From Candidatus Omnitrophota bacterium (lineage in GTDB: Bacteria; Omnitrophota; Gorgyraeia; 2-01-FULL-45-10), in NCBI GenBank assembly GCA_903843285.1, contig CAIMPC010000010.1:968-64967 (forward strand): DNA of 64,000 nt, in the 5' to 3' direction. The notes beneath the pieces were generated by a model. It ran no database searches. It had not been told where the DNA came from and worked only from the letters and a program-made list of their open reading frames with translations. Below are positions 1 through 64,000 of the stretch, piece after piece (positions within the stretch are counted from its first letter, which is position 1; every line of letters begins with the position of its first letter). Both the position numbers and the translations under genes were made by a program.

Positions 1-1
1 G

Positions 2-1246
2 CCGCCGATCGCTAATCCGGATCTTCCCTTTCAGATGCTCGTGACGATGCTCGACCATAATTCGTATTTTGGCCGCATCGCGATCGGGCGCATAGTTCAT
101 GGCGCTATCCATGTCGGAGATCCCGTCGCCCTTGTGAAACGCGATGGCACGATCACCACGAATAAGGTGACCAAGATAATGAAGTATAAGGGCCTGACTC
201 CCATCGAGGCGAACGATGCGATGGCGGGCGATATTATTCTAATAACCGGCATCGAGGGCGTCTCGATCGGTGAAACGCTCGCAAGTGTTGATAACCCGAA
301 GGCTCTGCCCGCCGTAAAGATCGATGAGCCGACGATATCCATGAATTTTTCCCATAACACGAGTCCGCTTGCCGGTAAAGACGGAGGTGTATTTCTGACA
401 TCACGCCATATCCGCGAATATCTCGAACATGAGGCGATGGTGAATGTCGGCATAAAGGTCGAGGAGGTTGACCGGGGCGAGAGGTTTAAGGTCTCAGGCA
501 GGGGCGAACTCCATCTCGAGATCCTTATAGAGACGATGCGGCGTAAGGGGTATGAACTGGAAGTTTCACGCCCACAGGTTATCTTAAAGAAGATGGGTGA
601 TCAGATCCTTGAACCTGTAGAGGTGGTGGTTATAGAAGTGGATAGCGCGTATCAGGGCGCGGTTATGCAGTCGCTCGGAGAGCGCAAAGCCGAGATGAAA
701 GATCTGAAGGTCATATCCTCGGGAGCCATGCGGATGGAATTTATCATTACCTCCAGGGCGCTGATAGGATTCAGGAGCGAATTTCTGTTGATTACCCGTG
801 GCACCGGCGTCATGTGCCAGAATTTTCTCGAGCACCAGATATATAAAGGCGAAATGCCGTCGCGTCAAAGAGGCGTCCAGGTCTCCAACGGCGACGGAAA
901 AGTGGTCGCGTTCGCCCTGTGGAACCTGCAGGAGCGCGGGGAGATGTTTGTCGGCCCCGGAGATATTGTATACGAGGGTATGATCGTGGGCATATATAAT
1001 AAAGGCGTCGATATAGTGGTGAATCCGCAAAAGGAAAAGAAATTAACCAACATGCGCTCTTCGAACTGCGACATGGCGATTCAGTTGGTGCCTCCGAGAA
1101 AGATCAACCTTGAATTTGCGCTCGTCTTCATTGACGACGATGAACTGGTCGAGATCACCCCTCTCAATATACGGCTAAGAAAGATGCAATTAAGAGAGAT
1201 AGATAGAACGCGTACTAACAGGAAAAGCAGAGTGGAGATCGCGTAG
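2..1246 (+). CDS. typA: GTP-binding protein TypA/BipA, C-terminal ~415 aa; 5' end lies outside the window
   Basis: ORF is open to the window start in frame 2. The translation has translational-GTPase domain II/III-like segments (RGELHLEILIETMRRKGYEL) and a BipA-type C-terminal domain. Confidence 0.8.
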   Translation, partial: PPIANPDLPFQMLVTMLDHNSYFGRIAIGRIVHGAIHVGDPVALVKRDGTITTNKVTKIMKYKGLTPIEANDAMAGDIILITGIEGVSIGETLASVDNPKALPAVKIDEPTISMNFSHNTSPLAGKDGGVFLTSRHIREYLEHEAMVNVGIKVEEVDRGERFKVSGRGELHLEILIETMRRKGYELEVSRPQVILKKMGDQILEPVEVVVIEVDSAYQGAVMQSLGERKAEMKDLKVISSGAMRMEFIITSRALIGFRSEFLLITRGTGVMCQNFLEHQIYKGEMPSRQRGVQVSNGDGKVVAFALWNLQERGEMFVGPGDIVYEGMIVGIYNKGVDIVVNPQKEKKLTNMRSSNCDMAIQLVPPRKINLEFALVFIDDDELVEITPLNIRLRKMQLREIDRTRTNRKSRVEIA

Positions 1247-1269
1247 TAGACCGTGATTTAGTTAAACAT

Positions 1270-1509
1270 ATGACCAGCGATATAAAAAGAGACCTCGGCG
1301 AACAGCCAATAGCGAAGATCATAGCTATCCACGGATTAAAGGCCTCAGACTTAGTGGCGAGCTCGACCAGGCAAATCACCTATAAGATGATAAGCCGTGC
1401 AGTTAAGGGCAGACGGTTGACACCGAATGTCCAATCCAAGATTCTTAATGCCCTTAATAATGCTGTCGGCAAACAGTACCGGATTCAGGATATTTTTAAC
1501 TACAAATAA
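1270..1509 (+). CDS. hypothetical small protein (79 aa)
   Basis: Intact ORF in an intergenic slot, co-oriented with neighbours. No recognisable motif. Confidence 0.4.
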   Translation: MTSDIKRDLGEQPIAKIIAIHGLKASDLVASSTRQITYKMISRAVKGRRLTPNVQSKILNALNNAVGKQYRIQDIFNYK

Positions 1510-1518
1510 AAGGAACAT

Positions 1519-3147
1519 ATGCCTTTAGTAAGTTTGCAGGAGATCACGCTTGCGTTCGGCGGGCCCAGCCTATTCGACCGGTTGAGTCTTCAGGTGGAGC
1601 CGAATGAGAGAATAGCGCTACTCGGCCGTAATGGCGCGGGTAAGACTACTCTGATGAAGGTCATCTCCGGAGCGCTCGGCGTAGATGAAGGCATAGTCTA
1701 TGTCCAGAAGGGGATGAGGGTAGCTTATCTTCCCCAGGAAGTGCCGCTCGATATTAAAGGAAACGTATTTGATATCGTCCTGTCGGGACTCGGCACTCGC
1801 GCTAAGCTATTAAGCGATTACCATCATGTTGCGAAGCTTCTCCAGACAGAACACACACCTGAATTAATGCGAAAGCTCGACGTTCTTCAGTCGGAGCTCG
1901 ACCATACGGGCGGTTGGGATATGAGCCACGAAGTAGATAATGTCATCACGCGCATGAAGCTCGATCCGGATCTGGACTTCGCGACTTTATCCGGCGGACA
2001 GAAGCGGCGCGTTCTGCTTGCGCGGGCGCTTGTCCTGAAACCCGAGCTTCTCCTTCTCGACGAACCTACGAACCATCTGGATGTCGATTCGATGATCTGG
2101 CTCGAGGGATTTTTAAAGGATTATCCGGGAGCCGTATTTTTCGTTACGCATGATAGGGTCTTTATGTCCCATCTGGCGACCAGGATCGTTGAACTTGATC
2201 GAGGCAAGATCTGCAGTTGGGCGTGCGACTATAAGACGTTTCTGGAGCGCCGACAGGCGATGCTCGATAATGAGGCCTCCGCAAGAGAAGAATTTGAAAA
2301 GAAATTGGCTCAGGAGGAGATCTGGATAAGAAGGGGCGTCGAGGCCAGACGCTGTCGGAGCGAAGGCCGGGTCAAGGCCCTGGAGCGTTTACGCGAAGAA
2401 AAGAAGGCTCAGCGCCAGGAGGTCGGCCAGGTCAGAATGCATGCGCAGAAAGCGGCTATCTCAGGGCACCAGGTAATAAAGGCGATCGGATTGAGTTTTA
2501 GTTACGGAGATAATTGCCTCGTAGACGATTATTCTACTCAGATCATGCGTGGAGACAAAATAGGTGTGATAGGGCCGAACGGTAGCGGTAAGACGACATT
2601 GTTGAAGTTACTCCTGGGATCTCTCACCCCACAAAAAGGCAAAGTGAAGCTGGGGACTAATCTGGAGATTGCATACTATGACCAGCTTCGCGAACAACTG
2701 GATGAGGGCCTGACGGTCGCGCAAAATATATGCGGGGGAAGCGACACTATTACTATAAATGGTCAACCCAGGCACATAATCGGTTACCTTCAGGAGTTTC
2801 TGTTTTCCCCGAGCCGCGCCAGGACACCGGTCAAAGTTCTCTCGGGAGGCGAGCGTAATCGTCTCTTACTTGCCCGGCTCTTTACTAAACCGTCCAATGT
2901 GCTCGTGATGGACGAACCAACTAACGACCTGGACATAGAGACCCTGGAACTCCTGGAGGAGCTACTGCTGACATATCAGGGGACGCTTCTTCTGGTTAGT
3001 CACGATAGGGCGTTTCTTAATAATGTCGTGACCTCCACAATAGTCCTGGAGGGTGATGGTATAATTAATGAATATCCGGGCGGCTATGATGACTGGATAC
3101 GACAGCGCCCGACAAGAGTTCTGCCGGTAAAGTTTAAAGCGAGATAA
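1519..3147 (+). CDS. ABC-F family ATPase (Uup/YheS-like, two ABC domains, no TMD)
   Basis: Two Walker A motifs (GRNGAGKTT, GPNGSGKTT), two LSGG signatures (LSGGQKRR, LSGGERNR), and a Lys/Glu/Arg-rich inter-domain linker typical of ABC-F. AGGAAC RBS lies upstream. Confidence 0.85.
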   Translation: MPLVSLQEITLAFGGPSLFDRLSLQVEPNERIALLGRNGAGKTTLMKVISGALGVDEGIVYVQKGMRVAYLPQEVPLDIKGNVFDIVLSGLGTRAKLLSDYHHVAKLLQTEHTPELMRKLDVLQSELDHTGGWDMSHEVDNVITRMKLDPDLDFATLSGGQKRRVLLARALVLKPELLLLDEPTNHLDVDSMIWLEGFLKDYPGAVFFVTHDRVFMSHLATRIVELDRGKICSWACDYKTFLERRQAMLDNEASAREEFEKKLAQEEIWIRRGVEARRCRSEGRVKALERLREEKKAQRQEVGQVRMHAQKAAISGHQVIKAIGLSFSYGDNCLVDDYSTQIMRGDKIGVIGPNGSGKTTLLKLLLGSLTPQKGKVKLGTNLEIAYYDQLREQLDEGLTVAQNICGGSDTITINGQPRHIIGYLQEFLFSPSRARTPVKVLSGGERNRLLLARLFTKPSNVLVMDEPTNDLDIETLELLEELLLTYQGTLLLVSHDRAFLNNVVTSTIVLEGDGIINEYPGGYDDWIRQRPTRVLPVKFKAR

Positions 3148-3199
3148 TAAGGACGGGTGCAATGCGTAACGACAATAAAATTATAGGAATATAAGAACA

Positions 3200-4042
3200 A
3201 TGGCCGCTGTTTTTATGTCGGGATTTGTCGCTATCCGGGATCCGGATGATGCTCGCTTATCGCCGTACCGGTCCCTTAAGGGAAAAGAGCTGGAAAGAGA
3301 CGGTATCTTCATAGCCGAGGGAGAGAAGGTAGTCAGGAGCATAGCAGAAAGCGGATGCCGTATAGCTTCGTGCCTGACTGCCGGCGGCGCTGTCGCCAGA
3401 TATAAATCCCTCCTTAAAATAATGGTGAAAAAGGGAGCTACAATCTACGTTGCCCCCGATGAGTTGATAGAGGAGATTATAGGTTTTCGTTTTCATAGGG
3501 GGATCATGGCCGTAGGGCATTGTCCCAAAAAACTTTCGGTCTCTGAAGCTCTGAAAACGTCCGGGCGACCGCTATTTATAGCCGCGCTTAATGCCATTAA
3601 TGATCCGCAAAACGTAGGCTTAATAGTGCGTAGCGCCGTGGCATTCGGTGTCCAGGCGCTTATAATCGATAATGCCACATATGACCCGTATTATCGAAAA
3701 GCTGTCCGCGTCTCTATGGGTACGATATTTGAACTGCCTGTCTGCTATGAAGACGATCTCGCCTCGAGCCTCGTCGGGATCAGGAAAAAATATGGAACAC
3801 GCATTATTGCCGCCACTCTCGGGAGAGGCGCGGGTGATATAGCTGATGTCGAACTCTCCGGTGATATCTGTTTTGTTTTTGGCAATGAAGATAAAGGTGT
3901 ATCACGTAAAGTGTTAAGTATCGCTGATTCCAAAGTTCGCATACCGATCTCGAGGACCGTAGATTCATTAAATGTTGCAAGCGCCAGCGCTATTTGTCTT
4001 TATGAAGCGTCGCGCTATAGATCTCCGCTAAAGTCAGGATAA
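3200..4042 (+). CDS. SpoU/TrmH-family RNA 2'-O-methyltransferase (SPOUT class)
   Basis: C-terminal SPOUT motifs: NDPQNVGLIVRSA, VFGNEDKGVS, IPISRTVDSLNVASASAICLYE. Has an N-terminal ~100 aa extension. Confidence 0.8.
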   Translation: MAAVFMSGFVAIRDPDDARLSPYRSLKGKELERDGIFIAEGEKVVRSIAESGCRIASCLTAGGAVARYKSLLKIMVKKGATIYVAPDELIEEIIGFRFHRGIMAVGHCPKKLSVSEALKTSGRPLFIAALNAINDPQNVGLIVRSAVAFGVQALIIDNATYDPYYRKAVRVSMGTIFELPVCYEDDLASSLVGIRKKYGTRIIAATLGRGAGDIADVELSGDICFVFGNEDKGVSRKVLSIADSKVRIPISRTVDSLNVASASAICLYEASRYRSPLKSG

Positions 4043-4044
4043 CC

Positions 4045-5541
4045 ATGATATCTGTAAAGAACGTGACTAAACAATATGCCGGCCGAGAGCTATTCTCCGA
4101 TGTGAGTTTCGATGTCCTCGCCGGTGAAAAGATCGGACTCGTGGGCCGTAACGGCCACGGGAAGACCACGCTCTTTAGAATTATTACCGGCGAAGAAGAG
4201 CCCGATGAAGGCAAGATTTTTCAGCCGAACAATTATTCCATAGGATATCTCGGCCAGCATCTTAAATTTACCAAGCCCACCGTACTGGAGGAGGGGTGCC
4301 AAGGGTTGGGCCCGGACGAGATAGGCTCCGAATGGAAGGTGGAGAAAGTCCTGTCCGGATTGGGTTTCCGCGAAGAAGATTTTAATCGTAACCCTTCGGA
4401 ATTTTCCGGAGGGTTTCAGATGCGCATTGCTCTAACTAAGACTCTGGTATCCGAACCCAACATGCTCCTCCTGGATGAGCCTACAAACTTCCTCGATATA
4501 GTATCGATACGCTGGCTCGAGAAGTTCCTGCGATCGTGGAAGCAAGAGCTGATCGTTATAAGCCACGACAGGGATCTCGTCGATAGCGTTACTACACATA
4601 TCGTAGGCATACACCGCGGGACTGTAAGGAAGATAAAAGGACCGACCGCTAAATATTACTCCCAGCTCCATGCGGACGAGGAGCTGTATGAGAAACAACG
4701 TGTACAGGATGAGAAGAAGCGTAAAGAGGTTATGGAGTATGTGAACACATTCCGCTCGAAGGCAAGCCATGCCAAAGGCGTCCAGTCGAGCATTAAGAAG
4801 CTCGAAAAGATGGGGAAGCTGGACAAGCTCGAAAATATTCGAACGCTTTCATTCTCATTTAATTATGAGCAGTTTCGCGCTCAGCAGATCATGGATGTGA
4901 ATGACCTCACTTTCTCATACGATGGCAAAGAACCCTACCTGATCAATGGCCTGAATTTTACCGTAAATAGACACGACAAGATCTGCGTTGTAGGTAAGAA
5001 CGGTAAAGGCAAGACCACATTATTGAAGTTACTTTCCGGCCATCTTAAGCCTGTAAGCGGCAGTGTTAAGATTCACCCTGCGGCGGTTCCGGATTATTAC
5101 GAACAGGCAAATACAGCCGATCTTAATGATGAGCTTACCGTGGAAGAGGAGATATCCCGGGGATGCGCTTATATTGATAAATCTCGCGTGCGCGGTATAT
5201 GCGGGGCGATGATGTTCTCGGGAGATGATGCCGAGAAGAAGATTAAGGTCCTTTCCGGAGGCGAGCGCAGTCGCGTCCTTCTGGGGAAGCTTCTCGTAGC
5301 GCCGTCCAACATCCTTTTCCTGGATGAGCCGACACACCATCTGGACATTGAATCCTGTCAGGCGATGATGGATGCCGTAAGAGATTTCGAGGGCGCGGCC
5401 CTCGTGGTAGCGCATGACGAACATTTTCTGCGCGAAGTGGCGACGAAGCTCATCGTGTTTAAGAGCGGCAGAGTCTTTCTATATTCGGGTAATTATCAGG
5501 AATTCCTGGACAACATCGGATGGGAAGAAGACGAAGAATAA
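4045..5541 (+). CDS. ABC-F family ATPase (498 aa, tandem ABC domains)
   Basis: Walker A GRNGHGKTT and GKNGKGKTT, LSGGERSR signature, charged linker (EELYEKQRVQDEKKRKE). No transmembrane segments. Confidence 0.85.
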   Translation: MISVKNVTKQYAGRELFSDVSFDVLAGEKIGLVGRNGHGKTTLFRIITGEEEPDEGKIFQPNNYSIGYLGQHLKFTKPTVLEEGCQGLGPDEIGSEWKVEKVLSGLGFREEDFNRNPSEFSGGFQMRIALTKTLVSEPNMLLLDEPTNFLDIVSIRWLEKFLRSWKQELIVISHDRDLVDSVTTHIVGIHRGTVRKIKGPTAKYYSQLHADEELYEKQRVQDEKKRKEVMEYVNTFRSKASHAKGVQSSIKKLEKMGKLDKLENIRTLSFSFNYEQFRAQQIMDVNDLTFSYDGKEPYLINGLNFTVNRHDKICVVGKNGKGKTTLLKLLSGHLKPVSGSVKIHPAAVPDYYEQANTADLNDELTVEEEISRGCAYIDKSRVRGICGAMMFSGDDAEKKIKVLSGGERSRVLLGKLLVAPSNILFLDEPTHHLDIESCQAMMDAVRDFEGAALVVAHDEHFLREVATKLIVFKSGRVFLYSGNYQEFLDNIGWEEDEE

Positions 5542-5641
5542 CAAAATAGTAGCTAATTTCACATATCTCTGATATACTGCTACACGAACAAAAACTCTTC
5601 AACAGGCTTGGAGCTTGAGTGAAGACCGAAAAAGGAGTAAC

Positions 5642-5797
5642 ATGGGATATCAAGGTGGTGGGTTTAGCAGCGGGCCAAGAGAGATGCATAAGGCTACCTG
5701 CGCGGAGTGCAAGAAAGAATGCGAAGTACCTTTCAAGCCCAGAGAGGATCGTCCGGTGTATTGCAAGGACTGTTTCTCAAAACGCAAAGACAGATAA
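5642..5797 (+). CDS. small CxxC-x17-CxxC zinc-ribbon protein with Gly-rich N-terminus (51 aa)
   Basis: MGYQGGGFSSGPREMHKATCAECKKECEVPFKPREDRPVYCKDCF. GGAG RBS 8 nt upstream of this ATG. The ORF-track start at 5615 is probably too far upstream. Confidence 0.7.
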   Translation: MGYQGGGFSSGPREMHKATCAECKKECEVPFKPREDRPVYCKDCFSKRKDR

Positions 5798-5828
5798 CCG
5801 ACGTTAAATAATCGAGTTACCGATAGTT

Positions 5829-5874
5829 GAATGGGGACGTAGACAATAGTTTGCACGTCCCCATTCTCTTTTTA
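5829..5874 (+). terminator. rho-independent terminator
   Basis: Perfect 12-bp stem GAATGGGGACGT / ACGTCCCCATTC with a 14-nt loop, followed by TCTTTTT. Lies 30 nt after the stop of the zinc-ribbon gene. Confidence 0.75.
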
Positions 5875-5942
5875 ACATCAAATATTCACATCCGAAATCC
5901 TATGGCCCACATCTATCGAAGTGATTACAATAAAAAGGAAAT

Positions 5943-7382
5943 ATGAAATATAAACATGCTCTATTTTTAAACCCTTATATCGAAAACACAGCGACAAGCG
6001 TCATGGGGTTATTTCCGCCCACAGGCCTTGAGTATGTGGCCACCAGCGCCGAAGGCTTCGTGGATAAAATAACGCTTCTCGACCTGCGATATGAAACGGA
6101 TCTGCGCGATACCGGAAAACTGATCGATTTTATACTTAAGGAGATCGACATCATATGTGTCAGCGTAGGATGGGATCGCCAGTATGAAGAGATTTGTAAA
6201 TTATTGAACCTACTACCGGATAACATACCTTTAGTGGTGGGCGGATATAAAGCTACGGTGGAAGTCGATGAGCTATTTCGCGCGGTGCCAAAAATAGATA
6301 TTATCATCAGGGGAGAGGGTGAAGAGACGATAAAAGAGGTATTAAAAGGTGTGCCGTATGAAAATATTCTGGGCATCTCATACCGAAACGGCCGGGAGAT
6401 AATCCATAATGCCAATAGGCCGTTACCCGATGTAGATGTCATAGGCTCACCGGATCGGTCCTTAAGGAGAAATAAGTATTTCATGAGGGTAAACGGTATC
6501 GGCGTGGCAGACCTGACGTTCGATTCGGTCTTAAGCGCCAGAGGCTGTCCTTTTAACTGCAAATTTTGCACGTTTAATTTAAATCCGCTGGGCCAAAAGA
6601 GGGATTATGCGGCGCGTGGCGTAGAATCCGTCGTAACCGAGATAGGCCAGATCCGTGCCAACACCATATTGTTTAGTGACGACAACTTTTTTACGGACGT
6701 AAAACGATCGGAAGAGATTTGCGACCTGATAATCGCGCGCAAAATAAAAAAGCGCTTCCTGGCGCAGGCTCGTATCGACATTGCCAAGCACCCGAGGCTT
6801 CTGGAGAAAATGGTGAAGGCGGGATTTAAGATGCTATTCATCGGCATAGAATCTCCGCATGACCGCATACTGGCCGAACTCAATAAGGGTTTTGATTCGG
6901 CTGAGATAAGAAAATGTTTTGCTGTATTGAATAGATACCCCATCTATTGTCACGGCTATTTTATTTACGGTAACATCGGCGAGGTCGAAAGCGAAATGCT
7001 ATATATAGCGAAGTTCGCAAAAGAGATAGGCGTCGATTCCATAACGTTCCAGAAGCTAAGGATAGAGAAATTCTCGCCGCTCAGAAAGATCGCTGAAAAT
7101 ACGCCCGGTTATCACGTTACTTCCAGGGGCGAACTTTATTCGGATACCTATAGCCATGCGGCTCTTAAAAAAATAGGCAGACAGATCAAATTTTCATTCT
7201 ATACACCGCTTCAGATAGTAAAAATACTCAGGAAATTCGCCGTAGTGAGGTTCTTTACCATTAAAGAGATCTTCGTATTCATGATGGCCGGACCGAGCCT
7301 GTTATGGAGTGTATTGGCGCGGGAGGTGAAGAAAAAACGTCTTGGCGACTCTCTGAAGCGCATATTTGTAAAAAATGCGTAA
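5943..7382 (+). CDS. B12-binding domain radical SAM protein
   Basis: Rossmann-like cobalamin-binding N-domain (IICVSVGWDRQ...PLVVGGYKAT) followed by a radical SAM CxxxCxxC motif (RGCPFNCKFCTF). Confidence 0.8.
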   Translation: MKYKHALFLNPYIENTATSVMGLFPPTGLEYVATSAEGFVDKITLLDLRYETDLRDTGKLIDFILKEIDIICVSVGWDRQYEEICKLLNLLPDNIPLVVGGYKATVEVDELFRAVPKIDIIIRGEGEETIKEVLKGVPYENILGISYRNGREIIHNANRPLPDVDVIGSPDRSLRRNKYFMRVNGIGVADLTFDSVLSARGCPFNCKFCTFNLNPLGQKRDYAARGVESVVTEIGQIRANTILFSDDNFFTDVKRSEEICDLIIARKIKKRFLAQARIDIAKHPRLLEKMVKAGFKMLFIGIESPHDRILAELNKGFDSAEIRKCFAVLNRYPIYCHGYFIYGNIGEVESEMLYIAKFAKEIGVDSITFQKLRIEKFSPLRKIAENTPGYHVTSRGELYSDTYSHAALKKIGRQIKFSFYTPLQIVKILRKFAVVRFFTIKEIFVFMMAGPSLLWSVLAREVKKKRLGDSLKRIFVKNA

Positions 7383-7461
7383 GAATTTTAGTGCCTGTCA
7401 GTAGCGCACTGGAAAAGCAAGAAGTAATCGACTACGACAAAAAATAAAAGAGGAGGCGGAT

Positions 7462-8337
7462 ATGATGATTTTGGCTTTAGCAGTTGCGATTGCAGCGTTT
7501 ATGTTTCTTATGGGTATCAGGATCGTGCGTCCGACGCACAGGGGTTTGATCGAAAGGTTTGGAAAGTATAATCGCTTTGCTAACCCGGGATTTAACTGGG
7601 TCCTCCCGGTAGTCGAAAACCTGTATCAGATTAACATCACTGAGCAGATGGTGGATGCCGAACCGCAGGAAATTATTACGAATGATAACCTAAACGCCAA
7701 AGTGGACGCGCAGGTCTATTTCAAAGTAAAAGCGACCGAGACCGATGTCAAGAGCACACAGTATAATGTAAATAATTATCAGTGGCAGATTGTGAATTTG
7801 GCGCGCACTACCCTAAGAAATATTATCGGCACCCTGACATTAAAATCCGCCAATAGTGAAAGAGGCAAGATTAATGCGGAATTGCATAAAACGCTTTGTG
7901 AAGAGACAGCCAGCTGGGGGCTAGAGATTGTGAGGACTGAGTTAAAAGAGATCGATCCTCCGAAAGACGTGCAGGAGACGATGAATAAGGTGGTGAAGGC
8001 TGAAAATGAGAAGATCGCGGCCATCGATTATGCTACGGCGACAGAGACCGTTGCCGACGGTCAAAAGAGAGCGGAGATTAAAAAGGCCGAAGGTATAAAA
8101 CAGGCGCGCATTCTGGAAGCAGAGGGCGAATCGGCGGCGATAAAATTAGTTAATCAGGCGGCGGAGGAGTATTTTGTAGGCAATGCGCAGGTACTGCGCA
8201 AGCTGGAGGCAGTGGAGAAGTGCTTACAGAATAATGCGAAGATTGTGATTCCGGCAAATACTGAGCTGGTAAACGTAATCGGTGAAATGGCCGGTTTTTT
8301 ACCTATAAAAAATAAGGAAGACAAGCAGGCGAAGTAG
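7462..8337 (+). CDS. SPFH/band-7 (stomatin/prohibitin-like) membrane protein
   Basis: N-terminal TM helix, then SPFH core (IVRPTHRGLIERFGKY...PQEIITNDNLNAKVDAQVYFKV) and a coiled-coil Ala/Glu-rich C-terminus. Strong AGAGGAGG RBS. Confidence 0.85.
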   Translation: MMILALAVAIAAFMFLMGIRIVRPTHRGLIERFGKYNRFANPGFNWVLPVVENLYQINITEQMVDAEPQEIITNDNLNAKVDAQVYFKVKATETDVKSTQYNVNNYQWQIVNLARTTLRNIIGTLTLKSANSERGKINAELHKTLCEETASWGLEIVRTELKEIDPPKDVQETMNKVVKAENEKIAAIDYATATETVADGQKRAEIKKAEGIKQARILEAEGESAAIKLVNQAAEEYFVGNAQVLRKLEAVEKCLQNNAKIVIPANTELVNVIGEMAGFLPIKNKEDKQAK

Positions 8338-8381
8338 GTAATGTAATTTGCATTTTGCTATAGTTCCATAGCGAGGATTTT

Positions 8382-9554
8382 ATGATACGAAAGACAATGT
8401 TTTTACTCATCGCTGTCATTTCGATAGTATATTCTGACTCCTGGGCTATTTCCTGGCAGAACGATATGACGCTTGCAATCGAAAAGGCTAAGAGCGAAGG
8501 TAAACCGGTAATGGCCGACTTCTACACCTCCTGGTGCGGATGGTGTAAAAAACTCGATAAAGATGTTTACGAAGACCCCGAGGTGAATACGCTCTCCGAA
8601 AGGTTTGTATGCGTGAAAGTGGATTGCGGCATACATAAGGACGCATCCATTAAATATGGGGTAAGAGGATACCCTACGATCGTATTCTTTAATTCCGACG
8701 GTGGTGTAGAGGAAACAGTTGTCGGGTATAGAGGGGCGCAGGCTTTTGCTGAAATCATGAAAAAAGTTATTTACAAGATTCCGAAGCCGGAAATCAGGCA
8801 GGTTCAGTCTGCCAATGAGCCTGTTATTAAGAAGCATATCACCGAAGGCGAATTTGAGCTTACGGGCATAATGGGCTCTAAGGCTATCATAAATGACGTA
8901 ACGGTATCGGTTGGAGATAACATTAATGGCGCGAAGATCATTGAAATTACCAGCGAGCGCGTTAGGCTGTTGTATAAAGATAAAGAGATCACATTGAGTT
9001 TAGCTGGATCATCAGGCACCGACTCGCACCGTTCCATGGATATCGTAGCGCGGGAGGCCGCATCTTATGATGATCGTGAAAAACGTTTTAAGGGATATAG
9101 TGAGTGGATAAAAGAGACTGCCGGTAACAAGTCTAAAGTTAACGAAAAAGGCGAGGTTGCTATAAAGCGTGACCCGCAATCGCATAGCGTCCTTGTCGAA
9201 GCCGTTTTAAATGATGGGACAAAGGCAATCCTTATTGTCGATACGGGTGCCGATATGGTAGTATTATCAAAGAGGATCGGAGAAAAGTTAGGCGTCGATG
9301 TATCTACGGACACGGGTAATGACATTGCCGAGATGCGCCTTGCCGGAGGAAAATCGGCCAAGGTAAGGATGACGATTCTAAAGAGGGTGAGCATTGAGGC
9401 TGTAGAGGAGAAAGACGTGAAGGCGGCCGTGTTACTCGAAGATGAAGACGGAAGCGGGTTTAAAGATGGTCTCCTGGGAAGATCTTTTTTAAACAGGTAT
9501 AATATCAGTATAGACTTACAAAAAATGAAGATGCTGATGGAGAAGATAAAGTAG
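8382..9554 (+). CDS. secreted thioredoxin-like domain fused to retropepsin-like (clan AA) aspartic protease
   Basis: Signal peptide, then a thioredoxin fold with WCGWC. C-terminal region has ILIVDTGADMVVLS and LLGRSFL, typical of bacterial retropepsin-like proteases. Confidence 0.7.
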   Translation: MIRKTMFLLIAVISIVYSDSWAISWQNDMTLAIEKAKSEGKPVMADFYTSWCGWCKKLDKDVYEDPEVNTLSERFVCVKVDCGIHKDASIKYGVRGYPTIVFFNSDGGVEETVVGYRGAQAFAEIMKKVIYKIPKPEIRQVQSANEPVIKKHITEGEFELTGIMGSKAIINDVTVSVGDNINGAKIIEITSERVRLLYKDKEITLSLAGSSGTDSHRSMDIVAREAASYDDREKRFKGYSEWIKETAGNKSKVNEKGEVAIKRDPQSHSVLVEAVLNDGTKAILIVDTGADMVVLSKRIGEKLGVDVSTDTGNDIAEMRLAGGKSAKVRMTILKRVSIEAVEEKDVKAAVLLEDEDGSGFKDGLLGRSFLNRYNISIDLQKMKMLMEKIK

Positions 9555-9595
9555 TCACTCGTATCCGGGATAGAGCGCGAGGTATCGACTGAACA

Positions 9596-9838
9596 ATGGG
9601 GGGGGCTCACGTGAATAAAGCGCGATTATTTAAGGTAGTGAATGCAGCACTTATATTATCGGCCATCGTACAATTTACGACAGTAGTTATGATCATGGCG
9701 CATATAAAAACACCTAACGCGCGTATGGTTTTCGAAATCCATGAACATAACGGCATTGTTATGTGTGTGCTCATCATGATGCACGTCATGCTTAATTGGG
9801 GATGGATCAAGGCGAATTTCTTAAAGGTACATAAATAA
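9596..9838 (+). CDS. small membrane protein, DUF4405-like (80 aa)
   Basis: Two hydrophobic helices with a His-rich segment and LNWGWI, resembling DUF4405. Weak call. Confidence 0.4.
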   Translation: MGGAHVNKARLFKVVNAALILSAIVQFTTVVMIMAHIKTPNARMVFEIHEHNGIVMCVLIMMHVMLNWGWIKANFLKVHK

Positions 9839-9850
9839 GGGATAGAGATC

Positions 9851-10213
9851 ATGAGCGTAGAGAAAGCGAAAGCGTACTATACCGACAGAAGCGGTCCAGG
9901 AAAACTCAATTGCGGCCAGGCTGTGATAGCCGCATTCAAGGAAAAATTCTCCCTCAGCGATGATAGCGTTAATCTTTTTGCCGCATACGGCAGTGGCAGG
10001 GCTCCTGAGAACGTCTGCGGAACACTTTATGCCGCGCAGTATCTATTGAAGGGTAAAGATCAGGAGAAGCTCGCTCAGTGTGAGAAAATATTTATAGCTA
10101 AGGCCGGATCGACCAAGTGCAAAGAGATAAGGAAACTGAATAAGCTTTCGTGCGTAGGGTGCGTGGAGACGATAGCGGAATTTTTAGATAATATAGAGAC
10201 TAAAGTTTTATGA
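9851..10213 (+). CDS. C_GCAxxG_C_C family putative redox protein
   Basis: Motifs NCGQAVIAAF, CGTLYAA and CKEI match the C_GCAxxG_C_C family pattern. 120 aa. Confidence 0.6.
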   Translation: MSVEKAKAYYTDRSGPGKLNCGQAVIAAFKEKFSLSDDSVNLFAAYGSGRAPENVCGTLYAAQYLLKGKDQEKLAQCEKIFIAKAGSTKCKEIRKLNKLSCVGCVETIAEFLDNIETKVL

Positions 10214-10629
10214 TGAGCATGTTACTAATGAAGCTTCCGTACAATAATATTAAGCGATCTAAGGTAATAATTATTGCAATATTACTTAGCGCCTGGACGC
10301 CGTTCGGAATATTGCAGATTTTGCGCGCCGATACGACCAATAAGATCAGCGCTTCAATAGTTACGCACGATGAGGGCGTTAAGGGCAAGATCATTGCGGA
10401 TAAAGCTAAGATAGACGAGGAGCGGAATGCGATACTGGCCGCCGATAAGAGACTGCAAGAGGCAAAAAAGACTCATGATAAGGCAAAGATAGAGCAGGTG
10501 AGTAAGGAAGTGGAACAGGAGATTAAGACAAGGAAAGATACCATTAAAAATATCAAGGCGGATATAAGAAATAAGGAGAATGGCGCTGGATCATTTGGGC
10601 AGGGAAGTAAGCGACATCGCGTAAAATGA
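10210..10629 (+). CDS. hypothetical membrane-anchored coiled-coil protein (139 aa)
   Basis: N-terminal hydrophobic helix, then a Lys/Glu-rich helical segment. Overlaps neighbours by 4 nt, so likely translationally coupled. Confidence 0.4.
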   Translation: MMSMLLMKLPYNNIKRSKVIIIAILLSAWTPFGILQILRADTTNKISASIVTHDEGVKGKIIADKAKIDEERNAILAADKRLQEAKKTHDKAKIEQVSKEVEQEIKTRKDTIKNIKADIRNKENGAGSFGQGSKRHRVK

Positions 10630-10940
10630 TAAAGGGGGCTTACGTGAATAAAGGTATAGTTTTATTAATAGGAGCGATATTGTTATTGGCAGGTTTATTA
10701 TATGCGTCTGATGAATATGCAGGCTCTGCTAAATCAGAGTTCGGTAGAAAGACGGTTGATACTGTGACCGACACTACGAAATCAGCTGTAAGCGGGACAG
10801 AAAAGATAGCGACGACTTCAGTCAGTGACACTATAGCGATGCCCGGAACTGCCATTCAGGCCATTAAGAATACCGCGAATACAGCGTTAAAAGGTACTGA
10901 TGCGGCGATGAAGACGCTTACGGGTGAGGACAAACAATAA
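10626..10940 (+). CDS. hypothetical secreted Thr/Ala-rich protein (104 aa)
   Basis: Signal-peptide-like N-terminus (VLLIGAILLLAGLLYA) followed by low-complexity sequence. Confidence 0.4.
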   Translation: MIKGAYVNKGIVLLIGAILLLAGLLYASDEYAGSAKSEFGRKTVDTVTDTTKSAVSGTEKIATTSVSDTIAMPGTAIQAIKNTANTALKGTDAAMKTLTGEDKQ

Positions 10941-11020
10941 TTAATCTACCCTATTAACAGGATGTCAAAGATATTCCCAATAGTTAGCCATATGGCCAAT
11001 ATGGCACCACCTATAATAAT

Positions 11021-12217
11021 ATGAAGAGTCATATATTGAGAAATACCATCGTAGTAATTATTTATAATCTGGCAATAATTGCGACCTTCTTGTTGGCCTG
11101 TGAGCTATACGCGCGGCATGTTTATAATTATCCCGGAGCCGCCGGCTTCATGACGAGGGATTCCATATTCCATCATATTCCACCGCCTTACTGTAAAGGC
11201 CGCATGGCCAGTAAAGATGACTTCGACATTCCGTTTACGCTCAATAATAAAGGCATGCGTGGTCCGTCGGACTACGTATACGATAAAAATAAAGATACCT
11301 TCAGGGTTGCGATTCTGGGAGATTCTTTCACTTTTGGTATGGGTGTAGATAGTAGGCAGACCGCATCTGTTATTTTGAACAAGCTGCTTAATTCATCGGG
11401 TAAGAATAGATATGAGGCATTGAATTTTGGAGTATGCAGTTATTCGCCGCTTCTGGAGTATATATATCTTACGCATGAGGCGGTGAAATATAATCCGGAT
11501 CTCGTAGTATTGATGCTGGACGAGAGTGACGTGCAGGATGACTATTTTTATGAGCCTCACATCGTTCGCGACCGGGAAGGCAATATTGCAGGATGCGATC
11601 CCATGGTCAGAAACGGCCGAGCGGATATCTGGGAGTGGTGCCTTAAACATTCACGCCTTCTCTATATATTAGACCAGAAGATGTTTGAATCCCTCAGAAA
11701 GGTTCAGGCCATAGGTTTCGGTAATTATATAAAGAATAAATTAAGGAAGAAACGTAATAAGCAGGAGATCATCCTTAATAAAGATATAGATAATGTCAGG
11801 TTCGATAAATTTATCATGCATAGGGAAGGCAAAAATAAAGACGTAGTAATGCGCCACTGGTCGAGGACCGCAAATTATATAAAGATGATAAAGGAATATC
11901 TGGATCGTAAGGGAATAAGGATGGTGCTTGTCGTATATCCTTATGGGCATCAGGTTTCGGAAAATCAATGGGCGAAGGGACGATCCTATTGGGCGTTTGA
12001 ACGTAATAAGGTATATGATCCGACCGAAGGGTTCAATATAATCGCCGATTTTGCCAGACTGAATAATATCGATTTCATAAATCTATACAGCGCATTTCGA
12101 CTTCATAAGGACGAACCGCTCTTCTTTAACACAGACGGCCACTGGACCGTTCGGGCCCATGAGGTGGCCGCTGATGCCATATTTGCCGATGATGTATTTA
12201 AGCGGAACCTGCAGTAG
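11021..12217 (+). CDS. membrane-anchored SGNH/GDSL-like hydrolase (AlgX/AlgJ/DltD-like fold)
   Basis: N-terminal TM anchor, then a GDSL block VAILGDSFTFGMGV. Confidence 0.55.
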   Translation: MKSHILRNTIVVIIYNLAIIATFLLACELYARHVYNYPGAAGFMTRDSIFHHIPPPYCKGRMASKDDFDIPFTLNNKGMRGPSDYVYDKNKDTFRVAILGDSFTFGMGVDSRQTASVILNKLLNSSGKNRYEALNFGVCSYSPLLEYIYLTHEAVKYNPDLVVLMLDESDVQDDYFYEPHIVRDREGNIAGCDPMVRNGRADIWEWCLKHSRLLYILDQKMFESLRKVQAIGFGNYIKNKLRKKRNKQEIILNKDIDNVRFDKFIMHREGKNKDVVMRHWSRTANYIKMIKEYLDRKGIRMVLVVYPYGHQVSENQWAKGRSYWAFERNKVYDPTEGFNIIADFARLNNIDFINLYSAFRLHKDEPLFFNTDGHWTVRAHEVAADAIFADDVFKRNLQ

Positions 12218-12325
12218 TAATCTTAACGGGAACTTTTTACTAAGTATCTTTGTCTAAGTATGGCGGCGGCACATGCGTGTCAAGTTAGACTCGTCTTTTC
12301 GAATCATTACTGGATAATCGGTATA

Positions 12326-13648
12326 ATGCATATTCGCAGGTGGATATTTACGTTCATAATAATTACGCTTCTATTTGCCAATAACGTTATGGCAGAGGAA
12401 TCGGTTATCTGGTTAAAGTGTGTCAATGAGGCGAAGAATAACCATCCCGATCTGGTATCGGCCTTGGAAAAGGTGAGCCAATATAAGGCGGCCAAAGAGG
12501 TTACCAGGAGCGCATATCTGCCGCAGATAACGGGAAATGCCAGCGAAGTTACCTCTAAAGGCGCTACCTTCGGAAGCACCGGCGGCGATAATGCCCAGAG
12601 CGATGTCCAGGTAGGCGCCTCCCGCAGGCAATCCACGTCATACGATTACAGCGTAACGGGCCAACAGCTCATGTTCGATGGCTTTAAGACGTCATTTAAT
12701 CTCTCCACCGCCGAAAGAAACATAGTAGCTTCGAAATATAATTACGATGTTACTTCATCCAATGTGCGGCTCAGGCTGAGGACGGCGTTTGTTAATTTAT
12801 TGACCGCTCAGGAACTGCTGAAAATCTCAGAGGATATACGTGATCGGCGAAAACAAAATCTGGATCTGGTCAGACTGCGATACGAGGGAGGCAGGGAGCA
12901 TAAGGGATCGCTCCTTACTTCCGATGCGGATCTGGCGCAGGCGATATATGATGTGAATTCGGCCGTGCGCAGTATATACCTTTCCGAAAGGCAGCTTACC
13001 AAAGAGCTCGGTCGCAGTAAGTTCATACCTATGATCGCTCAGGGCGACTTCGAGATACATGACGCCGCCAGACAGCGGCCGGATTTCGACATGCTTTGCA
13101 ATACCAATCCGCTATTACAACAGCTTGTAGCCCAAAAGGAGGCCGCGAAGTATGGAGTGCAATCGGCCAAGGCGATGTTCTTTCCTCAAATATATGCCTC
13201 CGGGACTTTAGGCAATACGAATGTGAACGCATTTCCGGATAAGAATGAATGGTCGGTCGGGACTAACCTTACGTTCCCATTCTTTGATGGTGGCAATACG
13301 ATAGCCACTGTCGCCAAGTCCAGGGCTGCCCTCGGCCAGGCTGAGGCGGACGAGCGTAGCGGCCGAGACGGCGTGATCTTCACGCTTTCGAACACATGGA
13401 CGGTTATGCAGGATGCCATCGATAAAGTATTTGTGGCGAAGAAGTCGCTGGAGGCCTCTCTGGAGCGCGCCAGGATTGCGGAGGCAGAATATTCTATCGG
13501 ACTTTTAATATATGATAACTGGATAATAATAGAGAATAACCTGGTTACGGCAAAGAGAACTTATCTGGCCGCCGAGCGCGATGCTTTAATTGCGGAAGCC
13601 AACTGGGTGCAGGCAAAAGGGGGGACATTAGATTATGATCAGAAATAA
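12326..13648 (+). CDS. TolC-like outer membrane efflux protein (OEP family)
   Basis: Signal peptide MHIRRWIFTFIIITLLFANNVMA-EE and two OEP repeats. The ORF-track start at 12260 is upstream of the signal peptide. Sits directly upstream of macAB. Confidence 0.8.
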   Translation: MHIRRWIFTFIIITLLFANNVMAEESVIWLKCVNEAKNNHPDLVSALEKVSQYKAAKEVTRSAYLPQITGNASEVTSKGATFGSTGGDNAQSDVQVGASRRQSTSYDYSVTGQQLMFDGFKTSFNLSTAERNIVASKYNYDVTSSNVRLRLRTAFVNLLTAQELLKISEDIRDRRKQNLDLVRLRYEGGREHKGSLLTSDADLAQAIYDVNSAVRSIYLSERQLTKELGRSKFIPMIAQGDFEIHDAARQRPDFDMLCNTNPLLQQLVAQKEAAKYGVQSAKAMFFPQIYASGTLGNTNVNAFPDKNEWSVGTNLTFPFFDGGNTIATVAKSRAALGQAEADERSGRDGVIFTLSNTWTVMQDAIDKVFVAKKSLEASLERARIAEAEYSIGLLIYDNWIIIENNLVTAKRTYLAAERDALIAEANWVQAKGGTLDYDQK

Positions 13649-14591
13649 GCGGCTGATTTTCATCGGTGTATTTATCGTTATCATAGGAGCCGTTATCTTA
13701 ATAAAAGTTAGCAATAAACCTTCGGCAGAGATCGTGCAGGAGATAAGCCCCGTCTATGGAGATATTCAGACCGTTGTAACCGCTACCGCTACGGTACAGC
13801 CCCAGAACAGACTGGAGATAAAATCGCCGATAAATGGAAGGATAGAGAAGATATTGGTAAAAGAAGGCGATATGGTAAAAGCGGGGCAGATGCTGGCGTT
13901 GATGAGCTCTACCGAGAGAGCGGCCCTTCTGGATGCGGCCAAGTCGCAGGGCCCGGATGTCATAAAATATTGGGAAGACGTCTACAAACCGACACCGCTC
14001 CTATCTCCCATAGATGGAGAGGTGATTGTGAGTAAAGATTATCCGGGGCAGACGATCACATCTAATGATGCCGTAGTGGCTTTGTCCGATCACCTCATAG
14101 TCCAGGCGCAGGTCGACGAGACGGACATAGGCAAGATCAGGCTTGGCCAGGAGGCGACTTTAAGTTTGGATGCATACCCTCAGATAAAGATAAAAGGCAA
14201 GATAAACCATATATATTATGAATCGCTTATTGTGAATAATGTAACTATTTATCAGGTGGATATATTGCCGGAAAGCGTGCCGGGTACATTTCGTTCCGGT
14301 ATGAGCGCTACGGTTAATATATTAGTGGAGGCCAAAGATAATGTGCTGGTCCTGCCGGTCAAGGCGGTCAGGCGAGGCAGTCAGGGGGCATATGTTCTTT
14401 TGAGCCAGGCACCGGGTAAAAAACCGATCGAACGTGTGGTAGGGCTCGGCAGTAGCGACGATAAAAATGTGGAGATAGCGTCGGGGTTAACTACCGAAGA
14501 TAGAGTAATATCAGTTACTCAAAAGTATAAGGCAAGTACAGCTAAGACCAATGTCAATCCCCTAAGTCCGATGTCGAGGAAAAAGCAGTAA
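13635..14591 (+). CDS. macA: MacA-like periplasmic adaptor (HlyD/membrane fusion protein family)
   Basis: N-terminal TM anchor plus biotinyl-lipoyl-like and beta-barrel MFP segments. Overlaps tolC by 14 nt and precedes macB. Confidence 0.8.
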   Translation: MIRNKRLIFIGVFIVIIGAVILIKVSNKPSAEIVQEISPVYGDIQTVVTATATVQPQNRLEIKSPINGRIEKILVKEGDMVKAGQMLALMSSTERAALLDAAKSQGPDVIKYWEDVYKPTPLLSPIDGEVIVSKDYPGQTITSNDAVVALSDHLIVQAQVDETDIGKIRLGQEATLSLDAYPQIKIKGKINHIYYESLIVNNVTIYQVDILPESVPGTFRSGMSATVNILVEAKDNVLVLPVKAVRRGSQGAYVLLSQAPGKKPIERVVGLGSSDDKNVEIASGLTTEDRVISVTQKYKASTAKTNVNPLSPMSRKKQ

Positions 14592-14603
14592 GCCGGGAAT
14601 AAG

Positions 14604-16580
14604 ATGAGCATCATAGAACTGAAAAATATAAAAAAGACCTACTCTACCGGTAAAGCGGCTGTGGCAGCATTGCAGGGTGTATCCATAACGATCGAGCAGG
14701 GAGAGTTTGTAGCGATCATGGGCCCTTCCGGTTCCGGAAAATCAACGCTTTTACATTTACTGGGATTTTTAGACAGGCCCGATTCCGGAGAATTTATTTT
14801 AGGCGGCACAGATGTAACCAGCCTTACGAATAATCAACTGGCTTTACTCAGGAATAATCTGATGGGATTCGTTTTTCAGCAGTTTCATTTACTTCCCCGG
14901 ATAACTTCGCTGGAAAACGCGGAACTGCCTTTAATATATGCCGGCAAAAGGCACATGAAGTCCGATGCAATGGCCAGAATAACCGAAGTGGGCCTCGCCC
15001 AGAGGGCCCTGCACAGGTCGAACGAGCTTTCCGGCGGTGAACAGCAGCGCGTAGCTATCGCCAGGGCCCTTGTGAACGATCCGCTGGTCATATTTGCGGA
15101 TGAGCCGACAGGCAACCTCGATACTAAAAGCCAGAATGAGATAATGGCGATCATTGCCGAATTAAACAGAAAAGGCAAGACCGTTGTTATGGTCACCCAC
15201 GAGGAAGAGGTCGCGGAATACGCCAAACGAATTATACGTATGAGGGATGGTAAGATCATTGCTGACGAAAAGAAGCCGGGACGCCCGGCAGAGGTGATCG
15301 CGAAACCTGTAAAGATATCTATCGATAGTATAATATCCGCCTCCCACACCGAAATAAAACGCGCCGAACTTACAGACCATTTTCGGCAGGCCTTTTTTGC
15401 CATAGTCTCGCATAAGATGCGGGCACTGCTTTCCATGCTGGGTATACTCATAGGCGTAGCCGCGGTAATAGCTATGCTTGCGCTGGGCTCAGGCGCCCAG
15501 GAGTCTATTCAAAAGCAGTTGGCTTCTCTGGGGTCGAATCTTCTTATGGTGCGTCCGGGTTCCCAGCAGCTGCATGGTGTGTCGCTCGGGGCCGGATCGG
15601 TTACGCGGTTTACATTTCAGGACGTAGATGCGATAGCGAAGCTGAATGGTGTGGCGCGCGTCTCACCTTCAGTCAGCGGCGGCGGCCAATTAGTCTATGC
15701 GAATAAAAACTGGAGTTCTCAGATCCAGGGCCAGGGCGTGAACTATGCCCCGATACATGCGGCAGTGCCGACCATCGGCCGCTTCTTTGCGGAAGAAGAT
15801 GTGAGGATGCGCACCAGAGTCGCCTTGCTGGGAGCGACCGTATTAAAACAACTTTACGGAGACGTCGATCCGTTAGACACGTATATTAAGATAAACCGTA
15901 TAAGTTTTAAAGTGATAGGCATTCTTCCCGAGAAAGGCGCGACCGGCTGGCGTGACCAGGATGACGTAGTGGTGATACCGGTGACAACGGGCATGTATCG
16001 GCTTTTTGGAAAACAATATATCGATTCCATCGATGTGGAAGTTACGGATCTTTCTTTAATGGATGATGTGCAAAAATCTATAATGGACGTGCTTATTAAG
16101 CGTCACCGCCTGTCACCGACCAAGGAGTCCGAAAATACTTTCGAGATCCGGAATATGGCCGATATTAAAAATACTTTAGAGGCCACTACGAAGACCATGT
16201 CATGGCTATTGGGATCGATCGCGGCCATTTCGCTTCTCGTAGGAGGTATAGGTATTATGAATATCATGCTCGTTTCGGTCACGGAACGGACAAGAGAGAT
16301 TGGCCTCAGAAAGGCCATAGGCGCGCGAGAGTCCGACATTATGGCGCAGTTTCTTATAGAGGCGGTTACGTTGACATTTGTGGGCGGCATTGTAGGCGTG
16401 ATATTTGGCGCCAGCATCGCGCTTCTCCTAGCCCTGATAGCTAATTGGACGATAAGGATATCGATATTTTCAATCCTTTTGGCAACCATCTTCTCGATTG
16501 TGGTAGGAATAATTTTTGGATTATGGCCGGCCCGCCAGGCCGCAAAGCTTAACCCGATAGAAGCGCTCAGATATGAGTAG
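14604..16580 (+). CDS. macB: MacB-type ABC transporter (ATPase fused to FtsX-like permease)
   Basis: Walker A GPSGSGKST, LSGGEQQRVAIARAL and Walker B IFADEPTGNLD. Followed by a 4-TM FtsX domain with a large periplasmic loop. Confidence 0.85.
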   Translation: MSIIELKNIKKTYSTGKAAVAALQGVSITIEQGEFVAIMGPSGSGKSTLLHLLGFLDRPDSGEFILGGTDVTSLTNNQLALLRNNLMGFVFQQFHLLPRITSLENAELPLIYAGKRHMKSDAMARITEVGLAQRALHRSNELSGGEQQRVAIARALVNDPLVIFADEPTGNLDTKSQNEIMAIIAELNRKGKTVVMVTHEEEVAEYAKRIIRMRDGKIIADEKKPGRPAEVIAKPVKISIDSIISASHTEIKRAELTDHFRQAFFAIVSHKMRALLSMLGILIGVAAVIAMLALGSGAQESIQKQLASLGSNLLMVRPGSQQLHGVSLGAGSVTRFTFQDVDAIAKLNGVARVSPSVSGGGQLVYANKNWSSQIQGQGVNYAPIHAAVPTIGRFFAEEDVRMRTRVALLGATVLKQLYGDVDPLDTYIKINRISFKVIGILPEKGATGWRDQDDVVVIPVTTGMYRLFGKQYIDSIDVEVTDLSLMDDVQKSIMDVLIKRHRLSPTKESENTFEIRNMADIKNTLEATTKTMSWLLGSIAAISLLVGGIGIMNIMLVSVTERTREIGLRKAIGARESDIMAQFLIEAVTLTFVGGIVGVIFGASIALLLALIANWTIRISIFSILLATIFSIVVGIIFGLWPARQAAKLNPIEALRYE

Positions 16581-16643
16581 TCCAAATATGCGTAAGTATG
16601 TTACAATAGATCTTCTTTCATTGATTGATATACCGTCGAGGAG

Positions 16644-17546
16644 ATGATGGAAATATTTTTAAATGCCTTTTTTGAGACCGCGCAACTATTACCGATACTT
16701 GCGCTGGTATATTTTCTTATAGGATTTCTCGAATATAAATTCGGATCTCATATAAACCAGTTCATGGCGCATATGGGAAATCTGGGGCCTGTAGTCGGAG
16801 CGTTATTTGGCTGTATACCTCAGTGCGGGTTCTCGATAGTGGCGTCGGCTTTATATGTTAAGCGCGTGATATCTGTCGGAACTCTATTATCGGTATTTTT
16901 ATCAACTTCGGATGAAGCGGTTCCCATTTTATTATCGATGCCCAACAGGACCGGTATGGTGGGGCTTCTTATAGCGATTAAGATATTCGTAGCTATAGTT
17001 GCCGGCGTTATGGTTGATTATATAATACGCCGATATAACACGCATAAACAAAATCAACAAAACGCATCAGATGGAGCTTGTGGATGCGATATTGTTAATG
17101 CGCATGAAGGATGCTGTGCTCACGGGGTATATGGTGAGCAATCGAAGCTAAAAGTATTGCTTCTACATCCCCTAAAGCATACGCTCAAGATTTTTTTATT
17201 TCTACTATTTTTGACCATGGCGTTTGATTATGCGATAGTGAGAATGGGGGTACAGAAGATATCCTATGTCCTCATGAAAGGCACTCTATTTCAGCCGGTT
17301 CTGGCTTCTCTGATAGGACTAATTCCTAATTGTTTTGCTTCAGCCCTGCTTGTAGAGCTATTTGACAAGACGGTGATCAGCTTCGGATCCATGATGGCGG
17401 GGCTTTGCGCAGGTACGGGGCTCGGACTTCTGGTCCTTATAAAAGAAAATAAAGATTATAAAGATACTCTGCGCGTGATAGGGCTACTTATGGCAGTAAG
17501 TATTTTTGTCGGAGTTGTAATTCAGTTTATCGGACTACCGCGGTAA
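16644..17546 (+). CDS. polytopic membrane protein with paired Cys motifs and a Cys/His-rich loop; putative metal(loid) permease
   Basis: Multiple TM helices, GCIPQCGFS, and a loop DGACGCDIVNAHEGCCAHG. Family assignment (ArsP-like?) is tentative. Confidence 0.45.
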   Translation: MMEIFLNAFFETAQLLPILALVYFLIGFLEYKFGSHINQFMAHMGNLGPVVGALFGCIPQCGFSIVASALYVKRVISVGTLLSVFLSTSDEAVPILLSMPNRTGMVGLLIAIKIFVAIVAGVMVDYIIRRYNTHKQNQQNASDGACGCDIVNAHEGCCAHGVYGEQSKLKVLLLHPLKHTLKIFLFLLFLTMAFDYAIVRMGVQKISYVLMKGTLFQPVLASLIGLIPNCFASALLVELFDKTVISFGSMMAGLCAGTGLGLLVLIKENKDYKDTLRVIGLLMAVSIFVGVVIQFIGLPR

Positions 17547-17579
17547 TTAAATTTTAATTTTATTTATGGAGACAGGCAA

Positions 17580-18350
17580 ATGTTAAGATCAAATATAGTT
17601 CAGATAGTATCTCTTTTAGGAATACCCGGAATATACCTATATATCTGCAGACGTCTTAAGATTAGTCCGATGCGCATAAAAATTCCAATATTCGGATATG
17701 TGAAGACATTTCATGAGGTAAGAAATATATTTGATAACTTTGGCGGTTCGGGGGAATTAAGGGACAAGTCGGTGGAACGCTTCATCTCGAAGAAAGCCGA
17801 GCCATGCGTGATAGATTGCGGTGTAAATGTGGGTATCACGGTAAGATGGTGGTTTCATCTTAATCGCGGGGCGAAAGTATATGGGGTAGATATGATGAAA
17901 GAGGCGCAGGAATTTACGGTGAAAGCTATAGGATCGATCGGCGTGTCCGAGGACAACTATACTCCGATTGTGGCCGCGCTATGGAGCGAAGATGGTAAGC
18001 AGTTTAAGGTCGGCATAGGTGATCCTCTATACGGCGATCACGGCTTATATCGTAAAGGTAAGGAAATATCGGAAAGGACCTTTATTACAAATAGGCTGGA
18101 TACGATCTTCGACCATAAAAATATTATCTGTGTGGATCTTTTAAAGATTGATATTGAAGGCGCCGGGGGCGAGGCGTTAAAGGGCGCGGGTAATCTGCTA
18201 AAGAAGACCGGTAACATTTTTCTCGAGACCCACTCTATAGAGGAAAGTAATCTGGCAGGAGATATCCTTAAGGAAAATGATTTTATCCTAAGACGAAGCT
18301 CGGCCAGACATCAATGGTGGGCTCGGGCATCACAGCGGGAGATTATATGA
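17580..18350 (+). CDS. FkbM-family SAM-dependent methyltransferase
   Basis: VIDCGVNVGIT matches the SAM-binding Gly motif. LLKIDIEGAGGEAL matches the FkbM hallmark KIDxEGxE. Confidence 0.7.
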   Translation: MLRSNIVQIVSLLGIPGIYLYICRRLKISPMRIKIPIFGYVKTFHEVRNIFDNFGGSGELRDKSVERFISKKAEPCVIDCGVNVGITVRWWFHLNRGAKVYGVDMMKEAQEFTVKAIGSIGVSEDNYTPIVAALWSEDGKQFKVGIGDPLYGDHGLYRKGKEISERTFITNRLDTIFDHKNIICVDLLKIDIEGAGGEALKGAGNLLKKTGNIFLETHSIEESNLAGDILKENDFILRRSSARHQWWARASQREII

Positions 18351-18505
18351 TAACAGCATTGTGGGCGATAGCTATTCTATTGATATTGAGTGTAATATAC
18401 CTGCAGAAATTCATGCGTGATATGGCGGTAGTGGAGAGCGAGCTTATTAAAGAGCTTAAAGAGATGAAACAGTACTTAAAAAAGATAAGCGAGAAGCAGC
18501 TATAA
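18314..18505 (+). CDS. hypothetical small membrane protein (63 aa)
   Basis: One TM helix plus a charged helix. Overlaps the FkbM gene end. Weak. Confidence 0.3.
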   Translation: MVGSGITAGDYMITALWAIAILLILSVIYLQKFMRDMAVVESELIKELKEMKQYLKKISEKQL

Positions 18506-18602
18506 ATAGTTTTGTGACAATTTTAATCATAATTAAATTGATACGTAGACAATAAGGTGATATGATTCAACTATAACAAAACAGAAAGGGAGGGCGGAAG
18601 TA

Positions 18603-18944
18603 ATGAAGAAGATAGTAATGATTTTGTTGGCGCTGGCATTTATTGGTTCGGTCTCTTTTGCCGAGGGCGGAGATGTAGTTAAGTCTATTACGGAAAAGAC
18701 AAAGACAGTTATTGGCAAAGTGGTCAATGTCACAGTGGCAGAACCCGCAAAGGGTATTAATGCCGGGGCTGTAACAATTACTGACGATGTGGGAAAGGCC
18801 ACCACCTACACGGTAACCTCATCGGCAAAGATTCTCGGTACCTCTTTGGATGTCATTACCCTGAATCAGCTTAAGATAGGCGATAAGATTAAAATAAAGC
18901 CTACGGAAACGAATGAAGCTAAGTCGATAAAAGTCGTAAAGTAG
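18603..18944 (+). CDS. hypothetical secreted protein (113 aa)
   Basis: Signal peptide MKKIVMILLALAFIGSVSFA. GGAGGG RBS. Followed by a strong terminator. Confidence 0.55.
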   Translation: MKKIVMILLALAFIGSVSFAEGGDVVKSITEKTKTVIGKVVNVTVAEPAKGINAGAVTITDDVGKATTYTVTSSAKILGTSLDVITLNQLKIGDKIKIKPTETNEAKSIKVVK

Positions 18945-18964
18945 AGAAGATAGCAGTACATGAA

Positions 18965-19001
18965 ATCCCCGCACTCAATGAATCGAGTGCGGGGATTTTT
19001 A
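18965..19001 (+). terminator. rho-independent terminator
   Basis: Perfect 12-bp stem ATCCCCGCACTC / GAGTGCGGGGAT with an 8-nt loop, followed by TTTTT. Confidence 0.8.
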
Positions 19002-19113
19002 ATAGACCGCGCGCGAATAAATTTACTTCTATCTTATTGATTTGCAGAGTATAATGAAGGAGTTTAGCAGGCCTTTTCGAGAATAGGGATTTCCAAGCAA
19101 TAGCGGGGTTATA

Positions 19114-19578
19114 TTGAACAATAAGTTAATAGCTGTAGCGCTTAGCATAGTACTCTTATTATCAGGGTATTGCATGCCTTCTTTCGGTCAGACTGCTAAA
19201 ATCCCGGATGATATTAATGGGGGATGCTTAAGCCTGAGTAATGATATGCAGTATTATAAAATCATATCGACACTTTCGAACCAGGAAGATTACGCCGCTT
19301 ACTCCCAGATGGTGCGCGATAGGATAAAGCAGAAGCTCGAATCACATTATAAGCATTACCGCAAGAATGGCGACATCAGCTTATTCTTTGTAATCGGACC
19401 CGATGGCAAATTAGTCCGCACCGATATTGATCTTCAGAATTCCACGAACGATAAGAAGCTTCTCGACATAGCGATAGCCAGCCTGGAGGCCTCATCGCCG
19501 TTCCCTCCCATACCGCAGCGGTTATCCAGTGAAGAGCTTCCTTTTTCCGTTACGATATCGTTTCAGGAAAAGAGATGA
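19114..19578 (+). CDS. secreted TonB C-terminal-domain-like protein
   Basis: Signal peptide. The C-terminal segment (LFFVIGPDGKLVRTDIDLQ...SSPFPPIP) resembles the TonB_C fold. Confidence 0.5.
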   Translation: MNNKLIAVALSIVLLLSGYCMPSFGQTAKIPDDINGGCLSLSNDMQYYKIISTLSNQEDYAAYSQMVRDRIKQKLESHYKHYRKNGDISLFFVIGPDGKLVRTDIDLQNSTNDKKLLDIAIASLEASSPFPPIPQRLSSEELPFSVTISFQEKR

Positions 19579-19688
19579 CGCCCGCTCGATAGTCGCTCAA
19601 AATATCTATTCCGTTTACCCCATACAGCATAGTATAATATTGTTTTAGCCAGTATTGTTGCATAACACGTAAAAAGGGGTTATTCATA

Positions 19689-20852
19689 ATGTCTAAAATT
19701 AGAGTTGCGATAATCGGTGTCGGCAATTGCGCCTCATCGCTTGTGCAGGGCGTTGAATATTATAAGAATGCAAAGGACGGTGATTTCATTCCGGGATTGA
19801 TGCATGCTAACCTGGGTGGATATCGCATAAGTGATATTGAATTTTCTGCCGCCTTTGACATAGATAAGAATAAAGTGGGTAAGGACCTGAGCGAGGCCAT
19901 ATACACCAAACCAAACAATACCAAGGTGTTTGCGAAGGTGCCTTTTCTCGGCGTGAAGGTCCATCGTGGGATGACGCATGACAGCCTCGGAAAATATCTA
20001 TCGAAGGTGATCACCAAGGCTTCCGGCAAGACTGACGATGTAGCCGGGATATTGAAGAAGACTAAGACGGATGTAGTTATTAACTATCTTCCGGTCGGAT
20101 CGGAAGAAGCTACTAAGTGGTATGTCGAGCAGATTCTGAATGCCGGATGCGCGTTTGTTAATTGTATTCCCGTTTTCATTGCCCGCGAAGAATATTGGCA
20201 AAAACGTTTTAAGGATAGAGGCCTGCCTATAATAGGCGATGATATTAAATCTCAGGTTGGAGCTACCATACTTCATAGAGTCCTGACGAACTTGTTTCTG
20301 GATAGAGGGATGCCGGTAGTCCATACCTATCAGCTAAACACCGGAGGAAACACAGACTTTCTTAATATGAAGGAAGAAGAGCGATTGGTCTCGAAAAAGA
20401 TATCTAAGACAAACGCCGTGGTCTCCCAGATACAAAATAGGGGCCTCAGCATCGACAAGGAAAACGTGCATATCGGCCCTAGCGACTACGTTCCATGGCA
20501 GAAGGATAATAAGATCTGTTTCCTGCGCATAGAGAGCAAGCATTTCGGAGATGTGCCAATGAACCTGGAATGCCGGCTATCGGTAGAGGACTCGCCTAAC
20601 TCGGCCGGCGTGGTGGTGGATGCTATAAGGTTGATTAAGATAGCCCTCGATAACGGCATCTCGGGAGTCCTCCTGGGGCCGAGCGCATATCTTAAAAAAT
20701 CTCCCCCGGTACAATATGACGATAACGTCGCCCAGAAGATGGTGGAAGATTTTATCGCAACCTACGGATGGAAAAAGGGATTGGGAAATAAGAAGGCGCG
20801 TTCATGGAAATTTAATTCTAAGAACAAAAAGCGCTCTAAGAATCGATCTTAA
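19689..20852 (+). CDS. ino1: myo-inositol-1-phosphate synthase (MIPS, archaeal/bacterial short type)
   Basis: N-terminal NAD-binding [17 protein letters not shown] and conserved MIPS blocks ([28 protein letters not shown]). Lys-rich C-terminal tail. GGGG RBS. TAGTATAAT -10-like box at ~19631. Confidence 0.8.
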
Positions 20853-20853
20853 G

Positions 20854-21435
20854 ATGGCCGATCCGTTAGGTAAAACTATCCGTTTCATGGCACGATATCC
20901 GGGACGTCTCCTGGCAAAATCTAAGATATCTCCAAATCAAATAACGGTTTTCGGTTTGTTAATAAACTGTGCCGTCGCTTATTTTATAGCTTCGGGGCGT
21001 ATTAATTATTTAGCCTCCGGTATGCTCATATGGGCGGCCGGTTTCTTTGATGCGCTGGACGGCAGTGTGGCTCGGATAAACGGGCAGGTTACAGTTTTTG
21101 GCGACTTTCTGGATTCGGTCCTGGATAGATATTCGGACTCGGTCATATATTTAGGCATAATGGTATATTTCTTAAGAGCGGGAAGATCGGATTGTGTAAT
21201 ATTGGCCGTTATCGCGACCATCGGGTCGTTGGCTGTAAGTTACGTCAGGGCTAAGGCAGAGAGCCTGGGCCGGAAGTGCGAAGTGGGACTACTGCCGCGC
21301 ACCGCGCGCATAGTTATACTGGGGCTATCATTCTGCGTATCCCAGCCATTTTGGGGTCTTTTGATAATCGCAGTGCTCTCAAACCTGACGGTTCTGCAGA
21401 GAATCATCTATGTACGAAAAAACATCTCAGAATAA
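20854..21435 (+). CDS. CDP-alcohol phosphatidyltransferase (phosphatidylinositol-phosphate / archaetidylinositol-phosphate synthase-like)
   Basis: The CDP-OH transferase signature DG(x)2AR(x)8G(x)3D(x)3D is present as DALDGSVARINGQVTVFGDFLDSVLDRYSD. Start taken at MADPLG, 1 nt after the MIPS stop; the ORF-track start at 20716 overlaps MIPS. Confidence 0.75.
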   Translation: MADPLGKTIRFMARYPGRLLAKSKISPNQITVFGLLINCAVAYFIASGRINYLASGMLIWAAGFFDALDGSVARINGQVTVFGDFLDSVLDRYSDSVIYLGIMVYFLRAGRSDCVILAVIATIGSLAVSYVRAKAESLGRKCEVGLLPRTARIVILGLSFCVSQPFWGLLIIAVLSNLTVLQRIIYVRKNISE

Positions 21436-21441
21436 ACGACT

Positions 21442-22020
21442 ATGAAACTGATATTCTCCTGTCTTTGGTATCTTCTCCCCGCCGCGCTGGGGAATCACAA
21501 TGCCTCATGCGGTAACCGCCTTTGGATTCCGGGAATATTTAAACGCGCATTAGCTAAGATGGCCGTGCCGATCGATGGCGGCAATAAGTGGCGTGGCAGA
21601 GAGATATTAGGGAAGAATAAGACGTGGAGAGGGCTTTTGGTCGGCAGTATAACCGGAGTTCTGGTCGCTCTCGCTCAGGCGCTCTTATATTTCAATTTTG
21701 ATTTCTTCAGGCAGAATACATTCATCGATTATGGAAAAATAAACTTTGCGGTATTCGGATTTCTGATGGGCGGCGGCGCCCTGGTCGGCGATGTGGTGAA
21801 GAGCCTTATAAAGCGGATGCTCGATAAGCCGTCCGGTAAACCGTGGTTCCCGTGGGACCAGCTCGACTGGATAATGGGCGCTATGATCCTAAGTTCATTG
21901 GTCTACATTCCATCGGCCAAATCGGCCGTGGTCACAGCGATATTATATGTTGGAGTTCACCTTTGTTCCGACAGAGCAGTGGTTAAGATGGGCATCAAGA
22001 CCAGGAAGGAAGTTAATTAA
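21442..22020 (+). CDS. small membrane CTP-transferase-family protein (CDP-archaeol synthase CarS-like / CdsA-like)
   Basis: 192 aa, polytopic, with GKNKTWRG resembling the K(T/S)WEG box of CTP_transf_1/CarS and a C-terminal GDVVKSLIKR segment. Confidence 0.5.
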   Translation: MKLIFSCLWYLLPAALGNHNASCGNRLWIPGIFKRALAKMAVPIDGGNKWRGREILGKNKTWRGLLVGSITGVLVALAQALLYFNFDFFRQNTFIDYGKINFAVFGFLMGGGALVGDVVKSLIKRMLDKPSGKPWFPWDQLDWIMGAMILSSLVYIPSAKSAVVTAILYVGVHLCSDRAVVKMGIKTRKEVN

Positions 22021-22025
22021 GAGAG

Positions 22026-22757
22026 ATGTTTGGACTCCTCCACAGCGTGGTATTCTGGATATTAGCCTTAGTCTATAGCGTCATCATAGGTATGTACTCA
22101 AACGTCGCGGGACTATTTATTAAAGATGCCGGTAAGAAGGAAGCGTTTTACCGCGCCAACGCGAAATTATGGGGGCGCCTTCTGATGAATGCATCGCTTA
22201 TAAAAGTGAATATAGATGGGCTTGAAAATATCCCGCCCGATACAAACGTAATATATACACCTAATCACCAGAGTTACATCGACATATTTATTCTGCTTAA
22301 GTACCTGCCGGGCACCTATAAATTTGTAATAATGAGAAAATTATTTAAGGTCCCTGTGATCGGTAGTCATATAGCGCGCTCAGGATATATATCTTTGGAC
22401 CGGAAAGACAGAAAGAGATCGGTTAAGACGATTCATGCCATTATAGATGATCTTGCCGCCGGTGAGTCGTTCGTAATATTTCCTGAGGGGAAGTTGACGC
22501 CCGATGGTGAGATAGGGCAGTTTAGCCGGGGGGCATCTATAATTATTCAGCGCAGTAGAAAGCCCGTGGTTCCGATAGCGATCGATGGAACATTCGAGGC
22601 CATGCCTAAGGGGGCGTGGCGGATTAAACGAACGGCGGTTAAGGTAAAGATCGGTAGGCCTATCATCTTTGATGAACATTTCGGGGATATGGACAAGGAT
22701 GGTTCTTACAAGCTCGGCCAGCGGCTTCGTGAAATAGTCGTCGATCTCAAAGGGTAG
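22026..22757 (+). CDS. lysophospholipid acyltransferase (PlsC family)
   Basis: HX4D motif NHQSYIDIF and FPEGKLT motif. N-terminal TM segment. Confidence 0.8.
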   Translation: MFGLLHSVVFWILALVYSVIIGMYSNVAGLFIKDAGKKEAFYRANAKLWGRLLMNASLIKVNIDGLENIPPDTNVIYTPNHQSYIDIFILLKYLPGTYKFVIMRKLFKVPVIGSHIARSGYISLDRKDRKRSVKTIHAIIDDLAAGESFVIFPEGKLTPDGEIGQFSRGASIIIQRSRKPVVPIAIDGTFEAMPKGAWRIKRTAVKVKIGRPIIFDEHFGDMDKDGSYKLGQRLREIVVDLKG

Positions 22758-22772
22758 GGATAAAACAGTACC

Positions 22773-23504
22773 ATGTGGAATAGAACAGCCAGGATAATAC
22801 ATTCTACGATATGGTGGGCAAATTGGATATTGATATTGCTATTGGGCCTGATATTTGATTCCGTCATCTGGCCCGGCAATAGAAAGATGTACAGGAAGAG
22901 CGAATATTTCTGGGCCTGGACGCTCATGAAGATAGGCGGCATAAAATTAAAGATAACCGGAGGGCATAATTTACCTGAGAATGAGACGGTTGTCTACATG
23001 GCAAATCACCAAAGCGATCTGGACTGGCCGATTATATTTATGGCGGTTCCGGGATATTACCTGTTTTTGGCTAAGAAGGAGTTATTCGATGTTCCGGTCT
23101 TCGGAACATACATGAAGCTTCAGAATTACATTCCGATTGAGAGGACAAGCCTCAGGAGATCGCTGAGGACTTACGATAAGGTGGCAGATCTTATTAAGAA
23201 GGGCAATTCGATCGTTATCTATCCGGAGGGCACACGTTCCCGGGACAGGGATCTGCAGAAATTTAAATCTTTCAGCTTCTCATTCCTTCAGGAGGCAAGA
23301 GTCAGGGTCGTCCCGATAGCTATTGATGGCAGTATAAATATTCAAAAGAAGGGAAGCGGGCTTATAAGTCCGGGAGAGGTGAGCGTAAATATTTTACCCC
23401 CCATAAGTTTCGATGATATATATGATCTGGAGGCTAAGGATTTCTGCCGGAAGGCATCGGATAGAGTAAGGGAGTCATTGCTTAAAATTTTAAAGAAAAT
23501 ATAG
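22773..23504 (+). CDS. lysophospholipid acyltransferase (PlsC family), second copy
   Basis: NHQSDLDWPII (HX4D) and YPEGTRS. Confidence 0.8.
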   Translation: MWNRTARIIHSTIWWANWILILLLGLIFDSVIWPGNRKMYRKSEYFWAWTLMKIGGIKLKITGGHNLPENETVVYMANHQSDLDWPIIFMAVPGYYLFLAKKELFDVPVFGTYMKLQNYIPIERTSLRRSLRTYDKVADLIKKGNSIVIYPEGTRSRDRDLQKFKSFSFSFLQEARVRVVPIAIDGSINIQKKGSGLISPGEVSVNILPPISFDDIYDLEAKDFCRKASDRVRESLLKILKKI

Positions 23505-23511
23505 GAGAATC

Positions 23512-23922
23512 GTGATAGGAAGATTATTTAAAGAGACCTCCGACACGGTGCATGTGCAGGTCTTCCGTTATATTTTAGCAGGTACTGCGGCATACGCACT
23601 TGACTACAGCGCGCTGGTCGTCTTTACGGAAATAATAGGGTTATATTATCTGACGTCCGCAGCATTGGCATTTCTGTTGGGTGCCATTGCAAGTTACATT
23701 ATGAATGTAACGTGGGTATTTAATGATAGGGCATTTAAGAACAGGCGACTGGAGTTCACCATATTTATATCAATAAGCATAGCGGGGCTATTTTTAAACC
23801 ACTACTGCATCAAATTTTTCACAGAGAGCGTTAATATGCACTACCTGACATCGAAACTCATATCTTCCGTCTTAGTCTCTGCGGTCAATTTTTCCGCGAG
23901 AAAATATATACTGTTCAGGTAA
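23512..23922 (+). CDS. GtrA-family membrane protein (polyisoprenoid-linked sugar translocase-like)
   Basis: 136 aa, four predicted TM helices. N-terminal FRYILAGTAAYALDYSALVVF is typical of GtrA-like proteins. Confidence 0.65.
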   Translation: MIGRLFKETSDTVHVQVFRYILAGTAAYALDYSALVVFTEIIGLYYLTSAALAFLLGAIASYIMNVTWVFNDRAFKNRRLEFTIFISISIAGLFLNHYCIKFFTESVNMHYLTSKLISSVLVSAVNFSARKYILFR

Positions 23923-23941
23923 TGGCTCGTCGCATTTTAGT

Positions 23942-23970
23942 TTGACATACCATAATCGTTCATATAGAAT
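23942..23970 (+). promoter_or_regulatory. sigma70-like promoter TTGACA-17-TAGAAT
   Basis: TTGACA at 23942-23947, a 17-nt spacer, then TAGAAT at 23965-23970. Lies about 50 nt upstream of the 24020 operon, whose first gene has a GGAGG RBS. Confidence 0.45.
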
Positions 23971-24019
23971 AATTTTACTATAATAGTTACATCAAAATAA
24001 AGCGTGCGGAGGTAGTATT

Positions 24020-24400
24020 ATGTCGGGATTTGGTGCTGGAGAACTCATATGGCTGGTAGTGGCGGTCCTTTTGGCGTTGGGAGTGGTTATAACCTGGATA
24101 ATGAAGGCCGAATCGAGCCGTAATGTGTTTCGGGCAGAAGTTAATAGACTTAAATCGCAACTTGATGAGCTTGAACGCGAAAAGATGGCCATGGTGGAAG
24201 AGGTTGAGGCATTTAAAGACTTCATGGATTCGTCTTCGGTTACACCAGGCCAGTCAGGAGCTTCCTCCGGAAATGCGATAGTGGCCAAGATGGCCGAGAA
24301 GGTCGGTGAGCTCGGGAAAGAGAACGAGAGACTTAAGAAGGATCTCAATGAAGCCAGAAGCTCCCTGGAAGAAGTTTATAAAGCGATGTGCAGTAAATAA
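24020..24400 (+). CDS. small TM + coiled-coil protein (126 aa)
   Basis: TM helix LIWLVVAVLLALGVVITWIM, then heptad-rich sequence. First gene of the ParA-associated operon. Confidence 0.5.
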   Translation: MSGFGAGELIWLVVAVLLALGVVITWIMKAESSRNVFRAEVNRLKSQLDELEREKMAMVEEVEAFKDFMDSSSVTPGQSGASSGNAIVAKMAEKVGELGKENERLKKDLNEARSSLEEVYKAMCSK

Positions 24401-24403
24401 TGT

Positions 24404-26623
24404 TTGAGTACTAAGGATAATCGTATGAACGAAATATTCGATAAGATGAAAAAGACGGATGTGGTAGGCGCCTCTGGTACGGTAAAAGAGGGCGTGTGTA
24501 TGGATATAAGCGATATGAAGAGACAGATCCTCGAGAGGCTGAGGGAGAAGAAGGCCTTGGCCTCTGTATCAACCGAAACCCTTAGACCATCAGTGAATAA
24601 AGAGGATCTGCTAAAGGCCGTTAATAAAGGCGAGACATCTACGGTCGTAGTGGAAAAGATCGTGGAAAAAATTGTTGTAAAGCAGGACGAGGAGGTTGTG
24701 AGACAGCGGGATTCGCTTAAGACAGAGCTTGCCGATAAGGAGGCTGTCCTTCAGGATATACGGAAAAAATTTGCCGAGGCTAAACAGACATTGTCGGTCC
24801 AGGAAGGTGTTTTAAGAGCCAGGGATAGCGCCTCTTCCGATGCCCCCAGGATATTGCGCGAACTCGATGCGGCAAGGAAGAAAGCCTCCGATCTTCAGAC
24901 ACGGGCCGAAACTCTCCAGGTTGAGCATAAGAAGATGTCCACCGAACGAGATGAGGCTCTTAAGCAGTTCGAAAAGATGCGCAGAGATTTCGAATCAAAA
25001 GATAGGGCCACACAGGATCTCGATAGACGGCTTAAGGAGGAGCGGGACAGATCCTCTTCGATGAATGAACAGCTTAAGTCCAGGGATAAGGGGATAGCCG
25101 AGGCACAGAAGATAGCCAGAGAGCTCGATGTGGCTAAGAAGGCCACAGAGACAGAGCATGCCAAATACGAGAATCTCACTATTGAACACAGGAAGGCATT
25201 ATCTGACAGAGACGAATCGGCAAAACTTCTTAAAATACTGAGAGCGGAAGATGATAAGAGGGAGAGGTTGATCAGCGACCTGCAGAAGAAGGTTGCCAGG
25301 ACGAGCGAGCTTGAGGCCGCCCTGCGCATAAGGGATACCAGAGCAAGTGAGATCGATAAATTATCTAAAGAGCTGAGCTCTTCCAGGAATTTATGCGAGG
25401 AATACCGCTTGAAGTTCGAGGATGTGCAGGCTGAAATTAAGCGGCTCATCGCAATGCAGGCCGAAGCGGCGGGCCATCACGGCAAGCTTAAAGATGAATT
25501 TGCCGCCAGGGAAGCGTCTTTACGACAGGAGCAGAAAAAGCTTACGATAGAATTGGACGAAGCGATTAAGGATCGCGATAGGGTTACATCTAATGTAGAG
25601 TCGCTCAGATCTAAGCTGTATACTGTGACCAAAGAGACTAAAGAGCAATCTTCCAGGATCACGACCCTGGAAGAGTCATTGAGAGGAAAAGATAAGAAGA
25701 TTCAGGAGCTCGAAAAGCTGAACACCGATATAGCGGCATCGAAGACAGCCGTAGAATCAAAGTTGATTGCAGTCGGGGGCGAGCATAAAGCCCTCAGTGA
25801 AAATCATGCGAGGCTTAACGATGAATTGGCCGGCGCCAGAACTAAGATCGCAGAGATTGATAAATCTCGTAAAGAGATAGAGGTATCCCTCGGCGAAAAA
25901 GATCTTCAGTTGCAAGCGAGCCTGCGTGACAAGAAGGAGCTCGAAGCTAAACTGGGACAGATACGTCTGGAGCTGGAGGCGAAGGCCGGCCGAATGTCCC
26001 AGGCCGATAAGTTATATAAGGAGCTGGAGGCCGCGGCGCAGGACATGACTTCCAAGCTACAGGTAAGTCAGCGGGATGCCAAGGAGCTCGAGGCTTCTAA
26101 GGGTGATCTCACATTACAGCTATCGAATGTTCATCGGGACAAGAGAGACCTGGAGATGCGGATCTCCGAATTAGGAATGGAGATAGAGGCGAAGTCCATA
26201 CGGCTGGAGGATGCGGATAAGCTTTATAAAGAGACAGAGACGCTATTGAGCGACCTTGCGTCTAAACTTCAGGTAAGCCAGCGCAGGACGGAAGCCTTAG
26301 AAAAAGAGGTCTCCGGCCTTACAGAGTCGCTTAAGAGCACAACGCATAAACTGAAAGAGACCGAAGACCTCTCGAAGAGCGAGATTGAAAGGTTAAGTTC
26401 TGAGCTTGCCCTGGCAAAGGGCACCGTGAAGGATAAAGAAAGAAAAGAGCTTGAACTGAGAAACACGGTCGAGCATCTCGAGACCGAGATACAGGTAAGG
26501 GACGAAAAGATCGAAGGAGATATCAGGTATACTGACAAGGTTGTGAAGGAGGTCGGGGAGCTTCGTAAAAAAATGGCATCCCTGGATCGCCATAGCGACA
26601 GGACTAAGAGTGCAGGCGCTTAA
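24404..26623 (+). CDS. long coiled-coil protein (739 aa) with internal ~70-aa sequence repeats
   Basis: Almost entirely E/K/R/L/A heptad-like sequence. Repeated blocks DKLYKELEAAAQDMTSKLQVSQRDAKELEA and DKLYKETETLLSDLASKLQVSQRRTEALE. Its stop overlaps the ParA start. Confidence 0.7.
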   Translation: MSTKDNRMNEIFDKMKKTDVVGASGTVKEGVCMDISDMKRQILERLREKKALASVSTETLRPSVNKEDLLKAVNKGETSTVVVEKIVEKIVVKQDEEVVRQRDSLKTELADKEAVLQDIRKKFAEAKQTLSVQEGVLRARDSASSDAPRILRELDAARKKASDLQTRAETLQVEHKKMSTERDEALKQFEKMRRDFESKDRATQDLDRRLKEERDRSSSMNEQLKSRDKGIAEAQKIARELDVAKKATETEHAKYENLTIEHRKALSDRDESAKLLKILRAEDDKRERLISDLQKKVARTSELEAALRIRDTRASEIDKLSKELSSSRNLCEEYRLKFEDVQAEIKRLIAMQAEAAGHHGKLKDEFAAREASLRQEQKKLTIELDEAIKDRDRVTSNVESLRSKLYTVTKETKEQSSRITTLEESLRGKDKKIQELEKLNTDIAASKTAVESKLIAVGGEHKALSENHARLNDELAGARTKIAEIDKSRKEIEVSLGEKDLQLQASLRDKKELEAKLGQIRLELEAKAGRMSQADKLYKELEAAAQDMTSKLQVSQRDAKELEASKGDLTLQLSNVHRDKRDLEMRISELGMEIEAKSIRLEDADKLYKETETLLSDLASKLQVSQRRTEALEKEVSGLTESLKSTTHKLKETEDLSKSEIERLSSELALAKGTVKDKERKELELRNTVEHLETEIQVRDEKIEGDIRYTDKVVKEVGELRKKMASLDRHSDRTKSAGA

Positions 26624-27446
26624 TGATAGAGTAGAGAAGATGTTCGGATGGCTTAGAACCCAGGGCGCCACCGCCATAAAAGGGAAGACCGCCAGAAAAC
26701 AGCTCTTTCTGAACTATAAGGGCGGAACCGGAAAGACCTCTATATCTGCCGCATATGGATACTATCTGGCAATGACGGGTAAGCGGGTGCTTATGATAGA
26801 TCTGGATGCGCAGGCGCATCTGACCACATGCTTTAATCACGAAACCGTCAGACATGAAAAGAGCCTGTATAGCGTACTGATACGTTCCGCGCGCTTGTCG
26901 GAGGTCATCGTCGGAACGTCTCTTCCCACATTAAAACTGGCCCCATCGTCGATATCTCTCTCAGCCCTCGAGATGCCTTTATTTAAAATGCCATACAGAG
27001 AATTCAGATTGCGCCGCGCCCTGCGAGAGGTCGAGGGAGATTTCGATTTCATAATAATAGATTCGGCTCCAAATATAGGCCTTGTAAGCCTTAATGCGAT
27101 ACTCGCTTCAGACGAGATATTAGTGCCGCTACTGGCGGATTTCCTGTCATTCCACGGGCTTAAGATATTGATGGAGACCATATCGTCGGTCCAATCAGAT
27201 TTCAATTTCTATTTCAAGAAGATCAATATTTTCCTGAACAAGTTTAATCCGGAATACTCTATATGTAGAGAGTGCCTCGAAGCCGTCCGTAAACACTACC
27301 CAAGCTATGCGCTTAAGACCGTAATTAAAGAGTCGCACGAAATAATGGATGCAACCAGCGTGGGTAAATCGATATTTGAGTTCAGCCCTGATTCAAAGGC
27401 CGCGCAGGATATTAAAGACCTGGTGAAGGAAGTCAACGGTATTTGA
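26610..27446 (+). CDS. ParA/MinD-family P-loop ATPase (orphan ParA-like)
   Basis: Deviant Walker A NYKGGTGKTS. Also has LMIDLDAQAHLT, FIIIDSAPNIG and a ParA-like C-terminal helix. Start may be the GTG at 26610 or the ATG at 26640. Confidence 0.8.
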   Translation: MQALNDRVEKMFGWLRTQGATAIKGKTARKQLFLNYKGGTGKTSISAAYGYYLAMTGKRVLMIDLDAQAHLTTCFNHETVRHEKSLYSVLIRSARLSEVIVGTSLPTLKLAPSSISLSALEMPLFKMPYREFRLRRALREVEGDFDFIIIDSAPNIGLVSLNAILASDEILVPLLADFLSFHGLKILMETISSVQSDFNFYFKKINIFLNKFNPEYSICRECLEAVRKHYPSYALKTVIKESHEIMDATSVGKSIFEFSPDSKAAQDIKDLVKEVNGI

Positions 27447-27485
27447 TAAATAAGAAGGCTCATCCCGAGCTTAAGGAGGATTTAC

Positions 27486-27938
27486 ATGAAGACCAAGTTC
27501 GACGAAAATGTAGCGCATGATATACCTGTTACAAAAAATTCATCCGAACCCGAGCTTCCGTGGAAATTATCCGAATCTGAGCTTACAAAGCTAGAGGCCG
27601 CCGAGGAGGGTTTAAAAGATGCGGTATCCGCGCCTCCGCTTCACGTCAGAGCAATATTTGTGGTACTGCTTGTAGCCACTATATTCGTTGTTATATTGAA
27701 TAACATGGTTAATATGGCTATAGACAATAATCGTATGCAGATCGATATATCTAAAAAAGAGAAGCAGGTATCTACGGTTCAGACCCAACTGGCTACCGTT
27801 AAGAATGAAAAAGAGGCCCTGACTGATAATGCCTCGAAGATGGAGAAGCGCATAAATGACCTGAGCGCCCAGAAAGAGCTCTACAGCGCTGTCATTGAGA
27901 CGCTGACGAAGAAGACGGACGACGCCCCGGGTAGTTAA
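27486..27938 (+). CDS. small TM + coiled-coil protein (150 aa)
   Basis: Single TM helix AIFVVLLVATIFVVIL followed by a coiled-coil (FtsB/FtsL-like architecture). AGGAGG RBS. Confidence 0.5.
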   Translation: MKTKFDENVAHDIPVTKNSSEPELPWKLSESELTKLEAAEEGLKDAVSAPPLHVRAIFVVLLVATIFVVILNNMVNMAIDNNRMQIDISKKEKQVSTVQTQLATVKNEKEALTDNASKMEKRINDLSAQKELYSAVIETLTKKTDDAPGS

Positions 27939-27944
27939 AGAGAG

Positions 27945-30557
27945 ATGAAGAAATCGATATTTATGCCATTCATTAGACATGCGGTGCTTGTAGTAGCGTT
28001 AGTTTTATTGCCCTCGGCGGTATCCTGCCAAAACCTTTCATGGGAAGACCTGAGCAAGCAGTCGTGGGAATTAAACAAACAGGGTAACTTCTCCGGAGCC
28101 ATCAGCACGGCCAAAAAAGCGCTCGAAGCGGCTACGGAACAATTTGGCCCAAAACATGCAAATGTGGTGATATCCCTTAACTCCATAGCGGCCATGTACA
28201 AAACCCATGAGAAGTATAAGGAATCGGAAGCCTACTATAAGAAGGCGCTTGCTATGCGGACTCTCTCAATAAGCTGTCCCGTTATAAAACAGGATTACCT
28301 GGACATATACACGGCGATGAAAAACCTCTATTCCGTATACAAGATTCAAAATAAATTACCTCAGGCCGGAAAAGTATTGAGACGCGCGTTAACTATTGAA
28401 GAAAAAGTGACGGGGAAAGATTCTCCGGAAGTAGAGAGAGACATCAGAGACCTGATCTCCATATATGAGGCCCAGGACAAACCTCAGCGGACGGAGCCAT
28501 TATATAAGAGGATTATAGAGATCGAAGAGAAGCGCCATGGGCCAAACAGCGCTGAGGTGGCCAATACCATGAATAGCCTCGCCGCCGCATATCGGTCGAT
28601 GAAACGATATGATGAGGCCGAGCCGCTATTAAAGAAGATAATAACCCTGGCCGAAAGCACGCATGGCGCCCAGGATGGCACTTTACCGACATTTCTGAAT
28701 AATCTGGGTACCGTACACTTCTACCGGGGGAAATATCAGGAGGCCGAGGAGCTATTTAAGAGAGCGCTGGCTATGGATGAAAAGATGTTCGGGGTAAATA
28801 GTCCCGAGATTGTCACCGATCTTAATAATCTCGCGACACTGTATTCTTATGAAAAGAGATATCAGGAGGCCGAGGAGCGCTACCATAGGGTGCTGGATAT
28901 AAATGAAAAGTCATTCGGACCCGAAAGCGTTAATTCTATAAAGTATATGAATAATCTTGCGGCTATATTTGCATATCAGCGAAAGTATAATGATGCAGAG
29001 AGCCTTTACAACAGAGTGATAGCTATAAGCGAGAAAGCGTATGGGCCGGATCATCCGGCTATGGCATCCGCTCTTAATAATCTGGCGTTTCTATACCAAA
29101 AACAGGCCGATTATGCAAGAGCCGAACAGCTCTATTTACGCTCCGCGCTGATATGCGAGAAGGATCTGGATAAAAATTATTCTATAATGAAGACCGCTAT
29201 AAATAACCTGGTAGCCATATACAGGATTCAGGACAGGCAGGCCGAAACGGCACAGGCGCTAAAAAGATTGATAGATATGAGCGATAACGCAAAAAAAAAA
29301 GAAAACCCTGACTCGATCCCCGCACTAAAAGATCTTATAACGATATATACCACCCAGAATAATTTTAAGATGATGGAGGAAGTGTACCTCAGGCTGATCC
29401 TGGTGGAGGAGAATGTATTCGGCACCGATAGCGCGGAGCTGGCCGATACTATGAATAAGTTGGCCGGCATTTATAGATCCCAGCGAAAGTTATCGCAGGC
29501 CGAGCCGCTCTTAAAAAGAGTGGTTCAGATAGCGGAGAGCGTAGACGGCCTGTACAGCACAAGCCTTTCCAGCTACCTCAATAATTTAGGGGTCCTATAT
29601 TTTTATCAGGGAAAGTTTACAGAGGCCGAGCCGCTCCTAAGAAAAGCGCTTACCATAGACGAGAAAGCGCTGGGAAAGAATGATCCGGGGATAGTAGAAG
29701 ATCTGAATAATCTTGCCGTAGTCTATTCGTTCCTTAAGAAGTATAAGGAAGCAGAGATCCTTTATGGTCGTGTTATAGGGATATCTTCGAAGGTATCCGG
29801 CGAGGATAGCTTAGCGGCGATATCGGCGACCAACAAGCTGGCGTACGTCTACGAGTCGGAAGAAAAATATGAAGAGGCGGCAAAGCTTTACACCAAGGTT
29901 ATAGAGATATGCGCTAAGGATGAGGCCAAGAACTATCCTGAGCTCAGGATTTCGCTAAACAGCCTCGCTAATATTTACAGCGGTATGGGTAAGCATGAAG
30001 AGGCTGAGCCATACCTTAAGAGGGCGCTCGCTCTCGAGGAGAAGATTGCCGGTAAAGGCAGTATGGATTATGCCGAGACGCTGAACTATTTGGCCAGGAT
30101 CTACAGGGCCCAGGGGCGATATTCGGAGGCGGAGGCGGCATTAAAGCAAGTTATAGAAACCGGGGAAAAGATGATCGGTTCAGATAACCCGGTGATGAGG
30201 CCATATTTGGATAATCTGGCTACAGTATATTTTTATCAGAAAAGATATGAAGAAGCCCAGCCGCTTATGGAAAAGATATTGAGTATAGATGAAAAGATTG
30301 GTGGGAAGGAGAATCCTGAGCTGGTAAAAGATTTGAATAATCTGGCTACGTTATATTCAAAGTTAAATAGACTCGAGGATGCAGAGTTGTTATATTCCCG
30401 AGCCGCATACCTATGCCAAAACTTTAGCAGTGATCCTAAGGAACTCGCAAATATTCTCGAAAATATGGCAAACATGTACGAAATGGTAAATAATTCTGAA
30501 AGAGCCGAAAATTTACGTTTGCAAGCAGAATCAATTCGTAAACCAGCCAAGCCTTGA
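27945..30557 (+). CDS. tetratricopeptide-repeat protein (TPR_12 / kinesin-light-chain-type repeats), secreted or lipoprotein
   Basis: Signal peptide with possible lipobox (LLPSAVSC). About 17 tandem ~42-aa units of form NNLAxLYxxxGxYxEAEPLxKRALxIxEKxxG. Confidence 0.85.
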   Translation: MKKSIFMPFIRHAVLVVALVLLPSAVSCQNLSWEDLSKQSWELNKQGNFSGAISTAKKALEAATEQFGPKHANVVISLNSIAAMYKTHEKYKESEAYYKKALAMRTLSISCPVIKQDYLDIYTAMKNLYSVYKIQNKLPQAGKVLRRALTIEEKVTGKDSPEVERDIRDLISIYEAQDKPQRTEPLYKRIIEIEEKRHGPNSAEVANTMNSLAAAYRSMKRYDEAEPLLKKIITLAESTHGAQDGTLPTFLNNLGTVHFYRGKYQEAEELFKRALAMDEKMFGVNSPEIVTDLNNLATLYSYEKRYQEAEERYHRVLDINEKSFGPESVNSIKYMNNLAAIFAYQRKYNDAESLYNRVIAISEKAYGPDHPAMASALNNLAFLYQKQADYARAEQLYLRSALICEKDLDKNYSIMKTAINNLVAIYRIQDRQAETAQALKRLIDMSDNAKKKENPDSIPALKDLITIYTTQNNFKMMEEVYLRLILVEENVFGTDSAELADTMNKLAGIYRSQRKLSQAEPLLKRVVQIAESVDGLYSTSLSSYLNNLGVLYFYQGKFTEAEPLLRKALTIDEKALGKNDPGIVEDLNNLAVVYSFLKKYKEAEILYGRVIGISSKVSGEDSLAAISATNKLAYVYESEEKYEEAAKLYTKVIEICAKDEAKNYPELRISLNSLANIYSGMGKHEEAEPYLKRALALEEKIAGKGSMDYAETLNYLARIYRAQGRYSEAEAALKQVIETGEKMIGSDNPVMRPYLDNLATVYFYQKRYEEAQPLMEKILSIDEKIGGKENPELVKDLNNLATLYSKLNRLEDAELLYSRAAYLCQNFSSDPKELANILENMANMYEMVNNSERAENLRLQAESIRKPAKP

Positions 30558-30593
30558 CAATAGTATAATCATTAGGTATACTCGGTAACAAAA

Positions 30594-30606
30594 GTTAGTT
30601 ACTAAC
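30594..30606 (+). promoter_or_regulatory. perfect palindrome GTTAGT-T-ACTAAC, candidate operator
   Basis: Lies about 20-40 nt upstream of the ROK-like regulator gene. The half-site AAGTTAGT recurs twice around the promoter of the giant gene (41602-41609 and 41665-41672). Confidence 0.35.
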
Positions 30607-30627
30607 GTTACGGCATTATTTCTTTAT

Positions 30628-31770
30628 ATGTATGATGGGGTTAAGAAAATGAAAATAGAGAGAAATTTTATATTTACCTGCCACACATTAAATGATAAAG
30701 AGAAGAGAAGTCTTTTGATTTATGATTTAATAAGGAAAAGAGGAATTATATCGAGATCGGAAATAACGAAAGCCACCGGGATAAACGCCGTATCAGTCTC
30801 TAACTATATAAATAATTTTATAGAAAAGAAGATGGTGCTGGAGAAGGGATTTGATATTTCGACGGGTGGTAGAAAACCTGAGCTTATTGAGCTTAATACT
30901 GAGGCGAACCATGTAATAGGTATCGATATCGGTAAAAGAGAAATAAGAGGAGCGATCGCGGATCTGGGGATTAATATAAAGGTAAGGAAACAGATCCATA
31001 GGCCTGCCGACAGAGAAGTTTCATCCGAGGTAGTTCGTTTAGTGGAGGATATGATAGCGGCATCGAAGATCAATATCACCGATATAAAGGCTGTCGGGCT
31101 GGGGCTATCCGATGAGAAATTCATTAATGTAGTGGCGGCTATAAAAAAGAAGACCGGAATCGATGCGTTTTACGGCCCGTCCGCCGCATGCGCAGCGTTT
31201 GCCGAGAGACGTATTAATCAAAGCGCGGATGTGGATAACCTTCTCTACATATATTCTGATGTCGGCGAGGGCGTCATGATGCACCAGGATATATATCTGA
31301 GCGCTTCGGAAGACGAGAGCCTCATGGAAGGCAAGCTCAGATACTTAAGGCCGTGGGACGACTATCTTAGTATTGCTGAGAGCGCCAGACGGGAAGTGGC
31401 CAGAGGCGTAGGGACAAAGATGGTGAGCCTCGCTAAGGGCAATGTTAATAATATCACCAGAGAAGATGTCATGGCGTGCGCCAGGGCAGACGACGAAGTT
31501 GCTCTTAATATAGTGCTTAGCGCCGGCATTAACCTTGGGCTCAGGATAGCATACCTGGTGAATCTTTTTGCTCCGGAAATAGTAGTTATAGGCGGCGGGG
31601 CGCAGGACGCCGGTGATATAATATTGATGCCGCTTAAAAAGACGGTGGACAGACTTGCGTTCCGCGACCATCTTAAGGGATTAAAGATAATTACCAGCAC
31701 GCTGGGAGAGGACGCAGTCGATATCGGCGCGGCTTCTCTGGCCATAAGAGAAGTATTTATTAAAGCATAG
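30628..31770 (+). CDS. ROK-like transcriptional regulator (N-terminal winged HTH + ASKHA sugar-kinase fold; Zn-Cys motif absent)
   Basis: HTH region LIRKRGIISRSEITKATGINAVSVSNYIN. Kinase-fold glycine loop VIGIDIGKREIRGAI. No CxCGxxGC motif, so probably a non-kinase regulator. Confidence 0.55.
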   Translation: MYDGVKKMKIERNFIFTCHTLNDKEKRSLLIYDLIRKRGIISRSEITKATGINAVSVSNYINNFIEKKMVLEKGFDISTGGRKPELIELNTEANHVIGIDIGKREIRGAIADLGINIKVRKQIHRPADREVSSEVVRLVEDMIAASKINITDIKAVGLGLSDEKFINVVAAIKKKTGIDAFYGPSAACAAFAERRINQSADVDNLLYIYSDVGEGVMMHQDIYLSASEDESLMEGKLRYLRPWDDYLSIAESARREVARGVGTKMVSLAKGNVNNITREDVMACARADDEVALNIVLSAGINLGLRIAYLVNLFAPEIVVIGGGAQDAGDIILMPLKKTVDRLAFRDHLKGLKIITSTLGEDAVDIGAASLAIREVFIKA

Positions 31771-31781
31771 GGGGGAGTGTC

Positions 31782-32135
31782 ATGTCAGAAGAGAAGATGT
31801 GTAAGTTATGTGGAAAACCGTTTCTTGCAAACAAGTACAGGCCAAACCAATCGATCTGCTCTTCTTTAGAATGTCAGTATCAGAGACAGCTCGAGAATAT
31901 GAAGCAGTGGCGTGATCGCAACCCTCAATATTTCAAATATAAAGCGAGTCAGGACTCATCATGGAAAGAGACATGCAGACAGCGTTCTCTCGAGTGGCGC
32001 AGGAGTCACATGGAATATCTGAAGCTATATAGAGAGGAACATAGAGAACGCCATAGAAATTACATGAGGGATTATATGAGACAGTATAGAAAGACGAGTA
32101 GTGCGAGTGAGACGGCGGAGCCGGGAGTAATATAA
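31782..32135 (+). CDS. hypothetical zinc-ribbon protein (117 aa), Arg/Tyr-rich C-terminus
   Basis: CKLCGKP...CSSLEC (4 Cys) N-terminal ribbon. GGGGGAG RBS. Confidence 0.45.
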   Translation: MSEEKMCKLCGKPFLANKYRPNQSICSSLECQYQRQLENMKQWRDRNPQYFKYKASQDSSWKETCRQRSLEWRRSHMEYLKLYREEHRERHRNYMRDYMRQYRKTSSASETAEPGVI

Positions 32136-32143
32136 GTCTACGT

Positions 32144-33994
32144 ATGCGTTCACTTAAGCCTATAGGCAAGATTTTTTTAGTGGCGGTATTTATCTTTGGT
32201 TTCACGGCAGGCGGCATAGCTATAGCCGAAGCGCTTGGGACCAAGGATGAGCTGAATTTTGAATTTAATCCGGCTGAAGGTTACGGCACTGCCCCGGAGA
32301 AGCCTACCACCCAACCAGAGATACCCGCAAAAGAGACTAAGAGTACGACGGCTCGACAGATAAAGACGTACCCAATAAAGGTTGAAGATAAGACCGCCTT
32401 GCCGGCTAATAAGCCCGAAGAGAAGAAAGCCCAGCCGCCGAAATTATTGGAAGTGAAGAAAGAAGTGATTAAGCTTCCTGAGTCCGCCGGGGCCGCGCGG
32501 CCTTCCGGTAAGGATGTCAGTGTGCTTAACAGATGGTTTGGCCTCGAGACCGGCGTGGAGAGCATGAAGATGCGGCGCAAGGCAGGGACCGAAACAATAT
32601 CAGGTAGCGGCCCGGGAGGTATCTTTAGTCTGGATGACTGCATAAATATTGCCATAAGAAACAACATACCTTTACAGATAGCTGAGAAGAATGTGAAGCT
32701 TGCCCAGATGAGGATTATGGAGGCCAGGCGCAATATGCTTCCATCAGCTACGGTGGTCTGGGAGCCCTATACAGGAGTTATGAACGAGCAGAGATATTAT
32801 GGCAGAAAACAATATATCGAGGGCAAACAGCCTGTGTTTCACGGAGGTGAATTATTCTTCACTCTGAAACAGGCTGAGGTTAATCTCGAGATCTCGAGAA
32901 ATGAATCAAATAAGACTAAGAATGAGCTAATCCTTCAGGTTAAGAAGGCATACTATTCGCTGGCGAAATCTGAGGATAACCTGAAATTGCAGTCGGAACT
33001 CTCAGTAGAGGTTGAACATATATTCAATATGGTAAATGAGCAGTATGACGCAAAGATCGCTTCTAAGTTGGAGCTTTTAAATGTGAGCTCTCAGGCCAGC
33101 CAGACAAAGTATCAGCTCGCCTCAGCTGATGGCGATGTGGGCGTCGCCGAGTTAATATTGAAACAGGCTATGAATATAGACCCTGAGGCAACGATTAAGG
33201 TAAGGCCTAAACTCGAATTTAACAGAGTGGAAGTAAAATACGCAGATGCGCTAAAGGCCGCGTTTGCGAACAGGCCAGAGGTTATCATAAATACTCTGAT
33301 GATAGATTATTATATCTACGGAAAGAAGGTGGCTTTATCTAAGGGTTTGCCAAAAGTGGATCTCATGGGAAGCTGGGGTCTGGCCAAAGAAACATATGTG
33401 CTGGAGGATAACGCGTTTAGCAATACTGGCGCGACCAACGCCCCGGGGTTTAATACACCGACCATAGCTGATGAAAAAGTGAAGGCACAATGGTATGCGG
33501 GGCTTAAAGCGTCCGTACCGGCCTGGGGATCTACAGGTGAATACTCATTCACCAGAGAACAGTGGGTGCCCACTGTGGCAACTTTCCAGGGCACCGAGGC
33601 AAAGACGAACTCGTTTAAATTTAAAATCCTGGATAATCTGGCCATGTATTCCGAAAAGCAGTCCGCCGAAATCGATTTCGATAGGGCGCGGCAGGAGCTT
33701 AATAAGATAAGGCAGGACGTTAATCTCGAAGTCAAAGAGGGATGTTTTAATTATCAGAAGGCGCTGATTCAGCTCGACACAGCGGTGTATAAAGTGAAAT
33801 ATCAGGAAAAGGATCTCGAATTTACTAAGATGAAACGGTCGCTCGACGAAGCGCAGGATTCGAGCGTAATCGAAAGCATGATAAAGCTTTCCCAGGAGAG
33901 GTTTGGATATGTGCAGGCCCTGACGGACTGCCACACGGCCGTCGCCAGTATAAATAAAGCTATCGGAGTAAAAGATTATATTAAGGACGAATAG
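32144..33994 (+). CDS. outer membrane efflux protein (TolC/OEP family) with long Pro/Lys-rich N-terminal extension
   Basis: Signal peptide, ~130-aa low-complexity P/K/E/T linker, then two OEP repeats. First gene of the OEP-MFP-RND-RND operon. Confidence 0.75.
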   Translation: MRSLKPIGKIFLVAVFIFGFTAGGIAIAEALGTKDELNFEFNPAEGYGTAPEKPTTQPEIPAKETKSTTARQIKTYPIKVEDKTALPANKPEEKKAQPPKLLEVKKEVIKLPESAGAARPSGKDVSVLNRWFGLETGVESMKMRRKAGTETISGSGPGGIFSLDDCINIAIRNNIPLQIAEKNVKLAQMRIMEARRNMLPSATVVWEPYTGVMNEQRYYGRKQYIEGKQPVFHGGELFFTLKQAEVNLEISRNESNKTKNELILQVKKAYYSLAKSEDNLKLQSELSVEVEHIFNMVNEQYDAKIASKLELLNVSSQASQTKYQLASADGDVGVAELILKQAMNIDPEATIKVRPKLEFNRVEVKYADALKAAFANRPEVIINTLMIDYYIYGKKVALSKGLPKVDLMGSWGLAKETYVLEDNAFSNTGATNAPGFNTPTIADEKVKAQWYAGLKASVPAWGSTGEYSFTREQWVPTVATFQGTEAKTNSFKFKILDNLAMYSEKQSAEIDFDRARQELNKIRQDVNLEVKEGCFNYQKALIQLDTAVYKVKYQEKDLEFTKMKRSLDEAQDSSVIESMIKLSQERFGYVQALTDCHTAVASINKAIGVKDYIKDE

Positions 33995-34025
33995 GTCTCG
34001 ACGATAAAAAAGGGGCATTGAATTT

Positions 34026-35225
34026 ATGGATATAAAAGCCAAGAGAAAATTTATTATTATCGGCATCATAGCAGTGGTGGTGGTGCTCATCCTGGTAAAG
34101 ACGACCGAGAATATTCAAAAGGCTATATTTAAGAAGAAGCCGGCGGCGGGAGCCAAGATCCCGGGCGTGACGTTAGAGGAAGAGGCGGTCCCGGTGAAAG
34201 TAATAAAGGCTAAAAAGATAGACTTTAAAGACACTTTACCATCGATCGGAAATGTTAAAGGTTTTAAAGAGGTCGATCTGCGTTTTCAGGCGGCCGGTGT
34301 CATAGAGAGCATGAACTTTGAAGATGGAGAGAAGGTCCAGGAGGGGGATATAATAGCGAGTCTCGTACAGAGGGATGCGCTTCTTAAATTAAAGTATGCC
34401 GAGGTGGAATTAAATAAGAATAAGAAACTCTTTGAAATAGGGGCTATAGCTCCCATGAAGATGGATCAGGCCAAATTAGAATACGAGTCGGCCAAATCAG
34501 ATCTCGATAAGACTAATATATACGCGATGTTTAACGGGCTCATGGGGCCGCGGACGCTGGATGTGGGTAGCTACGTTAACCCGAGCACGAACGATAAGGT
34601 GGCGACGTTTGTGGTTACGGATAAGGTTTATGCCGAGTTCAATATAATCGAAAAGGATATGCCGAACGTGGTTCTGGGCCAGAAGGTAGAGATATTTGCG
34701 GATGCTTATCCCGGAAGGTCGTTCAATGGAACCGTGGATAGGATCTCTCCTATTATAGAGGGACGCTCGCGCACAATGAATATTAAGGCCGAGCTTGAAA
34801 ATAAGGACGGGGCGTTGAAGCCGGGACTCTTTGTGCGGGCGCTGATATATACGTACGATAAGAAAGATGCCATCGTATTGCCAACATCCGCGATGAAGAA
34901 GAAGGATGCGGATATATTTGTGTACGTCGTTAATAAGGAAGAACCGAAGAAAGATATAGTCCAGGAGAAGCCGGCGAAGAAGGGCGGGCTGTTCGGGTTC
35001 GGTAAGAAGAAAGAGGAGCCTAAAAAGGAACCTACCGTGAAAGAAAAAGAGGCCCAATACGGCACCATTGAGATTAGGAAGATTAAGCTGGGGCACACGA
35101 CGGCCGATATGATGGAAATAAATGAAGGTATAAAAGAAGATGAGCTTGTTATTGTAGAGGTCCAGGAAGAATTTAAGGATAAGGCCCGCGTCGAGATAGC
35201 CGAAATACAAGAAGGACTGTTATGA
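34026..35225 (+). CDS. RND efflux periplasmic adaptor (AcrA/HlyD-type MFP)
   Basis: TM anchor, lipoyl-like hairpin (GDIIASLVQRD...YAEVELNK) and beta-barrel MFP domains. Lys/Glu-rich C-terminal insertion. Confidence 0.8.
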   Translation: MDIKAKRKFIIIGIIAVVVVLILVKTTENIQKAIFKKKPAAGAKIPGVTLEEEAVPVKVIKAKKIDFKDTLPSIGNVKGFKEVDLRFQAAGVIESMNFEDGEKVQEGDIIASLVQRDALLKLKYAEVELNKNKKLFEIGAIAPMKMDQAKLEYESAKSDLDKTNIYAMFNGLMGPRTLDVGSYVNPSTNDKVATFVVTDKVYAEFNIIEKDMPNVVLGQKVEIFADAYPGRSFNGTVDRISPIIEGRSRTMNIKAELENKDGALKPGLFVRALIYTYDKKDAIVLPTSAMKKKDADIFVYVVNKEEPKKDIVQEKPAKKGGLFGFGKKKEEPKKEPTVKEKEAQYGTIEIRKIKLGHTTADMMEINEGIKEDELVIVEVQEEFKDKARVEIAEIQEGLL

Positions 35226-35266
35226 CAGCAGACAGCATATCGTGATAGGAAGCGAATGATTAATTT

Positions 35267-38200
35267 ATGAGTTTACCGCAACTCTCCGTAAATAGGCCCG
35301 TTACCGTTATGATGGTGGTAGCGGCCGTTTTGATATTTGGCACAGTCTCATTAGGGCTGCTGCCACAGGAACTATTCCCGCAGATAGTATTTCCACAGCT
35401 TACGGTTGTAACCCCTTATGAGAACGCCGCCCCGGAAGAGATAGAGACCCTTATCACAAAACCTATAGAGGAAGCGATAGGCACCGTATCGGGTATTAAG
35501 AAGATAAGCTCTATATCTAAAGAAGGCTTATCGATGGTCATAGCCGAATTCGGCTGGGGTCAGAATATAAATTTTGCCGCCCTCGGAATGAGGGAGAAGA
35601 TAGACCTGGTAAAAGAGCGCCTTCCCAGGGAGGCCGAGGAACCGATAGTTCTGCCATTCAATCCTTTTGATAAACCTATCCTTATACTTAGCGTGACCAG
35701 TTCAAAAGATCGCCAGCCGGTAATTTTCCGGGAACTGGTACGTAAGATGATAAAAGATTCGCTCGAAAAGGTGGACGGAGTAGCATCCGCAAATATATCG
35801 GGTGGAATGGAGCGCGAGATCCAGGTGGAAGTCGATCAGGATAAGCTTCGCGCAAGAGATATCCCAATACTGGATATCTCTAAAGCCATCTCCAATTCTA
35901 ATATCAATTATCCGGCCGGCACTATAAAAGAGAGCTTCTATGAATACCTGATAAGAACGCTTGGCGAGTTTTCCGCTGTTCGCGATATAGAAGAGACGGT
36001 CATAAATACGGGCGCAGATCAGGAAGGCGCCCAGGGTGGAGGCCAGGGCAGCGCGATAGCCAGAAATAATAACCTCATATATCTGAAGGATGTGGCTAAG
36101 GTAACAGATGGCCTGAAGGAGAGGACGAGCTACTCCCGATATAACGGAAAAGATAATATATCTATTCTTGTGCAAAAACAGGCGATGGGCAATACCGTCA
36201 GGATAATCGACAGAGTTAAGCAAAGGATCCGCGAACTTAAAGATGACTTACCCAAAGATATAAATATCGCCATAGTTTATGATCAATCCGAATTTATAAA
36301 GAGCTCTATTAACGGTGTCTGGGAGGCCGCATGGCAGGGAGCGGTGCTGGTATTTCTGGTGCTCTATTTCTTCCTGCGAAATATCTGGAGCGCGCTGATA
36401 GTCACCCTGACTATTCCGATTTCCGTAATAACTACATTCTCGCTTATGTTCTTCTTTGGAATATCGATAAATATGATGTCACTGGGAGGCCTTGCATTTG
36501 GTGTCGGACATCTCGTAGATTACGCGATAGTTGTAGTGGAAAACATATTCAGGCATACGCAGATGGGTGAGGATCAGAAAAAAGCGGCAGTCATCGGAAC
36601 CGATGAGGTCTTCATCGCGGTAACAGGATCGGTGCTTACGAATATCGTCGTCTTCCTGCCTCTCATATTCATCGTCGGTATATTCGGACAGATAATTAAA
36701 GATTTTGCCCTGACGCTTACATTTTCGTTCCTTGCCGCATTAATAGCTTCCATGACTTTTATACCGCTTCTTGCTTCACGCGGTAAGAGCCTCAGTATCG
36801 GAGAGTCGGAGGGCAGTGCGGCGAAGTCCGGAGGAAAAGGGTTCTCCTTAGATAAGGTAGCGAAATTCTATGAGAACCTTCTGGAAAAATACATTCATCA
36901 GAAGGGCAAGTATCTGGCCTATACACTGCTTCTCTTTTTAGTTTCGGTAAGCGTATTTATATTTCTCGACAAAGAGCTGATGCCAAAGGTTGATCAGGGA
37001 CAGTTTACGATTAAGATAGATATGCCCGCCGGCACGAGGCTCGATGTCACAAATTCGATATCCGAAAAAATAGAAGGCTTCCTTTTATCTATACCTGATG
37101 TTTCGTCCCTGAGCGTTACGGTGGGATCTACGAAAGAATCTACCACGAAGAGCGTCATTGAACGTCTGAGCGCTAACCAGGCGGAGATAATCATTACTCT
37201 TAAAAAGAAGAGAAAGATTAAGAGCTCAGAAATAGTTCAGATAGTTAAGGGTAAGATATCGTCGATGAATCTGGGAGGCGCCAGGACCGAATATGTCCTG
37301 CAGGAGAATGTCTTGTCGACCGGCGGAACAGTGCAAGCACCTGTAACTATCGAAGTCAAAGGCAATGACCTGGCAGCCCTCGAGAGATTGACTCGCGACA
37401 TACAGAAAGGGCTCGAGAAGGTTAAGGGAGTGTATGGCATAAAGAACAATCTTGCGGAGCCGTCTCCCGAGGCCAAAGTATTTATAGATAAGGATAAGTC
37501 CTCGATATACAACCTATCGGTTACAGATATCGCACAGACTTCTTTGATCGGATTGAAAGGCTACATCTCTACAAAGTTTAAAGAAAAGGGCGAGGAGTTT
37601 GATGTAAGGGTCCGGCTCAGGAAGCAGGATAGGGATAGTTTCGATAAACTCGGCAGGCTGGAGCTTCAATCCCCGGGTGGCATGAAAGTTCAGCTATCCA
37701 GCGTTGCGAATTTCGGTAAAGGTAAGGGGCCGAGCGAAATAAAGAGATTGAACCAGGAGAGGGTGGTGCTCGTCTACGCCAATATCTATAACAGGCCCCT
37801 TAAGGACATAGTTTCCGACGTTACGGGGATGCTGAAATCACTCAAGACGCCGAAGGATTATTCCGTTAAGCTTACGGGTGAGACGGAAGACATGAAGAGC
37901 TCTTTCGAAAGCATGAGAAATGCCATCATAGCCGCCTTCTTGTTGGTCTACATGATCATGGCTGCGCTATTCGAATCCCTATGGCAGCCGTTTATAATAA
38001 TGTTCACTATACCTCTTGCTGTAATAGGCGTGGGTTGGAGCCTTCTGATAACCCGCACGAGCGTTAACGCGTATGTTCTGATGGGGTTTGTTATGCTCTG
38101 CGGTATAGTCGTTAATAATGCCATAGTGCTTATAGACTGTATAAACCTATTCCTTTCTAAAGGCATGAAGCTCGAAGAAGCTGTCGTAAAAGCAAGCAAT

Positions 38201-38419
38201 GTAAGATTAAGGCCGATACTCATGACGGCCCTTACCACTATATTAGGCCTTGCGCCAATGGCATTTCTCGGCGGCGAGGGGGCGGAACTGCGCGCGCCTA
38301 TGGCGATCACCGTAATGGGCGGACTTCTCGTGGCTACATTTCTCACGCTGGTCGTTATTCCGGCCCTATATCTGATGTTCGTCGAGACCGCAGAGAAGAT
38401 TTTCAAACGAAAAAAATAA
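35267..38419 (+). CDS. RND efflux permease (AcrB/HAE1-like), 1050 aa
   Basis: 12-TM AcrB architecture with two large periplasmic loops. N-terminus RPVTVMMVVAAVLIFG matches the RND consensus. Confidence 0.9.
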   Translation: MSLPQLSVNRPVTVMMVVAAVLIFGTVSLGLLPQELFPQIVFPQLTVVTPYENAAPEEIETLITKPIEEAIGTVSGIKKISSISKEGLSMVIAEFGWGQNINFAALGMREKIDLVKERLPREAEEPIVLPFNPFDKPILILSVTSSKDRQPVIFRELVRKMIKDSLEKVDGVASANISGGMEREIQVEVDQDKLRARDIPILDISKAISNSNINYPAGTIKESFYEYLIRTLGEFSAVRDIEETVINTGADQEGAQGGGQGSAIARNNNLIYLKDVAKVTDGLKERTSYSRYNGKDNISILVQKQAMGNTVRIIDRVKQRIRELKDDLPKDINIAIVYDQSEFIKSSINGVWEAAWQGAVLVFLVLYFFLRNIWSALIVTLTIPISVITTFSLMFFFGISINMMSLGGLAFGVGHLVDYAIVVVENIFRHTQMGEDQKKAAVIGTDEVFIAVTGSVLTNIVVFLPLIFIVGIFGQIIKDFALTLTFSFLAALIASMTFIPLLASRGKSLSIGESEGSAAKSGGKGFSLDKVAKFYENLLEKYIHQKGKYLAYTLLLFLVSVSVFIFLDKELMPKVDQGQFTIKIDMPAGTRLDVTNSISEKIEGFLLSIPDVSSLSVTVGSTKESTTKSVIERLSANQAEIIITLKKKRKIKSSEIVQIVKGKISSMNLGGARTEYVLQENVLSTGGTVQAPVTIEVKGNDLAALERLTRDIQKGLEKVKGVYGIKNNLAEPSPEAKVFIDKDKSSIYNLSVTDIAQTSLIGLKGYISTKFKEKGEEFDVRVRLRKQDRDSFDKLGRLELQSPGGMKVQLSSVANFGKGKGPSEIKRLNQERVVLVYANIYNRPLKDIVSDVTGMLKSLKTPKDYSVKLTGETEDMKSSFESMRNAIIAAFLLVYMIMAALFESLWQPFIIMFTIPLAVIGVGWSLLITRTSVNAYVLMGFVMLCGIVVNNAIVLIDCINLFLSKGMKLEEAVVKASNVRLRPILMTALTTILGLAPMAFLGGEGAELRAPMAITVMGGLLVATFLTLVVIPALYLMFVETAEKIFKRKK

Positions 38420-38420
38420 G

Positions 38421-41400
38421 ATGAGCCTTCCATCTTTTTCCATAAAAAGACCTGTATTCATGCTCATGGTCTATTCCGTGCTGATCATGTCCGGCGTGAT
38501 CTCCTTGACCCGTCTTCCGGTCGAACTGTACCCTAATATAAGCTTCGGCGAGATAAGCGTAATAATATCGGTGCGCGGCGGTATGCCGCCCACGGAAGTG
38601 GAATCGCTTGTCTCTAAGCCCGTGGAGGATGCTGTCGGAACAGTCAGTCATCTTCAGGAGATGCTCTCCATCTCTAAGGAGGGTGAATCTACCGTAGTCC
38701 TCAGTTTCGATCCCGGAATCAATATGAACTTCGCCGCCCTCGATGTGCGCGAAAAATTTGCCCGCGTAAAGAATAAGCTCCCGAAAGAGATAGAGAAACC
38801 TGTCATAGCGCAGTTTAAGCGTTCCGACGTGCCGATCATGATTCTCGCCGTAACCAGCTTAAGACGAACCACAGAAGATATCCGTAAGATCGTAGACGAG
38901 AGCGTCAGAGAGGCTATAAAGCGTATATCGGGTGTCGCTGATGTCGAGGTTGCCGGCGGCAGGGAGCGTAAGATACTTATAGAGGCCGATCAGAGGAAGA
39001 TGGCCGCATGCAATCTTTCGCTCGACAGGGTCATATCGATGGTGGGCGCCAATAATCTTAACCTGCTCTCCGGCGATATAGAGCGCGTTAAAGATAAGTA
39101 CCTGATAAGGACCATCGGATTATATAAGACGGTCGACGATATAAAGAGCATCCCTGTTTCGAGCTCGCCCGACGGGACTATAGTGCGCCTTAGGGATGTG
39201 GCGACCGTGCTCGATTCATATCTCGAGCCTGCAGGCTATGCCCGCGTTAATGTGCGGCCGGTCGTCTCCATATACGTGCAGAAAGAATCGAATGCCAATA
39301 CCATTAAGGTCGCAAAGGCAGTGGAAGATGAGGTCGAGAAGATTAAAGAGCGCCTGCCAAAAGATATCCAGGTGGCTACGACGAGCAATCAGGCTAATTT
39401 TATAAAGAGCGCTATTGAGAATCTGAAGGATGCGCTCTTAAAGGGCGCGGCCCTGGTCATGATGGTTTTAATACTCTTCCTGATACGCCTAACCAATAAA
39501 CAGATAGCGTTGATGGTGGCCGCGCTGGTGGCTATTGCCCTGATGCCGGTCATCTTGCTTTACCCGGTCCTCATCATAGTCATTATAGCGTTTATACTTG
39601 TACACAGGATACGGTCTGTCGCGATAGTGTCGTCGGCCATCCCGATATCCGTTATCATAACATTTACCTTCATGCTTGCCATGAAACTTACGCTGAATTT
39701 CATGACGCTCTTTGGCCTTGCCCTCGGAGTGGGAATGTTGGTCGACAACGCCATCGTAGTATACGAAAATATAGTGCGTAAGCACGAACAGGGACTGAGG
39801 GGCATTCCTGCGGCTATCGCAGGCACCGAAGAGGTTTGGGTAGCGATCCTGGCCGGCACGCTTACGCATGTGTGCGTATTCTTCCCCATGGTATTCGTAG
39901 GGTCCGAGATAAAACTTTTGTACGGGGGCGTGGCATGGACCGTTACGCTATCATTGCTGGTCTCTCTCTTCGTAGCCATAACCGTAGTGCCGTTATTCTC
40001 TTCCAGAATCCCGATATCGATAGAGCACATAAGCTTTCTCGAACATGTATACCGGATACAGCGCAAAGGCGTTATCTATTTTATGAGAAATTCAAGACGC
40101 ATATTTATTTGCGCCATAGCGTTATTTCTTGTTGCGCTATTTTTCTTTACAAAGCTCGGAATGGAATTCCTCGGCACGACAGAGCAGGGTAAATTTACAA
40201 TATTCATAGAACTGCCTACGGGCGCAAAACTTGACGCTACGGATGTCGTAGTGAAAAAAGTAGAAGCTATCGTTAAAGAGATTCCCGAGGTTAAGACATT
40301 CTCGTCCAGGGTAGAACCGTGGTCGAGTAAGGTCTACGTGGAATTGGTCGACGTCAATAAGAGAAAGAGGTCTGTGGCAGAGGTCATCGAGAGCCTTCGT
40401 CCTAAGACCGAGAAGCTTAGGCCGGCATTCATCTATTTTGAAGAAGAGCAGGAGGTCGGCACTAAGGAGATCATAGTGGAGCTCTTCGGTTACGATTACA
40501 CCACACTAAGAGAGGCCGCGATATCGATCGCCACCCGTCTGGGTTCAGTGAAAGGTTTCGCGGACACTAAGATAAGGATGAGAGAGGGGCGTCCGGAACT
40601 CGGATTGAAGGTCGACAGAAAGAAGACCGGAATATTCGATATGACAGTTACCGATGTCGCAGATATGGTGCATGCGCAGATGAGGGGCCTGCGGGCAACA
40701 TTGTTCCATACGGCATCCAGCGAGGTCGAGACGATCGCCAGGCTGGACGAGAAATATAGAAAGACATTTAAGGATCTGCACAAGCTCATACTTAATAATA
40801 AGAACGGCGACAGAGTGTACCTGGACCAGGTGACGGAATTTAAATACGGCCTCGGTCCCAGCGAAGTATGGAGGAAGAACAAGGCCAGGATGATACAGGT
40901 GAGCGCTACCATCGGAAAGATCCCTCTCAGTAAAGCCGCCGAGGAGGCTAAGAAAGCATTGGGCGACCTGAAACTGCCGGAAGGTTATTACTACAGGTTC
41001 GGTGGTAATTATCCTACAATGGTAGCCACCCAAAAACAGATATATCCGATACTATTACTCACAGTGGTGTTGATCTATCTGGTATTGGCGTCTCTGTTTG
41101 AATCATACTACCAGCCATTTATTATCATGGTGGCAGTGCCGCTGGCGCTTATAGGGGTGGTCATAGCGTTGTATGCCACCGGAAAATCTGTAGGTATGGG
41201 CGTCTTTGTGGGCATGATAATGTTGGGAGGAATTGTCGTCAATAATTCGATTCTATTGATAGATCATGCCAATAACCTACGCAAAGAGAAGATGAATCAC
41301 ATTAAAGCCATTATCCTCGCCTCGCGAGACCGCCTACGACCTATACTCATGACAACTTGCACGACCCTATTTGGTTTACTCCCAATGGCTATAAGCACTT

Positions 41401-41579
41401 CTGAAGGATCCAACCTGTGGAGTCCGCTCGCGATAACGGTTATGGGCGGGCTTATAAGCTCGACAATATTAACGCTTCTAATTGTTCCCAGTGTTTACGT
41501 GGCATCCGAGAACGCCGGGGCCCGCCTCAAAGCATTTATGGAGAAAGTTCGGATATTTCCCCGCCGTCCGAAGGGATGA
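38421..41579 (+). CDS. RND efflux permease (AcrB/HAE1-like), second tandem copy, 1052 aa
   Basis: Same architecture as the first copy (RPVFMLMVYSVLIMSG). Starts 2 nt after the previous stop; MdtBC-like tandem arrangement. Confidence 0.9.
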   Translation: MSLPSFSIKRPVFMLMVYSVLIMSGVISLTRLPVELYPNISFGEISVIISVRGGMPPTEVESLVSKPVEDAVGTVSHLQEMLSISKEGESTVVLSFDPGINMNFAALDVREKFARVKNKLPKEIEKPVIAQFKRSDVPIMILAVTSLRRTTEDIRKIVDESVREAIKRISGVADVEVAGGRERKILIEADQRKMAACNLSLDRVISMVGANNLNLLSGDIERVKDKYLIRTIGLYKTVDDIKSIPVSSSPDGTIVRLRDVATVLDSYLEPAGYARVNVRPVVSIYVQKESNANTIKVAKAVEDEVEKIKERLPKDIQVATTSNQANFIKSAIENLKDALLKGAALVMMVLILFLIRLTNKQIALMVAALVAIALMPVILLYPVLIIVIIAFILVHRIRSVAIVSSAIPISVIITFTFMLAMKLTLNFMTLFGLALGVGMLVDNAIVVYENIVRKHEQGLRGIPAAIAGTEEVWVAILAGTLTHVCVFFPMVFVGSEIKLLYGGVAWTVTLSLLVSLFVAITVVPLFSSRIPISIEHISFLEHVYRIQRKGVIYFMRNSRRIFICAIALFLVALFFFTKLGMEFLGTTEQGKFTIFIELPTGAKLDATDVVVKKVEAIVKEIPEVKTFSSRVEPWSSKVYVELVDVNKRKRSVAEVIESLRPKTEKLRPAFIYFEEEQEVGTKEIIVELFGYDYTTLREAAISIATRLGSVKGFADTKIRMREGRPELGLKVDRKKTGIFDMTVTDVADMVHAQMRGLRATLFHTASSEVETIARLDEKYRKTFKDLHKLILNNKNGDRVYLDQVTEFKYGLGPSEVWRKNKARMIQVSATIGKIPLSKAAEEAKKALGDLKLPEGYYYRFGGNYPTMVATQKQIYPILLLTVVLIYLVLASLFESYYQPFIIMVAVPLALIGVVIALYATGKSVGMGVFVGMIMLGGIVVNNSILLIDHANNLRKEKMNHIKAIILASRDRLRPILMTTCTTLFGLLPMAISTSEGSNLWSPLAITVMGGLISSTILTLLIVPSVYVASENAGARLKAFMEKVRIFPRRPKG

Positions 41580-41618
41580 TTCACTCATGTTAAGCACAAA
41601 AAAGTTAGTCAAATAGTA

Positions 41619-41647
41619 TTGACATCCCCTGCACAATATGGTATCAT
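41619..41647 (+). promoter_or_regulatory. strong sigma70-like promoter TTGACA-17-(TGg)TATCAT
   Basis: TTGACA at 41619-41624, exact 17-nt spacer, TATCAT at 41642-41647 preceded by TGG (extended -10). About 70 nt upstream of the giant ORF start. Confidence 0.55.
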
Positions 41648-41715
41648 CCACCTAATACAATAGAAAGTTAGTAGCGATATTAACCATGTTCGCAAAATAT
41701 TCCCAAGGAGAAAAC

Positions 41716-44700
41716 ATGAGATTCTGGAAAAAGACCGTTTCGATTCTTTTGGTTCATGCCTTTTTGCTGTCTGGTATTACGACCGGTTTGATGCCATCCG
41801 CTATTGCCACAACTCTCGACAAAACTTCCCCTATAATAGAGGTAGCTACAACCCCCGATAGCATCGTCATTCCTAAAGATTGCGGTATGATTAAGTCCAA
41901 ATTTATCGGTAAGGGCGACAAGCTCATAGTTCATATCCAGGATGCCCACTGTAATTACGAAGCCCAGTCCAATATAGCCGGTATCATAGAGAATCTGGTG
42001 AAGAACAATGGTTTGAGCCTCGTATCGGTGGAAGGCGCAGATGGCATGATCGATACTTCGTGGTTTAAAGCATTTCCTGACGCTGAGGTTCGAAAAGAAG
42101 TAGCCAACTACTTCATGAAGAAGGGCGAGATCACAGGCCCGGAATTTCTTTCAATAACCACAGACTATCCGATAAAACTTTTTGGCGCAGAAACGCGCGA
42201 TTATTATATTCAGAACCTCAATGCATTTACGACCAGCTACCCCCTTAAAGGCGAGACCGAGAAGTATCTTAATAATATCAAGGCCGCATTAACTAAACTC
42301 CAGGCACTCATCTACAATGCCGATCTTAAAGCTATGGCCGCCAAGTCAAATGAATATGAAGCTAAGAAAATGCAGTTCAACGACTACGTACGTTTTTTGC
42401 AGGATGAGGCTCAGAAGCATAAAATTAACTTAAGGCAGTACGAAGACCTGTTTAAGCTGATCAACGTCCTGATATATGAAAAGAAGATAGATTTCAGTGT
42501 AACGGATAAAGAGAGAAGCGCTCTCATAGATGAGATGAGTAAGGCCGTCTCAAAGGATGTGCTCACAGAGCTTGTAAATAAATCCATAGCTTTTAAAGTT
42601 AATAAGATTTCATCTGCGGAATATTATGCTTACGTCAGAGGTCTCGCCCAGAAGAATAAAGTGGATTTACTCGAGAAGTATCCCAACCTCTACAACTACA
42701 TCATATATAATTCAGTCTACTCCAGGATCAACAACGAAGGCCTGTTTAACGATATAAAGAAGCTCGAGATCGCGATAAAAGAGAAGCTCTTTGAGAACGA
42801 AGACCAGAGAACCCTCGAGAAGCTCTCCCGCCACATAGATACGTTAATAGGTCTGGTAAATATAAAGCTTCTTAACGATGACTTTGACTATTACAAAGCG
42901 AATAAGGCCGAATTTGCCCCAGAGGCATTCTCAGATTTTATAAAGGCAAAGACGATACAGTTTGGACTTGCCTACGAGATGGATCCTCCAGCCGATGCTA
43001 TCGCTAAAAATATTGACAGACTCGAAGATTTCTATGCCATCGCGATAAAGCGTGATAAGGCGATGGTCGATAACACTCTCGAAGCTATGAATAAGACGGG
43101 GAGTAAGATAGCGGTGCTGGTCACCGGAGGCTTTCACTCGGAAGGCATGATGAAGCTCCTCGAGAGGCAGGGCGTCTCCCATATGGTCGTATGCCCGAGC
43201 ATAACTAAGGAAGCGCAGACGCCGTATATCCAGATACTTATGAACCAGCGGACATCGTTCGAGGATATTCTGACCACCCCGAAAGAGGCTGTGAAAAAGA
43301 ATATGCTGGCGCCTCTGCCGCGTACATGGGCGACGGGAGAAGTTTACGCCGAATTAAAGGGAAAATCGGATATTTTGAATGATGGAGATTTGGAGAATTT
43401 CAGAAACGAATGGATAGAAAGAAACGTTTCGGAATGGCTTAGTGCCCGCCGCAATATTGTATTTGGAAACAGGGCTTCTACCAGGAGTGTTTTAGAAGAT
43501 GCCTTTAAGCTGGATTTCATGAAATCCGCCACGGAAGTCTACGGAGTAGACAGAACTGCAGAGGCCCAGGCACAAAGACTTTGCGCGGAAGTAATGAAGT
43601 CTTCGGCATTCGAGAGAGTATTTAACAGCATGATGCCCGCTACCGGCGTTATAGGCGTAATGCCGCCGACACGGCCGACCAGCGCTCAGGGTGCTGTGAT
43701 GGTGGTAAACGGAGAGCTTAGCCCGGAACAGACAGCTCTCGTTAATCAGGCGATAAGAGATGACTTTGAAACAGTCCTTGTTAATGCGAATGAACCAACG
43801 TATACGTATAAAATTCCATCAAGTGAAATTACGGTCGAGATTTTTAGAATACCATCTCTCGAAGCTTGCGATAATTTTCTTTTTGCTCACCCCGGTCACG
43901 GCGGGGCCGTGCGCGCCATCGGTAGGAATCGTATATATATGTCTCCTTTAAACTATGAGAGACTTCGAAGACTCAAAGAGTTCGCGCCAGAGGCCTATTC
44001 GTCGTTCTTTAACCATGAGGCATATCATCTCGTGAATCCTAATGCCACCGAAGCGGCCGCAGAAGCAGCGTCTAAAACAAATAATGTCAGAGTGGCGCTT
44101 GAGAATATGGCGAAAGCTGATGTCGCAGCGGTAAGAATGAATTTAGGGCAGACCCCTATCGGTGAGACGATCTACAGATTCTCTAATGCGTTAGTGCCTT
44201 CGGCCAGAGGGCTTATAGGCCCCACCAACACCAGGGAAGAACTCCCGCGGCGTTTATCGGCTCTCTTCATAGGTGCTAATGGTCGAGGAACCGATAGCTT
44301 ATATAAAGCTTTAATGGTCCTTGAATCGCAAGGTGAAGTTAAAATAGAGATGCTTAAAAGCGGCACTGCTATATTCAGCAAATCGACGCCTGTCTCGCTC
44401 GCGGAAGCGTACTCTTCACCCGAATCATTCGAAGCTTATATGACACAGCATCTGGCCAGATTAAGTGTGGCCATACCGGAACTATCACAGCTCATGGAAG
44501 GTTATAATAGCTGGAGAAATGAAATGATAGCGCCCAAAGAAGCGCAACTTAACCTCCTGCAAATACAGCCGGGCAAAGAGCAGGCAGTAAAGGAACTAAG
44601 AGACGAGATTGACAATCTGATAAAACCAAAAGTTGCGGCAATGGAAGACCTTATTGCGACGCGTTTTAACCAACCACTCGCCGAAGGATATGTTGGTTTG

Positions 44701-47400
44701 CTCAAAGGCATTACCAGTGAAAGAAACTTCCTTAGAGAGATCCCAACCCTTGAAGAGTTTATGAAGTCACCAGCATATACGGAAACTCTCGATAGAGCCC
44801 GGGAACTATTCTTGAGTCCTACATGTGGAGACCTCGATGTGTACGCAGGCGCGGCCTCAAGACTTTTTGGTGAAGGTCAAAGAGCTGATACGACCAGGTC
44901 TTTTGCCGCTCATGATGTTTATCAGATGGCGGCATCCATGGGCAAGGCGATACCTTCGCATGCCATTTTGGGTGAGAGCATCATGACGCGCATGGCTGTA
45001 CAGAAATGGATCGATATCGAAGCTGATTTGAAGGAAAAGTATAATGGATCCAAAACTCCTGAGGCTATTGTAGCTCAGAGGCAGGCTATTATTGCTACGA
45101 AGCCCTGGATAATAGTGATCAATGATGAAAGCGGTGTTCCGCTATTAAAAGAAATGGTCGAGAATAACCATTATGGGTATAATCCTGAAAATGTTGTATT
45201 TGTGGTTCAACCTACTTTTAATGGATACGGATACGATAATAACGGAAAGCCGGTGATGCTTAAAAACACGAAGCCGAATCCGGCAGGTCACGGATCTGCC
45301 ACTCTGCAGTCCATGGCTCCGGGGAGGGCATTCTGGGTAGGTTCGAATGGAGCGATTCATAATATAGAGGAAGATGCCGAGGCCTATCTTAAAGGAAGGA
45401 CTGGTGCAAACTTTTGGATACAGGGGCGAGTTAACGATATGATAAAACTCGGATACACTACCAGGCCCCACCAGCTATTTTCTTCAACTCACGAACTTGA
45501 CATGGGTGTTATGGCTTTGGCCTTGAGTAGAATGGGAAACATTGACAAGCTGGAGGAAGGTAAAAATGCAATACTGGAACAGGTAGCCCCCGATAGCAGA
45601 ATAAAAGGCGGCACACCTTTAGTCACTACCTCACGATCTGATGGGTTTTTAATAGAAGGTGTGGCTATGAATCCGGAGACTAAGAAGGTAGTTCTGATTC
45701 CAGATAATCCGCAGAACAGGTTCTATATTTATTATAAGGGCCTTGCGCTACGGGAGATGAAGAAGCAGGGCCTACCTGTATATTTCAGGTTCCGCGATGG
45801 AGCTATTTACCCTGAGACTGTTACCGGGGATCTGACTATGCTGAAGCGCGTTAATCCGGGCTATGTTATGGCTAAACGTCCGCTCGACGACTATAAAAAT
45901 GAGGCGACAATAGATAATGGCCTTAACGCGGCGGACCACCAGGATAAGAATCCCAAATTTCGGGCCGCCACAGAAGAGCTCAAAACATCCAGAAAGAAAG
46001 ATGTGACTATAACGGGCCTTAATAAGGTTCCAGACTTTGCTAAACATCTTGAACCGGCTCCTGAAGCTCCATCTGCGCGCGCGAAAGTTAATGCCCAGAA
46101 TCGCGTCGCCTTAAAGGCTGTAGAAAAACCGGCGTCCGGACTTACGCGAGAAAAAACCGCTGTTCTTGTCCCGCCCTCGTCAGGGACTTTGGAGGCGGAA
46201 GTATACGCGGCATATATGGCCTTCGAGAGACCGTATGATGTTACGGTAAATGCGTTTAGGGGTAGCATAAATAAGCCAGAGCTCCTGAGGGCCCTTATTG
46301 CAAAATTTCCAGGAACAAATAATGTCAGCACTTTAAACAATATGGAGAGATCAGGTATTGCCGTTGTTACAAATATGAATGAAAGTAGCTATGATCTCAC
46401 CGACAACTTCTTCAAATCTGATGTATTAAATAGGTTCGTAATGCTTCAGGCCGGCAGGGAGCAAATAACGGATATTAAGGCTCAAGCTTCTTCCATGTCG
46501 GATGTAGAACGGATAATAGTTGATTCTATGAATGCGGAGCTCTTTGTAAATGCATTTATGCCGGAAGGCGCTAATGTATTGCCGCCATCTGAGAAGATAG
46601 AGACTCAATATGAAGTGGTCATCGCTTTAAGCGAGGGTTTTAGGGATAAGGGCGGTAGCTCAGAACATTCCGTATTCCCATCGGTAATAGATAGATGGCT
46701 ACAAGCCAATAACCCCGAAGAGTATTGGAAATATAGAAATATAGGAAGATACACGAAAGAATTAAGGCAGAGGCTTGAGGCGCTCAGGGTCAGCGGCAAT
46801 GCCATGGAAAATAAGGCTATAGTTATTCTCCATGATAGAATGATTGACTCTACAGGCGTAGCTCAGGCCGCAGAATTTGCCGTGGAGAGATACCTTGGTG
46901 GTTCGGTTATCGTGGTTCGCGGGTCCGGAAGCATGCTCATTAGTCACGGCATAGAAGAGTATAATAACCTGATCAGAAATACTAATGCGCCTAAGAATGC
47001 CGCCATAATCGCCCTCACCGGTACCAATAGAACATCGATCACAGGAAAAGATAGGGCAGATCTGTTGAGGGTAATGATGGCCGGTAATGCGGCGGCTGAG
47101 AAGATCGGCGGCCTTCGGCCTCTAAGCGTCTTACTGCAGGTGGACGACTCAGAGGGTGAGATGTCTACGATAGAATTATATAATGCGGCCGTGACAATAG
47201 GATTCAATCTGGGAGCTCAAAATATTTTGGATTGCCTGAGGCGCATAGCGTTGACAGATAGCGGAGAGAGATTTACCGATGCCGTTATGGATGAGATAAT
47301 CAAAACAGGTTTTATCAGGCTGAAACCGATAGCACCGATCAATCCTAACCAGATTGACGAAGTCCGCCGAGCGGAGGCTGTGGCATTAAGATCGCTGTAA
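41716..47400 (+). CDS. giant multidomain protein (1,894 aa): N-terminal signal/anchor, TraB/GumN/Tiki-like domain, HExxH motif, degenerate UDPGP-like nucleotidyltransferase domain, uncharacterised C-terminal region
   Basis: Start at MRFWKK with a GGAG RBS 8 nt upstream. The ORF-track start at 41686 has no RBS. Uninterrupted 5.7-kb ORF. Motifs are detailed in the findings. Confidence 0.8.
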   Translation: MRFWKKTVSILLVHAFLLSGITTGLMPSAIATTLDKTSPIIEVATTPDSIVIPKDCGMIKSKFIGKGDKLIVHIQDAHCNYEAQSNIAGIIENLVKNNGLSLVSVEGADGMIDTSWFKAFPDAEVRKEVANYFMKKGEITGPEFLSITTDYPIKLFGAETRDYYIQNLNAFTTSYPLKGETEKYLNNIKAALTKLQALIYNADLKAMAAKSNEYEAKKMQFNDYVRFLQDEAQKHKINLRQYEDLFKLINVLIYEKKIDFSVTDKERSALIDEMSKAVSKDVLTELVNKSIAFKVNKISSAEYYAYVRGLAQKNKVDLLEKYPNLYNYIIYNSVYSRINNEGLFNDIKKLEIAIKEKLFENEDQRTLEKLSRHIDTLIGLVNIKLLNDDFDYYKANKAEFAPEAFSDFIKAKTIQFGLAYEMDPPADAIAKNIDRLEDFYAIAIKRDKAMVDNTLEAMNKTGSKIAVLVTGGFHSEGMMKLLERQGVSHMVVCPSITKEAQTPYIQILMNQRTSFEDILTTPKEAVKKNMLAPLPRTWATGEVYAELKGKSDILNDGDLENFRNEWIERNVSEWLSARRNIVFGNRASTRSVLEDAFKLDFMKSATEVYGVDRTAEAQAQRLCAEVMKSSAFERVFNSMMPATGVIGVMPPTRPTSAQGAVMVVNGELSPEQTALVNQAIRDDFETVLVNANEPTYTYKIPSSEITVEIFRIPSLEACDNFLFAHPGHGGAVRAIGRNRIYMSPLNYERLRRLKEFAPEAYSSFFNHEAYHLVNPNATEAAAEAASKTNNVRVALENMAKADVAAVRMNLGQTPIGETIYRFSNALVPSARGLIGPTNTREELPRRLSALFIGANGRGTDSLYKALMVLESQGEVKIEMLKSGTAIFSKSTPVSLAEAYSSPESFEAYMTQHLARLSVAIPELSQLMEGYNSWRNEMIAPKEAQLNLLQIQPGKEQAVKELRDEIDNLIKPKVAAMEDLIATRFNQPLAEGYVGLLKGITSERNFLREIPTLEEFMKSPAYTETLDRARELFLSPTCGDLDVYAGAASRLFGEGQRADTTRSFAAHDVYQMAASMGKAIPSHAILGESIMTRMAVQKWIDIEADLKEKYNGSKTPEAIVAQRQAIIATKPWIIVINDESGVPLLKEMVENNHYGYNPENVVFVVQPTFNGYGYDNNGKPVMLKNTKPNPAGHGSATLQSMAPGRAFWVGSNGAIHNIEEDAEAYLKGRTGANFWIQGRVNDMIKLGYTTRPHQLFSSTHELDMGVMALALSRMGNIDKLEEGKNAILEQVAPDSRIKGGTPLVTTSRSDGFLIEGVAMNPETKKVVLIPDNPQNRFYIYYKGLALREMKKQGLPVYFRFRDGAIYPETVTGDLTMLKRVNPGYVMAKRPLDDYKNEATIDNGLNAADHQDKNPKFRAATEELKTSRKKDVTITGLNKVPDFAKHLEPAPEAPSARAKVNAQNRVALKAVEKPASGLTREKTAVLVPPSSGTLEAEVYAAYMAFERPYDVTVNAFRGSINKPELLRALIAKFPGTNNVSTLNNMERSGIAVVTNMNESSYDLTDNFFKSDVLNRFVMLQAGREQITDIKAQASSMSDVERIIVDSMNAELFVNAFMPEGANVLPPSEKIETQYEVVIALSEGFRDKGGSSEHSVFPSVIDRWLQANNPEEYWKYRNIGRYTKELRQRLEALRVSGNAMENKAIVILHDRMIDSTGVAQAAEFAVERYLGGSVIVVRGSGSMLISHGIEEYNNLIRNTNAPKNAAIIALTGTNRTSITGKDRADLLRVMMAGNAAAEKIGGLRPLSVLLQVDDSEGEMSTIELYNAAVTIGFNLGAQNILDCLRRIALTDSGERFTDAVMDEIIKTGFIRLKPIAPINPNQIDEVRRAEAVALRSL

Positions 47401-47493
47401 AAAAATGGGGGTCATGTCTTCACACTTCACACTTGACAGTTGCTATTTATTTTGATACCCTCTCCTCACGGCCCTATTAATAAGGAACATAAC

Positions 47494-47640
47494 ATGCTAT
47501 TGGCATTAAGAACATTCTTCGGATCCAGGCTTGGTATATATCTGTTTTTATCGGTAGTTTTATCCTGCCTTTGGTATATAGCAAAGCATCTTGATTTGAT
47601 TGAAGTTTCGGAAAATTTATCGGAAAAGCAGGACGTATAG
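47494..47640 (+). CDS. possible small membrane peptide (49 aa)
   Basis: MLLALRTFFGSRLGIYLFLSVVLSCLWYIAK, with AAGGA 7 nt upstream. May be spurious. Confidence 0.3.
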   Translation: MLLALRTFFGSRLGIYLFLSVVLSCLWYIAKHLDLIEVSENLSEKQDV

Positions 47641-47651
47641 AAGAACCATTG

Positions 47652-47660
47652 TGGTATAAT
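47652..47660 (+). promoter_or_regulatory. extended -10 element TGGTATAAT
   Basis: Ends 6 nt before the ATG at 47667, implying a leaderless or very short-leader transcript for the ferredoxin-nitroreductase gene. Confidence 0.3.
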
Positions 47661-47666
47661 CTTCCC

Positions 47667-48488
47667 ATGATTAAATTCACTGTCGATATTTCGGAATGCG
47701 TTAGTTGCGGTTCGTGCGTAGCGATATGTCCGATCAAAATACTGGAGCTCGATGCCGAGAAACATCCTAAGGCTATCGAGGGACGTGAAGAGTATTGTAT
47801 TAATTGTGGCCATTGTGCATGCGTTTGCCCGAAGGGCGCGCTGTCGCTCGAATCGATGCCTATAGACGAGCTTAAGGAACTGCCCGAAGGCTGGCGCCTC
47901 TCACCGAAAGAGATAGAGCCATTCTTTAAAGGCCGCAGATCTATTCGTGCTTACAAAGAAGACCTGGTCGAGAAACCCGTAATAGAGAAGATTATAGATA
48001 TCGCCAGATATGCACCGTCCGGTATAAACCGTCAGTCGGTATATTGGGCTGTTGTTCACGATCCTAAGAAAGTCCAGGAGCTATCAGGGCTCACTATGGA
48101 GTGGGTGAAGACGTTTATAAATGAGAAGTCACCGATCGCCGAGTCACTGCGATTCGAGGGATTGGTTAAGTCTTGGGAGTCGGGTGAGGATCCTATCTGC
48201 CGCCACGCACCGCATGTGGCTATGGTATATGGCCTTAAGGAAGATATGCTTGCGCATGCGGCGTGCACCATCGCTATGGCCCACTTTGAACTGGTAGCGC
48301 TGCCGTTTGGGTTAGGTGCTTGCTGGGCGGGATATCTTCAGATGGCTTTGAGCGCGTATGCGCCGGCGCGAAAATCGGCCGGGCTATCATCTAAGATTAC
48401 CTGTCACGGTGCGATGTTATTTGGAAGACCGAAATACGAATTCAACTGCATACCCTCGAGAAACGACCCCAGAATTATCTGGCGCTGA
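47667..48488 (+). CDS. 4Fe-4S ferredoxin domain fused to nitroreductase-family domain
   Basis: Two CxxCxxCxxxCP clusters (CVSCGSCVAICP, CINCGHCACVCP), then the nitroreductase fold (RRSIRAYKED...APSGINRQS). The TTG start at 47649 in the ORF track was rejected in favour of the ATG. Confidence 0.8.
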   Translation: MIKFTVDISECVSCGSCVAICPIKILELDAEKHPKAIEGREEYCINCGHCACVCPKGALSLESMPIDELKELPEGWRLSPKEIEPFFKGRRSIRAYKEDLVEKPVIEKIIDIARYAPSGINRQSVYWAVVHDPKKVQELSGLTMEWVKTFINEKSPIAESLRFEGLVKSWESGEDPICRHAPHVAMVYGLKEDMLAHAACTIAMAHFELVALPFGLGACWAGYLQMALSAYAPARKSAGLSSKITCHGAMLFGRPKYEFNCIPSRNDPRIIWR

Positions 48489-48554
48489 CAAAAGCGGGAT
48501 GTAATCCTTGTCAGATATGCTGTAAGAGTAAGTAGTGGCAATTCAATATAAAAG

Positions 48555-48589
48555 ACCCTTACGTTATTTCGTGTGAGGGTTTTTTGTTT
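48555..48589 (+). terminator. probable rho-independent terminator
   Basis: Stem ACCCTTAC / GTGAGGGT (one mismatch), ~10-nt loop, then TTTTTGTTT. Lies 67 nt after the nitroreductase stop. Confidence 0.55.
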
Positions 48590-48866
48590 ACGAAATGGTT
48601 GAGACTATGATCCCGGCGCTATTGATTTAATGAACTGCTGTGTTATACTTAGCTCATGCCGAATATAATCACCAATAGTTATAAGATATTTGAAGAGAGT
48701 CTTCTTATTTTTCTCCTGGCGATTGTATATAACGTGATTAACAGCATATATGTTGCCTCACTATATCATTTTAAGACCACCGGAGAAGTGAGTGGCGGCT
48801 ATTCTGAAGAGACCATCCGGAATGCCGGATTATCTCGAAGATCTCGAGATTAAACAATGGGGGTAT

Positions 48867-50417
48867 ATGAAGAAATTATTTGCGCTCCTAATAGTATTGT
48901 CAATACTTCAGTCTGGCGCGATCTGCGCTGAGATTGCTTCTCCATCGGAGAAGGTAATGCAGCCGACAGCGGAGGAGTTTAGAAAGATATTATCTGATTT
49001 CGACGGATATGCGGCGAAGGCGATGGTCGATTGGAAGGTTCCGGGAATGGCTATCGGGATAGTCAGGGATGGTAATCTCGTATTTGCCAAAGGTTATGGC
49101 GTAAAGAGATCGGGCGGCAAAGATCCCGTTACGGAAAATACCATCTTCCAGATAGGTTCGACCACGAAAGCATTTACCGCGGTGCTGGCCTCCATGCTCG
49201 TTGATGAAAAGAAGTTTAAATGGGAAGATAAGGTCGTCGATCTCACGCCTGATTTCATGATGTACGATCCCTGGGTGACCAGGGAGTTCCAGGTCATCGA
49301 CCTGATGTCTCAACACAGCGGTATGCCGGCGTACGCAGCCGATTCACTGTATATGATGGGGTTTGACCGCGCATATGTAAGGAAGTCGGTACGCTATATC
49401 AAACCCGTAAGCAGTTTTCGTTCTAAGTTCGCTTATGTGAACAACTTATGGCTTGTGGCGGAAGAGATAATCGAAAAATACAGCGGCAAACCCTGGGAAC
49501 AGCTGCTCAAAGAGCGCATCTTCAATCCGTTAAAAATGACAAATTCCTCTGCGGATATGCAATCTTTTCTTAATGCGAAAGATGTCTCTTCACTGCATGA
49601 GTTGTCCGGTGATAAGGTGGCGGCCCTGCCTAAAAATTGGGAATTTCTTAGCTGGAGCTATGTCGCCGGACCAGCGGGATCGATCAACTCAAACATCGTC
49701 GACATGGCAAAATGGCTGATCTTCCAGATGAATAACGGAAAAGCCGACGATAAACAGCTCGTCTCCGTAGAGAATATGAACGTGATCCATTCGCCGAAGA
49801 CTGTGATAGGCCTGGGCGGTGAGGTGCAAAAGAATATATATTATTGCATGGGGTGGATATATCACGAGCACTCGCCGTATCCGATCATCTGGCATGACGG
49901 CGGCACCACTATGAGGACGATGATCGCATACGTCCCCGAACAAAAGATAGGTATAATAGTGCTCTCAAACTATGTTACGAATCTGCCGAATCTTCTGGCC
50001 TTCAGGTTTATCGACCAATATGCGCTAAAAAACCCGAAAGATTATAGCTCTGAAGGATTGGCCGAGATGGAGAAGATGAAGAGGGAAGAAAAGGCAAAGA
50101 GTCCTGTCCCGCCGAAAAGACGCATTGCACCAATAGCGCTGGAAAAGTATGCCGGAGCGTATTCCAGCGATATCTACGGTGATATAAATATCTCAGTCGT
50201 TGAAGGAAAACTGAACCTGGTTATTGGCCCCAAAAAGGTAACGGCGGTCCTCGCGCCATGGAATAAGGATATCTTTGCTGCAAAATGGCCGTTCTCCGAA
50301 TCGGATACCGAAACAGCATTCGCGATCTTTCATGTCGATCTGTGGGGCAATGTAACAGGTGTTACCCTCGATTCTTTAAATCAGGACGACGATCTCGGAG
50401 TCTTTAGACGAAAATAA
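48867..50417 (+). CDS. secreted serine hydrolase of the beta-lactamase/transpeptidase (class C / PBP-like) superfamily with C-terminal extension
   Basis: Signal peptide MKKLFALLIVLSILQSGAICA. SxxK motif FQIGSTTKAF. C-terminal ~120 aa lipocalin-like extension. Confidence 0.8.
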   Translation: MKKLFALLIVLSILQSGAICAEIASPSEKVMQPTAEEFRKILSDFDGYAAKAMVDWKVPGMAIGIVRDGNLVFAKGYGVKRSGGKDPVTENTIFQIGSTTKAFTAVLASMLVDEKKFKWEDKVVDLTPDFMMYDPWVTREFQVIDLMSQHSGMPAYAADSLYMMGFDRAYVRKSVRYIKPVSSFRSKFAYVNNLWLVAEEIIEKYSGKPWEQLLKERIFNPLKMTNSSADMQSFLNAKDVSSLHELSGDKVAALPKNWEFLSWSYVAGPAGSINSNIVDMAKWLIFQMNNGKADDKQLVSVENMNVIHSPKTVIGLGGEVQKNIYYCMGWIYHEHSPYPIIWHDGGTTMRTMIAYVPEQKIGIIVLSNYVTNLPNLLAFRFIDQYALKNPKDYSSEGLAEMEKMKREEKAKSPVPPKRRIAPIALEKYAGAYSSDIYGDINISVVEGKLNLVIGPKKVTAVLAPWNKDIFAAKWPFSESDTETAFAIFHVDLWGNVTGVTLDSLNQDDDLGVFRRK

Positions 50418-50467
50418 AAAAGGGTCTTAGAAGTTAGATAAAATAATCAACGAAAGAGGTAACATCA

Positions 50468-50605
50468 ATGTCAGATTGGCAACCCCGAGTTCAATGTCCT
50501 AAATGTGGGAGCACCGATACCCGTTTTATAGAGCCTCACCATGAAATATCCGTATACGAATGCAATGTTTGCGGGTGTAGATTTGAGGTCGAGGAAGAGC
50601 AGTAG
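50468..50605 (+). CDS. small zinc-ribbon protein (45 aa), not in ORF track
   Basis: MSDWQPRVQCPKCGSTDTRFIEPHHEISVYECNVCGCRFEVEEEQ. Two CxxC pairs. AAGAGG RBS 7 nt upstream. Confidence 0.5.
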   Translation: MSDWQPRVQCPKCGSTDTRFIEPHHEISVYECNVCGCRFEVEEEQ

Positions 50606-50679
50606 ATAAGGCTATTCTTAGGATGGCGGGTTGGCAAAAAAACCACCCCCAAATACCAAACTGAAAAAATAGATACATC

Positions 50680-51438
50680 ATGAAGAAACTGGCAATATTT
50701 TTATTGTGCATCTCCCTCCTCGCGTGGCCGACTGTCCTATTTTCAGCCGAAGAAGTTGTAAATATGAGTTACGCATGCCGAGATCTGAAAGGGGTCATCA
50801 GGTGGCGGGCCGAGGCCCAGATAAAAAATATCAGCCCCGGCATTTATCTTATGACCGAGAAGGTCCAGGGGATTTATTCTTCCTTTAATGGACAGATATC
50901 GTGGGTGGCCGAGATGAAGTTCGAACGTACGAAAGACAAGGTCAGGCCTATCAGCCTGGACAAGCGCATCTTCGATCAAAAAGGCAATGTGATCAGGCGC
51001 GAGAAACAGGATTTCGATCTCGCCGACAATACAGGCACCTGTACTCATGATGAGCCCCTCAGAAATATCTCTCGCACGAGAAAGTTTAAATTTAATAAGG
51101 ATGTCGTAACGCGACTGTCTTTAGGGTTTTACGCCCAGAAATTTCTCGAAAACGGTAAGACGAGTGAAAAGCTCCAGATGGTGAGTGAGGAACCAAATCT
51201 TTATAATATCGAGCTTAAGCGTATAGGAAAAGAGACTATAGAAGTTAAGGGCCGTAAAGTAGAGGCATATCGGCTATGTGTTGATCCGGATCTCGGGGCG
51301 CTTAGTTTTGTTAAAGTATTTCTGCCCAAATCTTATGCATGGCATTCGGCCGTGCCGAAATATGAATGGTTGGGTTACGCGGGGTTGGAGGGCGGCATCA
51401 ACTCCGAAAAAGTGGAAATATTTATAGAGAAATTATAG
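50680..51438 (+). CDS. hypothetical secreted protein (252 aa)
   Basis: Signal peptide MKKLAIFLLCISLLAWPTVLFSA. Beta-rich composition. No catalytic motif recognised. Confidence 0.55.
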   Translation: MKKLAIFLLCISLLAWPTVLFSAEEVVNMSYACRDLKGVIRWRAEAQIKNISPGIYLMTEKVQGIYSSFNGQISWVAEMKFERTKDKVRPISLDKRIFDQKGNVIRREKQDFDLADNTGTCTHDEPLRNISRTRKFKFNKDVVTRLSLGFYAQKFLENGKTSEKLQMVSEEPNLYNIELKRIGKETIEVKGRKVEAYRLCVDPDLGALSFVKVFLPKSYAWHSAVPKYEWLGYAGLEGGINSEKVEIFIEKL

Positions 51439-51617
51439 TAGAAAAACTTTCTGATATAATGGCGCCCTGCAAGATAGCGTAACGTCGTCAATCGTTATAT
51501 AGATGCCCGCCAAATAAATCAATAATAAGAACCAAATTTTAATCATAATCTCCTTGCAAATTTCCGGTATAGAGTATATACTTATTGGCAACAAGCTAAA
51601 AAAGGGGGTACGCAATT

Positions 51618-51911
51618 ATGAAGAAGATAGCAGTGGTGTTAGCAATAGCGGTGCTCGTAGCATACGCGATGCCGGTGTTTGCGGATGACGCATCAGGCGC
51701 GAAAAAGGTGAAGGAAAAGTCATTGTTCCAGATTTTCAGTAACGAGATCAATAGCAGTAAGATGCCCACCAGATTCGCTGTGAAGCCTGTCGCAAAAGAT
51801 ACGACAGAAGCAGCCAAGTACATCAGCGATAAAAAGGTAGGAGTGTTCCAGGATACGGCTAAAGCAATAGATGAACAATCTGTAAAAGCGAAGAACGAGT
51901 CGGCTCGGTAA
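51618..51911 (+). CDS. hypothetical small secreted protein (97 aa)
   Basis: Signal peptide MKKIAVVLAIAVLVAYAMPVFA. GGGGG RBS. Upstream TTGCAA-17-TATACT promoter-like box at ~51563-51591. Confidence 0.5.
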   Translation: MKKIAVVLAIAVLVAYAMPVFADDASGAKKVKEKSLFQIFSNEINSSKMPTRFAVKPVAKDTTEAAKYISDKKVGVFQDTAKAIDEQSVKAKNESAR

Positions 51912-51934
51912 CGGTAATTTTAATAATTAATCTT

Positions 51935-51973
51935 ATAAGGGCTCTGCCTATAATATTTAGACAGGGCCCTTAT
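51935..51973 (+). other. strong hairpin (possible terminator lacking a U-tract)
   Basis: ATAAGGGCTCTG / CAGGGCCCTTAT, a 12-bp stem with one mismatch and a 15-nt loop. Lies 24 nt after the stop of the 51618 gene. No T-run follows. Confidence 0.35.
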
Positions 51974-52034
51974 CTATACGACTAAAGAGGGGACGTATTA
52001 GCTTATGAGGAGACCGTTGCGAAATACAACTTCC

Positions 52035-52111
52035 GTCATTCTGAGGGAGGCTATCTGCCGACCGAAGAATCTAAAAGCGAGATCCTTCGTCGCTTCGCTC
52101 CTCAGGATGAC
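52035..52111 (+). repeat. hairpin repeat element copy 1 (77 bp) with terminal inverted repeats GTCATTCTGAGG...CCTCAGGATGAC
   Basis: Its first 40 nt are 39/40 identical to 56159-56198, and both copies end in CAGGATGAC. The ends are mutual reverse complements. Confidence 0.7.
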
Positions 52112-52175
52112 AATGGTCGCTTCTATCGTCATATTTACGTTGATTAGCACTAATTATTATGGAGATATTCAGGCA

Positions 52176-52655
52176 ATGGAAAACACGGTAGTAGTATTAG
52201 ATACCACCCAAGGCGCCATAGAGCTAACCCTTATGCCGGATGTCGCGCCGAAGGCTTGTGAGAATTTCGTAAAGCTGGTAGATAAGGGTTATTACAATGG
52301 CATTATATTCCACCGCGTAATTCCCGAGTTCATGATACAAGGCGGGGATCCCACCGGAACGGGTAGGGGAGGATCGTCGGTCTGGGGAAAACCATTCGTC
52401 GATGAGGTGCGAAAAGACGTACAGTTTGAAAGAGCCGGCGTCCTGGCCATGGCTAACTCCGGGCCGAGCACGAACGGCAGTCAGTTCTTCATTACCACAG
52501 CCGAGACCTCGTGGTTAAATATGCGTCACACGATATTCGGACGCGTTACAGCAGGCTACGATGTGGTGCAGAAGATAGAGAATACTCCGACCGGTCCCGG
52601 GGATAAACCTTTAGCCGAGCAAAAGATAATAAAGGCGCACGTCAAGACGAAGTAG
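52176..52655 (+). CDS. ppiB: cyclophilin-type peptidyl-prolyl cis-trans isomerase
   Basis: FHRVIPEFMIQGGDP, SVWGKPF, LAMANSGPSTNGSQFFIT. Start taken at MENTVVV with GGAG 12 nt upstream. The ORF-track start at 52005 runs through the repeat element and was rejected. Confidence 0.85.
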   Translation: MENTVVVLDTTQGAIELTLMPDVAPKACENFVKLVDKGYYNGIIFHRVIPEFMIQGGDPTGTGRGGSSVWGKPFVDEVRKDVQFERAGVLAMANSGPSTNGSQFFITTAETSWLNMRHTIFGRVTAGYDVVQKIENTPTGPGDKPLAEQKIIKAHVKTK

Positions 52656-52660
52656 GATCA

Positions 52661-54727
52661 ATGGATATTAAGCTGTCTAAAGAAAAGGCCGCTATCTTAG
52701 ATACCATCTTGACCTGTATGCGCATTGCGGTAAAGAACAGCTCTCTATTTCCTCCCGGCCACCCATCCTTCGATTCCTCTATGAAGTCCTTCAAATCCGC
52801 AATTGACAAATGGCTTATTTCTGAAGAGAGATTTACCATAGGGGTATCTTCGGATAATATTCTGTTAAACGGCGAGTTTGTAAAAGAGGGTAGTGATCTC
52901 TATGGAGAGATAGCGAGTTATCTCCATCCGAGGGGAATAATCGCCATCTCGTTTTTAAGAAATATAGATATCGACGAGATTTCACAATTCTTCGCCTTCC
53001 TTAAGAATGATGTTGAAGTGCTCTCCAGAAGGGGTGGCGTGGCAAAGAATATTCCGGCCTCCCCCCACCTGATCATTAAGGAGATAGATTACAGCTCCAT
53101 TCTTACGAGCGCTAAATCAGACAGTGGATTAGATGAGAAGGGGATGTGGAGGGCGCTTACCGGTATAGATCAAGGCCTTAAGGGTGGTAGTCTTCCTGAA
53201 TCAAAAGTCGAATTCATAAAAGATTTCTTAAAGGATCCTAAGGCCTCCGCGCATGTTATCAATAAAATTTACAGGCAGGCTATCGCCGGGCTTAATGAGA
53301 GATCGTCTGCCGATGAGATTAAGGGTGTCCTGGCCCGGATAAACAGGTATTTTGAGGCGCATCCTAAGGATGGTCTGGAGGATGCAAAGAAAGGAATCGC
53401 CGGTATAATATCGAAGCTCGATCCTATGCTTGTGGCCGGCCTATTTAAAGAGTCCGGTAACAGTGAAGACACGGGTGAACTATCGGAGGAGCTTTTTAGG
53501 GGAATGGGCGATGAAGGCATAGCCGACTTCATAGTGTCGCTTATCCAGAGTGAAAATACGGTTAACGAAAATTTTATAAAATTGTTCAATAAATTATCGT
53601 CGAAGAAAGAAGCTCCGAGTGCCGTGGCCGGACTGGTGGCGGACAAGATGTTCGATAAGGGGCTTATCAATCCGGGCATGCTATTGGCTCTTCAATTATC
53701 GATTAAGGATCTCTTCGAAGATCATCCCGAAAATGATTTCATCTCGCAGATATATAAGATGACTGTGAGTGCACTGGTCGATGATGGGGTCTCCGCCGGC
53801 GAGCGCTCATCGACATATTCTCAGATGGCTAAAGAGTATGAGGCATTTATTCAGGATGAGAATTTAAAATGCGAAAGAATAAGGCTCCTGCTTAATATCT
53901 TATGGTACGAGAACGATCTGTCGGGATTTCAAAAGATTTGCGCGATGATTAAAGATTGTTTATATGAAATAATCGATATTAAACATACCCGTTACCTGCG
54001 TGAGATGTTCGAGCTATTTACCGAAAAGTTAAGACCCGAGCAGTTAAACGATAGTGCGATAGGCTCGGAAGTGAAGAAAATATTAGATGAGATAGGTGAT
54101 GCCAAGGTTATAGACAGATTAATTTCGTTTATTCCCAATGCGGAACATGACGCGATAAAGAACATAGGATTTATTCTTAGCAAAGCCGAAGATCGAGCTA
54201 TAGAGCCGCTATTGGACTTATTTTTTGCCCCGGAGGGAGTTGAATGCAAAGAGAAGATAGCGCAACTTTTATTCAGCTTAGGTGAAAAGGCAAGATCGGC
54301 ATTCACTGGTAGGGTCGGTAATATAGTGGCCGGTAAGCCGGTATCAATTATGGTGCAGGAGATGAAAGATATATTAAAGATGATGGATGCGCAGTCGGCT
54401 TGCGCTTTGAGTTCTGAGACGATTGATAAATTATTCAATAAGTTGGACAAAACTTTTGGCGGCAGGGCGCATATGCGTGACCTGATAAAATTATGCGGAG
54501 ATTTTAAGATCCCGGCGTCAATACCCCATCTCGGAAAGATGGTCGCAAAAAGACATTTCTTCAATACAAAAGCCGTCGATCGGATACGTCTCGAGGCTGT
54601 CATCAGCCTGGGCAGGATAGGAACTCCCGAGGCATTGGAATATGTGAAGAAGGCATCCGGCGACAGAAGTCGATCGGTAAGGGCGATGTGCAGTGTAGTA
54701 TTAAGATCGTTTCAAAAAGGTTTATAG
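52661..54727 (+). CDS. DUF3391-like N-terminal domain protein with C-terminal HEAT repeats
   Basis: N-terminus is paralogous to that of the downstream HD-GYP protein (FTIGVSSDNILLNGEF...IAISFL versus ITIGVIGNEIAFDKEP...KISFL). C-terminal PBS-lyase-type HEAT repeats (EAVISLGRIGTPEALEYVKKASGDRSRSVRAMCSVVL). Confidence 0.6.
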   Translation: MDIKLSKEKAAILDTILTCMRIAVKNSSLFPPGHPSFDSSMKSFKSAIDKWLISEERFTIGVSSDNILLNGEFVKEGSDLYGEIASYLHPRGIIAISFLRNIDIDEISQFFAFLKNDVEVLSRRGGVAKNIPASPHLIIKEIDYSSILTSAKSDSGLDEKGMWRALTGIDQGLKGGSLPESKVEFIKDFLKDPKASAHVINKIYRQAIAGLNERSSADEIKGVLARINRYFEAHPKDGLEDAKKGIAGIISKLDPMLVAGLFKESGNSEDTGELSEELFRGMGDEGIADFIVSLIQSENTVNENFIKLFNKLSSKKEAPSAVAGLVADKMFDKGLINPGMLLALQLSIKDLFEDHPENDFISQIYKMTVSALVDDGVSAGERSSTYSQMAKEYEAFIQDENLKCERIRLLLNILWYENDLSGFQKICAMIKDCLYEIIDIKHTRYLREMFELFTEKLRPEQLNDSAIGSEVKKILDEIGDAKVIDRLISFIPNAEHDAIKNIGFILSKAEDRAIEPLLDLFFAPEGVECKEKIAQLLFSLGEKARSAFTGRVGNIVAGKPVSIMVQEMKDILKMMDAQSACALSSETIDKLFNKLDKTFGGRAHMRDLIKLCGDFKIPASIPHLGKMVAKRHFFNTKAVDRIRLEAVISLGRIGTPEALEYVKKASGDRSRSVRAMCSVVLRSFQKGL

Positions 54728-56125
54728 ATGGAACGAGATGATGTAAGGACGATAGTCGGGGATTTCATAAAAGAGCTGGTAGGCGCTATACAGAAGAGAG
54801 GCTTGTATGGCGAGCGCCACGATCTGACTAAGGCCGCTATGGCTGAGCTTTATGTAAAATTACGGGAAGCATTGTCGCTTATGCCGGAGATAACTATAGG
54901 TGTAATAGGTAATGAGATAGCCTTCGATAAAGAACCGTTTTACGAGGATAGTAAAAATATTTCCGGCCTGATCGGACGTTTTCAGAAGATGAAGATTGAG
55001 AAGATCAGCTTCCTGAATGCCGTAGAGAAGAGCGAGCTCGCATCCTTCGTTGAAATAATTGCCGAGCCCGCCGATGGCATAACGAAATCCGTATCCTTAA
55101 CGGAGGTTTTCGGATCTAAAGGAATAGTCAATATAGTTATCGGGGTGATAGGCGAAGGGGATAAAACAGCGGAGGAGACGCACACAGAAAATATATACGA
55201 GGCGGTTAAGGACAATTTTCGCGATGGCATAGATTATTTAAAGAGAACAATGGATGACATCAGTAATAACCGGTCCATCGATATAAGGGCGGCGCGTTTC
55301 TTTGTGAATAAACTCGTAGGCAACCTGCTAAAGAATAAGAACCTGCTTTTAATCCTTACCACGCTTAAGAAGAGGGACGATTTAACGTTTGTACACTGCA
55401 TGAATGTTTCCATACTTACGCTGGCCCAGGCCGAGACGCTGGGCATAGATCAGTCGCTATTGCCGGACATAGGAGTGGCGGGGCTTCTGCATGATACCGG
55501 AAAGCTGGCCGTAGAGGCGAGTATATTAAAAAAGGGCGGGAAGCTCGATTCCGATGAGATCGAAAAGATGCATTCTCACTCTATTGACGGGGCAAAGATA
55601 TTGCTCGAGACCTCGGGGCTTTCTACAATGGCCGCAATATCTGCATTTGAGCACCATGTACGTTACGATATGCAGGGGTATCCTACCAAACTATTCGGCA
55701 AAAAAATTAACCTCGCAAGCATGATGATAGCGATAGCCGACGTATACGATGCGATCAGAAATAAGAGGCATTATCATGTGGCGCGCGCACCTGAAGAGGT
55801 GTATGATGAAATGATTAAACTCTCCGGCACCCATTTTCATCCGGGACTCCTGGAGATGTTCTTTAAGACCGTTGGCGTGTATCCTCCCGGGACATTAGTA
55901 GAGCTGGATACGAGTGAGACGGGCATAGTCATTAAAGAAAGTTTTGTAGATATTATAAGGCCGCAGGTGGAAATATTGTATAATAGGCAAGGAAGAAAAG
56001 AGCTCGCGCCTTATATCGTTAATCTATTGGAAAAGGGTACCGGAAGCGCATATAAGAGGACAATAATCAGATCTGTGGCAATCTCTGATGAGCATCAGAT
56101 TCCGGCGAACTATAATCCAAATTAA
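54728..56125 (+). CDS. HD-GYP domain c-di-GMP phosphodiesterase with DUF3391-like N-domain
   Basis: HD motif GLLHDTGKL. HD-GYP signature HHVRYDMQGYP. Starts 1 nt after the previous stop. Confidence 0.8.
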   Translation: MERDDVRTIVGDFIKELVGAIQKRGLYGERHDLTKAAMAELYVKLREALSLMPEITIGVIGNEIAFDKEPFYEDSKNISGLIGRFQKMKIEKISFLNAVEKSELASFVEIIAEPADGITKSVSLTEVFGSKGIVNIVIGVIGEGDKTAEETHTENIYEAVKDNFRDGIDYLKRTMDDISNNRSIDIRAARFFVNKLVGNLLKNKNLLLILTTLKKRDDLTFVHCMNVSILTLAQAETLGIDQSLLPDIGVAGLLHDTGKLAVEASILKKGGKLDSDEIEKMHSHSIDGAKILLETSGLSTMAAISAFEHHVRYDMQGYPTKLFGKKINLASMMIAIADVYDAIRNKRHYHVARAPEEVYDEMIKLSGTHFHPGLLEMFFKTVGVYPPGTLVELDTSETGIVIKESFVDIIRPQVEILYNRQGRKELAPYIVNLLEKGTGSAYKRTIIRSVAISDEHQIPANYNPN

Positions 56126-56158
56126 GTGTAATGGATTATCATAAGAAAGGACCAATTT

Positions 56159-56248
56159 GTCATTCTGAGGGAGGCTATCGGCCGACCGAAGAATCTAAGC
56201 ATTCAGATCCTTCACCCGCCACTAAAGCTTAGGCGGGTTCAGGATGAC
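56159..56248 (+). repeat. hairpin repeat element copy 2 (90 bp)
   Basis: Begins GTCATTCTGAGGGAGGCTATCGGCCGACCGAAGAATCTAA and ends TTCAGGATGAC. Contains an inner perfect 7-bp hairpin ACCCGCC...GGCGGGT. Confidence 0.7.
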
Positions 56249-56282
56249 GTAATTTGGGCGGTAGTGAAAATAATTTTAACTC

Positions 56283-57020
56283 ATGAAGGGGGTTATGAAA
56301 TTACTATTATCATTATGGATATGGGCCGCAGGCATATGCGTGACCATAGTTACATTTCTCGTTAGCCTGATTCTTTCGATAGCGCTCTGCAGGCATCCGG
56401 ATAAGGAGAAGATAGTACACGCCCAATGTTACTGGTGGTCGGATTGGCTAGTGGTCCTAAATCCTTTCTGGAAGATAAACGTGAAAGGGCTTGAGAATAT
56501 AGATAAATCCGAGACTTATGTAATGGTTGCCAATCATCAGAGTCTTGCCGATATAGTATTAATATATCAGATACGCACGTATTTTAAATGGGTAGCGAAG
56601 GAAGAGCTGTTAAAAGTACCGTTTATCGGCGGGCTTCTAAGAATTAATAACCACATAATGCTTGCCAGAGGAGATTTTGGAAGCATAAAGATTGCCTACC
56701 GTAAAGCCGCCGAATATCTGCGCTCAGGCATATCCATGATCTTCTTTCCCGAGGGGACACGAAGTGAAACGAACCAGATGGGTGAGTTTCAGAACGGGGC
56801 ATTCAAGCTTGCCATACGAGAGCGGAAGAGGGTTTTGCCGATATACATAGGCGGGTGCAGAGAGGCTATTCCAAAGGGCGGATTTATCTTCAATTCTAAT
56901 GTCGTCGGAAGGGTAGAGGTCCTGCCTCCTATAGATACGGCGACTTTAGATATATCAGAGTACGGTGCATTAAGGGACCGTGTACGTAGCGAGCTATTGA
57001 AGGCCGCCTCAGCCAAATAA
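56283..57020 (+). CDS. lysophospholipid acyltransferase (PlsC family), third copy in window
   Basis: ANHQSLADIVLIY (HX4D) and FPEGTRS. The internal ATG at 56295 has the better RBS (GAAGGGGG) and may be the true start. Confidence 0.75.
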   Translation: MKGVMKLLLSLWIWAAGICVTIVTFLVSLILSIALCRHPDKEKIVHAQCYWWSDWLVVLNPFWKINVKGLENIDKSETYVMVANHQSLADIVLIYQIRTYFKWVAKEELLKVPFIGGLLRINNHIMLARGDFGSIKIAYRKAAEYLRSGISMIFFPEGTRSETNQMGEFQNGAFKLAIRERKRVLPIYIGGCREAIPKGGFIFNSNVVGRVEVLPPIDTATLDISEYGALRDRVRSELLKAASAK

Positions 57021-57118
57021 GAGAGAAGAAAATTTTTCTCTTGAGGGTGGATTTAAAAAAAGCTATTATAAGTGTCTCGAGGCACTGATAATAATATAAA
57101 TTCGAAGGAGCGACGAAG

Positions 57119-57868
57119 ATGAAGAAGTTGGTTTTGCTGCGTCATGGCGAGAGTACATGGAACAAAGAGAATAGATTCACCGGCTGGACCGATGTCGACC
57201 TGTCTGATAAGGGTAGGGACGAGGCGGTGAAGGCGGGAGAGGTGTTGAAGAAGGAAGGTTTCGTATTTGATGTGGCTTATACATCGGTATTAAAGAGAGC
57301 GATATTTACGCTATGGTCGGTGCTTGGCAAGATGGATCTCATGTGGGTGCCTATTTACAATTCGTGGAGGCTTAATGAACGGCACTACGGCGCTTTGCAA
57401 GGACTCAATAAGGCGGAGACAGCAGCAAAGTTCGGTGAGGGCCAGGTATTAATATGGAGAAGGAGCTATGATGTACCGCCGCCGCCGTTGGAGAATAACG
57501 ACCCGAGAAATCCACGCAATGATCCGCGCTATAAGGGATTATCGGATAAGGATCTTCCGCTTACCGAGTGTTTAAAAGATACTGTGGCAAGATTTCTGCC
57601 TTACTGGCATGAGACTATTGCGCCCATGGTTCTTAGCGGGAAGAGAGTGATCATAGCCGCTCACGGTAATAGCCTCAGGGCGCTGGTTAAGTATCTCGAC
57701 AATATTCCGGACGATAAGATCGTGAGCTTGAATATTCCTACGGGGCTTCCTCTGGTATACGAACTGACGGATGATCTGAAGCCGATAAAGAGCTATTATT
57801 TGGGTGATCCCGAAGAAGTGAAGAAGGCGATGGAGGCAGTTGCTAATCAGGGGAAAGCGAAGAAATGA
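57119..57868 (+). CDS. gpmA: 2,3-bisphosphoglycerate-dependent phosphoglycerate mutase
   Basis: [27 protein letters not shown] catalytic His motif. RHYG and [10 protein letters not shown] present. Confidence 0.9.
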
Positions 57869-59436
57869 AGATAAGAAGGGCTCTTATAAGCGTATCCGAT
57901 AAGACAGGGCTGGAAGAGCTTGTGAGGGTATTAAATAAATTTGGAGTGGAGATACTCTCCACCGGAGGTACGTCTAAGGCGATAGCCGCCCTCGGCATAC
58001 CGGTTAAGGATGTCTCGAGCTATACGGGTTTTCCGGAGATGTTGGATGGGCGAGTAAAGACGCTTCACCCTAAGATACACGGCGGTATATTAGCCTTACG
58101 CGATGATAAAGAGCATATGGACACCGTCCGAAAATACGACATAGGGCTTATAGATATGGTAGTCGTTAATCTGTATCCGTTTGAAAAGATCGTGTCGAAG
58201 CCATCCGTAAAACTGGAAGAGGCCATAGAGAATATCGATATCGGCGGGCCTTCGATGCTGAGGAGCGCGGCTAAGAATTGCAGGTCTGTATGCGTTATAT
58301 GCGATATAGGTGATTATAAGAGAGTTATTGAAAATATGGAGAATACATCCGGTAGCGTGGCGGAGGAGCTCCTCGCAGAGCTCGGAGCGAAAGTATTTGC
58401 CAGGACCTCATCATACGATGCGGCTATTTACGATTATCTGAAGCCGCATACCGCATGCGCCCGGACGCTTACGGATGGTTTTCCTTTGGAACTCAAGCTG
58501 GATTATAAGAAACTGCAGGATCTTCGTTACGGCGAAAATCCCCACCAAAAGGCGGCGTTCTATAAGGACGTTACGTCCGATGAGCCCGGGATGGCCTCTG
58601 CTGTTCAGTTGCATGGAAAAGAGCTCTCGTTCAATAATATCATAGATCTTAATGCCGCCATGGAAGTGGTTAAGGAATTTGATCGGCCTGCCGCAGTTAT
58701 TATAAAACACACAAACCCCTGCGGCGCAGCCTCGGCGGATACTTTGAAACAGGCTTACCTCGACGCGCTCGATTGTGACCGGCAGAGCGCATTCGGGAGT
58801 ATCGTAGGATTTAATGGGCCGGTGGATATGACGCTGGCTAAAACCATACTCGAGGAAGCCGATTTTGTGGAATGCATAATCGCGCCTTCTTACGATGCCG
58901 ATGCGGTCGAGGCATTTAAGAAAAAGAAGAATCTGAGATTGATCGAAGTGAAAAATTTTGGCCGAAAAGAGGCTAACTCATCTCCTGATATGAAGAAAGT
59001 GACGGGCGGGCTTCTGATACAGGATCGGGATATGCGTGGGATTGAAGAATCGGACCTTAAGGTCGTTACTAAAAAGAAGCCGACTAAAGACGAACTCAAT
59101 TCGCTTCTCTTCGGATGGCTTATTGCAAAACACGTGAAGTCGAACGCCATAGTCCTGTGTCGTGGTACCAAGACTATCGGTATCGGCGCAGGCCAGATGT
59201 CCAGGGTGGGTTCGGTTAAGATAGCCGCCGATAAAGCGGGCGGGCGGTCGAACGGTTCGACCCTTGCAAGCGACGCTTTCTTCCCGAAAGATGATGGCAT
59301 CGCTACAGCCGCGCGCGCAGGTGTCACGGCTATAATACAGCCTGGCGGATCGATAAGGGACCCTGAGGTTATCGGGAAGGCCGATGAACTCGGCATCTCG
59401 ATGATATTTACCGGAGTCAGGCACTTCAAACACTAA
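57865..59436 (+). CDS. purH: bifunctional AICAR transformylase / IMP cyclohydrolase
   Basis: N-terminal MGS-like domain ([12 protein letters not shown]...LSTGGT) and C-terminal AICARFT domain. Overlaps gpmA stop by 4 nt. Confidence 0.9.
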
Positions 59437-59439
59437 TGC

Positions 59440-60756
59440 ATGACCTACCAAGAAGCTTTACAATATCTTAGCCAATTCATAGATTTCGAAAAGAAAGATA
59501 GCTACTCATATAACCTTTCCTTCAAGCTCGACAGGATGAGAATGTTGTGCTCTCTTCTGGGCGATCCTCAGGTCGGGATGAAGTCCATACATGTCGCGGG
59601 CACTAAGGGTAAGGGTTCCACCGCCGCAATAATTCAATCGATTCTTATGGTTTCAGGATTCCGTGTCGGGCTCTATACATCTCCGCACCTTGTATCGTTC
59701 CGCGAGAGGATAAGAATAGGAGACGAAATAATATCCGAGGAAGATGTCTGCGCCCACCTGGGCACAGTGAGGATCGCTGTGGATAAGATGGGCCAGGATA
59801 AACCCTCATTCTTCGAGGTGTATACTGCGCTGGCATTCCTTTATTTCAAAGACAAAGATATCGATTTTGCCGTTTATGAAACCGGCCTGGGGGGAAGATT
59901 AGATGCAACCAACGTTATAGACCCGTTGGTATCGGCAATTACCCCTATAAGTTTTGATCATACGCAAATCCTGGGGGATAGCCTTGCAAAGATAGCCATG
60001 GAGAAGGCCGGAATTATTAAAGAAGATGGTATATGCGTCTCGGCTCCGCAGGAGGATGAGGCGCTGAAAGTTATAGATGACGTATGCGCCGAGAAAGGTT
60101 CCCAGCTGATATTGGTCGGCCGCGACATAATTTTTAAAGACCTGAGTGCCAGCGACGAAGAGATGGTATTTAATCTGACAGGATTGTTCGGTAAGCATGC
60201 AAACCTGCATCTGAAACTTCTCGGATTTCATCAGATGGTAAATGCCGCGGTGGCTATAGGAGTGGTCGATTCACTCCGCCTGAGCGGGATATCGGTAGGG
60301 GATGACGCGATAAGGAAGGGCATCGAGTCCGCCAGATGGCCGGGCAGGCTCGAGGTGGTGAGAAAGAGAAGCCCGCGCATTATACTCGATGGCGCCCAGA
60401 ATAAGGCCAGCGCCGATCAGCTGTCGCGATCAGTCAGGAGATTGTTCAAGTATAAGAGATTGATCCTCGTCCTGGGAGTATCCAAAGATAAAGACATTAA
60501 GGGTATATTGAAAGAGCTTGTGCCGATAGCAGATTCTATAGTACTGACAAAATCGAAACTAATCGAGCGCGCTATGGAGCCCGAGCGGATAAAAGATTTG
60601 ATAACACCAAAAACGAAAGATGTCGCTGTCACTATGAGCACTAAAGAAGCGCTCGATAAGGCGATGTCTCAGGCAAGCCCGTCGGATCTTATTCTGGTGA
60701 CGGGATCGCTATTTGTGGTGGGTGAGGCGCGGGAAATTCTGGTGAAGAATGAGTAG
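59440..60756 (+). CDS. folC: folylpolyglutamate synthase / dihydrofolate synthase
   Basis: Mur-ligase P-loop HVAGTKGKGSTAA, ARWPGRLE, and C-terminal Mur ligase domain. Confidence 0.85.
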   Translation: MTYQEALQYLSQFIDFEKKDSYSYNLSFKLDRMRMLCSLLGDPQVGMKSIHVAGTKGKGSTAAIIQSILMVSGFRVGLYTSPHLVSFRERIRIGDEIISEEDVCAHLGTVRIAVDKMGQDKPSFFEVYTALAFLYFKDKDIDFAVYETGLGGRLDATNVIDPLVSAITPISFDHTQILGDSLAKIAMEKAGIIKEDGICVSAPQEDEALKVIDDVCAEKGSQLILVGRDIIFKDLSASDEEMVFNLTGLFGKHANLHLKLLGFHQMVNAAVAIGVVDSLRLSGISVGDDAIRKGIESARWPGRLEVVRKRSPRIILDGAQNKASADQLSRSVRRLFKYKRLILVLGVSKDKDIKGILKELVPIADSIVLTKSKLIERAMEPERIKDLITPKTKDVAVTMSTKEALDKAMSQASPSDLILVTGSLFVVGEAREILVKNE

Positions 60757-62152
60757 CGCAAAGAATATGATAATGGACCGGACCATAGTGGCGATATCCA
60801 CGCCCATCGGCGAAGGCGGTATAGGCATAGTCCGCTTAAGCGGTCCGTCGAGCTTCGCGATAGCCGATGAGATATTCTCACCCAGCTCCGGCAATAAGCC
60901 GTCAGAATGCCCGACGCATACGATCCATTATGGCAGGATCAAAGATCCCGGGACATCCGAGGTCCTGGATGAAGTGATAGTTACGTTAATGCGCGCGCCT
61001 AAGAGCTATACGAAAGAAGACGTTGTAGAGATAAATTGCCACGGGGGGATCCAGTCGGTTAAGAAGATCCTGGACCTTACGGTAAAGTGCGGCGCCAAAA
61101 TGGCCGAGCCGGGCGAGTTCACTAAGAGGGCATTTCTAAACGGCAGGATAGACCTGGCCCAGGCGGAAGCAGTCCTCGACGTCATACGCTCGAAAACCGA
61201 TGGCTCTCTGAAGGTTGCCATGGCTCAGCTCGATGGAGAGCTCTCCAGAAATATAAATGAGATAAGAGATCAAATATTGGATATCACATCGGAGATCGAA
61301 GCCGCGATAGATTTTCCGGAGGAAGAGATTAAAGATACCGAGCGAACGACGATATCGGAGGCCATAGATAAGGCTATAGCGCAACTGCACAAATTGATCA
61401 GTACTTACGACGAGGGCCAGATATTCAGAGAGGGAGTGCTTGCAGTAATATGCGGCAGGCCGAATGCGGGCAAGTCGAGCCTGATGAATCTTTTACTCAA
61501 AAGAGACAGGGTTATAGTCTCCGCCATACCAGGTACGACGCGTGACGCGGTCGAAGAGATGATCAGTCTGAGAGGTATCCCGATAAGGCTCGTAGATACA
61601 GCAGGTATAATAGATACTAAGGATCCTCTCGAGAGGGAGGGTATAATCCGCAGTAAAAGATATCTTGCCCGGGCGGATATAGTCATACTGCTTCTTGATT
61701 CCTCGGTCTATATGGAAGAGGCAGACAGGGATATCATAAAGATATGTGAAGGTAAGAAGGTCGTGGCGGTGTTGAATAAGACGGACCTTCCGAGAAAGAT
61801 AGATATTAAATCCGTTTGGGATATTTTACCGGGAAGCAAATTGATCGAGATATCGGTCGAGAAACGAAAAAATATAGAGATGCTCGAGAAAGAGATAGCT
61901 GACGTGATATGGTCCGGCGATTTCACGCAGGGGCAAGGCGCGATATTGAACAATGCCCGCCATAAGGAGCTCCTTGACAAAGCTCTTTCAAATATGCTAT
62001 CTGTTAAAAAGGCTTTTAAAGAGGACCAGCCTGAAGAGACATTGTCTATCGACCTGAAGGAAGCGATAACGGCCTTGGGGCTTGTGATAGGTAAGTCAAT
62101 TTCAGACGATATACTGGATAGGATTTTCGAACGATTTTGCATAGGGAAGTGA
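60749..62152 (+). CDS. mnmE: tRNA modification GTPase MnmE (TrmE)
   Basis: N-terminal THF-binding domain (IVAISTPIGEGGIGIVRLSG), G domain (GRPNAGKSSLMN, DTAG) and C-terminal CIGK motif. Overlaps folC by 8 nt. Confidence 0.85.
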   Translation: MSSAKNMIMDRTIVAISTPIGEGGIGIVRLSGPSSFAIADEIFSPSSGNKPSECPTHTIHYGRIKDPGTSEVLDEVIVTLMRAPKSYTKEDVVEINCHGGIQSVKKILDLTVKCGAKMAEPGEFTKRAFLNGRIDLAQAEAVLDVIRSKTDGSLKVAMAQLDGELSRNINEIRDQILDITSEIEAAIDFPEEEIKDTERTTISEAIDKAIAQLHKLISTYDEGQIFREGVLAVICGRPNAGKSSLMNLLLKRDRVIVSAIPGTTRDAVEEMISLRGIPIRLVDTAGIIDTKDPLEREGIIRSKRYLARADIVILLLDSSVYMEEADRDIIKICEGKKVVAVLNKTDLPRKIDIKSVWDILPGSKLIEISVEKRKNIEMLEKEIADVIWSGDFTQGQGAILNNARHKELLDKALSNMLSVKKAFKEDQPEETLSIDLKEAITALGLVIGKSISDDILDRIFERFCIGK

Positions 62153-62164
62153 CAGGAGAATATA

Positions 62165-62722
62165 ATGGATAAGAAGCGAATTGAAAAAGCTGTCAGGGAG
62201 ATACTTTTGGCCGTAGGAGAGGATGTCACGCGGCATGATATAAAGGATACGCCGAGCAGGGTTGCAGATATGTATGAGGAGATACTCGGCGGCACTAAGG
62301 TTAATCCTGAGAAAGAGCTCGAGGTGGTCTTTGAGAAAGAACACGACGAGATAGTGCTCTTAAAAGGCATTCCGCTATATTCCATGTGTGAACATCATAT
62401 GCTGCCATTTATCGGTACCGCGCATGTGGCGTATATACCCAGCCATAATCGCGTAACCGGTTTAAGTAAGATAGTAAGGGTGGTCGATACGTTCTCCAGG
62501 CGCCTACAGGTACAGGAGCGGCTCACCACCGACATCGCGGATCTTATCATGAGGAAGCTGAAGCCGAAAGGCGTACTGGTGGTCATCGAGGCCGAACATC
62601 TCTGCATGAGCATGAGAGGTGTCAATAAGCCGGGCGTTATGACCGTAACCAGCGCTGTGCGCGGAATATTCCTGAAGAGCGATAAGACCAGATCCGAAGC
62701 CCTCGCGCTAATTCGCAGTTGA
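62165..62722 (+). CDS. folE: GTP cyclohydrolase I
   Basis: Conserved [24 protein letters not shown] and RVQERLT motifs. Confidence 0.9.
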
Positions 62723-62795
62723 TGAGGGGCGATTGCGCCCGATATTAGTATTGAATTACCCCGCACCATATAATATAATATCCGTATTATAATAT

Positions 62796-63242
62796 ATGGA
62801 CCCATTTTTCGAATTCAGCAAAAATTATATATTTTTCACGTCCTTGGCGGCCTGGGCGATAGCTCAGACCATAAAGGTCGCGCTTGGCGTGATCAGGGAG
62901 AAGCGCTTTAACTTCAGGTGGTTTGTCGGGACCGGAGGTATGCCCAGCGCGCATGCCGCAAGTGTCGCATCCCTATCCACTTCGATCGGAATAACCTACG
63001 GTTTCGATTCCGCGTTATTCGCAGTAACCTTAGCGTTCACCCTTATAGTTATGTTCGATGCCCAGAGTCTTAGATACTCCTCGGGCAGACAGGCCGAGAT
63101 ATTGAATAAGATGCTCGACGATATATATTGGAAACATAAGCTGGACGATGAGAAACTCAAGGAATTTTTAGGCCATACGCCGATACAGGTATTTGTCGGG
63201 GCGGGCCTTGGGATAGTCGTATCGTTACTGCTTTATAAATAG
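62796..63242 (+). CDS. divergent PAP2 family (DUF212) membrane phosphatase-like protein
   Basis: GGMPSAHAASVASL and FDAQSLRYSSGRQ match the acid-phosphatase/vanadium-haloperoxidase-related family pattern. Confidence 0.7.
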   Translation: MDPFFEFSKNYIFFTSLAAWAIAQTIKVALGVIREKRFNFRWFVGTGGMPSAHAASVASLSTSIGITYGFDSALFAVTLAFTLIVMFDAQSLRYSSGRQAEILNKMLDDIYWKHKLDDEKLKEFLGHTPIQVFVGAGLGIVVSLLLYK

Positions 63243-63250
63243 GATACATT

Positions 63251-64000
63251 GTGCCTGACCTGAATTTAAATAAGAAGATCACGATAATCGTAATAGGCGT
63301 CATTCTCCTATTAATAGCATCCATTGCGCTATATCAGATAGTGGCCAATATCGTATCTCCTTACCATGGGCCGCACGTGACTATTCCGGAGCCGCCAAAA
63401 ATAATCCAGAAAGTCGCAGACCAGCCATCCGATGATACCGTTATTAAGTCCTCCGAAGCCGTCATAGCCGCCAATCCCGAATCGGTTAAGGCCGAAGACG
63501 CCTACTGGCGCCTGGCCTCCACGTATGAGAAGAAGCAGGATCTGTTAAAATCGAGAGAGATATATCAGAAGCTGGTCGAGAAGTTTCCATCTTCTGTGAA
63601 TGTTGCGAAGGCGCAAAATGCCCTGGAAGAGATCAATGTAAGGCTGTTGTTTTCCGGAATACCTACAGAGGATTCTATCGTTTACGAAGTCCAGAAGGGT
63701 GATAACCTGGCCAGGATAGCTAAAAAGTTTAATACGACAGTGGAGCTTATTTCGAAATCAAATGCCCTTAAGGCGGACTTCTTACGATACGGTAAAAGAC
63801 TTAAGATCGCAAAGCATAAATTCAGCATAGTGGTAGATAAGTCTCAGAATATTCTGACGCTTAAGGCAGATGGCAACCTCTTTAAGACGTATAATGTATC
63901 CACCGGGAAGAATTCTTGTACCCCAGTTGGTACGTTTACGATTATCACAAAGATCGTCGATCCTCCATGGTATCCCCCTAAAGGGAAGGTCATAATGCCG
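63251..64000 (+). CDS. LysM domain + L,D-transpeptidase (YkuD) protein, 3' end outside the window
   Basis: GTG start with TM anchor. LysM (YEVQKGDNLARIAKKFNTTVELISKSN). YkuD-like beginning (FSIVVDKSQNILTLKADGNLFKTYNVSTGK). ORF is open to the window end. Confidence 0.65.
   Translation, partial: MPDLNLNKKITIIVIGVILLLIASIALYQIVANIVSPYHGPHVTIPEPPKIIQKVADQPSDDTVIKSSEAVIAANPESVKAEDAYWRLASTYEKKQDLLKSREIYQKLVEKFPSSVNVAKAQNALEEINVRLLFSGIPTEDSIVYEVQKGDNLARIAKKFNTTVELISKSNALKADFLRYGKRLKIAKHKFSIVVDKSQNILTLKADGNLFKTYNVSTGKNSCTPVGTFTIITKIVDPPWYPPKGKVIMP

What the first reader, a model, noticed from the sequence alone, without database searches (positions are those of the whole stretch)
19689..23922. Inositol-phospholipid biosynthesis cluster with an archaeal-type CarS-like CTP transferase, two acyltransferases and a GtrA-like flippase
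The sequence shows MIPS (ino1-type) immediately followed, after a 1-nt gap, by a CDP-alcohol phosphatidyltransferase carrying the full D-G-x2-A-R...G-x3-D-x3-D signature. This is the MIPS + PIP-synthase pair that makes phosphatidylinositol phosphate in mycobacteria and Bacteroidetes, and archaetidylinositol phosphate in archaea. Next comes a 192-aa membrane protein whose GKNKTWRG box resembles the CTP-transferase motif of CdsA/CarS; a CarS-like enzyme is unusual in a bacterium. Then come two PlsC-family acyltransferases (cf. the PatA-type acyltransferase in the mycobacterial pgsA1 operon) and a GtrA-like small translocase. No PIP phosphatase is present in the cluster; a divergent-PAP2 gene sits at 62796 and a third PlsC at 56283. 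The MIPS also has an unusual Lys-rich C-terminal tail.
Basis: partly seen in the sequence, partly recalled or inferred. Interest (0 to 1): 0.6.

Follow-up and report, generated by a model that had tools for sequence, protein, structure and literature searches.

The report
Omnitrophota inositol-lipid operon with CarS-type enzyme
A tightly packed six-gene operon in an uncultured Omnitrophota bacterium appears to encode a self-contained route to an inositol phospholipid, and it activates the lipid with an enzyme type known from archaea rather than the usual bacterial one.

Summary
Six + strand genes at 19689-23922, separated by 1-15 nt, encode an inositol-3-phosphate synthase (MIPS), a CDP-alcohol phosphatidyltransferase of the inositol-phosphate-using clade, a CarS-family CTP transferase, two PlsC-type acyltransferases and a GtrA-like membrane protein.

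The CarS-like ORF hits Pfam CarS-like, and its model matches only the Aeropyrum CarS structure. The transferase scores highest as archaetidylinositol-phosphate or PIP synthase, far above PgsA, and keeps every inositol-phosphate pocket residue.

The gene order recurs in all 12 related Omnitrophota loci, which have unrelated flanks. The next relatives of the CarS-like protein (30-44% identity) are in CPR/Patescibacteria and DPANN archaea. There it also sits beside CDP-alcohol transferases, often with a PHP phosphoesterase and sometimes a DAG-kinase-like gene.

Best reading: acyltransferases make phosphatidic acid, CarS-like converts it to CDP-diacylglycerol, and the transferase adds MIPS-derived inositol phosphate to give PIP. 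The PIP phosphatase is not in the window.

Function is inferred and has no biochemical support. I could not check whether the genome also has cdsA or ether-lipid genes. I rate it a new variant of a known pathway, of moderate interest.

The parts
19689..20852 (+). myo-inositol-3-phosphate synthase (MIPS, 387 aa). The catalytic core is residues 1-356. A polybasic K/R-rich C-terminal tail covers residues 357-387 (nt 20757-20849).
   Evidence: PF01658 at 124.7 bits. 418 bits to M. tuberculosis Ino1 1GR0 over residues 3-356. A K/R-rich tail of variable length and sequence is present in all 12 Omnitrophota-clade orthologues and absent from two CPR orthologues.
20854..21435 (+). CDP-alcohol phosphatidyltransferase of the inositol-phosphate-using clade (PIP/AIP-synthase-like, 193 aa)
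   Evidence: PF01066 at 63.1 bits. NCBIfam best hits are AIP synthase 162.8 (cutoff 180), PIP synthase 127.9 and PgsA 35.2. Best solved relative is Renibacterium PIPS 5D92, 76 bits. The D66xxDGxxARx8GxxxDxxxD91 motif is complete. The equivalents of MtPgsA1 R94/S132/K135/R137/R152/R155/R195 are R92/S129/R132/K134/R149/R152/R183.
21442..22020 (+). CarS-family integral-membrane CTP transferase (192 aa), the proposed CDP-diacylglycerol synthase of the operon
   Evidence: PF01864 at 89.8 bits and weak PF01148 at 26.5 bits. NF003114 at 110 bits, cutoff 148. phmmer to 5GUF gives E 2e-8. AF2 model pLDDT is 91.8, and the sole significant Foldseek PDB hit is 5GUF (TM 0.62/0.74). Invariant residues K60 T61 R63 G64, D117, S121, K124 R125, P137, D139 Q140 are shared with CPR/DPANN relatives.
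22026..22757 (+). PlsC-family acyltransferase a (243 aa, N-terminal TM anchor, NHQSYID = HX4D, FPEGK)
   Evidence: PF01553 at 96.3 bits. Best NCBIfam hit is the acyltransferase domain of Aas-type acyl-ACP:phospholipid acyltransferase, 86.9 bits. TIGR00530 scores 78.5, below its cutoff.
22773..23504 (+). PlsC-family acyltransferase b (243 aa, NHQSDLD = HX4D, YPEGTRS), LPAAT-like
   Evidence: PF01553 at 110.9 bits. TIGR00530 (1-acylglycerol-3-phosphate O-acyltransferase) scores 104.8, above its cutoff of 102.95.
23512..23922 (+). GtrA-like small polytopic membrane protein (136 aa, GTG start)
   Evidence: PF04138 at 74.9 bits, full length. Present in 8 of 12 related loci; in the other four the contig ends before reaching it. 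A GtrA-motif gene (BT_1524) also lies in the B. thetaiotaomicron inositol-lipid cluster (PMC9246714).
50680..51438 (+). Secreted ~250-aa all-beta protein (weak DUF3108). It is a position-variable seventh member of the cluster in relatives and is displaced 27 kb downstream in this window.
   Evidence: Orthologues lie between PlsC-b and GtrA (L004, L012), directly after GtrA (L009, L010, L014) or directly before MIPS (L003). AF2 pLDDT is 89.6. Fold hits to LprG, YmcC and LolA are only weak.
23942..23970 (+). Promoter-like site (TTGACA-17-TAGAAT, 11/12 matches) marking the start of the next transcription unit, and so the 3' boundary of the operon
   Evidence: This is a consensus match only.

Best explanation
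This is a conserved operon of one Omnitrophota lineage that makes an inositol glycerophospholipid by the prokaryotic 'PIP synthase' route, and it brings its own lipid-activation step.

Proposed steps:
1. MIPS converts glucose-6-phosphate to inositol-3-phosphate. Its polybasic tail plausibly holds it at the anionic membrane surface.
2. The two PlsC-type acyltransferases build or re-acylate phosphatidic acid. PlsC-b is LPAAT-like. PlsC-a resembles the Aas-type lysophospholipid acyltransferase domain.
3. The CarS-family CTP transferase converts that phosphatidic acid and CTP into CDP-diacylglycerol, which is the job CdsA normally does in bacteria.
4. The AIP/PIP-synthase-like transferase condenses CDP-diacylglycerol with inositol phosphate to give phosphatidylinositol phosphate.
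5. A phosphatase encoded elsewhere gives PI.
6. The GtrA-like protein and the linked secreted beta-protein act downstream, in translocation, export or further decoration.

What is shown: family membership, catalytic motifs, fold and conserved gene order. What is inferred: substrates, order of steps and the fate of the product.
For: - Family, motif and fold assignments for all six genes.
- The transferase keeps the whole inositol-phosphate phosphate pocket described for MtPgsA1 (PMC6506517) and is fused in operon with MIPS across a 1-nt gap.
- The six-gene order is conserved in 12 of 12 related loci with unrelated flanks.
- Across the next relatives, a CDP-alcohol transferase lies within 3 kb of the CarS-like gene in 26 of 44 CPR-like loci and 17 of 31 DPANN loci. 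This fits a producer and consumer of a CDP-activated lipid.
- In CPR bacteria that transferase is again AIP-synthase-like (89-160 bits). It is joined by MIPS in L044 and L067, by a DAGK_cat/YegS-type lipid kinase directly upstream of CarS-like in L044, L063 and L054, and by two PlsC genes in L053. In bacteria, therefore, the enzyme sits next to genes that make ordinary phosphatidic acid.
- The window has no GGGP synthase, UbiA-type DGGGP synthase or G1P dehydrogenase gene.
- The MIPS + PIPS + GtrA combination is experimentally tied to PI synthesis in B. thetaiotaomicron (PMC9246714).
Against: - There is no biochemical evidence for any CarS-family enzyme using diacyl phosphatidic acid.
- Canonical CarS prefers DGGGP, and A. 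fulgidus CarS does not complement an E. coli cdsA mutant (review PMC9385802).
- The CarS-like protein and the transferase both fall below NCBIfam equivalog cutoffs (110 < 148; 162.8 < 180), so exact specificity cannot be transferred by homology.
- No PIP phosphatase (PgpA, PHP, HAD) is in the operon or the window.
- Only 64 kb of the genome was seen, so a canonical cdsA, ether-lipid genes or isoprenoid-lipid genes elsewhere cannot be excluded. Many Omnitrophota MAGs carry ElbD (alkyl-ether lipid) homologues (PMC11868695), so the real substrate could be ether-linked.
- The roles of the two acyltransferases, GtrA and the secreted protein are guesses from family and context.
Confidence: 0.62

Rival explanations
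1. The operon makes an archaeal-type or ether inositol lipid. CarS-like and the AIP-synthase-like transferase act on isoprenoid or alkyl-ether glycerol phosphates, made by the cell or taken from archaeal prey or hosts, giving an archaetidylinositol-like lipid and a mixed membrane.
For: Both enzymes score best against the archaeal equivalogs, CDP-archaeol synthase and archaetidylinositol-phosphate synthase. The only structural match is archaeal CarS. DPANN archaeal sequences are interleaved with the bacterial ones in the tree. ElbD homologues are common in Omnitrophota MAGs (PMC11868695).
Against: Two acyltransferases are conserved inside the operon (11 of 12 loci). There are no GGGPS, DGGGPS or G1PDH genes in the window. 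In CPR bacteria the same enzyme sits next to DAG-kinase-like and PlsC genes. The scores are below the equivalog cutoffs. The Omnitrophota clade is a separate long branch, recovered in 200 of 200 bootstraps and not nested among archaeal sequences.
Confidence: 0.12
2. The operon is a salvage and remodelling module, not a de novo pathway. The acyltransferases re-acylate lysolipids or glycerolipids scavenged from other cells, and CarS-like plus the transferase re-head them as inositol lipids. This would match a host-dependent lifestyle shared with CPR and DPANN.
For: The CarS-like subfamily is concentrated in CPR and DPANN, which are reduced-genome lineages. PlsC-a resembles the Aas lysophospholipid acyltransferase domain. 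CPR loci pair CarS-like with a DAG-kinase-type lipid kinase, which would recycle DAG.
Against: The window encodes a normal-looking Gram-negative gene set (TolC, AcrB, MacB, TonB-like, Mur-type ligase, L,D-transpeptidase) and a separate third PlsC. Nothing in the window speaks to fatty-acid synthesis either way. This reading overlaps the best explanation and differs only in where the lipid backbone comes from.
Confidence: 0.15
3. The CarS-like protein is not a cytidylyltransferase. It would be a CTP-dependent lipid kinase (dolichol-, phytol- or polyprenol-kinase-like members of the same CTP-transferase superfamily) working with GtrA on a polyprenyl-phosphate carrier.
For: It gives a weak hit to PF01148 CTP_transf_1 (26.5 bits). 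From my own knowledge, that superfamily also contains CTP-dependent polyprenol kinases. GtrA proteins are usually linked to polyprenyl-phosphate sugar handling.
Against: The CarS family hit is much stronger, and the CarS motifs are conserved. A CDP-alcohol transferase needs a CDP-activated donor, and its persistent adjacency to the CarS-like gene across CPR, DPANN and Omnitrophota is what a cytidylyltransferase predicts. CPR loci already carry a separate lipid kinase next to it.
Confidence: 0.05
4. The cluster makes a soluble inositol solute (di-myo-inositol phosphate) and not a lipid.
For: MIPS plus a CDP-alcohol transferase is also the core of DIP synthesis. The transferase gives a weak hit to the DIPP synthase model (54.9 bits).
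Against: There is no inositol-phosphate cytidylyltransferase domain. The DIPPS score is far below the PIPS and AIPS scores and the cutoff of 580. Solved DIPPS gives 36 bits against 76 for PIPS. The CarS-like enzyme and the acyltransferases are lipid enzymes.
Confidence: 0.02

Closest known systems
Archaeal CDP-archaeol synthase CarS (Aeropyrum pernix ApCarS, PDB 5GUF; A. fulgidus CarS)
   Same: Same Pfam family (PF01864). Same size of about 180-190 aa. Same predicted five-TM fold with two cytoplasmic loops (Foldseek TM 0.62/0.74). Same conserved boxes: G-x-x-K-T-x-x-G, G-D-x3-S-x2-K-R and D-Q-x-D.
   Different: About 29% identity and below the NCBIfam equivalog cutoff (110 < 148). It has a clade-specific insertion of about 8-9 residues after TM1. 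The host is bacterial, and the gene sits in an operon with acyltransferases and not with prenyltransferases. The lipid substrate is therefore probably diacyl-PA, which is untested.
Actinobacterial PI pathway (Ino1 MIPS + PgsA1 PIP synthase + unidentified PIP phosphatase)
   Same: MIPS is highly similar to M. tuberculosis Ino1 (418 bits, full length). The transferase shares the catalytic motif and all inositol-phosphate pocket residues with MtPgsA1 and Renibacterium PIPS. As in that pathway, the phosphatase is not in the cluster.
   Different: The transferase scores higher against the archaeal AIP synthase model than against the bacterial PIPS model. The operon carries its own CTP transferase of CarS type and PlsC-type acyltransferases. 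There is no PimA-type glycosyltransferase or HtrB-type PatA (the family assignment of PatA is from my own knowledge).
Bacteroides thetaiotaomicron inositol-lipid cluster BT_1522-BT_1526 (PMC9246714)
   Same: It combines MIPS, a PIP synthase and a GtrA-motif membrane protein in one cluster.
   Different: There is no PgpA-like PIP phosphatase (BT_1525) and no IPC synthase (BT_1522). It adds CarS-like and two PlsC genes. The transferase scores 124.9 bits against a cutoff of 350 for the BT_1523 model.
CPR/Patescibacteria and DPANN 'transferase-PHP-CarS-like' neighbourhoods
   Same: Same CarS-like subfamily (30-44% identity). In CPR it has the same AIP-synthase-like partner, sometimes with MIPS (L044, L067) or two PlsC genes (L053).
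   Different: Those loci usually carry a PHP-family phosphoesterase and sometimes a DAGK/YegS lipid kinase. Both are absent from the Omnitrophota operon. The operon instead has fixed MIPS, two PlsC genes, GtrA and the DUF3108-like protein.
Bacterial CDP-diacylglycerol synthase CdsA (T. maritima TmCdsA)
   Same: The proposed reaction is the same (CTP + phosphatidate gives CDP-DAG + PPi). It is the same CTP-transferase superfamily, with a shared S-x2-K-R ... D-x2-D type catalytic core (weak PF01148 hit; PMC7018664).
   Different: CdsA has nine TM helices with a dimerisation domain and shares about 12% identity with CarS (PMC7018664). This protein has the short five-TM CarS architecture. TmCdsA did not appear among the Foldseek hits.

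Membership tests
CarS / CDP-archaeol synthase (PF01864, NF003114) | Sequence match to the family profile | tested here: met
   PF01864 scores 89.8 bits against a gathering score of 22, covering 171 of 175 profile positions.
CarS / CDP-archaeol synthase (PF01864, NF003114) | Equivalog-level match (same function as characterised CarS) | tested here: not met
   NF003114 scores 110 bits against a curated cutoff of 148. CPR relatives score 118-138, also below the cutoff.
CarS / CDP-archaeol synthase (PF01864, NF003114) | Five-TM CarS fold with cytoplasmic loops forming the CTP cavity | tested here: met
   AF2 model pLDDT is 91.8. Its only significant Foldseek PDB hit is 5GUF: E 1e-4, probability 1.00, TM 0.62/0.74.
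CarS / CDP-archaeol synthase (PF01864, NF003114) | Conserved catalytic boxes (GxxKTxxG; GDxxxSxxKR; DQxD) | tested here: met
   Aligned to ApCarS. K60, T61, R63, G64, D117, S121, K124, R125, P137, D139 and Q140 are invariant across 30 sequences.
CarS / CDP-archaeol synthase (PF01864, NF003114) | Substrate DGGGP, and co-occurrence with GGGPS, DGGGPS and G1P dehydrogenase | tested here: inconclusive
   None of these genes is in the 64-kb window. The rest of the genome could not be examined, and enzyme specificity cannot be tested here.
PIP / AIP synthase (inositol-phosphate-dependent CDP-alcohol phosphatidyltransferase) | CDP-alcohol phosphotransferase signature D1xxD2GxxAR...GxxxD3xxxD4 | tested here: met
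   D66, D69, G70, A73, R74, G83, D87 and D91 are present. PF01066 scores 63.1 bits.
PIP / AIP synthase (inositol-phosphate-dependent CDP-alcohol phosphatidyltransferase) | Basic pocket binding the phosphate of inositol phosphate (MtPgsA1 R94, S132, K135, R137, R152, R155, R195) | tested here: met
   The equivalents are R92, S129, R132, K134, R149, R152 and R183, from the phmmer alignment to 6H53. The residue list is from PMC6506517. Two positions are conservative K/R swaps.
PIP / AIP synthase (inositol-phosphate-dependent CDP-alcohol phosphatidyltransferase) | Closer to inositol-phosphate users than to PgsA, PssA or DIPPS | tested here: met
   AIPS 162.8, PIPS 127.9, BT_1523-type 124.9, DIPPS 54.9, PgsA 35.2, PssA 26.8 bits. 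In the PDB: PIPS 76, DIPPS 36, PssA 23 bits.
PIP / AIP synthase (inositol-phosphate-dependent CDP-alcohol phosphatidyltransferase) | Equivalog-level score for AIPS or PIPS | tested here: not met
   162.8 < 180 for AIPS and 127.9 < 170 for PIPS. The orthologues in L001, L003 and L004 behave the same way.
PIP / AIP synthase (inositol-phosphate-dependent CDP-alcohol phosphatidyltransferase) | Genomic coupling to MIPS | tested here: met
   The gap to MIPS is 1 nt. MIPS is adjacent in 11 of 12 related loci, and the twelfth is a contig end.
myo-inositol-3-phosphate synthase | Full-length similarity to a characterised MIPS, including the NAD-binding N-terminus | tested here: met
   418 bits to M. tuberculosis Ino1 (1GR0), residues 3-356 against 15-365, with the [12 protein letters not shown] motif conserved. 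PF01658 scores 124.7 bits. TIGR03450 scores 475.6, below its lineage-specific cutoff of 638.
PlsC / LPAAT acyltransferases (PF01553) | HX4D and (F/Y)PEG motifs, and family profile match | tested here: met
   PlsC-a has NHQSYID and FPEGK. PlsC-b has NHQSDLD and YPEGTRS. PF01553 scores 96.3 and 110.9 bits. TIGR00530 is passed by PlsC-b (104.8 against 102.95) but not by PlsC-a (78.5).
GtrA family (PF04138) | Full-length profile match for a ~130-aa four-TM protein | tested here: met
   74.9 bits, covering profile positions 1-117 of 117. No NCBIfam model matches.
Bacteroides-type inositol-lipid cluster (BT_1522-1526) | PgpA-like PIP phosphatase and IPC synthase in the cluster | tested here: not met
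   No PgpA, PAP2-type IPC synthase, PHP or HAD gene is in the operon. A Pfam scan of nearly all window ORFs found none, apart from the distant DUF212 at 62796.
Mycobacterial pgsA1-patA-pimA operon | HtrB-type PIM acyltransferase and GT-B mannosyltransferase next to the PIP synthase | tested here: not met
   The neighbours are PF01553 acyltransferases, and no glycosyltransferase is present. The family assignment of PatA comes from my own knowledge and was not tested.

The most novel reading that the evidence does not exclude
The CarS-like/CDP-alcohol-transferase pair is a lipid-activation module shared across domains by DPANN archaea, CPR bacteria and this Omnitrophota lineage. It would be indifferent to chain type. 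In these bacteria it would replace CdsA, not supplement it, letting small or host-associated cells turn any diradylglycerol phosphate (self-made, bacterial or archaeal) into inositol lipids. As a corollary, the PHP phosphoesterase that accompanies it in CPR and DPANN would be the long-sought PIP/AIP (and PGP) phosphatase.
Probability: 0.2. Interest if true: 0.8.

Novelty: new variant of a known kind. Interest (0 to 1): 0.55.

Why it matters
CarS and CdsA are treated as enzymes that help keep the archaeal and bacterial lipid pathways apart.

In this conserved bacterial operon, a CarS-family enzyme sits between an inositol-phosphate-dependent head-group transferase and two fatty-acyl transferases. 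That gives a concrete case for testing whether the CarS fold can serve ordinary bacterial phospholipid synthesis.

It also extends inositol-lipid synthesis to an uncultured PVC-group phylum. It links that lineage's lipid genes to those of CPR and DPANN.

The comparison points to candidate genes for two unknowns. One is the prokaryotic PIP phosphatase, possibly the PHP protein seen in CPR and DPANN. The other is a secreted partner protein specific to this lineage.

Tried and rejected
- **Literature:** ten full-text searches found no paper linking CarS or CDP-archaeol synthase with Omnitrophota or CPR. Villanueva et al. 2020 state that Cloacimonetes lack CarS. Subscription journals are not covered, so this does not prove the link is unpublished.
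- **Candidate PIP phosphatases in the window:** the His_Phos_1 gene next to the third PlsC is GpmA (437.8 bits). The HD-domain protein resembles c-di-GMP phosphodiesterase regulators. DUF212 (divergent PAP2) is 39 kb away and has no linkage. No PgpA, PHP or HAD gene was found.
- **CdsA:** a PROSITE-like CdsA signature scan over the window plus 87 loci found nothing. That sample is too small to say anything about whole genomes, and no tool allowed whole-genome inspection.
- **Rfam and tRNA scans:** both were empty.
- **Origin of the CarS-like gene:** the Omnitrophota clade is recovered in 200 of 200 NJ bootstraps, but its sister group (CPR or DPANN) is unresolved. A first Biopython bootstrap timed out.
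- **Terminator and promoter scans:** they gave no more sites than shuffled controls, apart from the strong promoter-like site after GtrA.
- **B12-binding radical SAM gene at 5943-7382:** it matches no specific family above cutoff, so no link to membrane-spanning or ether lipid synthesis can be claimed.

Full report
**What is there**

The region 19689-23922 holds six + strand ORFs separated by 1, 6, 5, 15 and 7 nt. All pass Pfam gathering thresholds:
- Inos-1-P_synth, 124.7 bits
- CDP-OH_P_transf, 63.1 bits
- CarS-like, 89.8 bits, plus a weak CTP_transf_1 hit of 26.5 bits
- two Acyltransferase/PlsC, 96.3 and 110.9 bits
- GtrA_DPMS_TM, 74.9 bits

A 110-nt gap precedes MIPS. A strong promoter-like site (TTGACA-17-TAGAAT) at 23942-23970 follows the GtrA stop, so the unit ends there.

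Every gene in the 64-kb window is on the + strand. Base composition of the operon is unremarkable.

**The organism**

Homologues of the CarS-like protein with a source name are all from Candidatus Omnitrophota/Omnitrophica MAGs, at 60-86% identity. Genome hits include Ca. Tantalella remota, in the PVC group.

The rest of the window is bacterial. It encodes TolC-, HlyD-, MacB- and AcrB-type efflux components, a TonB-C protein, BipA, MnmE, FolE, PurH, a Mur-type ligase and a LysM/YkuD L,D-transpeptidase.

**The individual enzymes**

*MIPS* aligns over its whole core with M. tuberculosis Ino1 (418 bits, residues 3-356). Residues 357-387 are a K/R-rich extension. A polybasic tail of different length and sequence is present in all 12 orthologues of the clade. 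It is absent from two CPR orthologues. I infer that it tethers the enzyme to the membrane.

*The transferase* has the full D66xxD69G70xxA73R74x8G83xxxD87xxxD91 signature.
- Its NCBIfam scores are archaetidylinositol-phosphate synthase 162.8 (cutoff 180), PIP synthase 127.9, BT_1523-type 124.9, DIPP synthase 54.9 and PgsA 35.2.
- Its best solved relative is Renibacterium PIP synthase (76 bits; DIPPS 36; PssA 23).
- Aligned to M. tuberculosis PgsA1, it keeps every residue of the inositol-phosphate phosphate pocket named in PMC6506517. R94, S132, K135, R137, R152, R155 and R195 correspond to R92, S129, R132, K134, R149, R152 and R183.

*The CarS-like protein*:
- Its only NCBIfam hit is CDP-archaeol synthase, at 110 bits against a cutoff of 148.
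- It matches ApCarS 5GUF by sequence at E 2e-8, with the GxxKTxxG, GDxxxSxxKR and DQxD boxes aligned.
- It gives a confident AlphaFold model (pLDDT 91.8). That model's single significant PDB match is 5GUF (TM 0.62/0.74).

*The acyltransferases.* PlsC-b passes the LPAAT subfamily model TIGR00530. PlsC-a does not, and its best hit is the Aas-type acyltransferase domain. Both have HX4D and (F/Y)PEG motifs.

**Conservation and relatives**

The order MIPS, transferase, CarS-like, PlsC, PlsC, then GtrA recurs in every related locus, as far as each contig reaches. That is 12 of 12 for the transferase, 11 of 12 for MIPS and for both PlsC genes, and 8 of 12 for GtrA. The flanks are unrelated.

A secreted ~250-aa all-beta protein with a weak DUF3108 hit is a seventh member whose position varies.
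- It lies between PlsC-b and GtrA in L004 and L012, directly after GtrA in L009, L010 and L014, and directly before MIPS in L003.
- In this window its orthologue is displaced to 50680-51438.
- Its family of 83 proteins is restricted to this lineage, judging by the members that carry a source name. At least 12 appear to lie on the same contigs as CarS-like genes, judged by matching contig lengths.
- Its model is confident (pLDDT 89.6), but fold matches to LprG, YmcC and LolA-type lipid binders are weak.

An exhaustive HMMER scan found 1342 relatives of the CarS-like protein, but only 3 below E 1e-30. The clade is therefore well separated from the rest of the family.

In one genome per species, the high-identity clade (at least 67% identity) appeared in 8 loci from 7 assemblies. 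The next 72 loci, at 30-44% identity, are CPR/Patescibacteria and DPANN archaea (Woesearchaeota, Nanoarchaeota). Several TPA records carry placeholder taxon names.

A neighbour-joining tree recovers the Omnitrophota clade in 200 of 200 bootstraps. It does not resolve whether CPR or DPANN is its sister, and those two groups are interleaved.

**What the relatives' neighbourhoods say**

A CDP-alcohol transferase lies within 3 kb of the CarS-like gene in 26 of 44 CPR-like loci and 17 of 31 DPANN loci.

In CPR that partner is again AIP-synthase-like (89-160 bits). In DPANN examples it is PgsA- or PssA-like.

Many CPR and DPANN loci add a PHP-family phosphoesterase 0-1 kb from the CarS-like gene. 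L044, L063 and L054 have a DAGK_cat/YegS-type lipid kinase close by (13-186 bp away). L044 and L067 add MIPS, and L053 adds two PlsC genes.

In bacteria, then, the CarS-like enzyme is embedded among genes that make phosphatidic acid from diacylglycerol or lysolipids and that consume a CDP-activated lipid. This is the main support for reading it as a CDP-diacylglycerol synthase here.

**Mechanism proposed**

1. MIPS supplies inositol-3-phosphate.
2. The two acyltransferases supply phosphatidic acid.
3. CarS-like makes CDP-diacylglycerol.
4. The transferase makes phosphatidylinositol phosphate.
5. An unlinked phosphatase yields PI.
6. GtrA and the secreted beta-protein act on the product.

A GtrA-motif gene, BT_1524, sits in the B. 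thetaiotaomicron inositol-lipid cluster alongside the genes there shown experimentally to be needed for PI synthesis (PMC9246714).

Only family membership, motifs, fold and synteny are shown. Substrates and products are inferred.

**Caveats**

- Characterised CarS enzymes prefer DGGGP, and A. fulgidus CarS does not complement an E. coli cdsA mutant (PMC9385802).
- Both key enzymes fall below equivalog cutoffs.
- No PIP phosphatase was found in the window.
- I could not inspect the rest of the genome for cdsA, ether-lipid genes or isoprenoid-lipid genes.
- ElbD homologues are reported in 93 of 267 Black Sea Omnitrophota MAGs (PMC11868695), so an ether-linked substrate remains possible.

**Comparison and novelty**

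The cluster works like the actinobacterial and Bacteroides PIP-synthase route to PI. It differs in three ways:
- It uses a CarS-fold CTP transferase.
- Its transferase is nearer to the archaeal AIP synthase model.
- It carries dedicated PlsC acyltransferases.

Sequence databases already label these proteins 'CDP-archaeol synthase'. Ten full-text searches found no paper discussing them in Omnitrophota or CPR.

I rate it a new variant of a known kind, with interest about 0.55.

Noticed in passing
L007 6402-7064; L044 6434-7099; L053 9253-9921; L067 1756-2523; also L022, L041, L046, L047, L056, L061, L063, L072, L076, L081, L082, L084 (CPR) and L024, L027, L030, L039, L043, L058, L069, L070, L080 (DPANN): A ~220-aa PHP-family phosphoesterase (PF02811 + PF13263) lies 0-1 kb from the CarS-like gene and its CDP-alcohol transferase in many CPR and DPANN loci. 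It is a candidate for the unidentified PIP/AIP (or PGP) phosphatase. It is absent from the window and from all Omnitrophota-clade loci.
   Followed up: partly
L044 7096-8001; L063 6889-7803; L054 5826-6725; L006 6019-6948: DAGK_cat/YegS-type lipid kinase genes lie close to the CarS-like gene in several CPR loci (13-186 bp away in L044, L063 and L054; 618 bp in L006). This suggests a DAG to PA to CDP-DAG salvage line.
   Followed up: partly
L005 7190-10608 (the same layout is inferred for L021 and L016): In some CPR genomes the CarS-like gene is inserted between nusG and rplK, and a CDP-alcohol transferase between rplK and rplA, inside the conserved secE-nusG-rplKA cluster.
   Followed up: no
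window 50680-51438 (orthologues at L004 12003-12779, L012 3403-4167, L009 10514-11278, L010 10527-11288, L014 10417-11250, L003 7331-7996): A lineage-restricted secreted all-beta protein (weak DUF3108) is physically linked to the operon in relatives but displaced 27 kb in this window. Its model gives only weak LprG, YmcC and LolA-like fold matches.
   Followed up: yes
window 41686-47400: A 1904-aa ORF directly after two AcrB-type transporter genes has no Pfam or NCBIfam match at all.
   Followed up: no
window 24020-30557: Downstream of the operon lie a small TM/coiled-coil protein, a 739-aa coiled-coil protein with no Pfam hit, a ParA/MinD-like ATPase, a 150-aa coiled-coil protein and an 870-aa TPR protein. 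This may be a cytoskeletal or positioning module.
   Followed up: no
window 5943-7382: A B12-binding radical SAM protein (479 aa) has only sub-threshold similarity to HpnJ, BchE and HpnR and to a 'lipid biosynthesis B12/radical SAM' model. This could bear on reports of membrane-spanning and ether lipid genes in Omnitrophota, but nothing specific was shown.
   Followed up: partly
window 1-64000: All of the roughly 45 genes are on the + strand, and GC skew is positive in every 2-kb bin. This is an unusually long co-directional stretch.
   Followed up: no
window 8382-9554: One ORF fuses an N-terminal thioredoxin-like domain to a C-terminal retropepsin-like aspartyl protease domain.
   Followed up: no
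window 56283-57868: The third PlsC-type acyltransferase (TIGR00530 96.4 bits, just under cutoff) lies next to a bona fide gpmA (NF010713 437.8 bits). The histidine-phosphatase-fold neighbour is therefore glycolytic and not a lipid phosphatase.
   Followed up: yes
L008, L010, L012-L016, L019, L024-L026 and others (record titles): TPA 'binchicken' and SRP co-assembly MAG records carry coarse placeholder names (uncultured Planctomycetia, Gammaproteobacteria, Methanosarcinales). Their gene content instead looks like Omnitrophota, CPR and DPANN respectively, so these titles should not be used for taxonomy.
   Followed up: partly

Follow-up and report, generated by a model that had tools for sequence, protein, structure and literature searches.

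The five-gene unit S-C-Z-X-T, which lies in a 64,000-nucleotide stretch of DNA from Candidatus Omnitrophota (the whole stretch analysed, hereafter the window), encodes a ParA/MinD-type ATPase (Z) that groups with PomZ and, directly downstream, a small membrane protein (X) whose first residues match the activating peptide of PomX. We regard the unit as probably a positioning module of the ParA/MinD type whose core is homologous to PomZ/PomX, and we read it as a PomZ/PomX positioning system of a new, envelope-spanning form. In Myxococcus xanthus, PomXYZ serves division-site positioning: PomX and PomY are activating proteins of the ATPase PomZ, and the complex moves on the nucleoid, places the FtsZ ring at midcell, and stimulates it. 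Descriptions of PomXYZ are confined to myxobacteria, specifically to Cystobacterineae (PMC7993993, PMC13170346).

The five co-directional, tightly spaced genes behind a near-consensus promoter that the earlier note described are all present as plus-strand open reading frames where it placed them (Table 1). Depending on start choice, 3 or 24 nt separate S from C and 6 or 24 nt X from T, while the Z–X gap is 39 nt. The stop of C overlaps the start of Z, as the note had it, by 14 nt in the window, and the two overlap or abut in every lineage. Between 23400 and 32200, promoter-like matches overall do not exceed chance (16 observed, 14.5 expected), and just two sites match 11/12 consensus positions, at 23942 and 30554. 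These putative promoters flank the five-gene unit on both sides, and the second would open the next unit and give the operon its likely 3' boundary.

Table 1. Features of the S-C-Z-X-T unit and its flanks (coordinates in nt of the window).
Feature	Coordinates	Strand	Remark
Putative sigma-70-like promoter, TTGACA-17-TAGAAT	23942..23970	+	upstream of S; consensus match only
S, 126-aa single-pass membrane protein	24020..24400	+	ORF
S TM helix, residues 9-27	24044-24100	+	followed by two coiled-coil segments
C, coiled-coil protein, 739 aa (TTG) or 732 aa (ATG 24425, public gene calls)	24404..26623	+	
C repeats	24845-25195 and 26003-26302	+	
C conserved C-terminal motif RD.KIE.D.KY.E.V.KE..ELR.K	26498-26572	+	
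Z, 278-aa PomZ-clade ParA/MinD ATPase	26610..27446	+	GTG start
Z deviant Walker A, KGGTGKT	26718-26738	+	sequence
Z acidic segment, KESHEIMD	27327-27350	+	where Soj and PomZ have DNA-binding basic residues
X, 150-aa PomX-like protein	27486..27938	+	ORF
X N-terminal peptide MKTKFDENVAHDIPVTK...ELPWK, residues 1-27	27486-27566	+	
X TM helix, residues 57-75	27654-27710	+	hydropathy
X coiled coil, to ~residue 145	27723-27920	+	
T, exported all-TPR protein, 870 aa (864 aa from 27963, public gene calls)	27945..30557	+	
T signal peptide	27963-28028	+	Sec-type, predicted
Promoter-like site, TTGACA-17-TATACT	30554..30582	+	11/12 consensus; just before ROK gene
ROK regulator, 117-aa Zn-ribbon protein, TolC-like OEP, MFP, 2 x RND	30628..41579	+	conserved neighbour block

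Z matches AAA_31 (E = 2.7e-45) and carries the family signature LADFLSFHGL. Judged by sequence, its catalytic apparatus is intact: KGGTGKT is invariant, and K37, G38, K42, T43, D64, and D66 are kept in 18/18 Z sequences. Loci of Myxococcaceae, Archangium, and Cystobacter at 43-47% identity came up when GTDB genomes were scanned for the family motifs ADFLSFHG and KGGTGKTS. Locus L026 is an unmistakable pomY-pomZ-pomX locus, whose PomX starts MKKAFEQNVSRAKPRLR and whose Walker A and D90 numbering agrees with the literature (PMC7993993). The ParA phylogeny suggested in the earlier note places this copy with PomZ: in a neighbour-joining (NJ) tree, in which the only outgroups are sequences that the scans returned, the Omnitrophota, Myxococcota, and Desulfobacterota-type proteins separate as one clade from Soj and other ParA-like proteins in 100/100 bootstraps. 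Within this PomZ-type clade mean identity in the trimmed alignment is 43-45%, as opposed to 28% to the outgroups; Z itself is ~43% identical to Myxococcus PomZ and ~28% to Soj. Bit scores against 1.84 billion representatives fall off without a sharp break below ~180 bits.

The pocket for the activating peptide points in the same direction. In an AF3 model (PMC13170346), a set of PomZ residues contacts the N-terminal peptide of PomX, and 8/13 positions of this pocket are identical or conservative in Z and unlike Soj. Thus, F202, F205, E219, V229, A249, Y254, F257, and S274 of PomZ have identical or conservative counterparts in Omnitrophota Z, where Soj has other residues (Y, L, K, E, E, F, Q); the pocket residues Q271, E275, and E256 are not conserved in Omnitrophota Z. 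By clade and by pocket, Z is a PomZ-clade ATPase and not a Soj-type ParA.

Z departs from PomZ at the canonical DNA-binding position. The equivalent of Soj R189 is Glu or Asp in 18/18 Omnitrophota Z, whereas it is Lys or Arg in 16/16 Myxococcota (K268 in the PomZ of L026), 5/5 Desulfobacterota-type, and 6/6 Soj sequences, and the net charge of the segment is -2.0 in Omnitrophota Z versus +1.0 to +1.4. The basic position equivalent to Soj R218 is Lys in those sequences inspected. Further, the ~55-aa extension that precedes Walker A in PomZ is absent or variable in Omnitrophota Z, some of which start five residues before the first strand. As the canonical DNA-binding position is charge-reversed, the matrix of Z may not be the nucleoid. 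Consequently, with differences from PomZ in the extension, in PomY, and in the Glu/Asp site, the nucleoid-matrix mechanism is not simply transferable.

These features also bear on the reading that Z is an ordinary chromosome-partition ParA (Soj), with ParB and parS elsewhere and unrelated envelope proteins as neighbours. The AF2 model of Z (pTM 0.79) finds its closest solved structures in Soj/ParA (TM-score 0.82), with McdA, BcsQ, and MinD next; homologues of Z are labelled "chromosome partitioning protein" in public sources; and mnmE, often origin-proximal, lies in the same window (60749-62152). We nevertheless hold this reading to be very improbable, since Z clusters with PomZ instead of Soj in the NJ tree, the R189-equivalent is acidic in all Omnitrophota Z, an AAP-type peptide adjoins Z in a protein, X, that is not ParB, and synteny of S, C, X, and T with Z is kept in eight lineages. 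Moreover, gene calls across the whole 64 kb contain no parB, replication, or plasmid gene, and the window holds 0 parS-like sites at <=3 mismatches. The earlier note's view of a ParA outside a canonical partition module, with no parB, parS-like site, or replication gene, thus holds for the entire window. minC and minE are likewise absent from it.

The earlier note had paired the ATPase with the large coiled-coil protein. A PomX-like partner does exist, but it is the 150-aa X and not the 739-aa C. The N-terminus of X in the window, MKTKFDENVA..IP.TK, matches the PomX peptide MKKAFEQNVSRAKPRLR, and the X family has M1, K2, F5, [DE]6, N8, V9, P14, and, in most members, a basic residue 15 in common with the PomX motif. 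The pattern MK..F[DE].[NS]V....P[KR] opens the gene right after the ATPase in Myxococcota, Desulfobacterota-type MAGs, anammox Planctomycetota, and Omnitrophota. In hhalign comparisons, Omnitrophota X aligns with PomX over residues 1-18 (P = 8e-4) and with the Desulfobacterota type over residues 1-29 (P = 2e-5). The similarity is short (18-29 residues) and the pairwise P-values are modest; the match has its weight because several lineages show it at the same gene position. Across 115 X-family representatives, M1, F5, V9, A10, and P14 are invariant, and Lys or Arg is found at position 15 in 88% of them and at position 17 in 98%; X of the window has Val at 15, a minority state (9/115 representatives), and retains K17. 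K13, which together with R15 is an essential basic residue of the PomX peptide, is not conserved in the X family. The X peptide consists, in order, of a short helix at residues 3-9, I-P-K-T-K/R, and P.LPWK. AF2 places a helix at residues 3-9 and a continuous helix at 52-145, and a published model of the PomX peptide has a helix at residues 3-8 (PMC13170346). On these alignments, X carries a putative PomX-type ATPase-activating peptide at its extreme N-terminus.

In contrast to PomX, a soluble cytoplasmic filament-former of ~400 aa with an Ala/Pro-rich linker, X has 150 aa and a TM helix. This helix (mean Kyte-Doolittle hydropathy 2.7-3.0) is found in 8/8 Omnitrophota X and in 0/27 other PomX-like proteins from Myxococcota and Desulfobacterota. 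The basic residues PPLKTR stand just before it, and by the positive-inside rule, from which the topologies of both S and X are taken, X is predicted to be N-in with a periplasmic coiled coil. The envelope-associated machine akin to PomXYZ or McdAB that the earlier note envisaged is supported, and for Z and X the likeness can be raised to homology with PomZ and PomX.

Against the myxobacterial system, the likeness comprises LADFLSFHGL, LFLN.KGGTGKTS, and the pocket residues in the ATPase, MK..F[DE].NV....P[KR] followed by a coiled coil in the gene right after it, and a chromosomal locus without parB. The differences are equally clear: the Omnitrophota operon has no PomY (no HEAT repeats, no gD domain), Z has no PomZ N-terminal extension and bears Glu/Asp at the R189-equivalent, and S, C, and T are Omnitrophota-specific extras. 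PomZ-like/PomX-like pairs also occur in Desulfobacterota-type MAGs (L011-L013, L017, L019) and in anammox Planctomycetota (Ca. Anammoxibacter; L174, L175). They have the same Z-X core and adjacency as Omnitrophota, their X peptides share the P..PW[KND] motif with Omnitrophota X, and the anammox ATPases are acidic at the R189-equivalent too (RESSDI). In contrast, S, C, and T are absent from these loci, and their X proteins lack a TM helix, none being visible in the two anammox X proteins. Loci of the Desulfobacterota type encode a short HEAT protein resembling PomY (hhalign 91%) and an ATPase with an HTH-like N-terminal extension, whereas in the anammox type a Lys-rich disordered region and a coiled coil are fused to the N-terminus of the ATPase.

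Z resembles MinD as a deviant Walker A ATPase whose partner, like MinE, would activate it via a short peptide close to the partner's N-terminus; the published site of the PomX peptide coincides in part with that of MinE on MinD (PMC13170346), and MinD has an acidic surface at the place where ParA binds DNA, as Z does (PMC7229837). Unlike MinD, Z lacks a conserved C-terminal amphipathic membrane-targeting helix, its termini past ..EVNG being variable or absent, and it is closer to Soj/ParA in sequence and structure. With Soj/ParA it shares the fold, yet it differs from the ParA-ParB-parS system in that its partner is not ParB and Glu stands in place of the DNA-binding Arg.

Both S and X contain a single strong hydrophobic segment with a helix after it, in keeping with the pair of small TM-coiled-coil proteins of the earlier note, but their predicted topologies are opposite. 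The TM flanks of S carry a charge of -1 on the N-terminal and +1 to +4 on the C-terminal side in 7/7 orthologues, which predicts an N-out orientation with a cytoplasmic coiled coil; its conserved C-terminal motif is L..EN.RLK.EL.EA..SLEEVYKAL. The FtsB/FtsL likeness drawn in the note holds for architecture; beyond this, it comes down to sub-threshold DivIC matches in 5/7 S orthologues (E = 6e-5 to 1e-2; 23.1 bits versus a gathering threshold of 28.9 for S). It is very improbable, in our estimate, that S and X are divergent FtsB/FtsL/DivIC divisome subunits forming a lineage-specific sub-complex in which Z is minor. The TM plus coiled-coil architecture of both proteins, the DivIC matches, an FtsL_Actino match (E = 3.5e-6), and a DPBB_1 (RlpA-like) gene that adjoins the module in four loci would fit such subunits. 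However, the DivIC and FtsL_Actino matches all lie under the curated thresholds, where many unrelated coiled-coil families score alike, and the N-out prediction for S is the opposite of FtsB and FtsL. Moreover, conservation in X is highest in the cytoplasmic PomX-like peptide, for which FtsB and FtsL have no counterpart, and the standard dcw genes are reported to be kept in Omnitrophota (PMC12283558).

For C, the ~70-aa internal repeats reported earlier come down to one clear duplication of limited extent at a 70-aa offset (residues 527/597; score 89 versus a shuffled maximum of 58). A further repeat has an 87-aa offset (residues 141/228; score 61), and no tandem repeat is detectable in C at the DNA level. 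Orthologues of C range from 389 to 804 aa, a spread that we attribute to the gain and loss of repeat units. C has no match to a Pfam family and shows no significant similarity to PomX or PomY. When C or T is aligned with PomY by hhalign, P lies between 0.23 and 0.92, and no HEAT Pfam family matches in the operon. T consists of TPR throughout (13 TPR_12 stretches) and has a Sec-type N-terminal signal peptide in 7/7 orthologues, which agrees with the exported TPR protein of the earlier note. The signal peptide is a plain one, with no conserved lipobox and no conserved Cys.

The order S-C-Z-X-T is present in eight distinct Omnitrophota lineages with Z identities of 65-72%, so that the conservation of synteny among relatives, raised in the earlier note as a check, is borne out; to judge from these loci, its recurrence far exceeds chance adjacency. 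All compared loci come from one phylum, in which common ancestry could by itself maintain the arrangement of genes to a certain extent. That the five genes are adjacent by descent alone, without forming a functional module, is still hardly credible: the order is held at this ATPase identity although the upstream flanks differ in all lineages compared, the stop/start overlap of C and Z argues against mere adjacency, and Z and X are also neighbours in three further phylum-level groups.

In the mechanism that we propose for the module, ATP-bound Z dimers would bind a matrix, and the cytoplasmic peptide of X would dock in the conserved PomX-peptide pocket of Z to trigger ATP hydrolysis. Through repeated rounds of binding and release, Z would give the X-containing complex its position or pattern, much as PomXYZ works. 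Because X is predicted to be membrane-embedded with its N-terminus inside, the cargo would be an envelope complex. From gene order only, we suggest that the periplasmic coiled coil of X contacts the exported TPR scaffold T and that S anchors the long cytoplasmic protein C to the membrane by its N-out helix. C, probably translationally coupled to Z, may be a second partner of Z or the scaffold. As to the positioned process, organisation of the division site or of the septal envelope is our leading guess by analogy with PomXYZ, held tentatively. A bolder reading, possible though doubtful, is that the PomZ/PomX pair is an ancient one, common to Myxococcota, Desulfobacterota, anammox Planctomycetota, and Omnitrophota, and was rewired in Omnitrophota as a trans-envelope patterning machine that organises the division site or envelope constriction in these ultra-small bacteria. 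Here, the ATPase would have lost its canonical nucleoid-binding patch, and the membrane activator would relay the cytoplasmic ATPase cycle to the periplasmic TPR scaffold. If true, the module would be the first of the ParA/MinD systems in which the activating protein is transmembrane and couples to the periplasm.

Alternatively, the module could be an accessory ATPase system of a secretion or export machine (cf. BcsQ–BcsC, TadZ–TadD), which places or assembles the adjacent TolC-MFP-RND exporter or another surface structure instead of regulating division. This reading, which we rate as unlikely, keeps the same Z/X mechanism as the positioning module and differs from it solely in the cargo. It draws on the ROK/Zn-ribbon/OEP/MFP/RND block, which follows T in 7/7 lineages with sequence available despite the differing upstream flanks, and on T, which resembles BcsC, PilF, and TadD in being a periplasmic TPR protein. 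Z also scores above the gathering threshold of Pfam BcsQ (45.6 versus 21.3 bits), but it stays below the cut-off of TIGR03371 (BcsQ; 74 versus 157.85 bits), is far closer to PomZ, and matches the BcsQ structure with a TM-score of 0.69 versus 0.82 for Soj. Further, the operon contains no synthase, secretin, or pilus gene, which argues against a secretion role, and the RND block carries its own promoter-like site, its membership in the module being uncertain. In one locus (L005), a TPR domain is fused to the OEP, which favours an exporter link.

All five open reading frames proposed in the earlier note lie on the + strand as described and encode a TM + coiled-coil protein (S), a long coiled-coil protein (C), a ParA/MinD ATPase (Z), a PomX-like protein (X), and a TPR protein (T). 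The reported overlap between the C stop and the Z start amounts to 14 nt; the remaining gaps span 3-39 nt, and two stop codons separate Z from X. The TTGACA-17-TAGAAT promoter is present at 23942. Within 23400-32200, 11/12 promoter matches occur at two sites only, 23942 and 30554, the latter directly upstream of the next gene, and together they flank the five genes on both sides; since promoter-like totals are at chance level, this bracketing is suggestive only. At present, all five proteins are annotated only as “hypothetical” or generic “ParA family”. Z matches the ParA/MinD ATPases (Pfam AAA_31, E = 2.7e-45), and T carries TPR_12/TPR_10 repeats throughout (Pfam, NCBIfam). In the same two databases, C has no family match beyond SMC/Rad50-type coiled-coil noise, and S and X give sub-threshold coiled-coil matches only.

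Coordinates of the five module genes and of related or adjoining genes in other loci
Feature	Locus	Position	Strand	Product
S	window	24020-24400	+	126 aa ORF
C	window	24404-26623	+	739 aa from TTG; 732 aa from ATG 24425 in public gene calls
Z	window	26610-27446	+	278 aa ORF
X	window	27486-27938	+	150 aa ORF
T	window	27945-30557	+	870 aa; 864 aa from 27963 in public gene calls
Anammox pairs	L174; L175	6001-8318; 4875-6877		proteins P0241, P0242, P0244, P0393, P0394
HEAT/PomZ-like/PomX-like set	L011	7560-10343
HEAT/PomZ-like/PomX-like set	L012	6095-8574
HEAT/PomZ-like/PomX-like set	L013	7565-10196
HEAT/PomZ-like/PomX-like set	L017	4341-7160
HEAT/PomZ-like/PomX-like set	L019	2402-4852
DPBB_1 gene	L005	14316-14747
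DPBB_1 gene	L006	8442-8816
DPBB_1 gene	L173	9771-10199
DPBB_1 gene	L172	5454-5870

The 64-kb window is ordinary chromosomal DNA, which also encodes BipA, ABC-F proteins, MacB, an inositol-phospholipid cluster, RND pumps, purH, folC, and mnmE. As stated earlier, it contains no parB, parS, or replication gene, and scans of the window returned neither Rfam families nor tRNAs. Judged from sequence, the module belongs to none of the ParABS, MinCDE, BcsQ, or Tad systems. At the end of the window, mnmE and folE are followed by an open frame that was checked as a possible parA/parB; by eye it resembles a LysM/L,D-transpeptidase-type protein. An anti-phage defence role was rejected, PADLOC giving just weak coiled-coil, TPR, and P-loop matches.

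Z groups with PomZ, the division-site positioning ATPase of Myxococcus. Among solved structures, Soj/ParA proteins rather than MinD, MipZ, or McdA come closest to Z. The AF2 model of Z (pTM 0.79) reaches a TM-score of 0.82 when laid over Soj/ParA, and the catalytic motifs of Z are intact in sequence. The Omnitrophota Z alignment contains the unusual invariant motifs LFLNYKGGTGKTS and LADFLSFHGL. The matches listed by genome and metagenome scans were mostly non-Omnitrophota. Those listed from GTDB genomes with these motifs include Myxococcaceae, Archangium, Cystobacter, and Anaeromyxobacter loci at 43-47% identity, and MAGs of Syntrophaceae, Thermodesulfobacteriota, and Bacteriovoracaceae at 47%. 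One of them, the Myxococcus locus L026, has an unmistakable pomY-pomZ-pomX arrangement: The upstream gene encodes a coiled coil, HEAT repeats, and a Pro-rich tail, the ATPase numbering of G62, K66, and D90 is exactly that of the PomZ literature, and the downstream gene starts with MKKAFEQNVSRAKPRLR, the PomX N-terminal peptide including K13 and R15 (PMC7993993, PMC13170346). In a neighbour-joining (NJ) tree of 51 sequences, with outgroups limited to the Firmicutes Soj and other ParA-likes returned by the scan, Omnitrophota, Myxococcota, and Desulfobacterota-type sequences form one clade in 100/100 bootstraps versus Soj and other ParA-likes, with Omnitrophota as the sister group of the remaining two in 81/100. 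In this tree, Z stands apart from Soj. Among 1.84 billion cluster representatives, Omnitrophota Z forms a single 50% cluster at 608 bits, followed by about 12 clusters at 250-180 bits and a continuous ParA tail below. A further ParA-like family (~320 aa; metagenome loci L110, L115, L116) has the HTH-like segment ITASDAA.FFGV.LQ.IHKQLK at its N-terminus; the NJ tree places its branch between Soj and the PomZ-like clade. Omnitrophota Z has three conserved cysteines: C74 and C219, both invariant, and C222, found in at least 90% of sequences within I-C-x-E-C. PomZ shares C74, and the Desulfobacterota type shares C219.

The gene following Z opens with a PomX-like peptide. X orthologues start MK[TK]KFE.NVA.[ED]IPKT[KR]...EP.LPWK, and across 115 family representatives M1, F5, V9, A10, and P14 are invariant, with K/R at position 15 in 88% and at position 17 in 98%; the V15 of the window protein is a minority state. 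A matching motif opens the gene directly after the ATPase in three further groups, reading MKKAF[DE].NV[SP]R.[KR]PR.R in Myxococcota, MKDGFDKSVAEKMPRMQKKRPNRPWNVDP in Desulfobacterota-type MAGs, and MVNRYDEIAEKMPWIKKKDNPRKPWDNP in anammox Planctomycetota. Profile-profile comparison relates X to PomX over the N-terminal residues 1-18 only, a short homology (P = 8e-4), and to the Desulfobacterota type over residues 1-29 only (P = 2e-5). The AF2 model of X has helices at residues 3-9, 30-47, and, continuously, 52-145; in the published model of the PomX peptide, the helix covers residues 3-8 (PMC13170346). Named X homologues are without exception “hypothetical proteins” from Omnitrophota.

The corresponding binding pocket is retained in Z. 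A model of the PomZ dimer with the N-terminal peptide of PomX, published in 2026, lists the PomZ residues in contact with the peptide (PMC13170346), and we transferred these to Omnitrophota Z through the alignment. F202, F205, E219, V229, A249, Y254, F257, and S274 of PomZ are identical or conservatively replaced, corresponding to F178, F181, Q195, I205, A225, Y230, Y233, and S250 in the window Z; the Soj residues at the first seven positions are Y, L, K, E, E, F, and Q, and the one at S274 is S. Moreover, the pocket proposed for PomY helix α5 stays hydrophobic in Omnitrophota Z, and D221 is kept.

As a secondary finding from sequence comparison, the Z-X core also appears to occur in Desulfobacterota-type MAGs, one Bacteriovoracaceae MAG, and anammox Planctomycetota. 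Five loci from Syntrophaceae, Thermodesulfobacteriota, “Deltaproteobacteria”, and Bacteriovoracaceae MAGs (L011-L013, L017, L019) hold three-gene sets of a short HEAT protein, a PomZ-like ATPase with an HTH-like N-terminal extension, and a PomX-like protein; the short HEAT protein matches the PomY HEAT region with an hhalign probability of 91%. PomXYZ-like triplets thus extend beyond Myxococcota; the papers searched describe the system as restricted to myxobacteria, specifically Cystobacterineae (PMC7993993, PMC13170346). Of 10 papers listed by full-text search that name Omnitrophota, Desulfobacterota, or Bdellovibrionota, none contains “PomZ”. Outside Omnitrophota, Z has its closest relatives, at 48-50% identity, in anammox Planctomycetota; two of these matches are named Candidatus Anammoxibacter, an anammox planctomycete. 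In these loci (L174, L175), a long Lys-rich disordered region and a coiled coil are fused to the ATPase N-terminus, and the overlapping next gene encodes a PomX-like protein without a TM helix.

The Omnitrophota module departs from PomXYZ in several respects. PomZ carries an N-terminal extension and the canonical DNA-binding residue, whereas Omnitrophota Z has neither. R189 of Soj is one of two arginines essential for non-specific DNA binding (PMC7229837); its equivalent is Glu/Asp in 18/18 Omnitrophota Z sequences, with Glu also at the adjacent residue, and K/R in all PomZ, Desulfobacterota-type, and Soj sequences examined. The net charge of the segment is -2.0 in Omnitrophota versus +1.0 to +1.4 in the others, so that the nucleoid may not be the matrix for Omnitrophota Z. 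The anammox ATPases share the acidic substitution (RESSDI), and their Lys-rich N-terminal region could provide an alternative means of matrix binding; no comparable basic region is found in Omnitrophota S, C, X, or Z.

In contrast to the soluble PomX, X is not soluble: A strong TM segment at residues 57-75 is present in 8/8 Omnitrophota X proteins and in 0/27 PomX-like proteins of Myxococcota and Desulfobacterota. A conserved PPL[KH].R lies directly before this helix and the far side is acidic or neutral, and X is thus predicted by rule to be N-in, with a cytoplasmic peptide and a periplasmic coiled coil. T orthologues carry a Sec-type signal peptide (7/7; Cys not conserved), so T and the X coiled coil would share the periplasm. 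S shows the opposite charge bias and is predicted, again by rule, to be N-out with a cytoplasmic coiled coil, so that it could plausibly anchor the cytoplasmic C to the membrane.

The ~70-aa repeats noted earlier in C are only partly borne out. A 70-residue-offset duplication is confirmed (ADKLYKE...SKLQVSQR...LE at residues 527/597; score 89 versus a maximum of 58 in 20 shuffles), but the other repeat, at residues 141/228, has an offset of 87; no DNA tandem repeats underlying these protein repeats were found. C orthologues range from 389 to 804 aa and vary in length by gaining or losing such units. Three segments are conserved: the N-terminal M[DE]IS[ED][MI]K..ILE, the central NVE.LRSKLY..TKE.KE...RI.QLEE, and the C-terminal RD.KIE.D.KY.E.V.KE..ELR.K directly before the translationally coupled Z. 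The last is a candidate second Z-binding element, a purely inferential assignment.

PomXYZ has PomY, whereas the module has no PomY: Neither C nor T is PomY-like (hhalign P = 0.23 to 0.92). C and S resemble the coiled coil of PomX in coiled-coil regions only (P = 4e-3 to 5e-4), which is taken as non-specific, and neither shows significant similarity to the coiled coil that the anammox ATPases carry as a fusion (P = 0.13 and 0.004). A 688-aa HEAT protein (52661-54727) does not look like a distant PomY, having neither coiled coil nor Pro-rich region; its HEAT repeats are C-terminal, and it lies directly upstream of an HD/HD-GYP-type (HD_5) protein (52661-56125 for both).

Gene order is conserved in eight distinct Omnitrophota lineages (the window, L005, L007, L010, L170-L173), within the limits of contig ends. 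C, Z (65-72% identical to the window Z), and X (150-191 aa) are kept in 8/8, and in every lineage the C stop abuts or overlaps the Z start. S (106-142 aa) is present in seven and not assessable in L010, whose contig ends upstream; T measures 825-937 aa in most lineages, 578 aa in L010 (own ORF call), and is cut by the contig end in L172. Identical Z copies occur on 17 metagenomic contigs, and all named Z homologues are Candidatus Omnitrophica/Omnitrophota. Each of the best 120 Z clusters is at least 64% identical to the window Z, indicating a strongly constrained family. While the upstream flank differs in each lineage, a downstream block encoding ROK, 117-aa Zn-ribbon, OEP, MFP, and RND proteins is present in 7/7 lineages with sequence available. 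In the window (30628-41579), it comprises a ROK-family regulator, a Cys-rich basic protein (CxxC...C....C), a TolC-like OEP, an MFP, and two RND pumps; in L005, the OEP has a fused TPR domain. A small DPBB_1 gene (RlpA-like double-psi beta-barrel) adjoins the module in four loci, after T in three and before S in one; no equivalent lies near the module in the window.

PomXYZ serves as the textbook example of a system that places the division ring positively and under guidance of the nucleoid. A PomZ-clade ATPase, an adjacent protein with a PomX-like peptide, TM and signal sequences, and a conserved operon are all evident at the sequence level, where Z and X appear homologous to PomZ and PomX; by analogy, the module would work alike. 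Z-ATP would bind a matrix, either the nucleoid via non-canonical residues, the S/C scaffold, or the membrane, and the X peptide would bind the Z dimer and stimulate ATP hydrolysis. As X is predicted to be an integral membrane protein, the entity positioned would be an envelope complex of X and periplasmic T, plus S and cytoplasmic C. A serious alternative cargo is an exporter or surface structure, because the TolC-MFP-RND block invariably adjoins the module, and a functional connection between the two is possible. We favour division-site or septal-envelope organisation on the analogy with PomXYZ, with which the occasional RlpA-like neighbour and the reported retention of FtsZ and dcw genes in Omnitrophota (PMC12283558) fit.

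If true, the PomZ/PomX-type pair is older and wider than thought, extending to four other lineages. Two belong to the PVC superphylum, one of these being the anammox Planctomycetota, whose phylum is reported to divide without FtsZ (PMC12283558). This would change the evolutionary picture and provide natural variants with which to dissect the action of the activating peptide. The Omnitrophota design would be unusual in its membrane-anchored activator, periplasmic partner, and charge-reversed DNA-binding patch, could show a ParA/MinD cycle becoming coupled to the envelope, and would offer a concrete, testable candidate for cell organisation in this widespread uncultured phylum.

All plausible genes in the window (1-64000) lie on the + strand, which is unusual over such a length, and all 2-kb bins have a positive GC skew; mnmE (60749-62152) and folE are close to the 3′ end. 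A 1904-aa ORF without a Pfam match (41686-47400) directly follows the two RND genes. The inositol phospholipid-type cluster directly upstream of the module (19689-23922), which does not adjoin it in other lineages, encodes an inositol-1-phosphate synthase, a CDP-alcohol phosphatidyltransferase, a CarS-like CTP transferase, two PlsC-type acyltransferases, and a GtrA-like protein.

Follow-up and report, generated by a model that had tools for sequence, protein, structure and literature searches.

A gene of 1,894 codons in Candidatus Omnitrophota was found to belong to a very large, uncharacterized protein family in which a conserved head and tail enclose exchangeable enzyme-like cargo. The window, meaning the whole stretch of DNA analyzed, was 64,000 nucleotides long (GCA_903843285.1 CAIMPC010000010.1:968-64967). 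The product is best explained as an exported, possibly self-processing polyprotein that would handle nucleotide-sugars or sugar-phosphates, within a head-cargo-tail family essentially restricted to Omnitrophota. This reading is given a probability of about 0.55. The original prediction had presented the protein as an orphan combination of a TraB/GumN/Tiki-like domain, an HExxH motif and a UDP-glucose-pyrophosphorylase-like domain. With 267 relatives, 157 loci and 9,502 head clusters, the combination is instead one permutation of a family-wide modular scheme.

The gene was read as a single open reading frame without internal stops, closed by a stop codon at 47398-47400. A second possible start, the ATG at 41686, would give 1,904 aa; both starts, and the two lengths predicted from them, were confirmed by the ORF listing. 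Every feature that the original prediction had placed in the sequence was found in its position. Frameshifts joining separate genes had been raised as a concern, and a single gene was found. Gene calls on 12 independent metagenome contigs, drawn from several samples, gave the identical 1,894-aa protein, and the reading frame is therefore no artefact of assembly or frameshift. A fusion of separate genes by mis-assembly is almost inconceivable, as the modules are also contiguous in many relatives and the GC content of the gene (0.459) is uniform with that of the window (0.464). A foreign origin of the gene was rejected, GC and GC3 being unremarkable. No tandem repeats were found in the DNA of the gene. 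An RNA element was likewise rejected, as the Rfam scan of the gene was empty. The features are listed in Table 1.

Table 1. Coordinates of the gene, its modules and its upstream elements in the window.
Feature	Position (nt)	Strand	Evidence
AAGTTAGT half-site, 5' of the -35 hexamer	41602..41609	+	exact match
Putative sigma-70-like promoter, TTGACA-17-TATCAT with upstream TG	41619..41647	+	consensus match only
Second AAGTTAGT half-site, 3' of the -10 hexamer	41665..41672	+	exact match
CDS, 1,894 aa	41716..47400	+	ORF listing, translation; AAGGAG at 41705-41710, 5' of the ATG at 41716; identical protein (P0001) on 12 contigs
Predicted Sec-type signal peptide or signal anchor, aa 1-31 (MRFWKK, uncharged stretch, AIA|TT)	41716..41808	+	hydrophobicity, relatives
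Module A (head), Ere/ChaN/TraB/TIKI-superfamily alpha/beta core	41809..43320	+	predicted structure; residues D76, H78, E106, R446, H474
Linker, conserved in a subset of relatives only	43321..43662	+	BLAST coverage
Module B, small HExxH (zincin-like) domain: H725-P-G727, H767-E-A-Y-H771, E779	43663..44151	+	alignment
Module C, UDPGP-fold sugar-1-phosphate nucleotidyltransferase-like domain, aa 884-1440	44365..46035	+	AF2, Foldseek, invariant motifs
Module E, segment of unassigned fold	46228..46740	+	BLAST match to P0029 and P0032 only
Module D (tail), family-specific, aa ~1676-1894, ends ...IRLKPIAPINPNQIDEVRRAEAVALRSL	46741..47397	+	family HMM, alignment

The first homology search returned 267 relatives. 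All 119 listed non-self matches share aa 1 to ~535 of the query, and their cargo domains vary. A profile of the head matched 9,502 clusters at 50% identity with E ≤ 1e-3, and 6,136 with E ≤ 1e-30; almost all of the named clusters are from Omnitrophota. The query scored 816 bits against this profile. Of the 150 clusters listed, almost all have the head at the N-terminus or close to it. In species-representative genomes 157 loci were found, and among the 80 listed those with a taxonomic name were almost all Omnitrophota. Family proteins range from 1,100 to 5,600 aa, the shortest entries being mostly truncated by contig ends. Local HMMs run on 204 family proteins placed module A in 203, module B in 74, module D in 66 (always C-terminal) and module C in 21. 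The query has the family layout: it begins with a signal sequence and module A and has module D at its very end. Searches with the module C sequence and with the tail alignment (A4) each gave a single new fragment and missed known relatives, which reflects a word-index limit for sub-domains and not rarity.

The Pfam cargo among the 119 listed matches comprised PGM/PMM (67), PGI (8), UDPGP (7), NTP_transferase (6) and CofD (6). Relatives also carry NDP-sugar epimerase, transaldolase and PFK modules, and PGK and ROK kinases; the cargo modules of relatives either replace that of the query or accompany it. Motifs resembling the PGM Ser loop (TGSHIP, SASHNP, TASHNP and variants) were present in 88 of the 204 proteins in a relaxed scan, and D-x-D-x-D-R Mg-loop motifs in 31. 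Judged from these two motifs, the cargo in relatives looks catalytically competent. Neither Pfam, NCBIfam nor the literature yielded a description of a head-cargo-tail family.

Against Pfam and NCBIfam the whole protein and four segments of it gave sub-threshold noise and a partial match to PF04187. The two Pfam families named as decisive in the original prediction gave nothing at E ≤ 1, whether PF01963 against the protein or PF01704 against the whole protein and the module C segment. Searches of PDB sequences with modules A, B, C and D, by phmmer and by profile, likewise gave nothing significant. It is thus predicted structure, not sequence profiles, that supports the domain assignments. A large repetitive adhesin was considered and rejected, since neither Pfam repeat domains (Ig-like or cadherin-type) nor DNA tandem repeats were found.

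The hydrophobic signal or anchor proposed for the N-terminus was upheld. It lies at aa 7-26 and is the sole hydrophobic segment of the protein, the next-best Kyte-Doolittle 19-residue window reaching 1.26. Medians over 177 relatives are four K/R and zero D/E for the n-region and 20 residues for the uncharged stretch that follows it, which commonly closes with a small-x-small pattern such as AFA. By this pattern the family carries a conserved N-terminal signal sequence of predicted Sec type. It is biochemically awkward for an enzyme that depends on NTP or PPi to sit outside the cytoplasm, which counts against export.

The head was predicted to have a core of a parallel beta-sheet flanked by helices, as in the TIKI fold. 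It contains the motifs LIVHIQDAH (aa 70-78) and RDKAM...VTGGFHSEG (aa 446-477, nt 43051-43146), and 12 diverse relatives all keep D76-x-H78, E106, R446 and H474. The head appears to keep the acid-x-His, Glu, Arg, His constellation of the TIKI/TraB/PrgY/GumN/ChaN/Ere superfamily, in the same order and after the same strands. The spacing is RRSP-like: H78-E106 and R446-H474 are both 28, and the RRSP equivalents, in a set of two His, two Glu and Arg, are H3902-E3930 (28) and R4001-H4030 (29) (PMC6254334). Compared with two His, two Glu and a basic residue, the first acid of the head is Asp instead of Glu; these equivalences come from motif order and spacing, not from superposition. The core is interrupted by an all-helical insertion at aa ~159-459. 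Ere enzymes also have a core broken by a helical domain, but the predicted insertion, of about 300 aa, far exceeds those of known members. Secretion or an extracytoplasmic location is common in the superfamily. The head differs from the known members in giving no significant profile match to any family there and in its fusion to sugar-nucleotide enzymes, which is undescribed for the superfamily.

Of the TraB/GumN/Tiki-like domain of the original prediction, the core fold was supported by the model, and a match to PF01963 was not obtained. PF04187 (Cofac_haem_bdg/ChaN) scored 15.4 bits at aa 430-476 only, below the gathering threshold of 27.7 bits. A module A profile gave nothing significant against PDB sequences. 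Among the head's best structural neighbors are the effectors HopBA1 and RRSP. Foldseek with the whole head model was not significant, the helical insertion dominating. The top Foldseek matches of the insertion were the ClyA-family pore-forming toxins AhlB and SmhB, which were also not significant (E ≥ 0.04, probability ≤ 0.23).

Between the head and module B, at aa 536-650, the number of relatives covered by BLAST drops from 119 to about 30-65. The HEAYH pentapeptide (aa 767-771, nt 44014-44028) proved to be a genuine conserved feature as predicted, and not a chance occurrence. The His and Gly of the upstream H-P-G, the HExxH and the Glu at +8 are invariant in 16 aligned copies. The placement of module B relative to module C varies, the order being A-C-B-D in 11 proteins and A-B-C-D in 2. 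Module B is, on the alignments, a small mobile module of putative zincin type. It matched no Pfam or PDB family; single members reached PhageMetallopep (E 0.0032) and Reprolysin_5 (E 0.22), and a match to designed TPR proteins in the PDB sequence search was judged spurious.

The AF2 model of module C had a pLDDT of 86.6 and a pTM of 0.88. All of the top 50 Foldseek matches in the PDB were UDP-GlcNAc or UDP-sugar pyrophosphorylases (UAP1/AGX/USP), with E values from 2.6e-14 to 1.9e-10, a probability of 1.0 and 11-15% identity. The motifs run in the order of the G-loop (aa 1043-1055), NDESG (1136-1140), PxGHG (1189-1193), RVND (1238-1241), IKGG (1296-1299), NRF (1334-1336), RFRDG..Y.E.VT.D (1358-1372) and D.YK (1392-1394). 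The strings from which the UDPGP-like domain was first proposed lie among them: VINDES at aa 1134-1139, PAGHGS at 1189-1194, GRVNDMIKLG at 1237-1246 and RIKGGTPLV at 1295-1303. Across 12 relatives at 38-56% identity, 69 columns of module C are invariant.

Module C resembles the UDPGP family (UAP1/AGX, USP, UDP-glucose pyrophosphorylase) over the whole domain, including its N-terminal helical part. It also resembles that family in motif order, with the G-loop after beta-1 followed by (M/I)N-x-x-(T/S), P-x-G-H-G, x-x-(D/N)-(N/D), K-G-G and a late Lys. It differs in its low identity and missing Pfam match, in a long coiled N-terminal extension, and in sitting inside a polyprotein with predicted export where the known enzymes are free and cytoplasmic. 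The UDPGP-like domain of the original prediction is strong at the level of fold but did not match PF01704. Against PDB sequences a module C profile reached UAP1 only at a non-significant E of 0.4-1.6, and matches to amphiphysin and GCN4 in that search were judged spurious. From the predicted structure, module C is confidently assigned a UDP-sugar pyrophosphorylase fold that is invisible to sequence profiles.

The UDPGP nucleotide-binding loop has the signature L-x2-G-x-G-T-x-M-x4-P-K, which includes the catalytic Lys. The Gly-rich loop had been called degenerate on the basis of AILGESIMTRMA (aa 1083-1094), which was mis-registered. The true loop after the first beta-strand is YAGAASRLFGEGQ, and its core A-G-A-A-S-R-L-F-G is invariant across relatives, although there is no conserved Lys after it in place of the canonical P-K. 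Confidence in the model is low at this loop, with pLDDT below 50 at model residues 163-173. When module C was aligned by hhalign to the UDPGP domain of relative P0025, which passes the Pfam UDPGP model, LDVYAGAASRLFG was put in register with the canonical loop LELAGGRGARLGL; the alignment as a whole was not significant (E 0.088). Without the canonical Lys, module C could be inactive or have a different chemistry.

The original prediction had found no recognizable similarity in the C-terminal ~500 aa. This was not borne out, as the region ends in the conserved family tail, which ends 0-7 residues from the C-terminus in all proteins that have it. The tail of the query aligns with 18 others, finishing at the C-terminus. 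A profile made from the C-termini of a neighboring, unrelated protein family matches the last ~35 residues of the tail. No Pfam or PDB relative was found for module D, and no Pfam match for module E.

Under the preferred reading, Sec would translocate the protein, which would then work at or beyond the cytoplasmic membrane. The head, the HExxH module or both may be hydrolases, whose target would be either the polyprotein itself, split into functional parts, or a peptide or ester at the envelope. Docking or sorting would fall to the tail. Taken together, the cargo modules would form one metabolic line, hexose-6-P <-> hexose-1-P <-> NDP-hexose. Within it module C, on its modeled fold, would interconvert NDP-sugar plus PPi and NTP plus sugar-1-P. 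As NTP is not supplied outside the cytoplasm, pyrophosphorolysis, the salvage direction, would be favored there. A bolder and clearly unlikely extension is that thousands of cargo-swapping variants are exported. The TIKI-like head, helical insertion and C-terminal tag would form a system for delivery or docking. It would bring sugar-phosphate and nucleotide-sugar enzymes to the cell's exterior or into host or prey cells, and the enzymes would harvest or rewire the nucleotide-sugar pools of the partner. NDP-sugar plus PPi would for example yield NTP and sugar-1-P, then sugar-6-P. The family would then be an extracellular or trans-cellular metabolic line and not a toxin or adhesin.

The location of the enzymes is where the alternatives diverge. 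The N-terminal helix might anchor a metabolon to the inner face of the cytoplasmic membrane, where NDP-sugars would be made for building the envelope or exopolysaccharide. TraB/GumN-type and "succinoglycan biosynthesis" Ere-like proteins are tied by name to exopolysaccharide clusters, which counts in favor of such a role, and cargo enzymes such as UDPGP, PFK, PGK and the ROK kinases of relatives normally need cytoplasmic NTP. In its available portion, one preprint reads many long sugar-metabolism proteins of Omnitrophota as membrane-anchored with cytoplasmic domains (bioRxiv 10.64898/2026.06.07.730766), and West-Roberts et al., likewise available in part, distrust "extracellular" calls for glycolytic domains. 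A membrane-tethered metabolon is nevertheless rather unlikely: the n-region with four K/R and no acidic residue, the ~20 uncharged residues and the small-x-small ending indicate an N-in/C-out or cleaved signal, not a C-in anchor, and no second hydrophobic segment would return the chain to the cytoplasm.

The fixed ends and exchangeable cargo of the 204 proteins, together with the signal sequence, would also suit a MARTX-like effector polyprotein. Its head and tail would carry cargo into or onto a host or prey, where sugar-nucleotide pools would be drained or rewired, with autoprocessing by the HExxH or TIKI-like modules. HopBA1 and RRSP are effectors, RRSP itself being a MARTX cargo domain, and the tail motif is common to a second long-protein family encoded next door. 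Omnitrophota have been described, in sources available in part, as ultra-small with host-dependent or predatory traits. The ClyA-like matches of the insertion point the same way, but they are not significant, and a hydrophobic hairpin is missing from the insertion. Housekeeping-type enzymes, not typical toxins, make up the cargo, and dedicated secretion genes do not flank the gene within the window. A delivered effector is distinctly improbable. A role in surface binding or adhesion, with catalytically dead enzyme folds recruited to bind sugars or nucleotide sugars, is very improbable. The loop without its Lys, the failure of the Pfam UDPGP model, the predicted export signal and an attachment role proposed for giant Omnitrophota proteins, in sources available in part, speak for it. 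Against it, the invariant columns of module C lie mostly in motifs that form the UDPGP active site, the PGM cargo of relatives retains the catalytic Ser-His loop and the Mg loop, and known adhesin domains and repeats were not found.

Multi-enzyme sugar-metabolism content is known for Omnitrophota proteins of at least 10 kaa and at least 30 kaa, according to the available parts of two preprints (bioRxiv 10.64898/2026.06.07.730766, 10.1101/2023.11.21.568195). These also describe "extracellular" glycolytic domains and propose that protease domains cleave the precursor. The Omnitrophota "Archaeovorins" and the "multi-enzyme metabolic cluster" class share with the present family the phylum, the joining of PGM/PMM, PGI, aldolase, kinases and other sugar enzymes in one chain, the puzzling predicted extracytoplasmic site and the protease-like domains suggested to cut the precursor. 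As described there, the giants have at least 10,000 or at least 30,000 aa, many transmembrane helices, SecA-like domains and C39 or S8 peptidases. Head-cargo-tail proteins, in contrast, are mid-sized and have a single N-terminal signal sequence and their own TIKI-like head, HExxH module and C-terminal tail, of which no mention was found in the available parts of the two preprints. On these sources, multi-enzyme giants of Omnitrophota are already described and the mid-size head-cargo-tail family is not.

The likeness to MARTX toxins is one of organization only, and no homology is claimed. Both have conserved ends around exchangeable enzymatic cargo and an internal protease-type domain, and a TIKI-fold domain (RRSP) is among the MARTX cargo. 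Unlike those toxins, the family lacks RTX repeats and a cysteine protease domain, has an N-terminal Sec signal instead of type I secretion, and carries central-metabolism cargo.

Omnitrophota are widespread, uncultured and ultra-small and are thought, from sources available in part, to depend or prey on other cells, and their long proteins are abundant. The gene is a compact and tractable 1.9-kaa representative of a family of at least 9,500 sequence clusters, and its module boundaries bring the role of such proteins within reach of ordinary-sized constructs. If the enzymes do work outside the cytoplasm, they would represent an unusual way of metabolizing or of exploiting a host. If they stay in the cytoplasm, signal-peptide-like N-termini can mislead localization calls across the phylum. 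Module C would in addition be a highly divergent branch of UDP-sugar pyrophosphorylases missed by sequence models.

The neighbors noted in the original prediction, OEP-MFP-RND-RND upstream and Fer4-nitroreductase downstream, are present, but they are not conserved partners. Among the 80 listed loci of 157, the RND operon was beside one relative and the nitroreductase beside none, and the beta-lactamase-like gene and the small ORF were also not conserved. A link to the efflux operon was dropped for lack of synteny with relatives. The neighborhood offers no functional help, as the neighbors in the window are unconserved.

The promoter scored 11/12 and was, as predicted, the best sigma-70-like match, within 41300-47900. 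This region holds 14 promoter-like sites against 11.3 ± 3.6 in shuffles, so their number is not raised. The promoter is flanked by half-sites as had been noted. The window has three copies of AAGTTAGT against 1.33 expected, and as 17 of 100 shuffles reach three, the count alone is not significant. AAGTTAGT is also the left arm of a 17-bp palindrome (30592-30608) that precedes the gene of a ROK-family regulator at 30628-31770. The half-sites have a putative regulatory role, and the strong putative promoter is perhaps under the upstream ROK-family regulator through them.

The start, stop and length predicted for the giant gene were borne out by an ORF check and translation, and each peptide motif quoted from it was found in its place. 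An alternative ATG at 41686 gives 1,904 aa, and database entries exist for both lengths. Gene calls on 12 contigs, drawn from several metagenomes, gave an identical 1,894-aa product. As both lengths are deposited and the product recurs on 12 contigs, the gene is not a frameshift or assembly artefact; no frameshift fusion was found and an artefactual long ORF is hardly credible. The base composition agrees with the rest of the window, and a scan of the gene gave no tandem repeats or Rfam matches. The promoter-like site was the region's best as predicted (11/12 match), with the two expected AAGTTAGT copies located either side of it.

The protein was described as an orphan. This did not hold, with at least 267 relatives in a clustered protein collection (the named ones all Candidatus Omnitrophota/Omnitrophica MAGs). 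At E≤1e-3, a profile of the N-terminal head (module A), run against 1.84 billion representative sequences, matched 9,502 clusters, of which 6,136 passed E≤1e-30. Among the 150 matches listed of the 9,502, nearly all carried module A N-terminally or close to it, in proteins of up to 5,568 aa. The module also occurs as stand-alone ~535-aa proteins on long contigs. One such Omnitrophota gene (locus L081, GCA_043821285.1, JBDRCZ010000029.1, 8001-9608) follows two same-strand genes, for a 7,803-aa Peptidase_C39 giant and a 1,277-aa protein. Species-representative genomes yielded 157 loci, with two copies of the gene type in some genomes. Most of the 80 listed were labelled Omnitrophota, and the named genera were Omnitrophota in the NCBI taxonomy. 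These 80 included a block of TPA bins labelled "uncultured Planctomycetia" (contigs of L003, L009, L013, L016, L019 and L020 among them) and one "Actinomycetes" bin (L078). Such tags probably reflect imprecise or mistaken bin naming, not true spread past Omnitrophota. Searches with internal-domain queries returned one new fragment each and missed known relatives at 40-56% identity, and domain-level rarity cannot be judged from them.

BLAST of the product against 119 listed of the 267 relatives resolved a chain of modules, each with its own distribution.

Features of the giant gene, its product and the surrounding window
Feature	Position	Strand	Details
Giant gene CDS	41716-47400	+	ATG start, AAGGAG ahead, 1,894 codons
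Promoter-like site	41619-41647		TTGACA-17-TATCAT, upstream TG
Signal region	41728-41808		family consensus ...K-x-ISLLV(I/A)QSF(I/L)(F/L)SN(I/V)AFA
Hydrophobic stretch	aa 7-26		sole one in the protein
Module A (head)	aa 1-~535		all relatives, N-terminal without exception
Helical insertion, module A	~42190-43092		no hydrophobic hairpin
Module B (HExxH)	aa ~650-812		
Module C (UDPGP-fold cargo)	aa ~884-1440		12-13 relatives
Module C invariant	aa 1046-1055		A-S-R-L-F-G-x-x-Q
Module C invariant	aa 1136-1140		N-x-E-S-G
Module C invariant	aa 1189-1193		P-x-G-H-G
Module C invariant	aa 1238-1241		R-V-N-D
Module C invariant	aa 1297-1298		(K)-G
Module C invariant	aa 1334-1336		N-R-F
Module C invariant	aa 1358-1372		R-F-R-D-G-x-x-Y-x-E-x-V-T-x-D
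Module C invariant	aa 1392-1394		D-Y-K
Module E	aa ~1505-1675		two relatives
Module D (tail)	aa ~1676-1894		always extreme C-terminus
C-terminal motif	47305-47397		~35 aa
48-aa ORF	47494-47640		first ATG, AAGGAA ahead, one hydrophobic helix
TPR protein	27945-30557		870 aa
Palindrome	30592-30608		near-perfect, 17 bp
ROK-family gene	30628-31770		380 aa, N-terminal wHTH-like segment

HMMs built from the modules' own alignments were run on 204 family proteins and matched A in 203, B in 74, D in 66 and C in 21. All D matches stopped 0-7 residues short of the C-terminus. The order A-B-C-D of the query occurred 2 times and A-C-B-D 11 times, therefore the modules are shuffled. The combination had been thought to be undescribed, and the query's order is one arrangement within this shuffled family.

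No sequence search placed module A beyond a sub-threshold Pfam match to Cofac_haem_bdg at aa 430-476 (E 0.019, segment), the ChaN family of the Tiki superfamily; a module A profile found nothing among PDB sequences. In the head alignment the first strand is followed by invariant H73/Q75/D76/A77/H78/C79/N80 and the next by E106, and R446 and G471-G-F-H474 are invariant too. These agree in order and spacing with the 2His/2Glu + Arg set of RRSP, a TIKI-fold MARTX cargo domain (PMC6254334). The H78-E106 spacing is 28 in both, and R446-H474 is 28 compared to 29 in RRSP. By modeled fold and residues, matched on motif order and spacing, module A is judged TIKI/TraB/Ere-like. Foldseek of the head model listed ClyA-family alpha-pore-forming toxin components first (AhlB, SmhB, AhlC, YaxAB), at non-significant values (E 0.04-1.4, probability ≤0.23).

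Eighteen copies of module B aligned over ~140 aa, and two relatives carry it twice. H725, G727, H767, E768, H771 and E779 were invariant in a 16-sequence alignment, including the predicted HEAYH. Profile searches left the module without an assignable Pfam or PDB family. The obvious, though unproven, interpretation of these residues is a zincin-type metallopeptidase.

The predicted UDPGP-like domain (module C) stood at the level of fold and not of profile. Pfam gave no match at E≤1, phmmer found nothing in PDB sequences, and a 12-sequence profile reached UDP-GlcNAc pyrophosphorylases no better than at E 0.4-1.6. An AlphaFold2 model on that alignment had a mean pLDDT of 86.6 and pTM of 0.88. Its top 50 Foldseek matches in the PDB were exclusively UDP-GlcNAc/UDP-sugar pyrophosphorylases (UAP1, AGX1/2, USP; E 2.6e-14 to 1.9e-10, probability 1.0, identity 11-15%), so the module is modeled as UDPGP-like. 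The alignment has 69 invariant columns, with relatives at 38-56% identity. The predicted motifs PAGHGS, GRVNDMIKLG, RIKGG and VINDES coincide with invariant columns, in the canonical UDPGP order. The Gly-rich loop called degenerate had been mis-registered. The first model beta-strand (residues 154-159) is followed by the low-pLDDT loop YAGAASRLFGEGQ (163-173), which hhalign put in line with the canonical loop LELAGGRGARLGL in P0025, a relative whose domain passes Pfam UDPGP. The conserved Lys after the loop is absent in the alignment of relatives, and for this reason a non-canonical mechanism or substrate is possible. The query resembles TIKI/Ere hydrolases and UDPGP enzymes structurally; as it falls below both Pfam thresholds, the models make it a fold-level relative only.

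Between head and tail the relatives hold recognizable Pfam domains, mapped in position in three examples. A manual count of annotations in the 119 listed relatives gave PGM/PMM domains I-IV in 67, glucose-6-phosphate isomerase in 8, UDPGP in 7, and NTP_transferase and CofD in 6 each. NDP-sugar epimerase/dehydratase, transaldolase, PFK, PGK, class II aldolase, ROK kinase, HAD and uridine kinase/PRK domains also occurred. Together with upper glycolysis, the set covers the steps that interconnect hexose-6-P, hexose-1-P and NDP-hexose. A stricter regular expression had suggested dead PGM cargo; this was overturned by a relaxed scan, which recovered Ser-His loops (TGSHIP 35 times, also SASHNP, TASHNP and variants) and D-x-D-x-D-R Mg loops.

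The N-terminus of 177 relatives with complete N-termini had an n-region with a median of 4 K/R and no D/E, then a median 20-residue uncharged stretch frequently reading ...ISLLVIQSFILSNIAFA|. These are the features of a Sec signal peptide bearing an A-x-A site or, at the least, of an N-in signal anchor, and the bulk of the query is therefore predicted to lie outside the cytoplasm. The best supported reading, at a probability of about 0.55, is an exported or envelope-tethered head-cargo-tail polyprotein. The family's architecture, folds and conservation are observed, while its localization, activity and processing are inferred. Its cargo here would be a divergent sugar-1-P nucleotidyltransferase or NDP-sugar pyrophosphorylase, and the TIKI-like and HExxH modules would be hydrolases acting on their own chain or on an envelope substrate. 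A metabolon tethered to the membrane on the cytoplasmic side would not suit the predicted topology, and is unlikely. West-Roberts et al. raise the same localization puzzle for glycolytic domains in Omnitrophota proteins of at least 30 kaa (bioRxiv 10.1101/2023.11.21.568195).

A delivered effector polyprotein of MARTX type is more doubtful still. A binding protein made of dead enzyme folds, towards which the missing Lys might point, is improbable; the PGM cargo keeps its Ser-His and Mg loops and so looks catalytically competent. What is new is the mid-size family set by head, HExxH module and tail, for which no description was found in Pfam, NCBIfam or the accessible portions of the literature searched. 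Multi-enzyme sugar-metabolism long proteins of Omnitrophota are already known, and two preprints note puzzling localization and putative self-cleaving proteases in them (bioRxiv 10.1101/2023.11.21.568195, 10.64898/2026.06.07.730766). The family signal region is unusually conserved (P0002-P0040 and other homologues), beyond generic Sec need, with polar Q, S and N inside the hydrophobic core, and may be recognized by a specific partner.

No relatives of module D were detected in Pfam or the PDB. It has the conserved ending ...IRILPKIxPVNxxExxEAYKAAxxALRSL-COOH. Upstream DNA was long enough in 48 related loci, and in 37 of these the gene ahead lies on the same strand and encodes another long multi-enzyme protein, without modules A and B, with cargo such as a dCMP deaminase/HD/HAD set, PGM or an APH-type kinase. 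These genes end 137-265 bp before the head genes (L001-L076), and their products end similarly to module D (...YLPKxxPIDYxxEIxxYRxAxxLLxxAA-COOH). An HMM of their last 45 residues had 13 head-family matches (i-E<0.01), 12 at the extreme C-terminus. The ~35-aa motif common to both families comprises a hydrophobic strand, LP(K/R), xxP(I/V)(D/N), a helix and small terminal residues. It may be a docking or sorting tag. The giant gene itself has no such upstream partner in the window.

The neighbors in the original prediction were present as described but are not conserved; an RND pump lay near the head gene in 1 of the 80 loci listed (L078) and the others in none. The predicted tiny membrane peptide corresponds to a 48-aa ORF, which is in neither gene-call set (JGI contig; ENA/NCBI). 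It had no tblastn match in the 80 related loci, most of which stop short of the 3' flank of their own giant gene. A third AAGTTAGT at 30592 forms the left arm of the palindrome AAGTTAGTTACTAACGT, between a strong promoter-like site and the ROK-family gene start (30555-30608). Since this half-site is the 8-mer flanking the giant-gene promoter, the ROK regulator could also act there through a common ROK-type operator. Just upstream of the ROK gene is a protein almost wholly of TPR repeats (TPR_12, 13 stretches).
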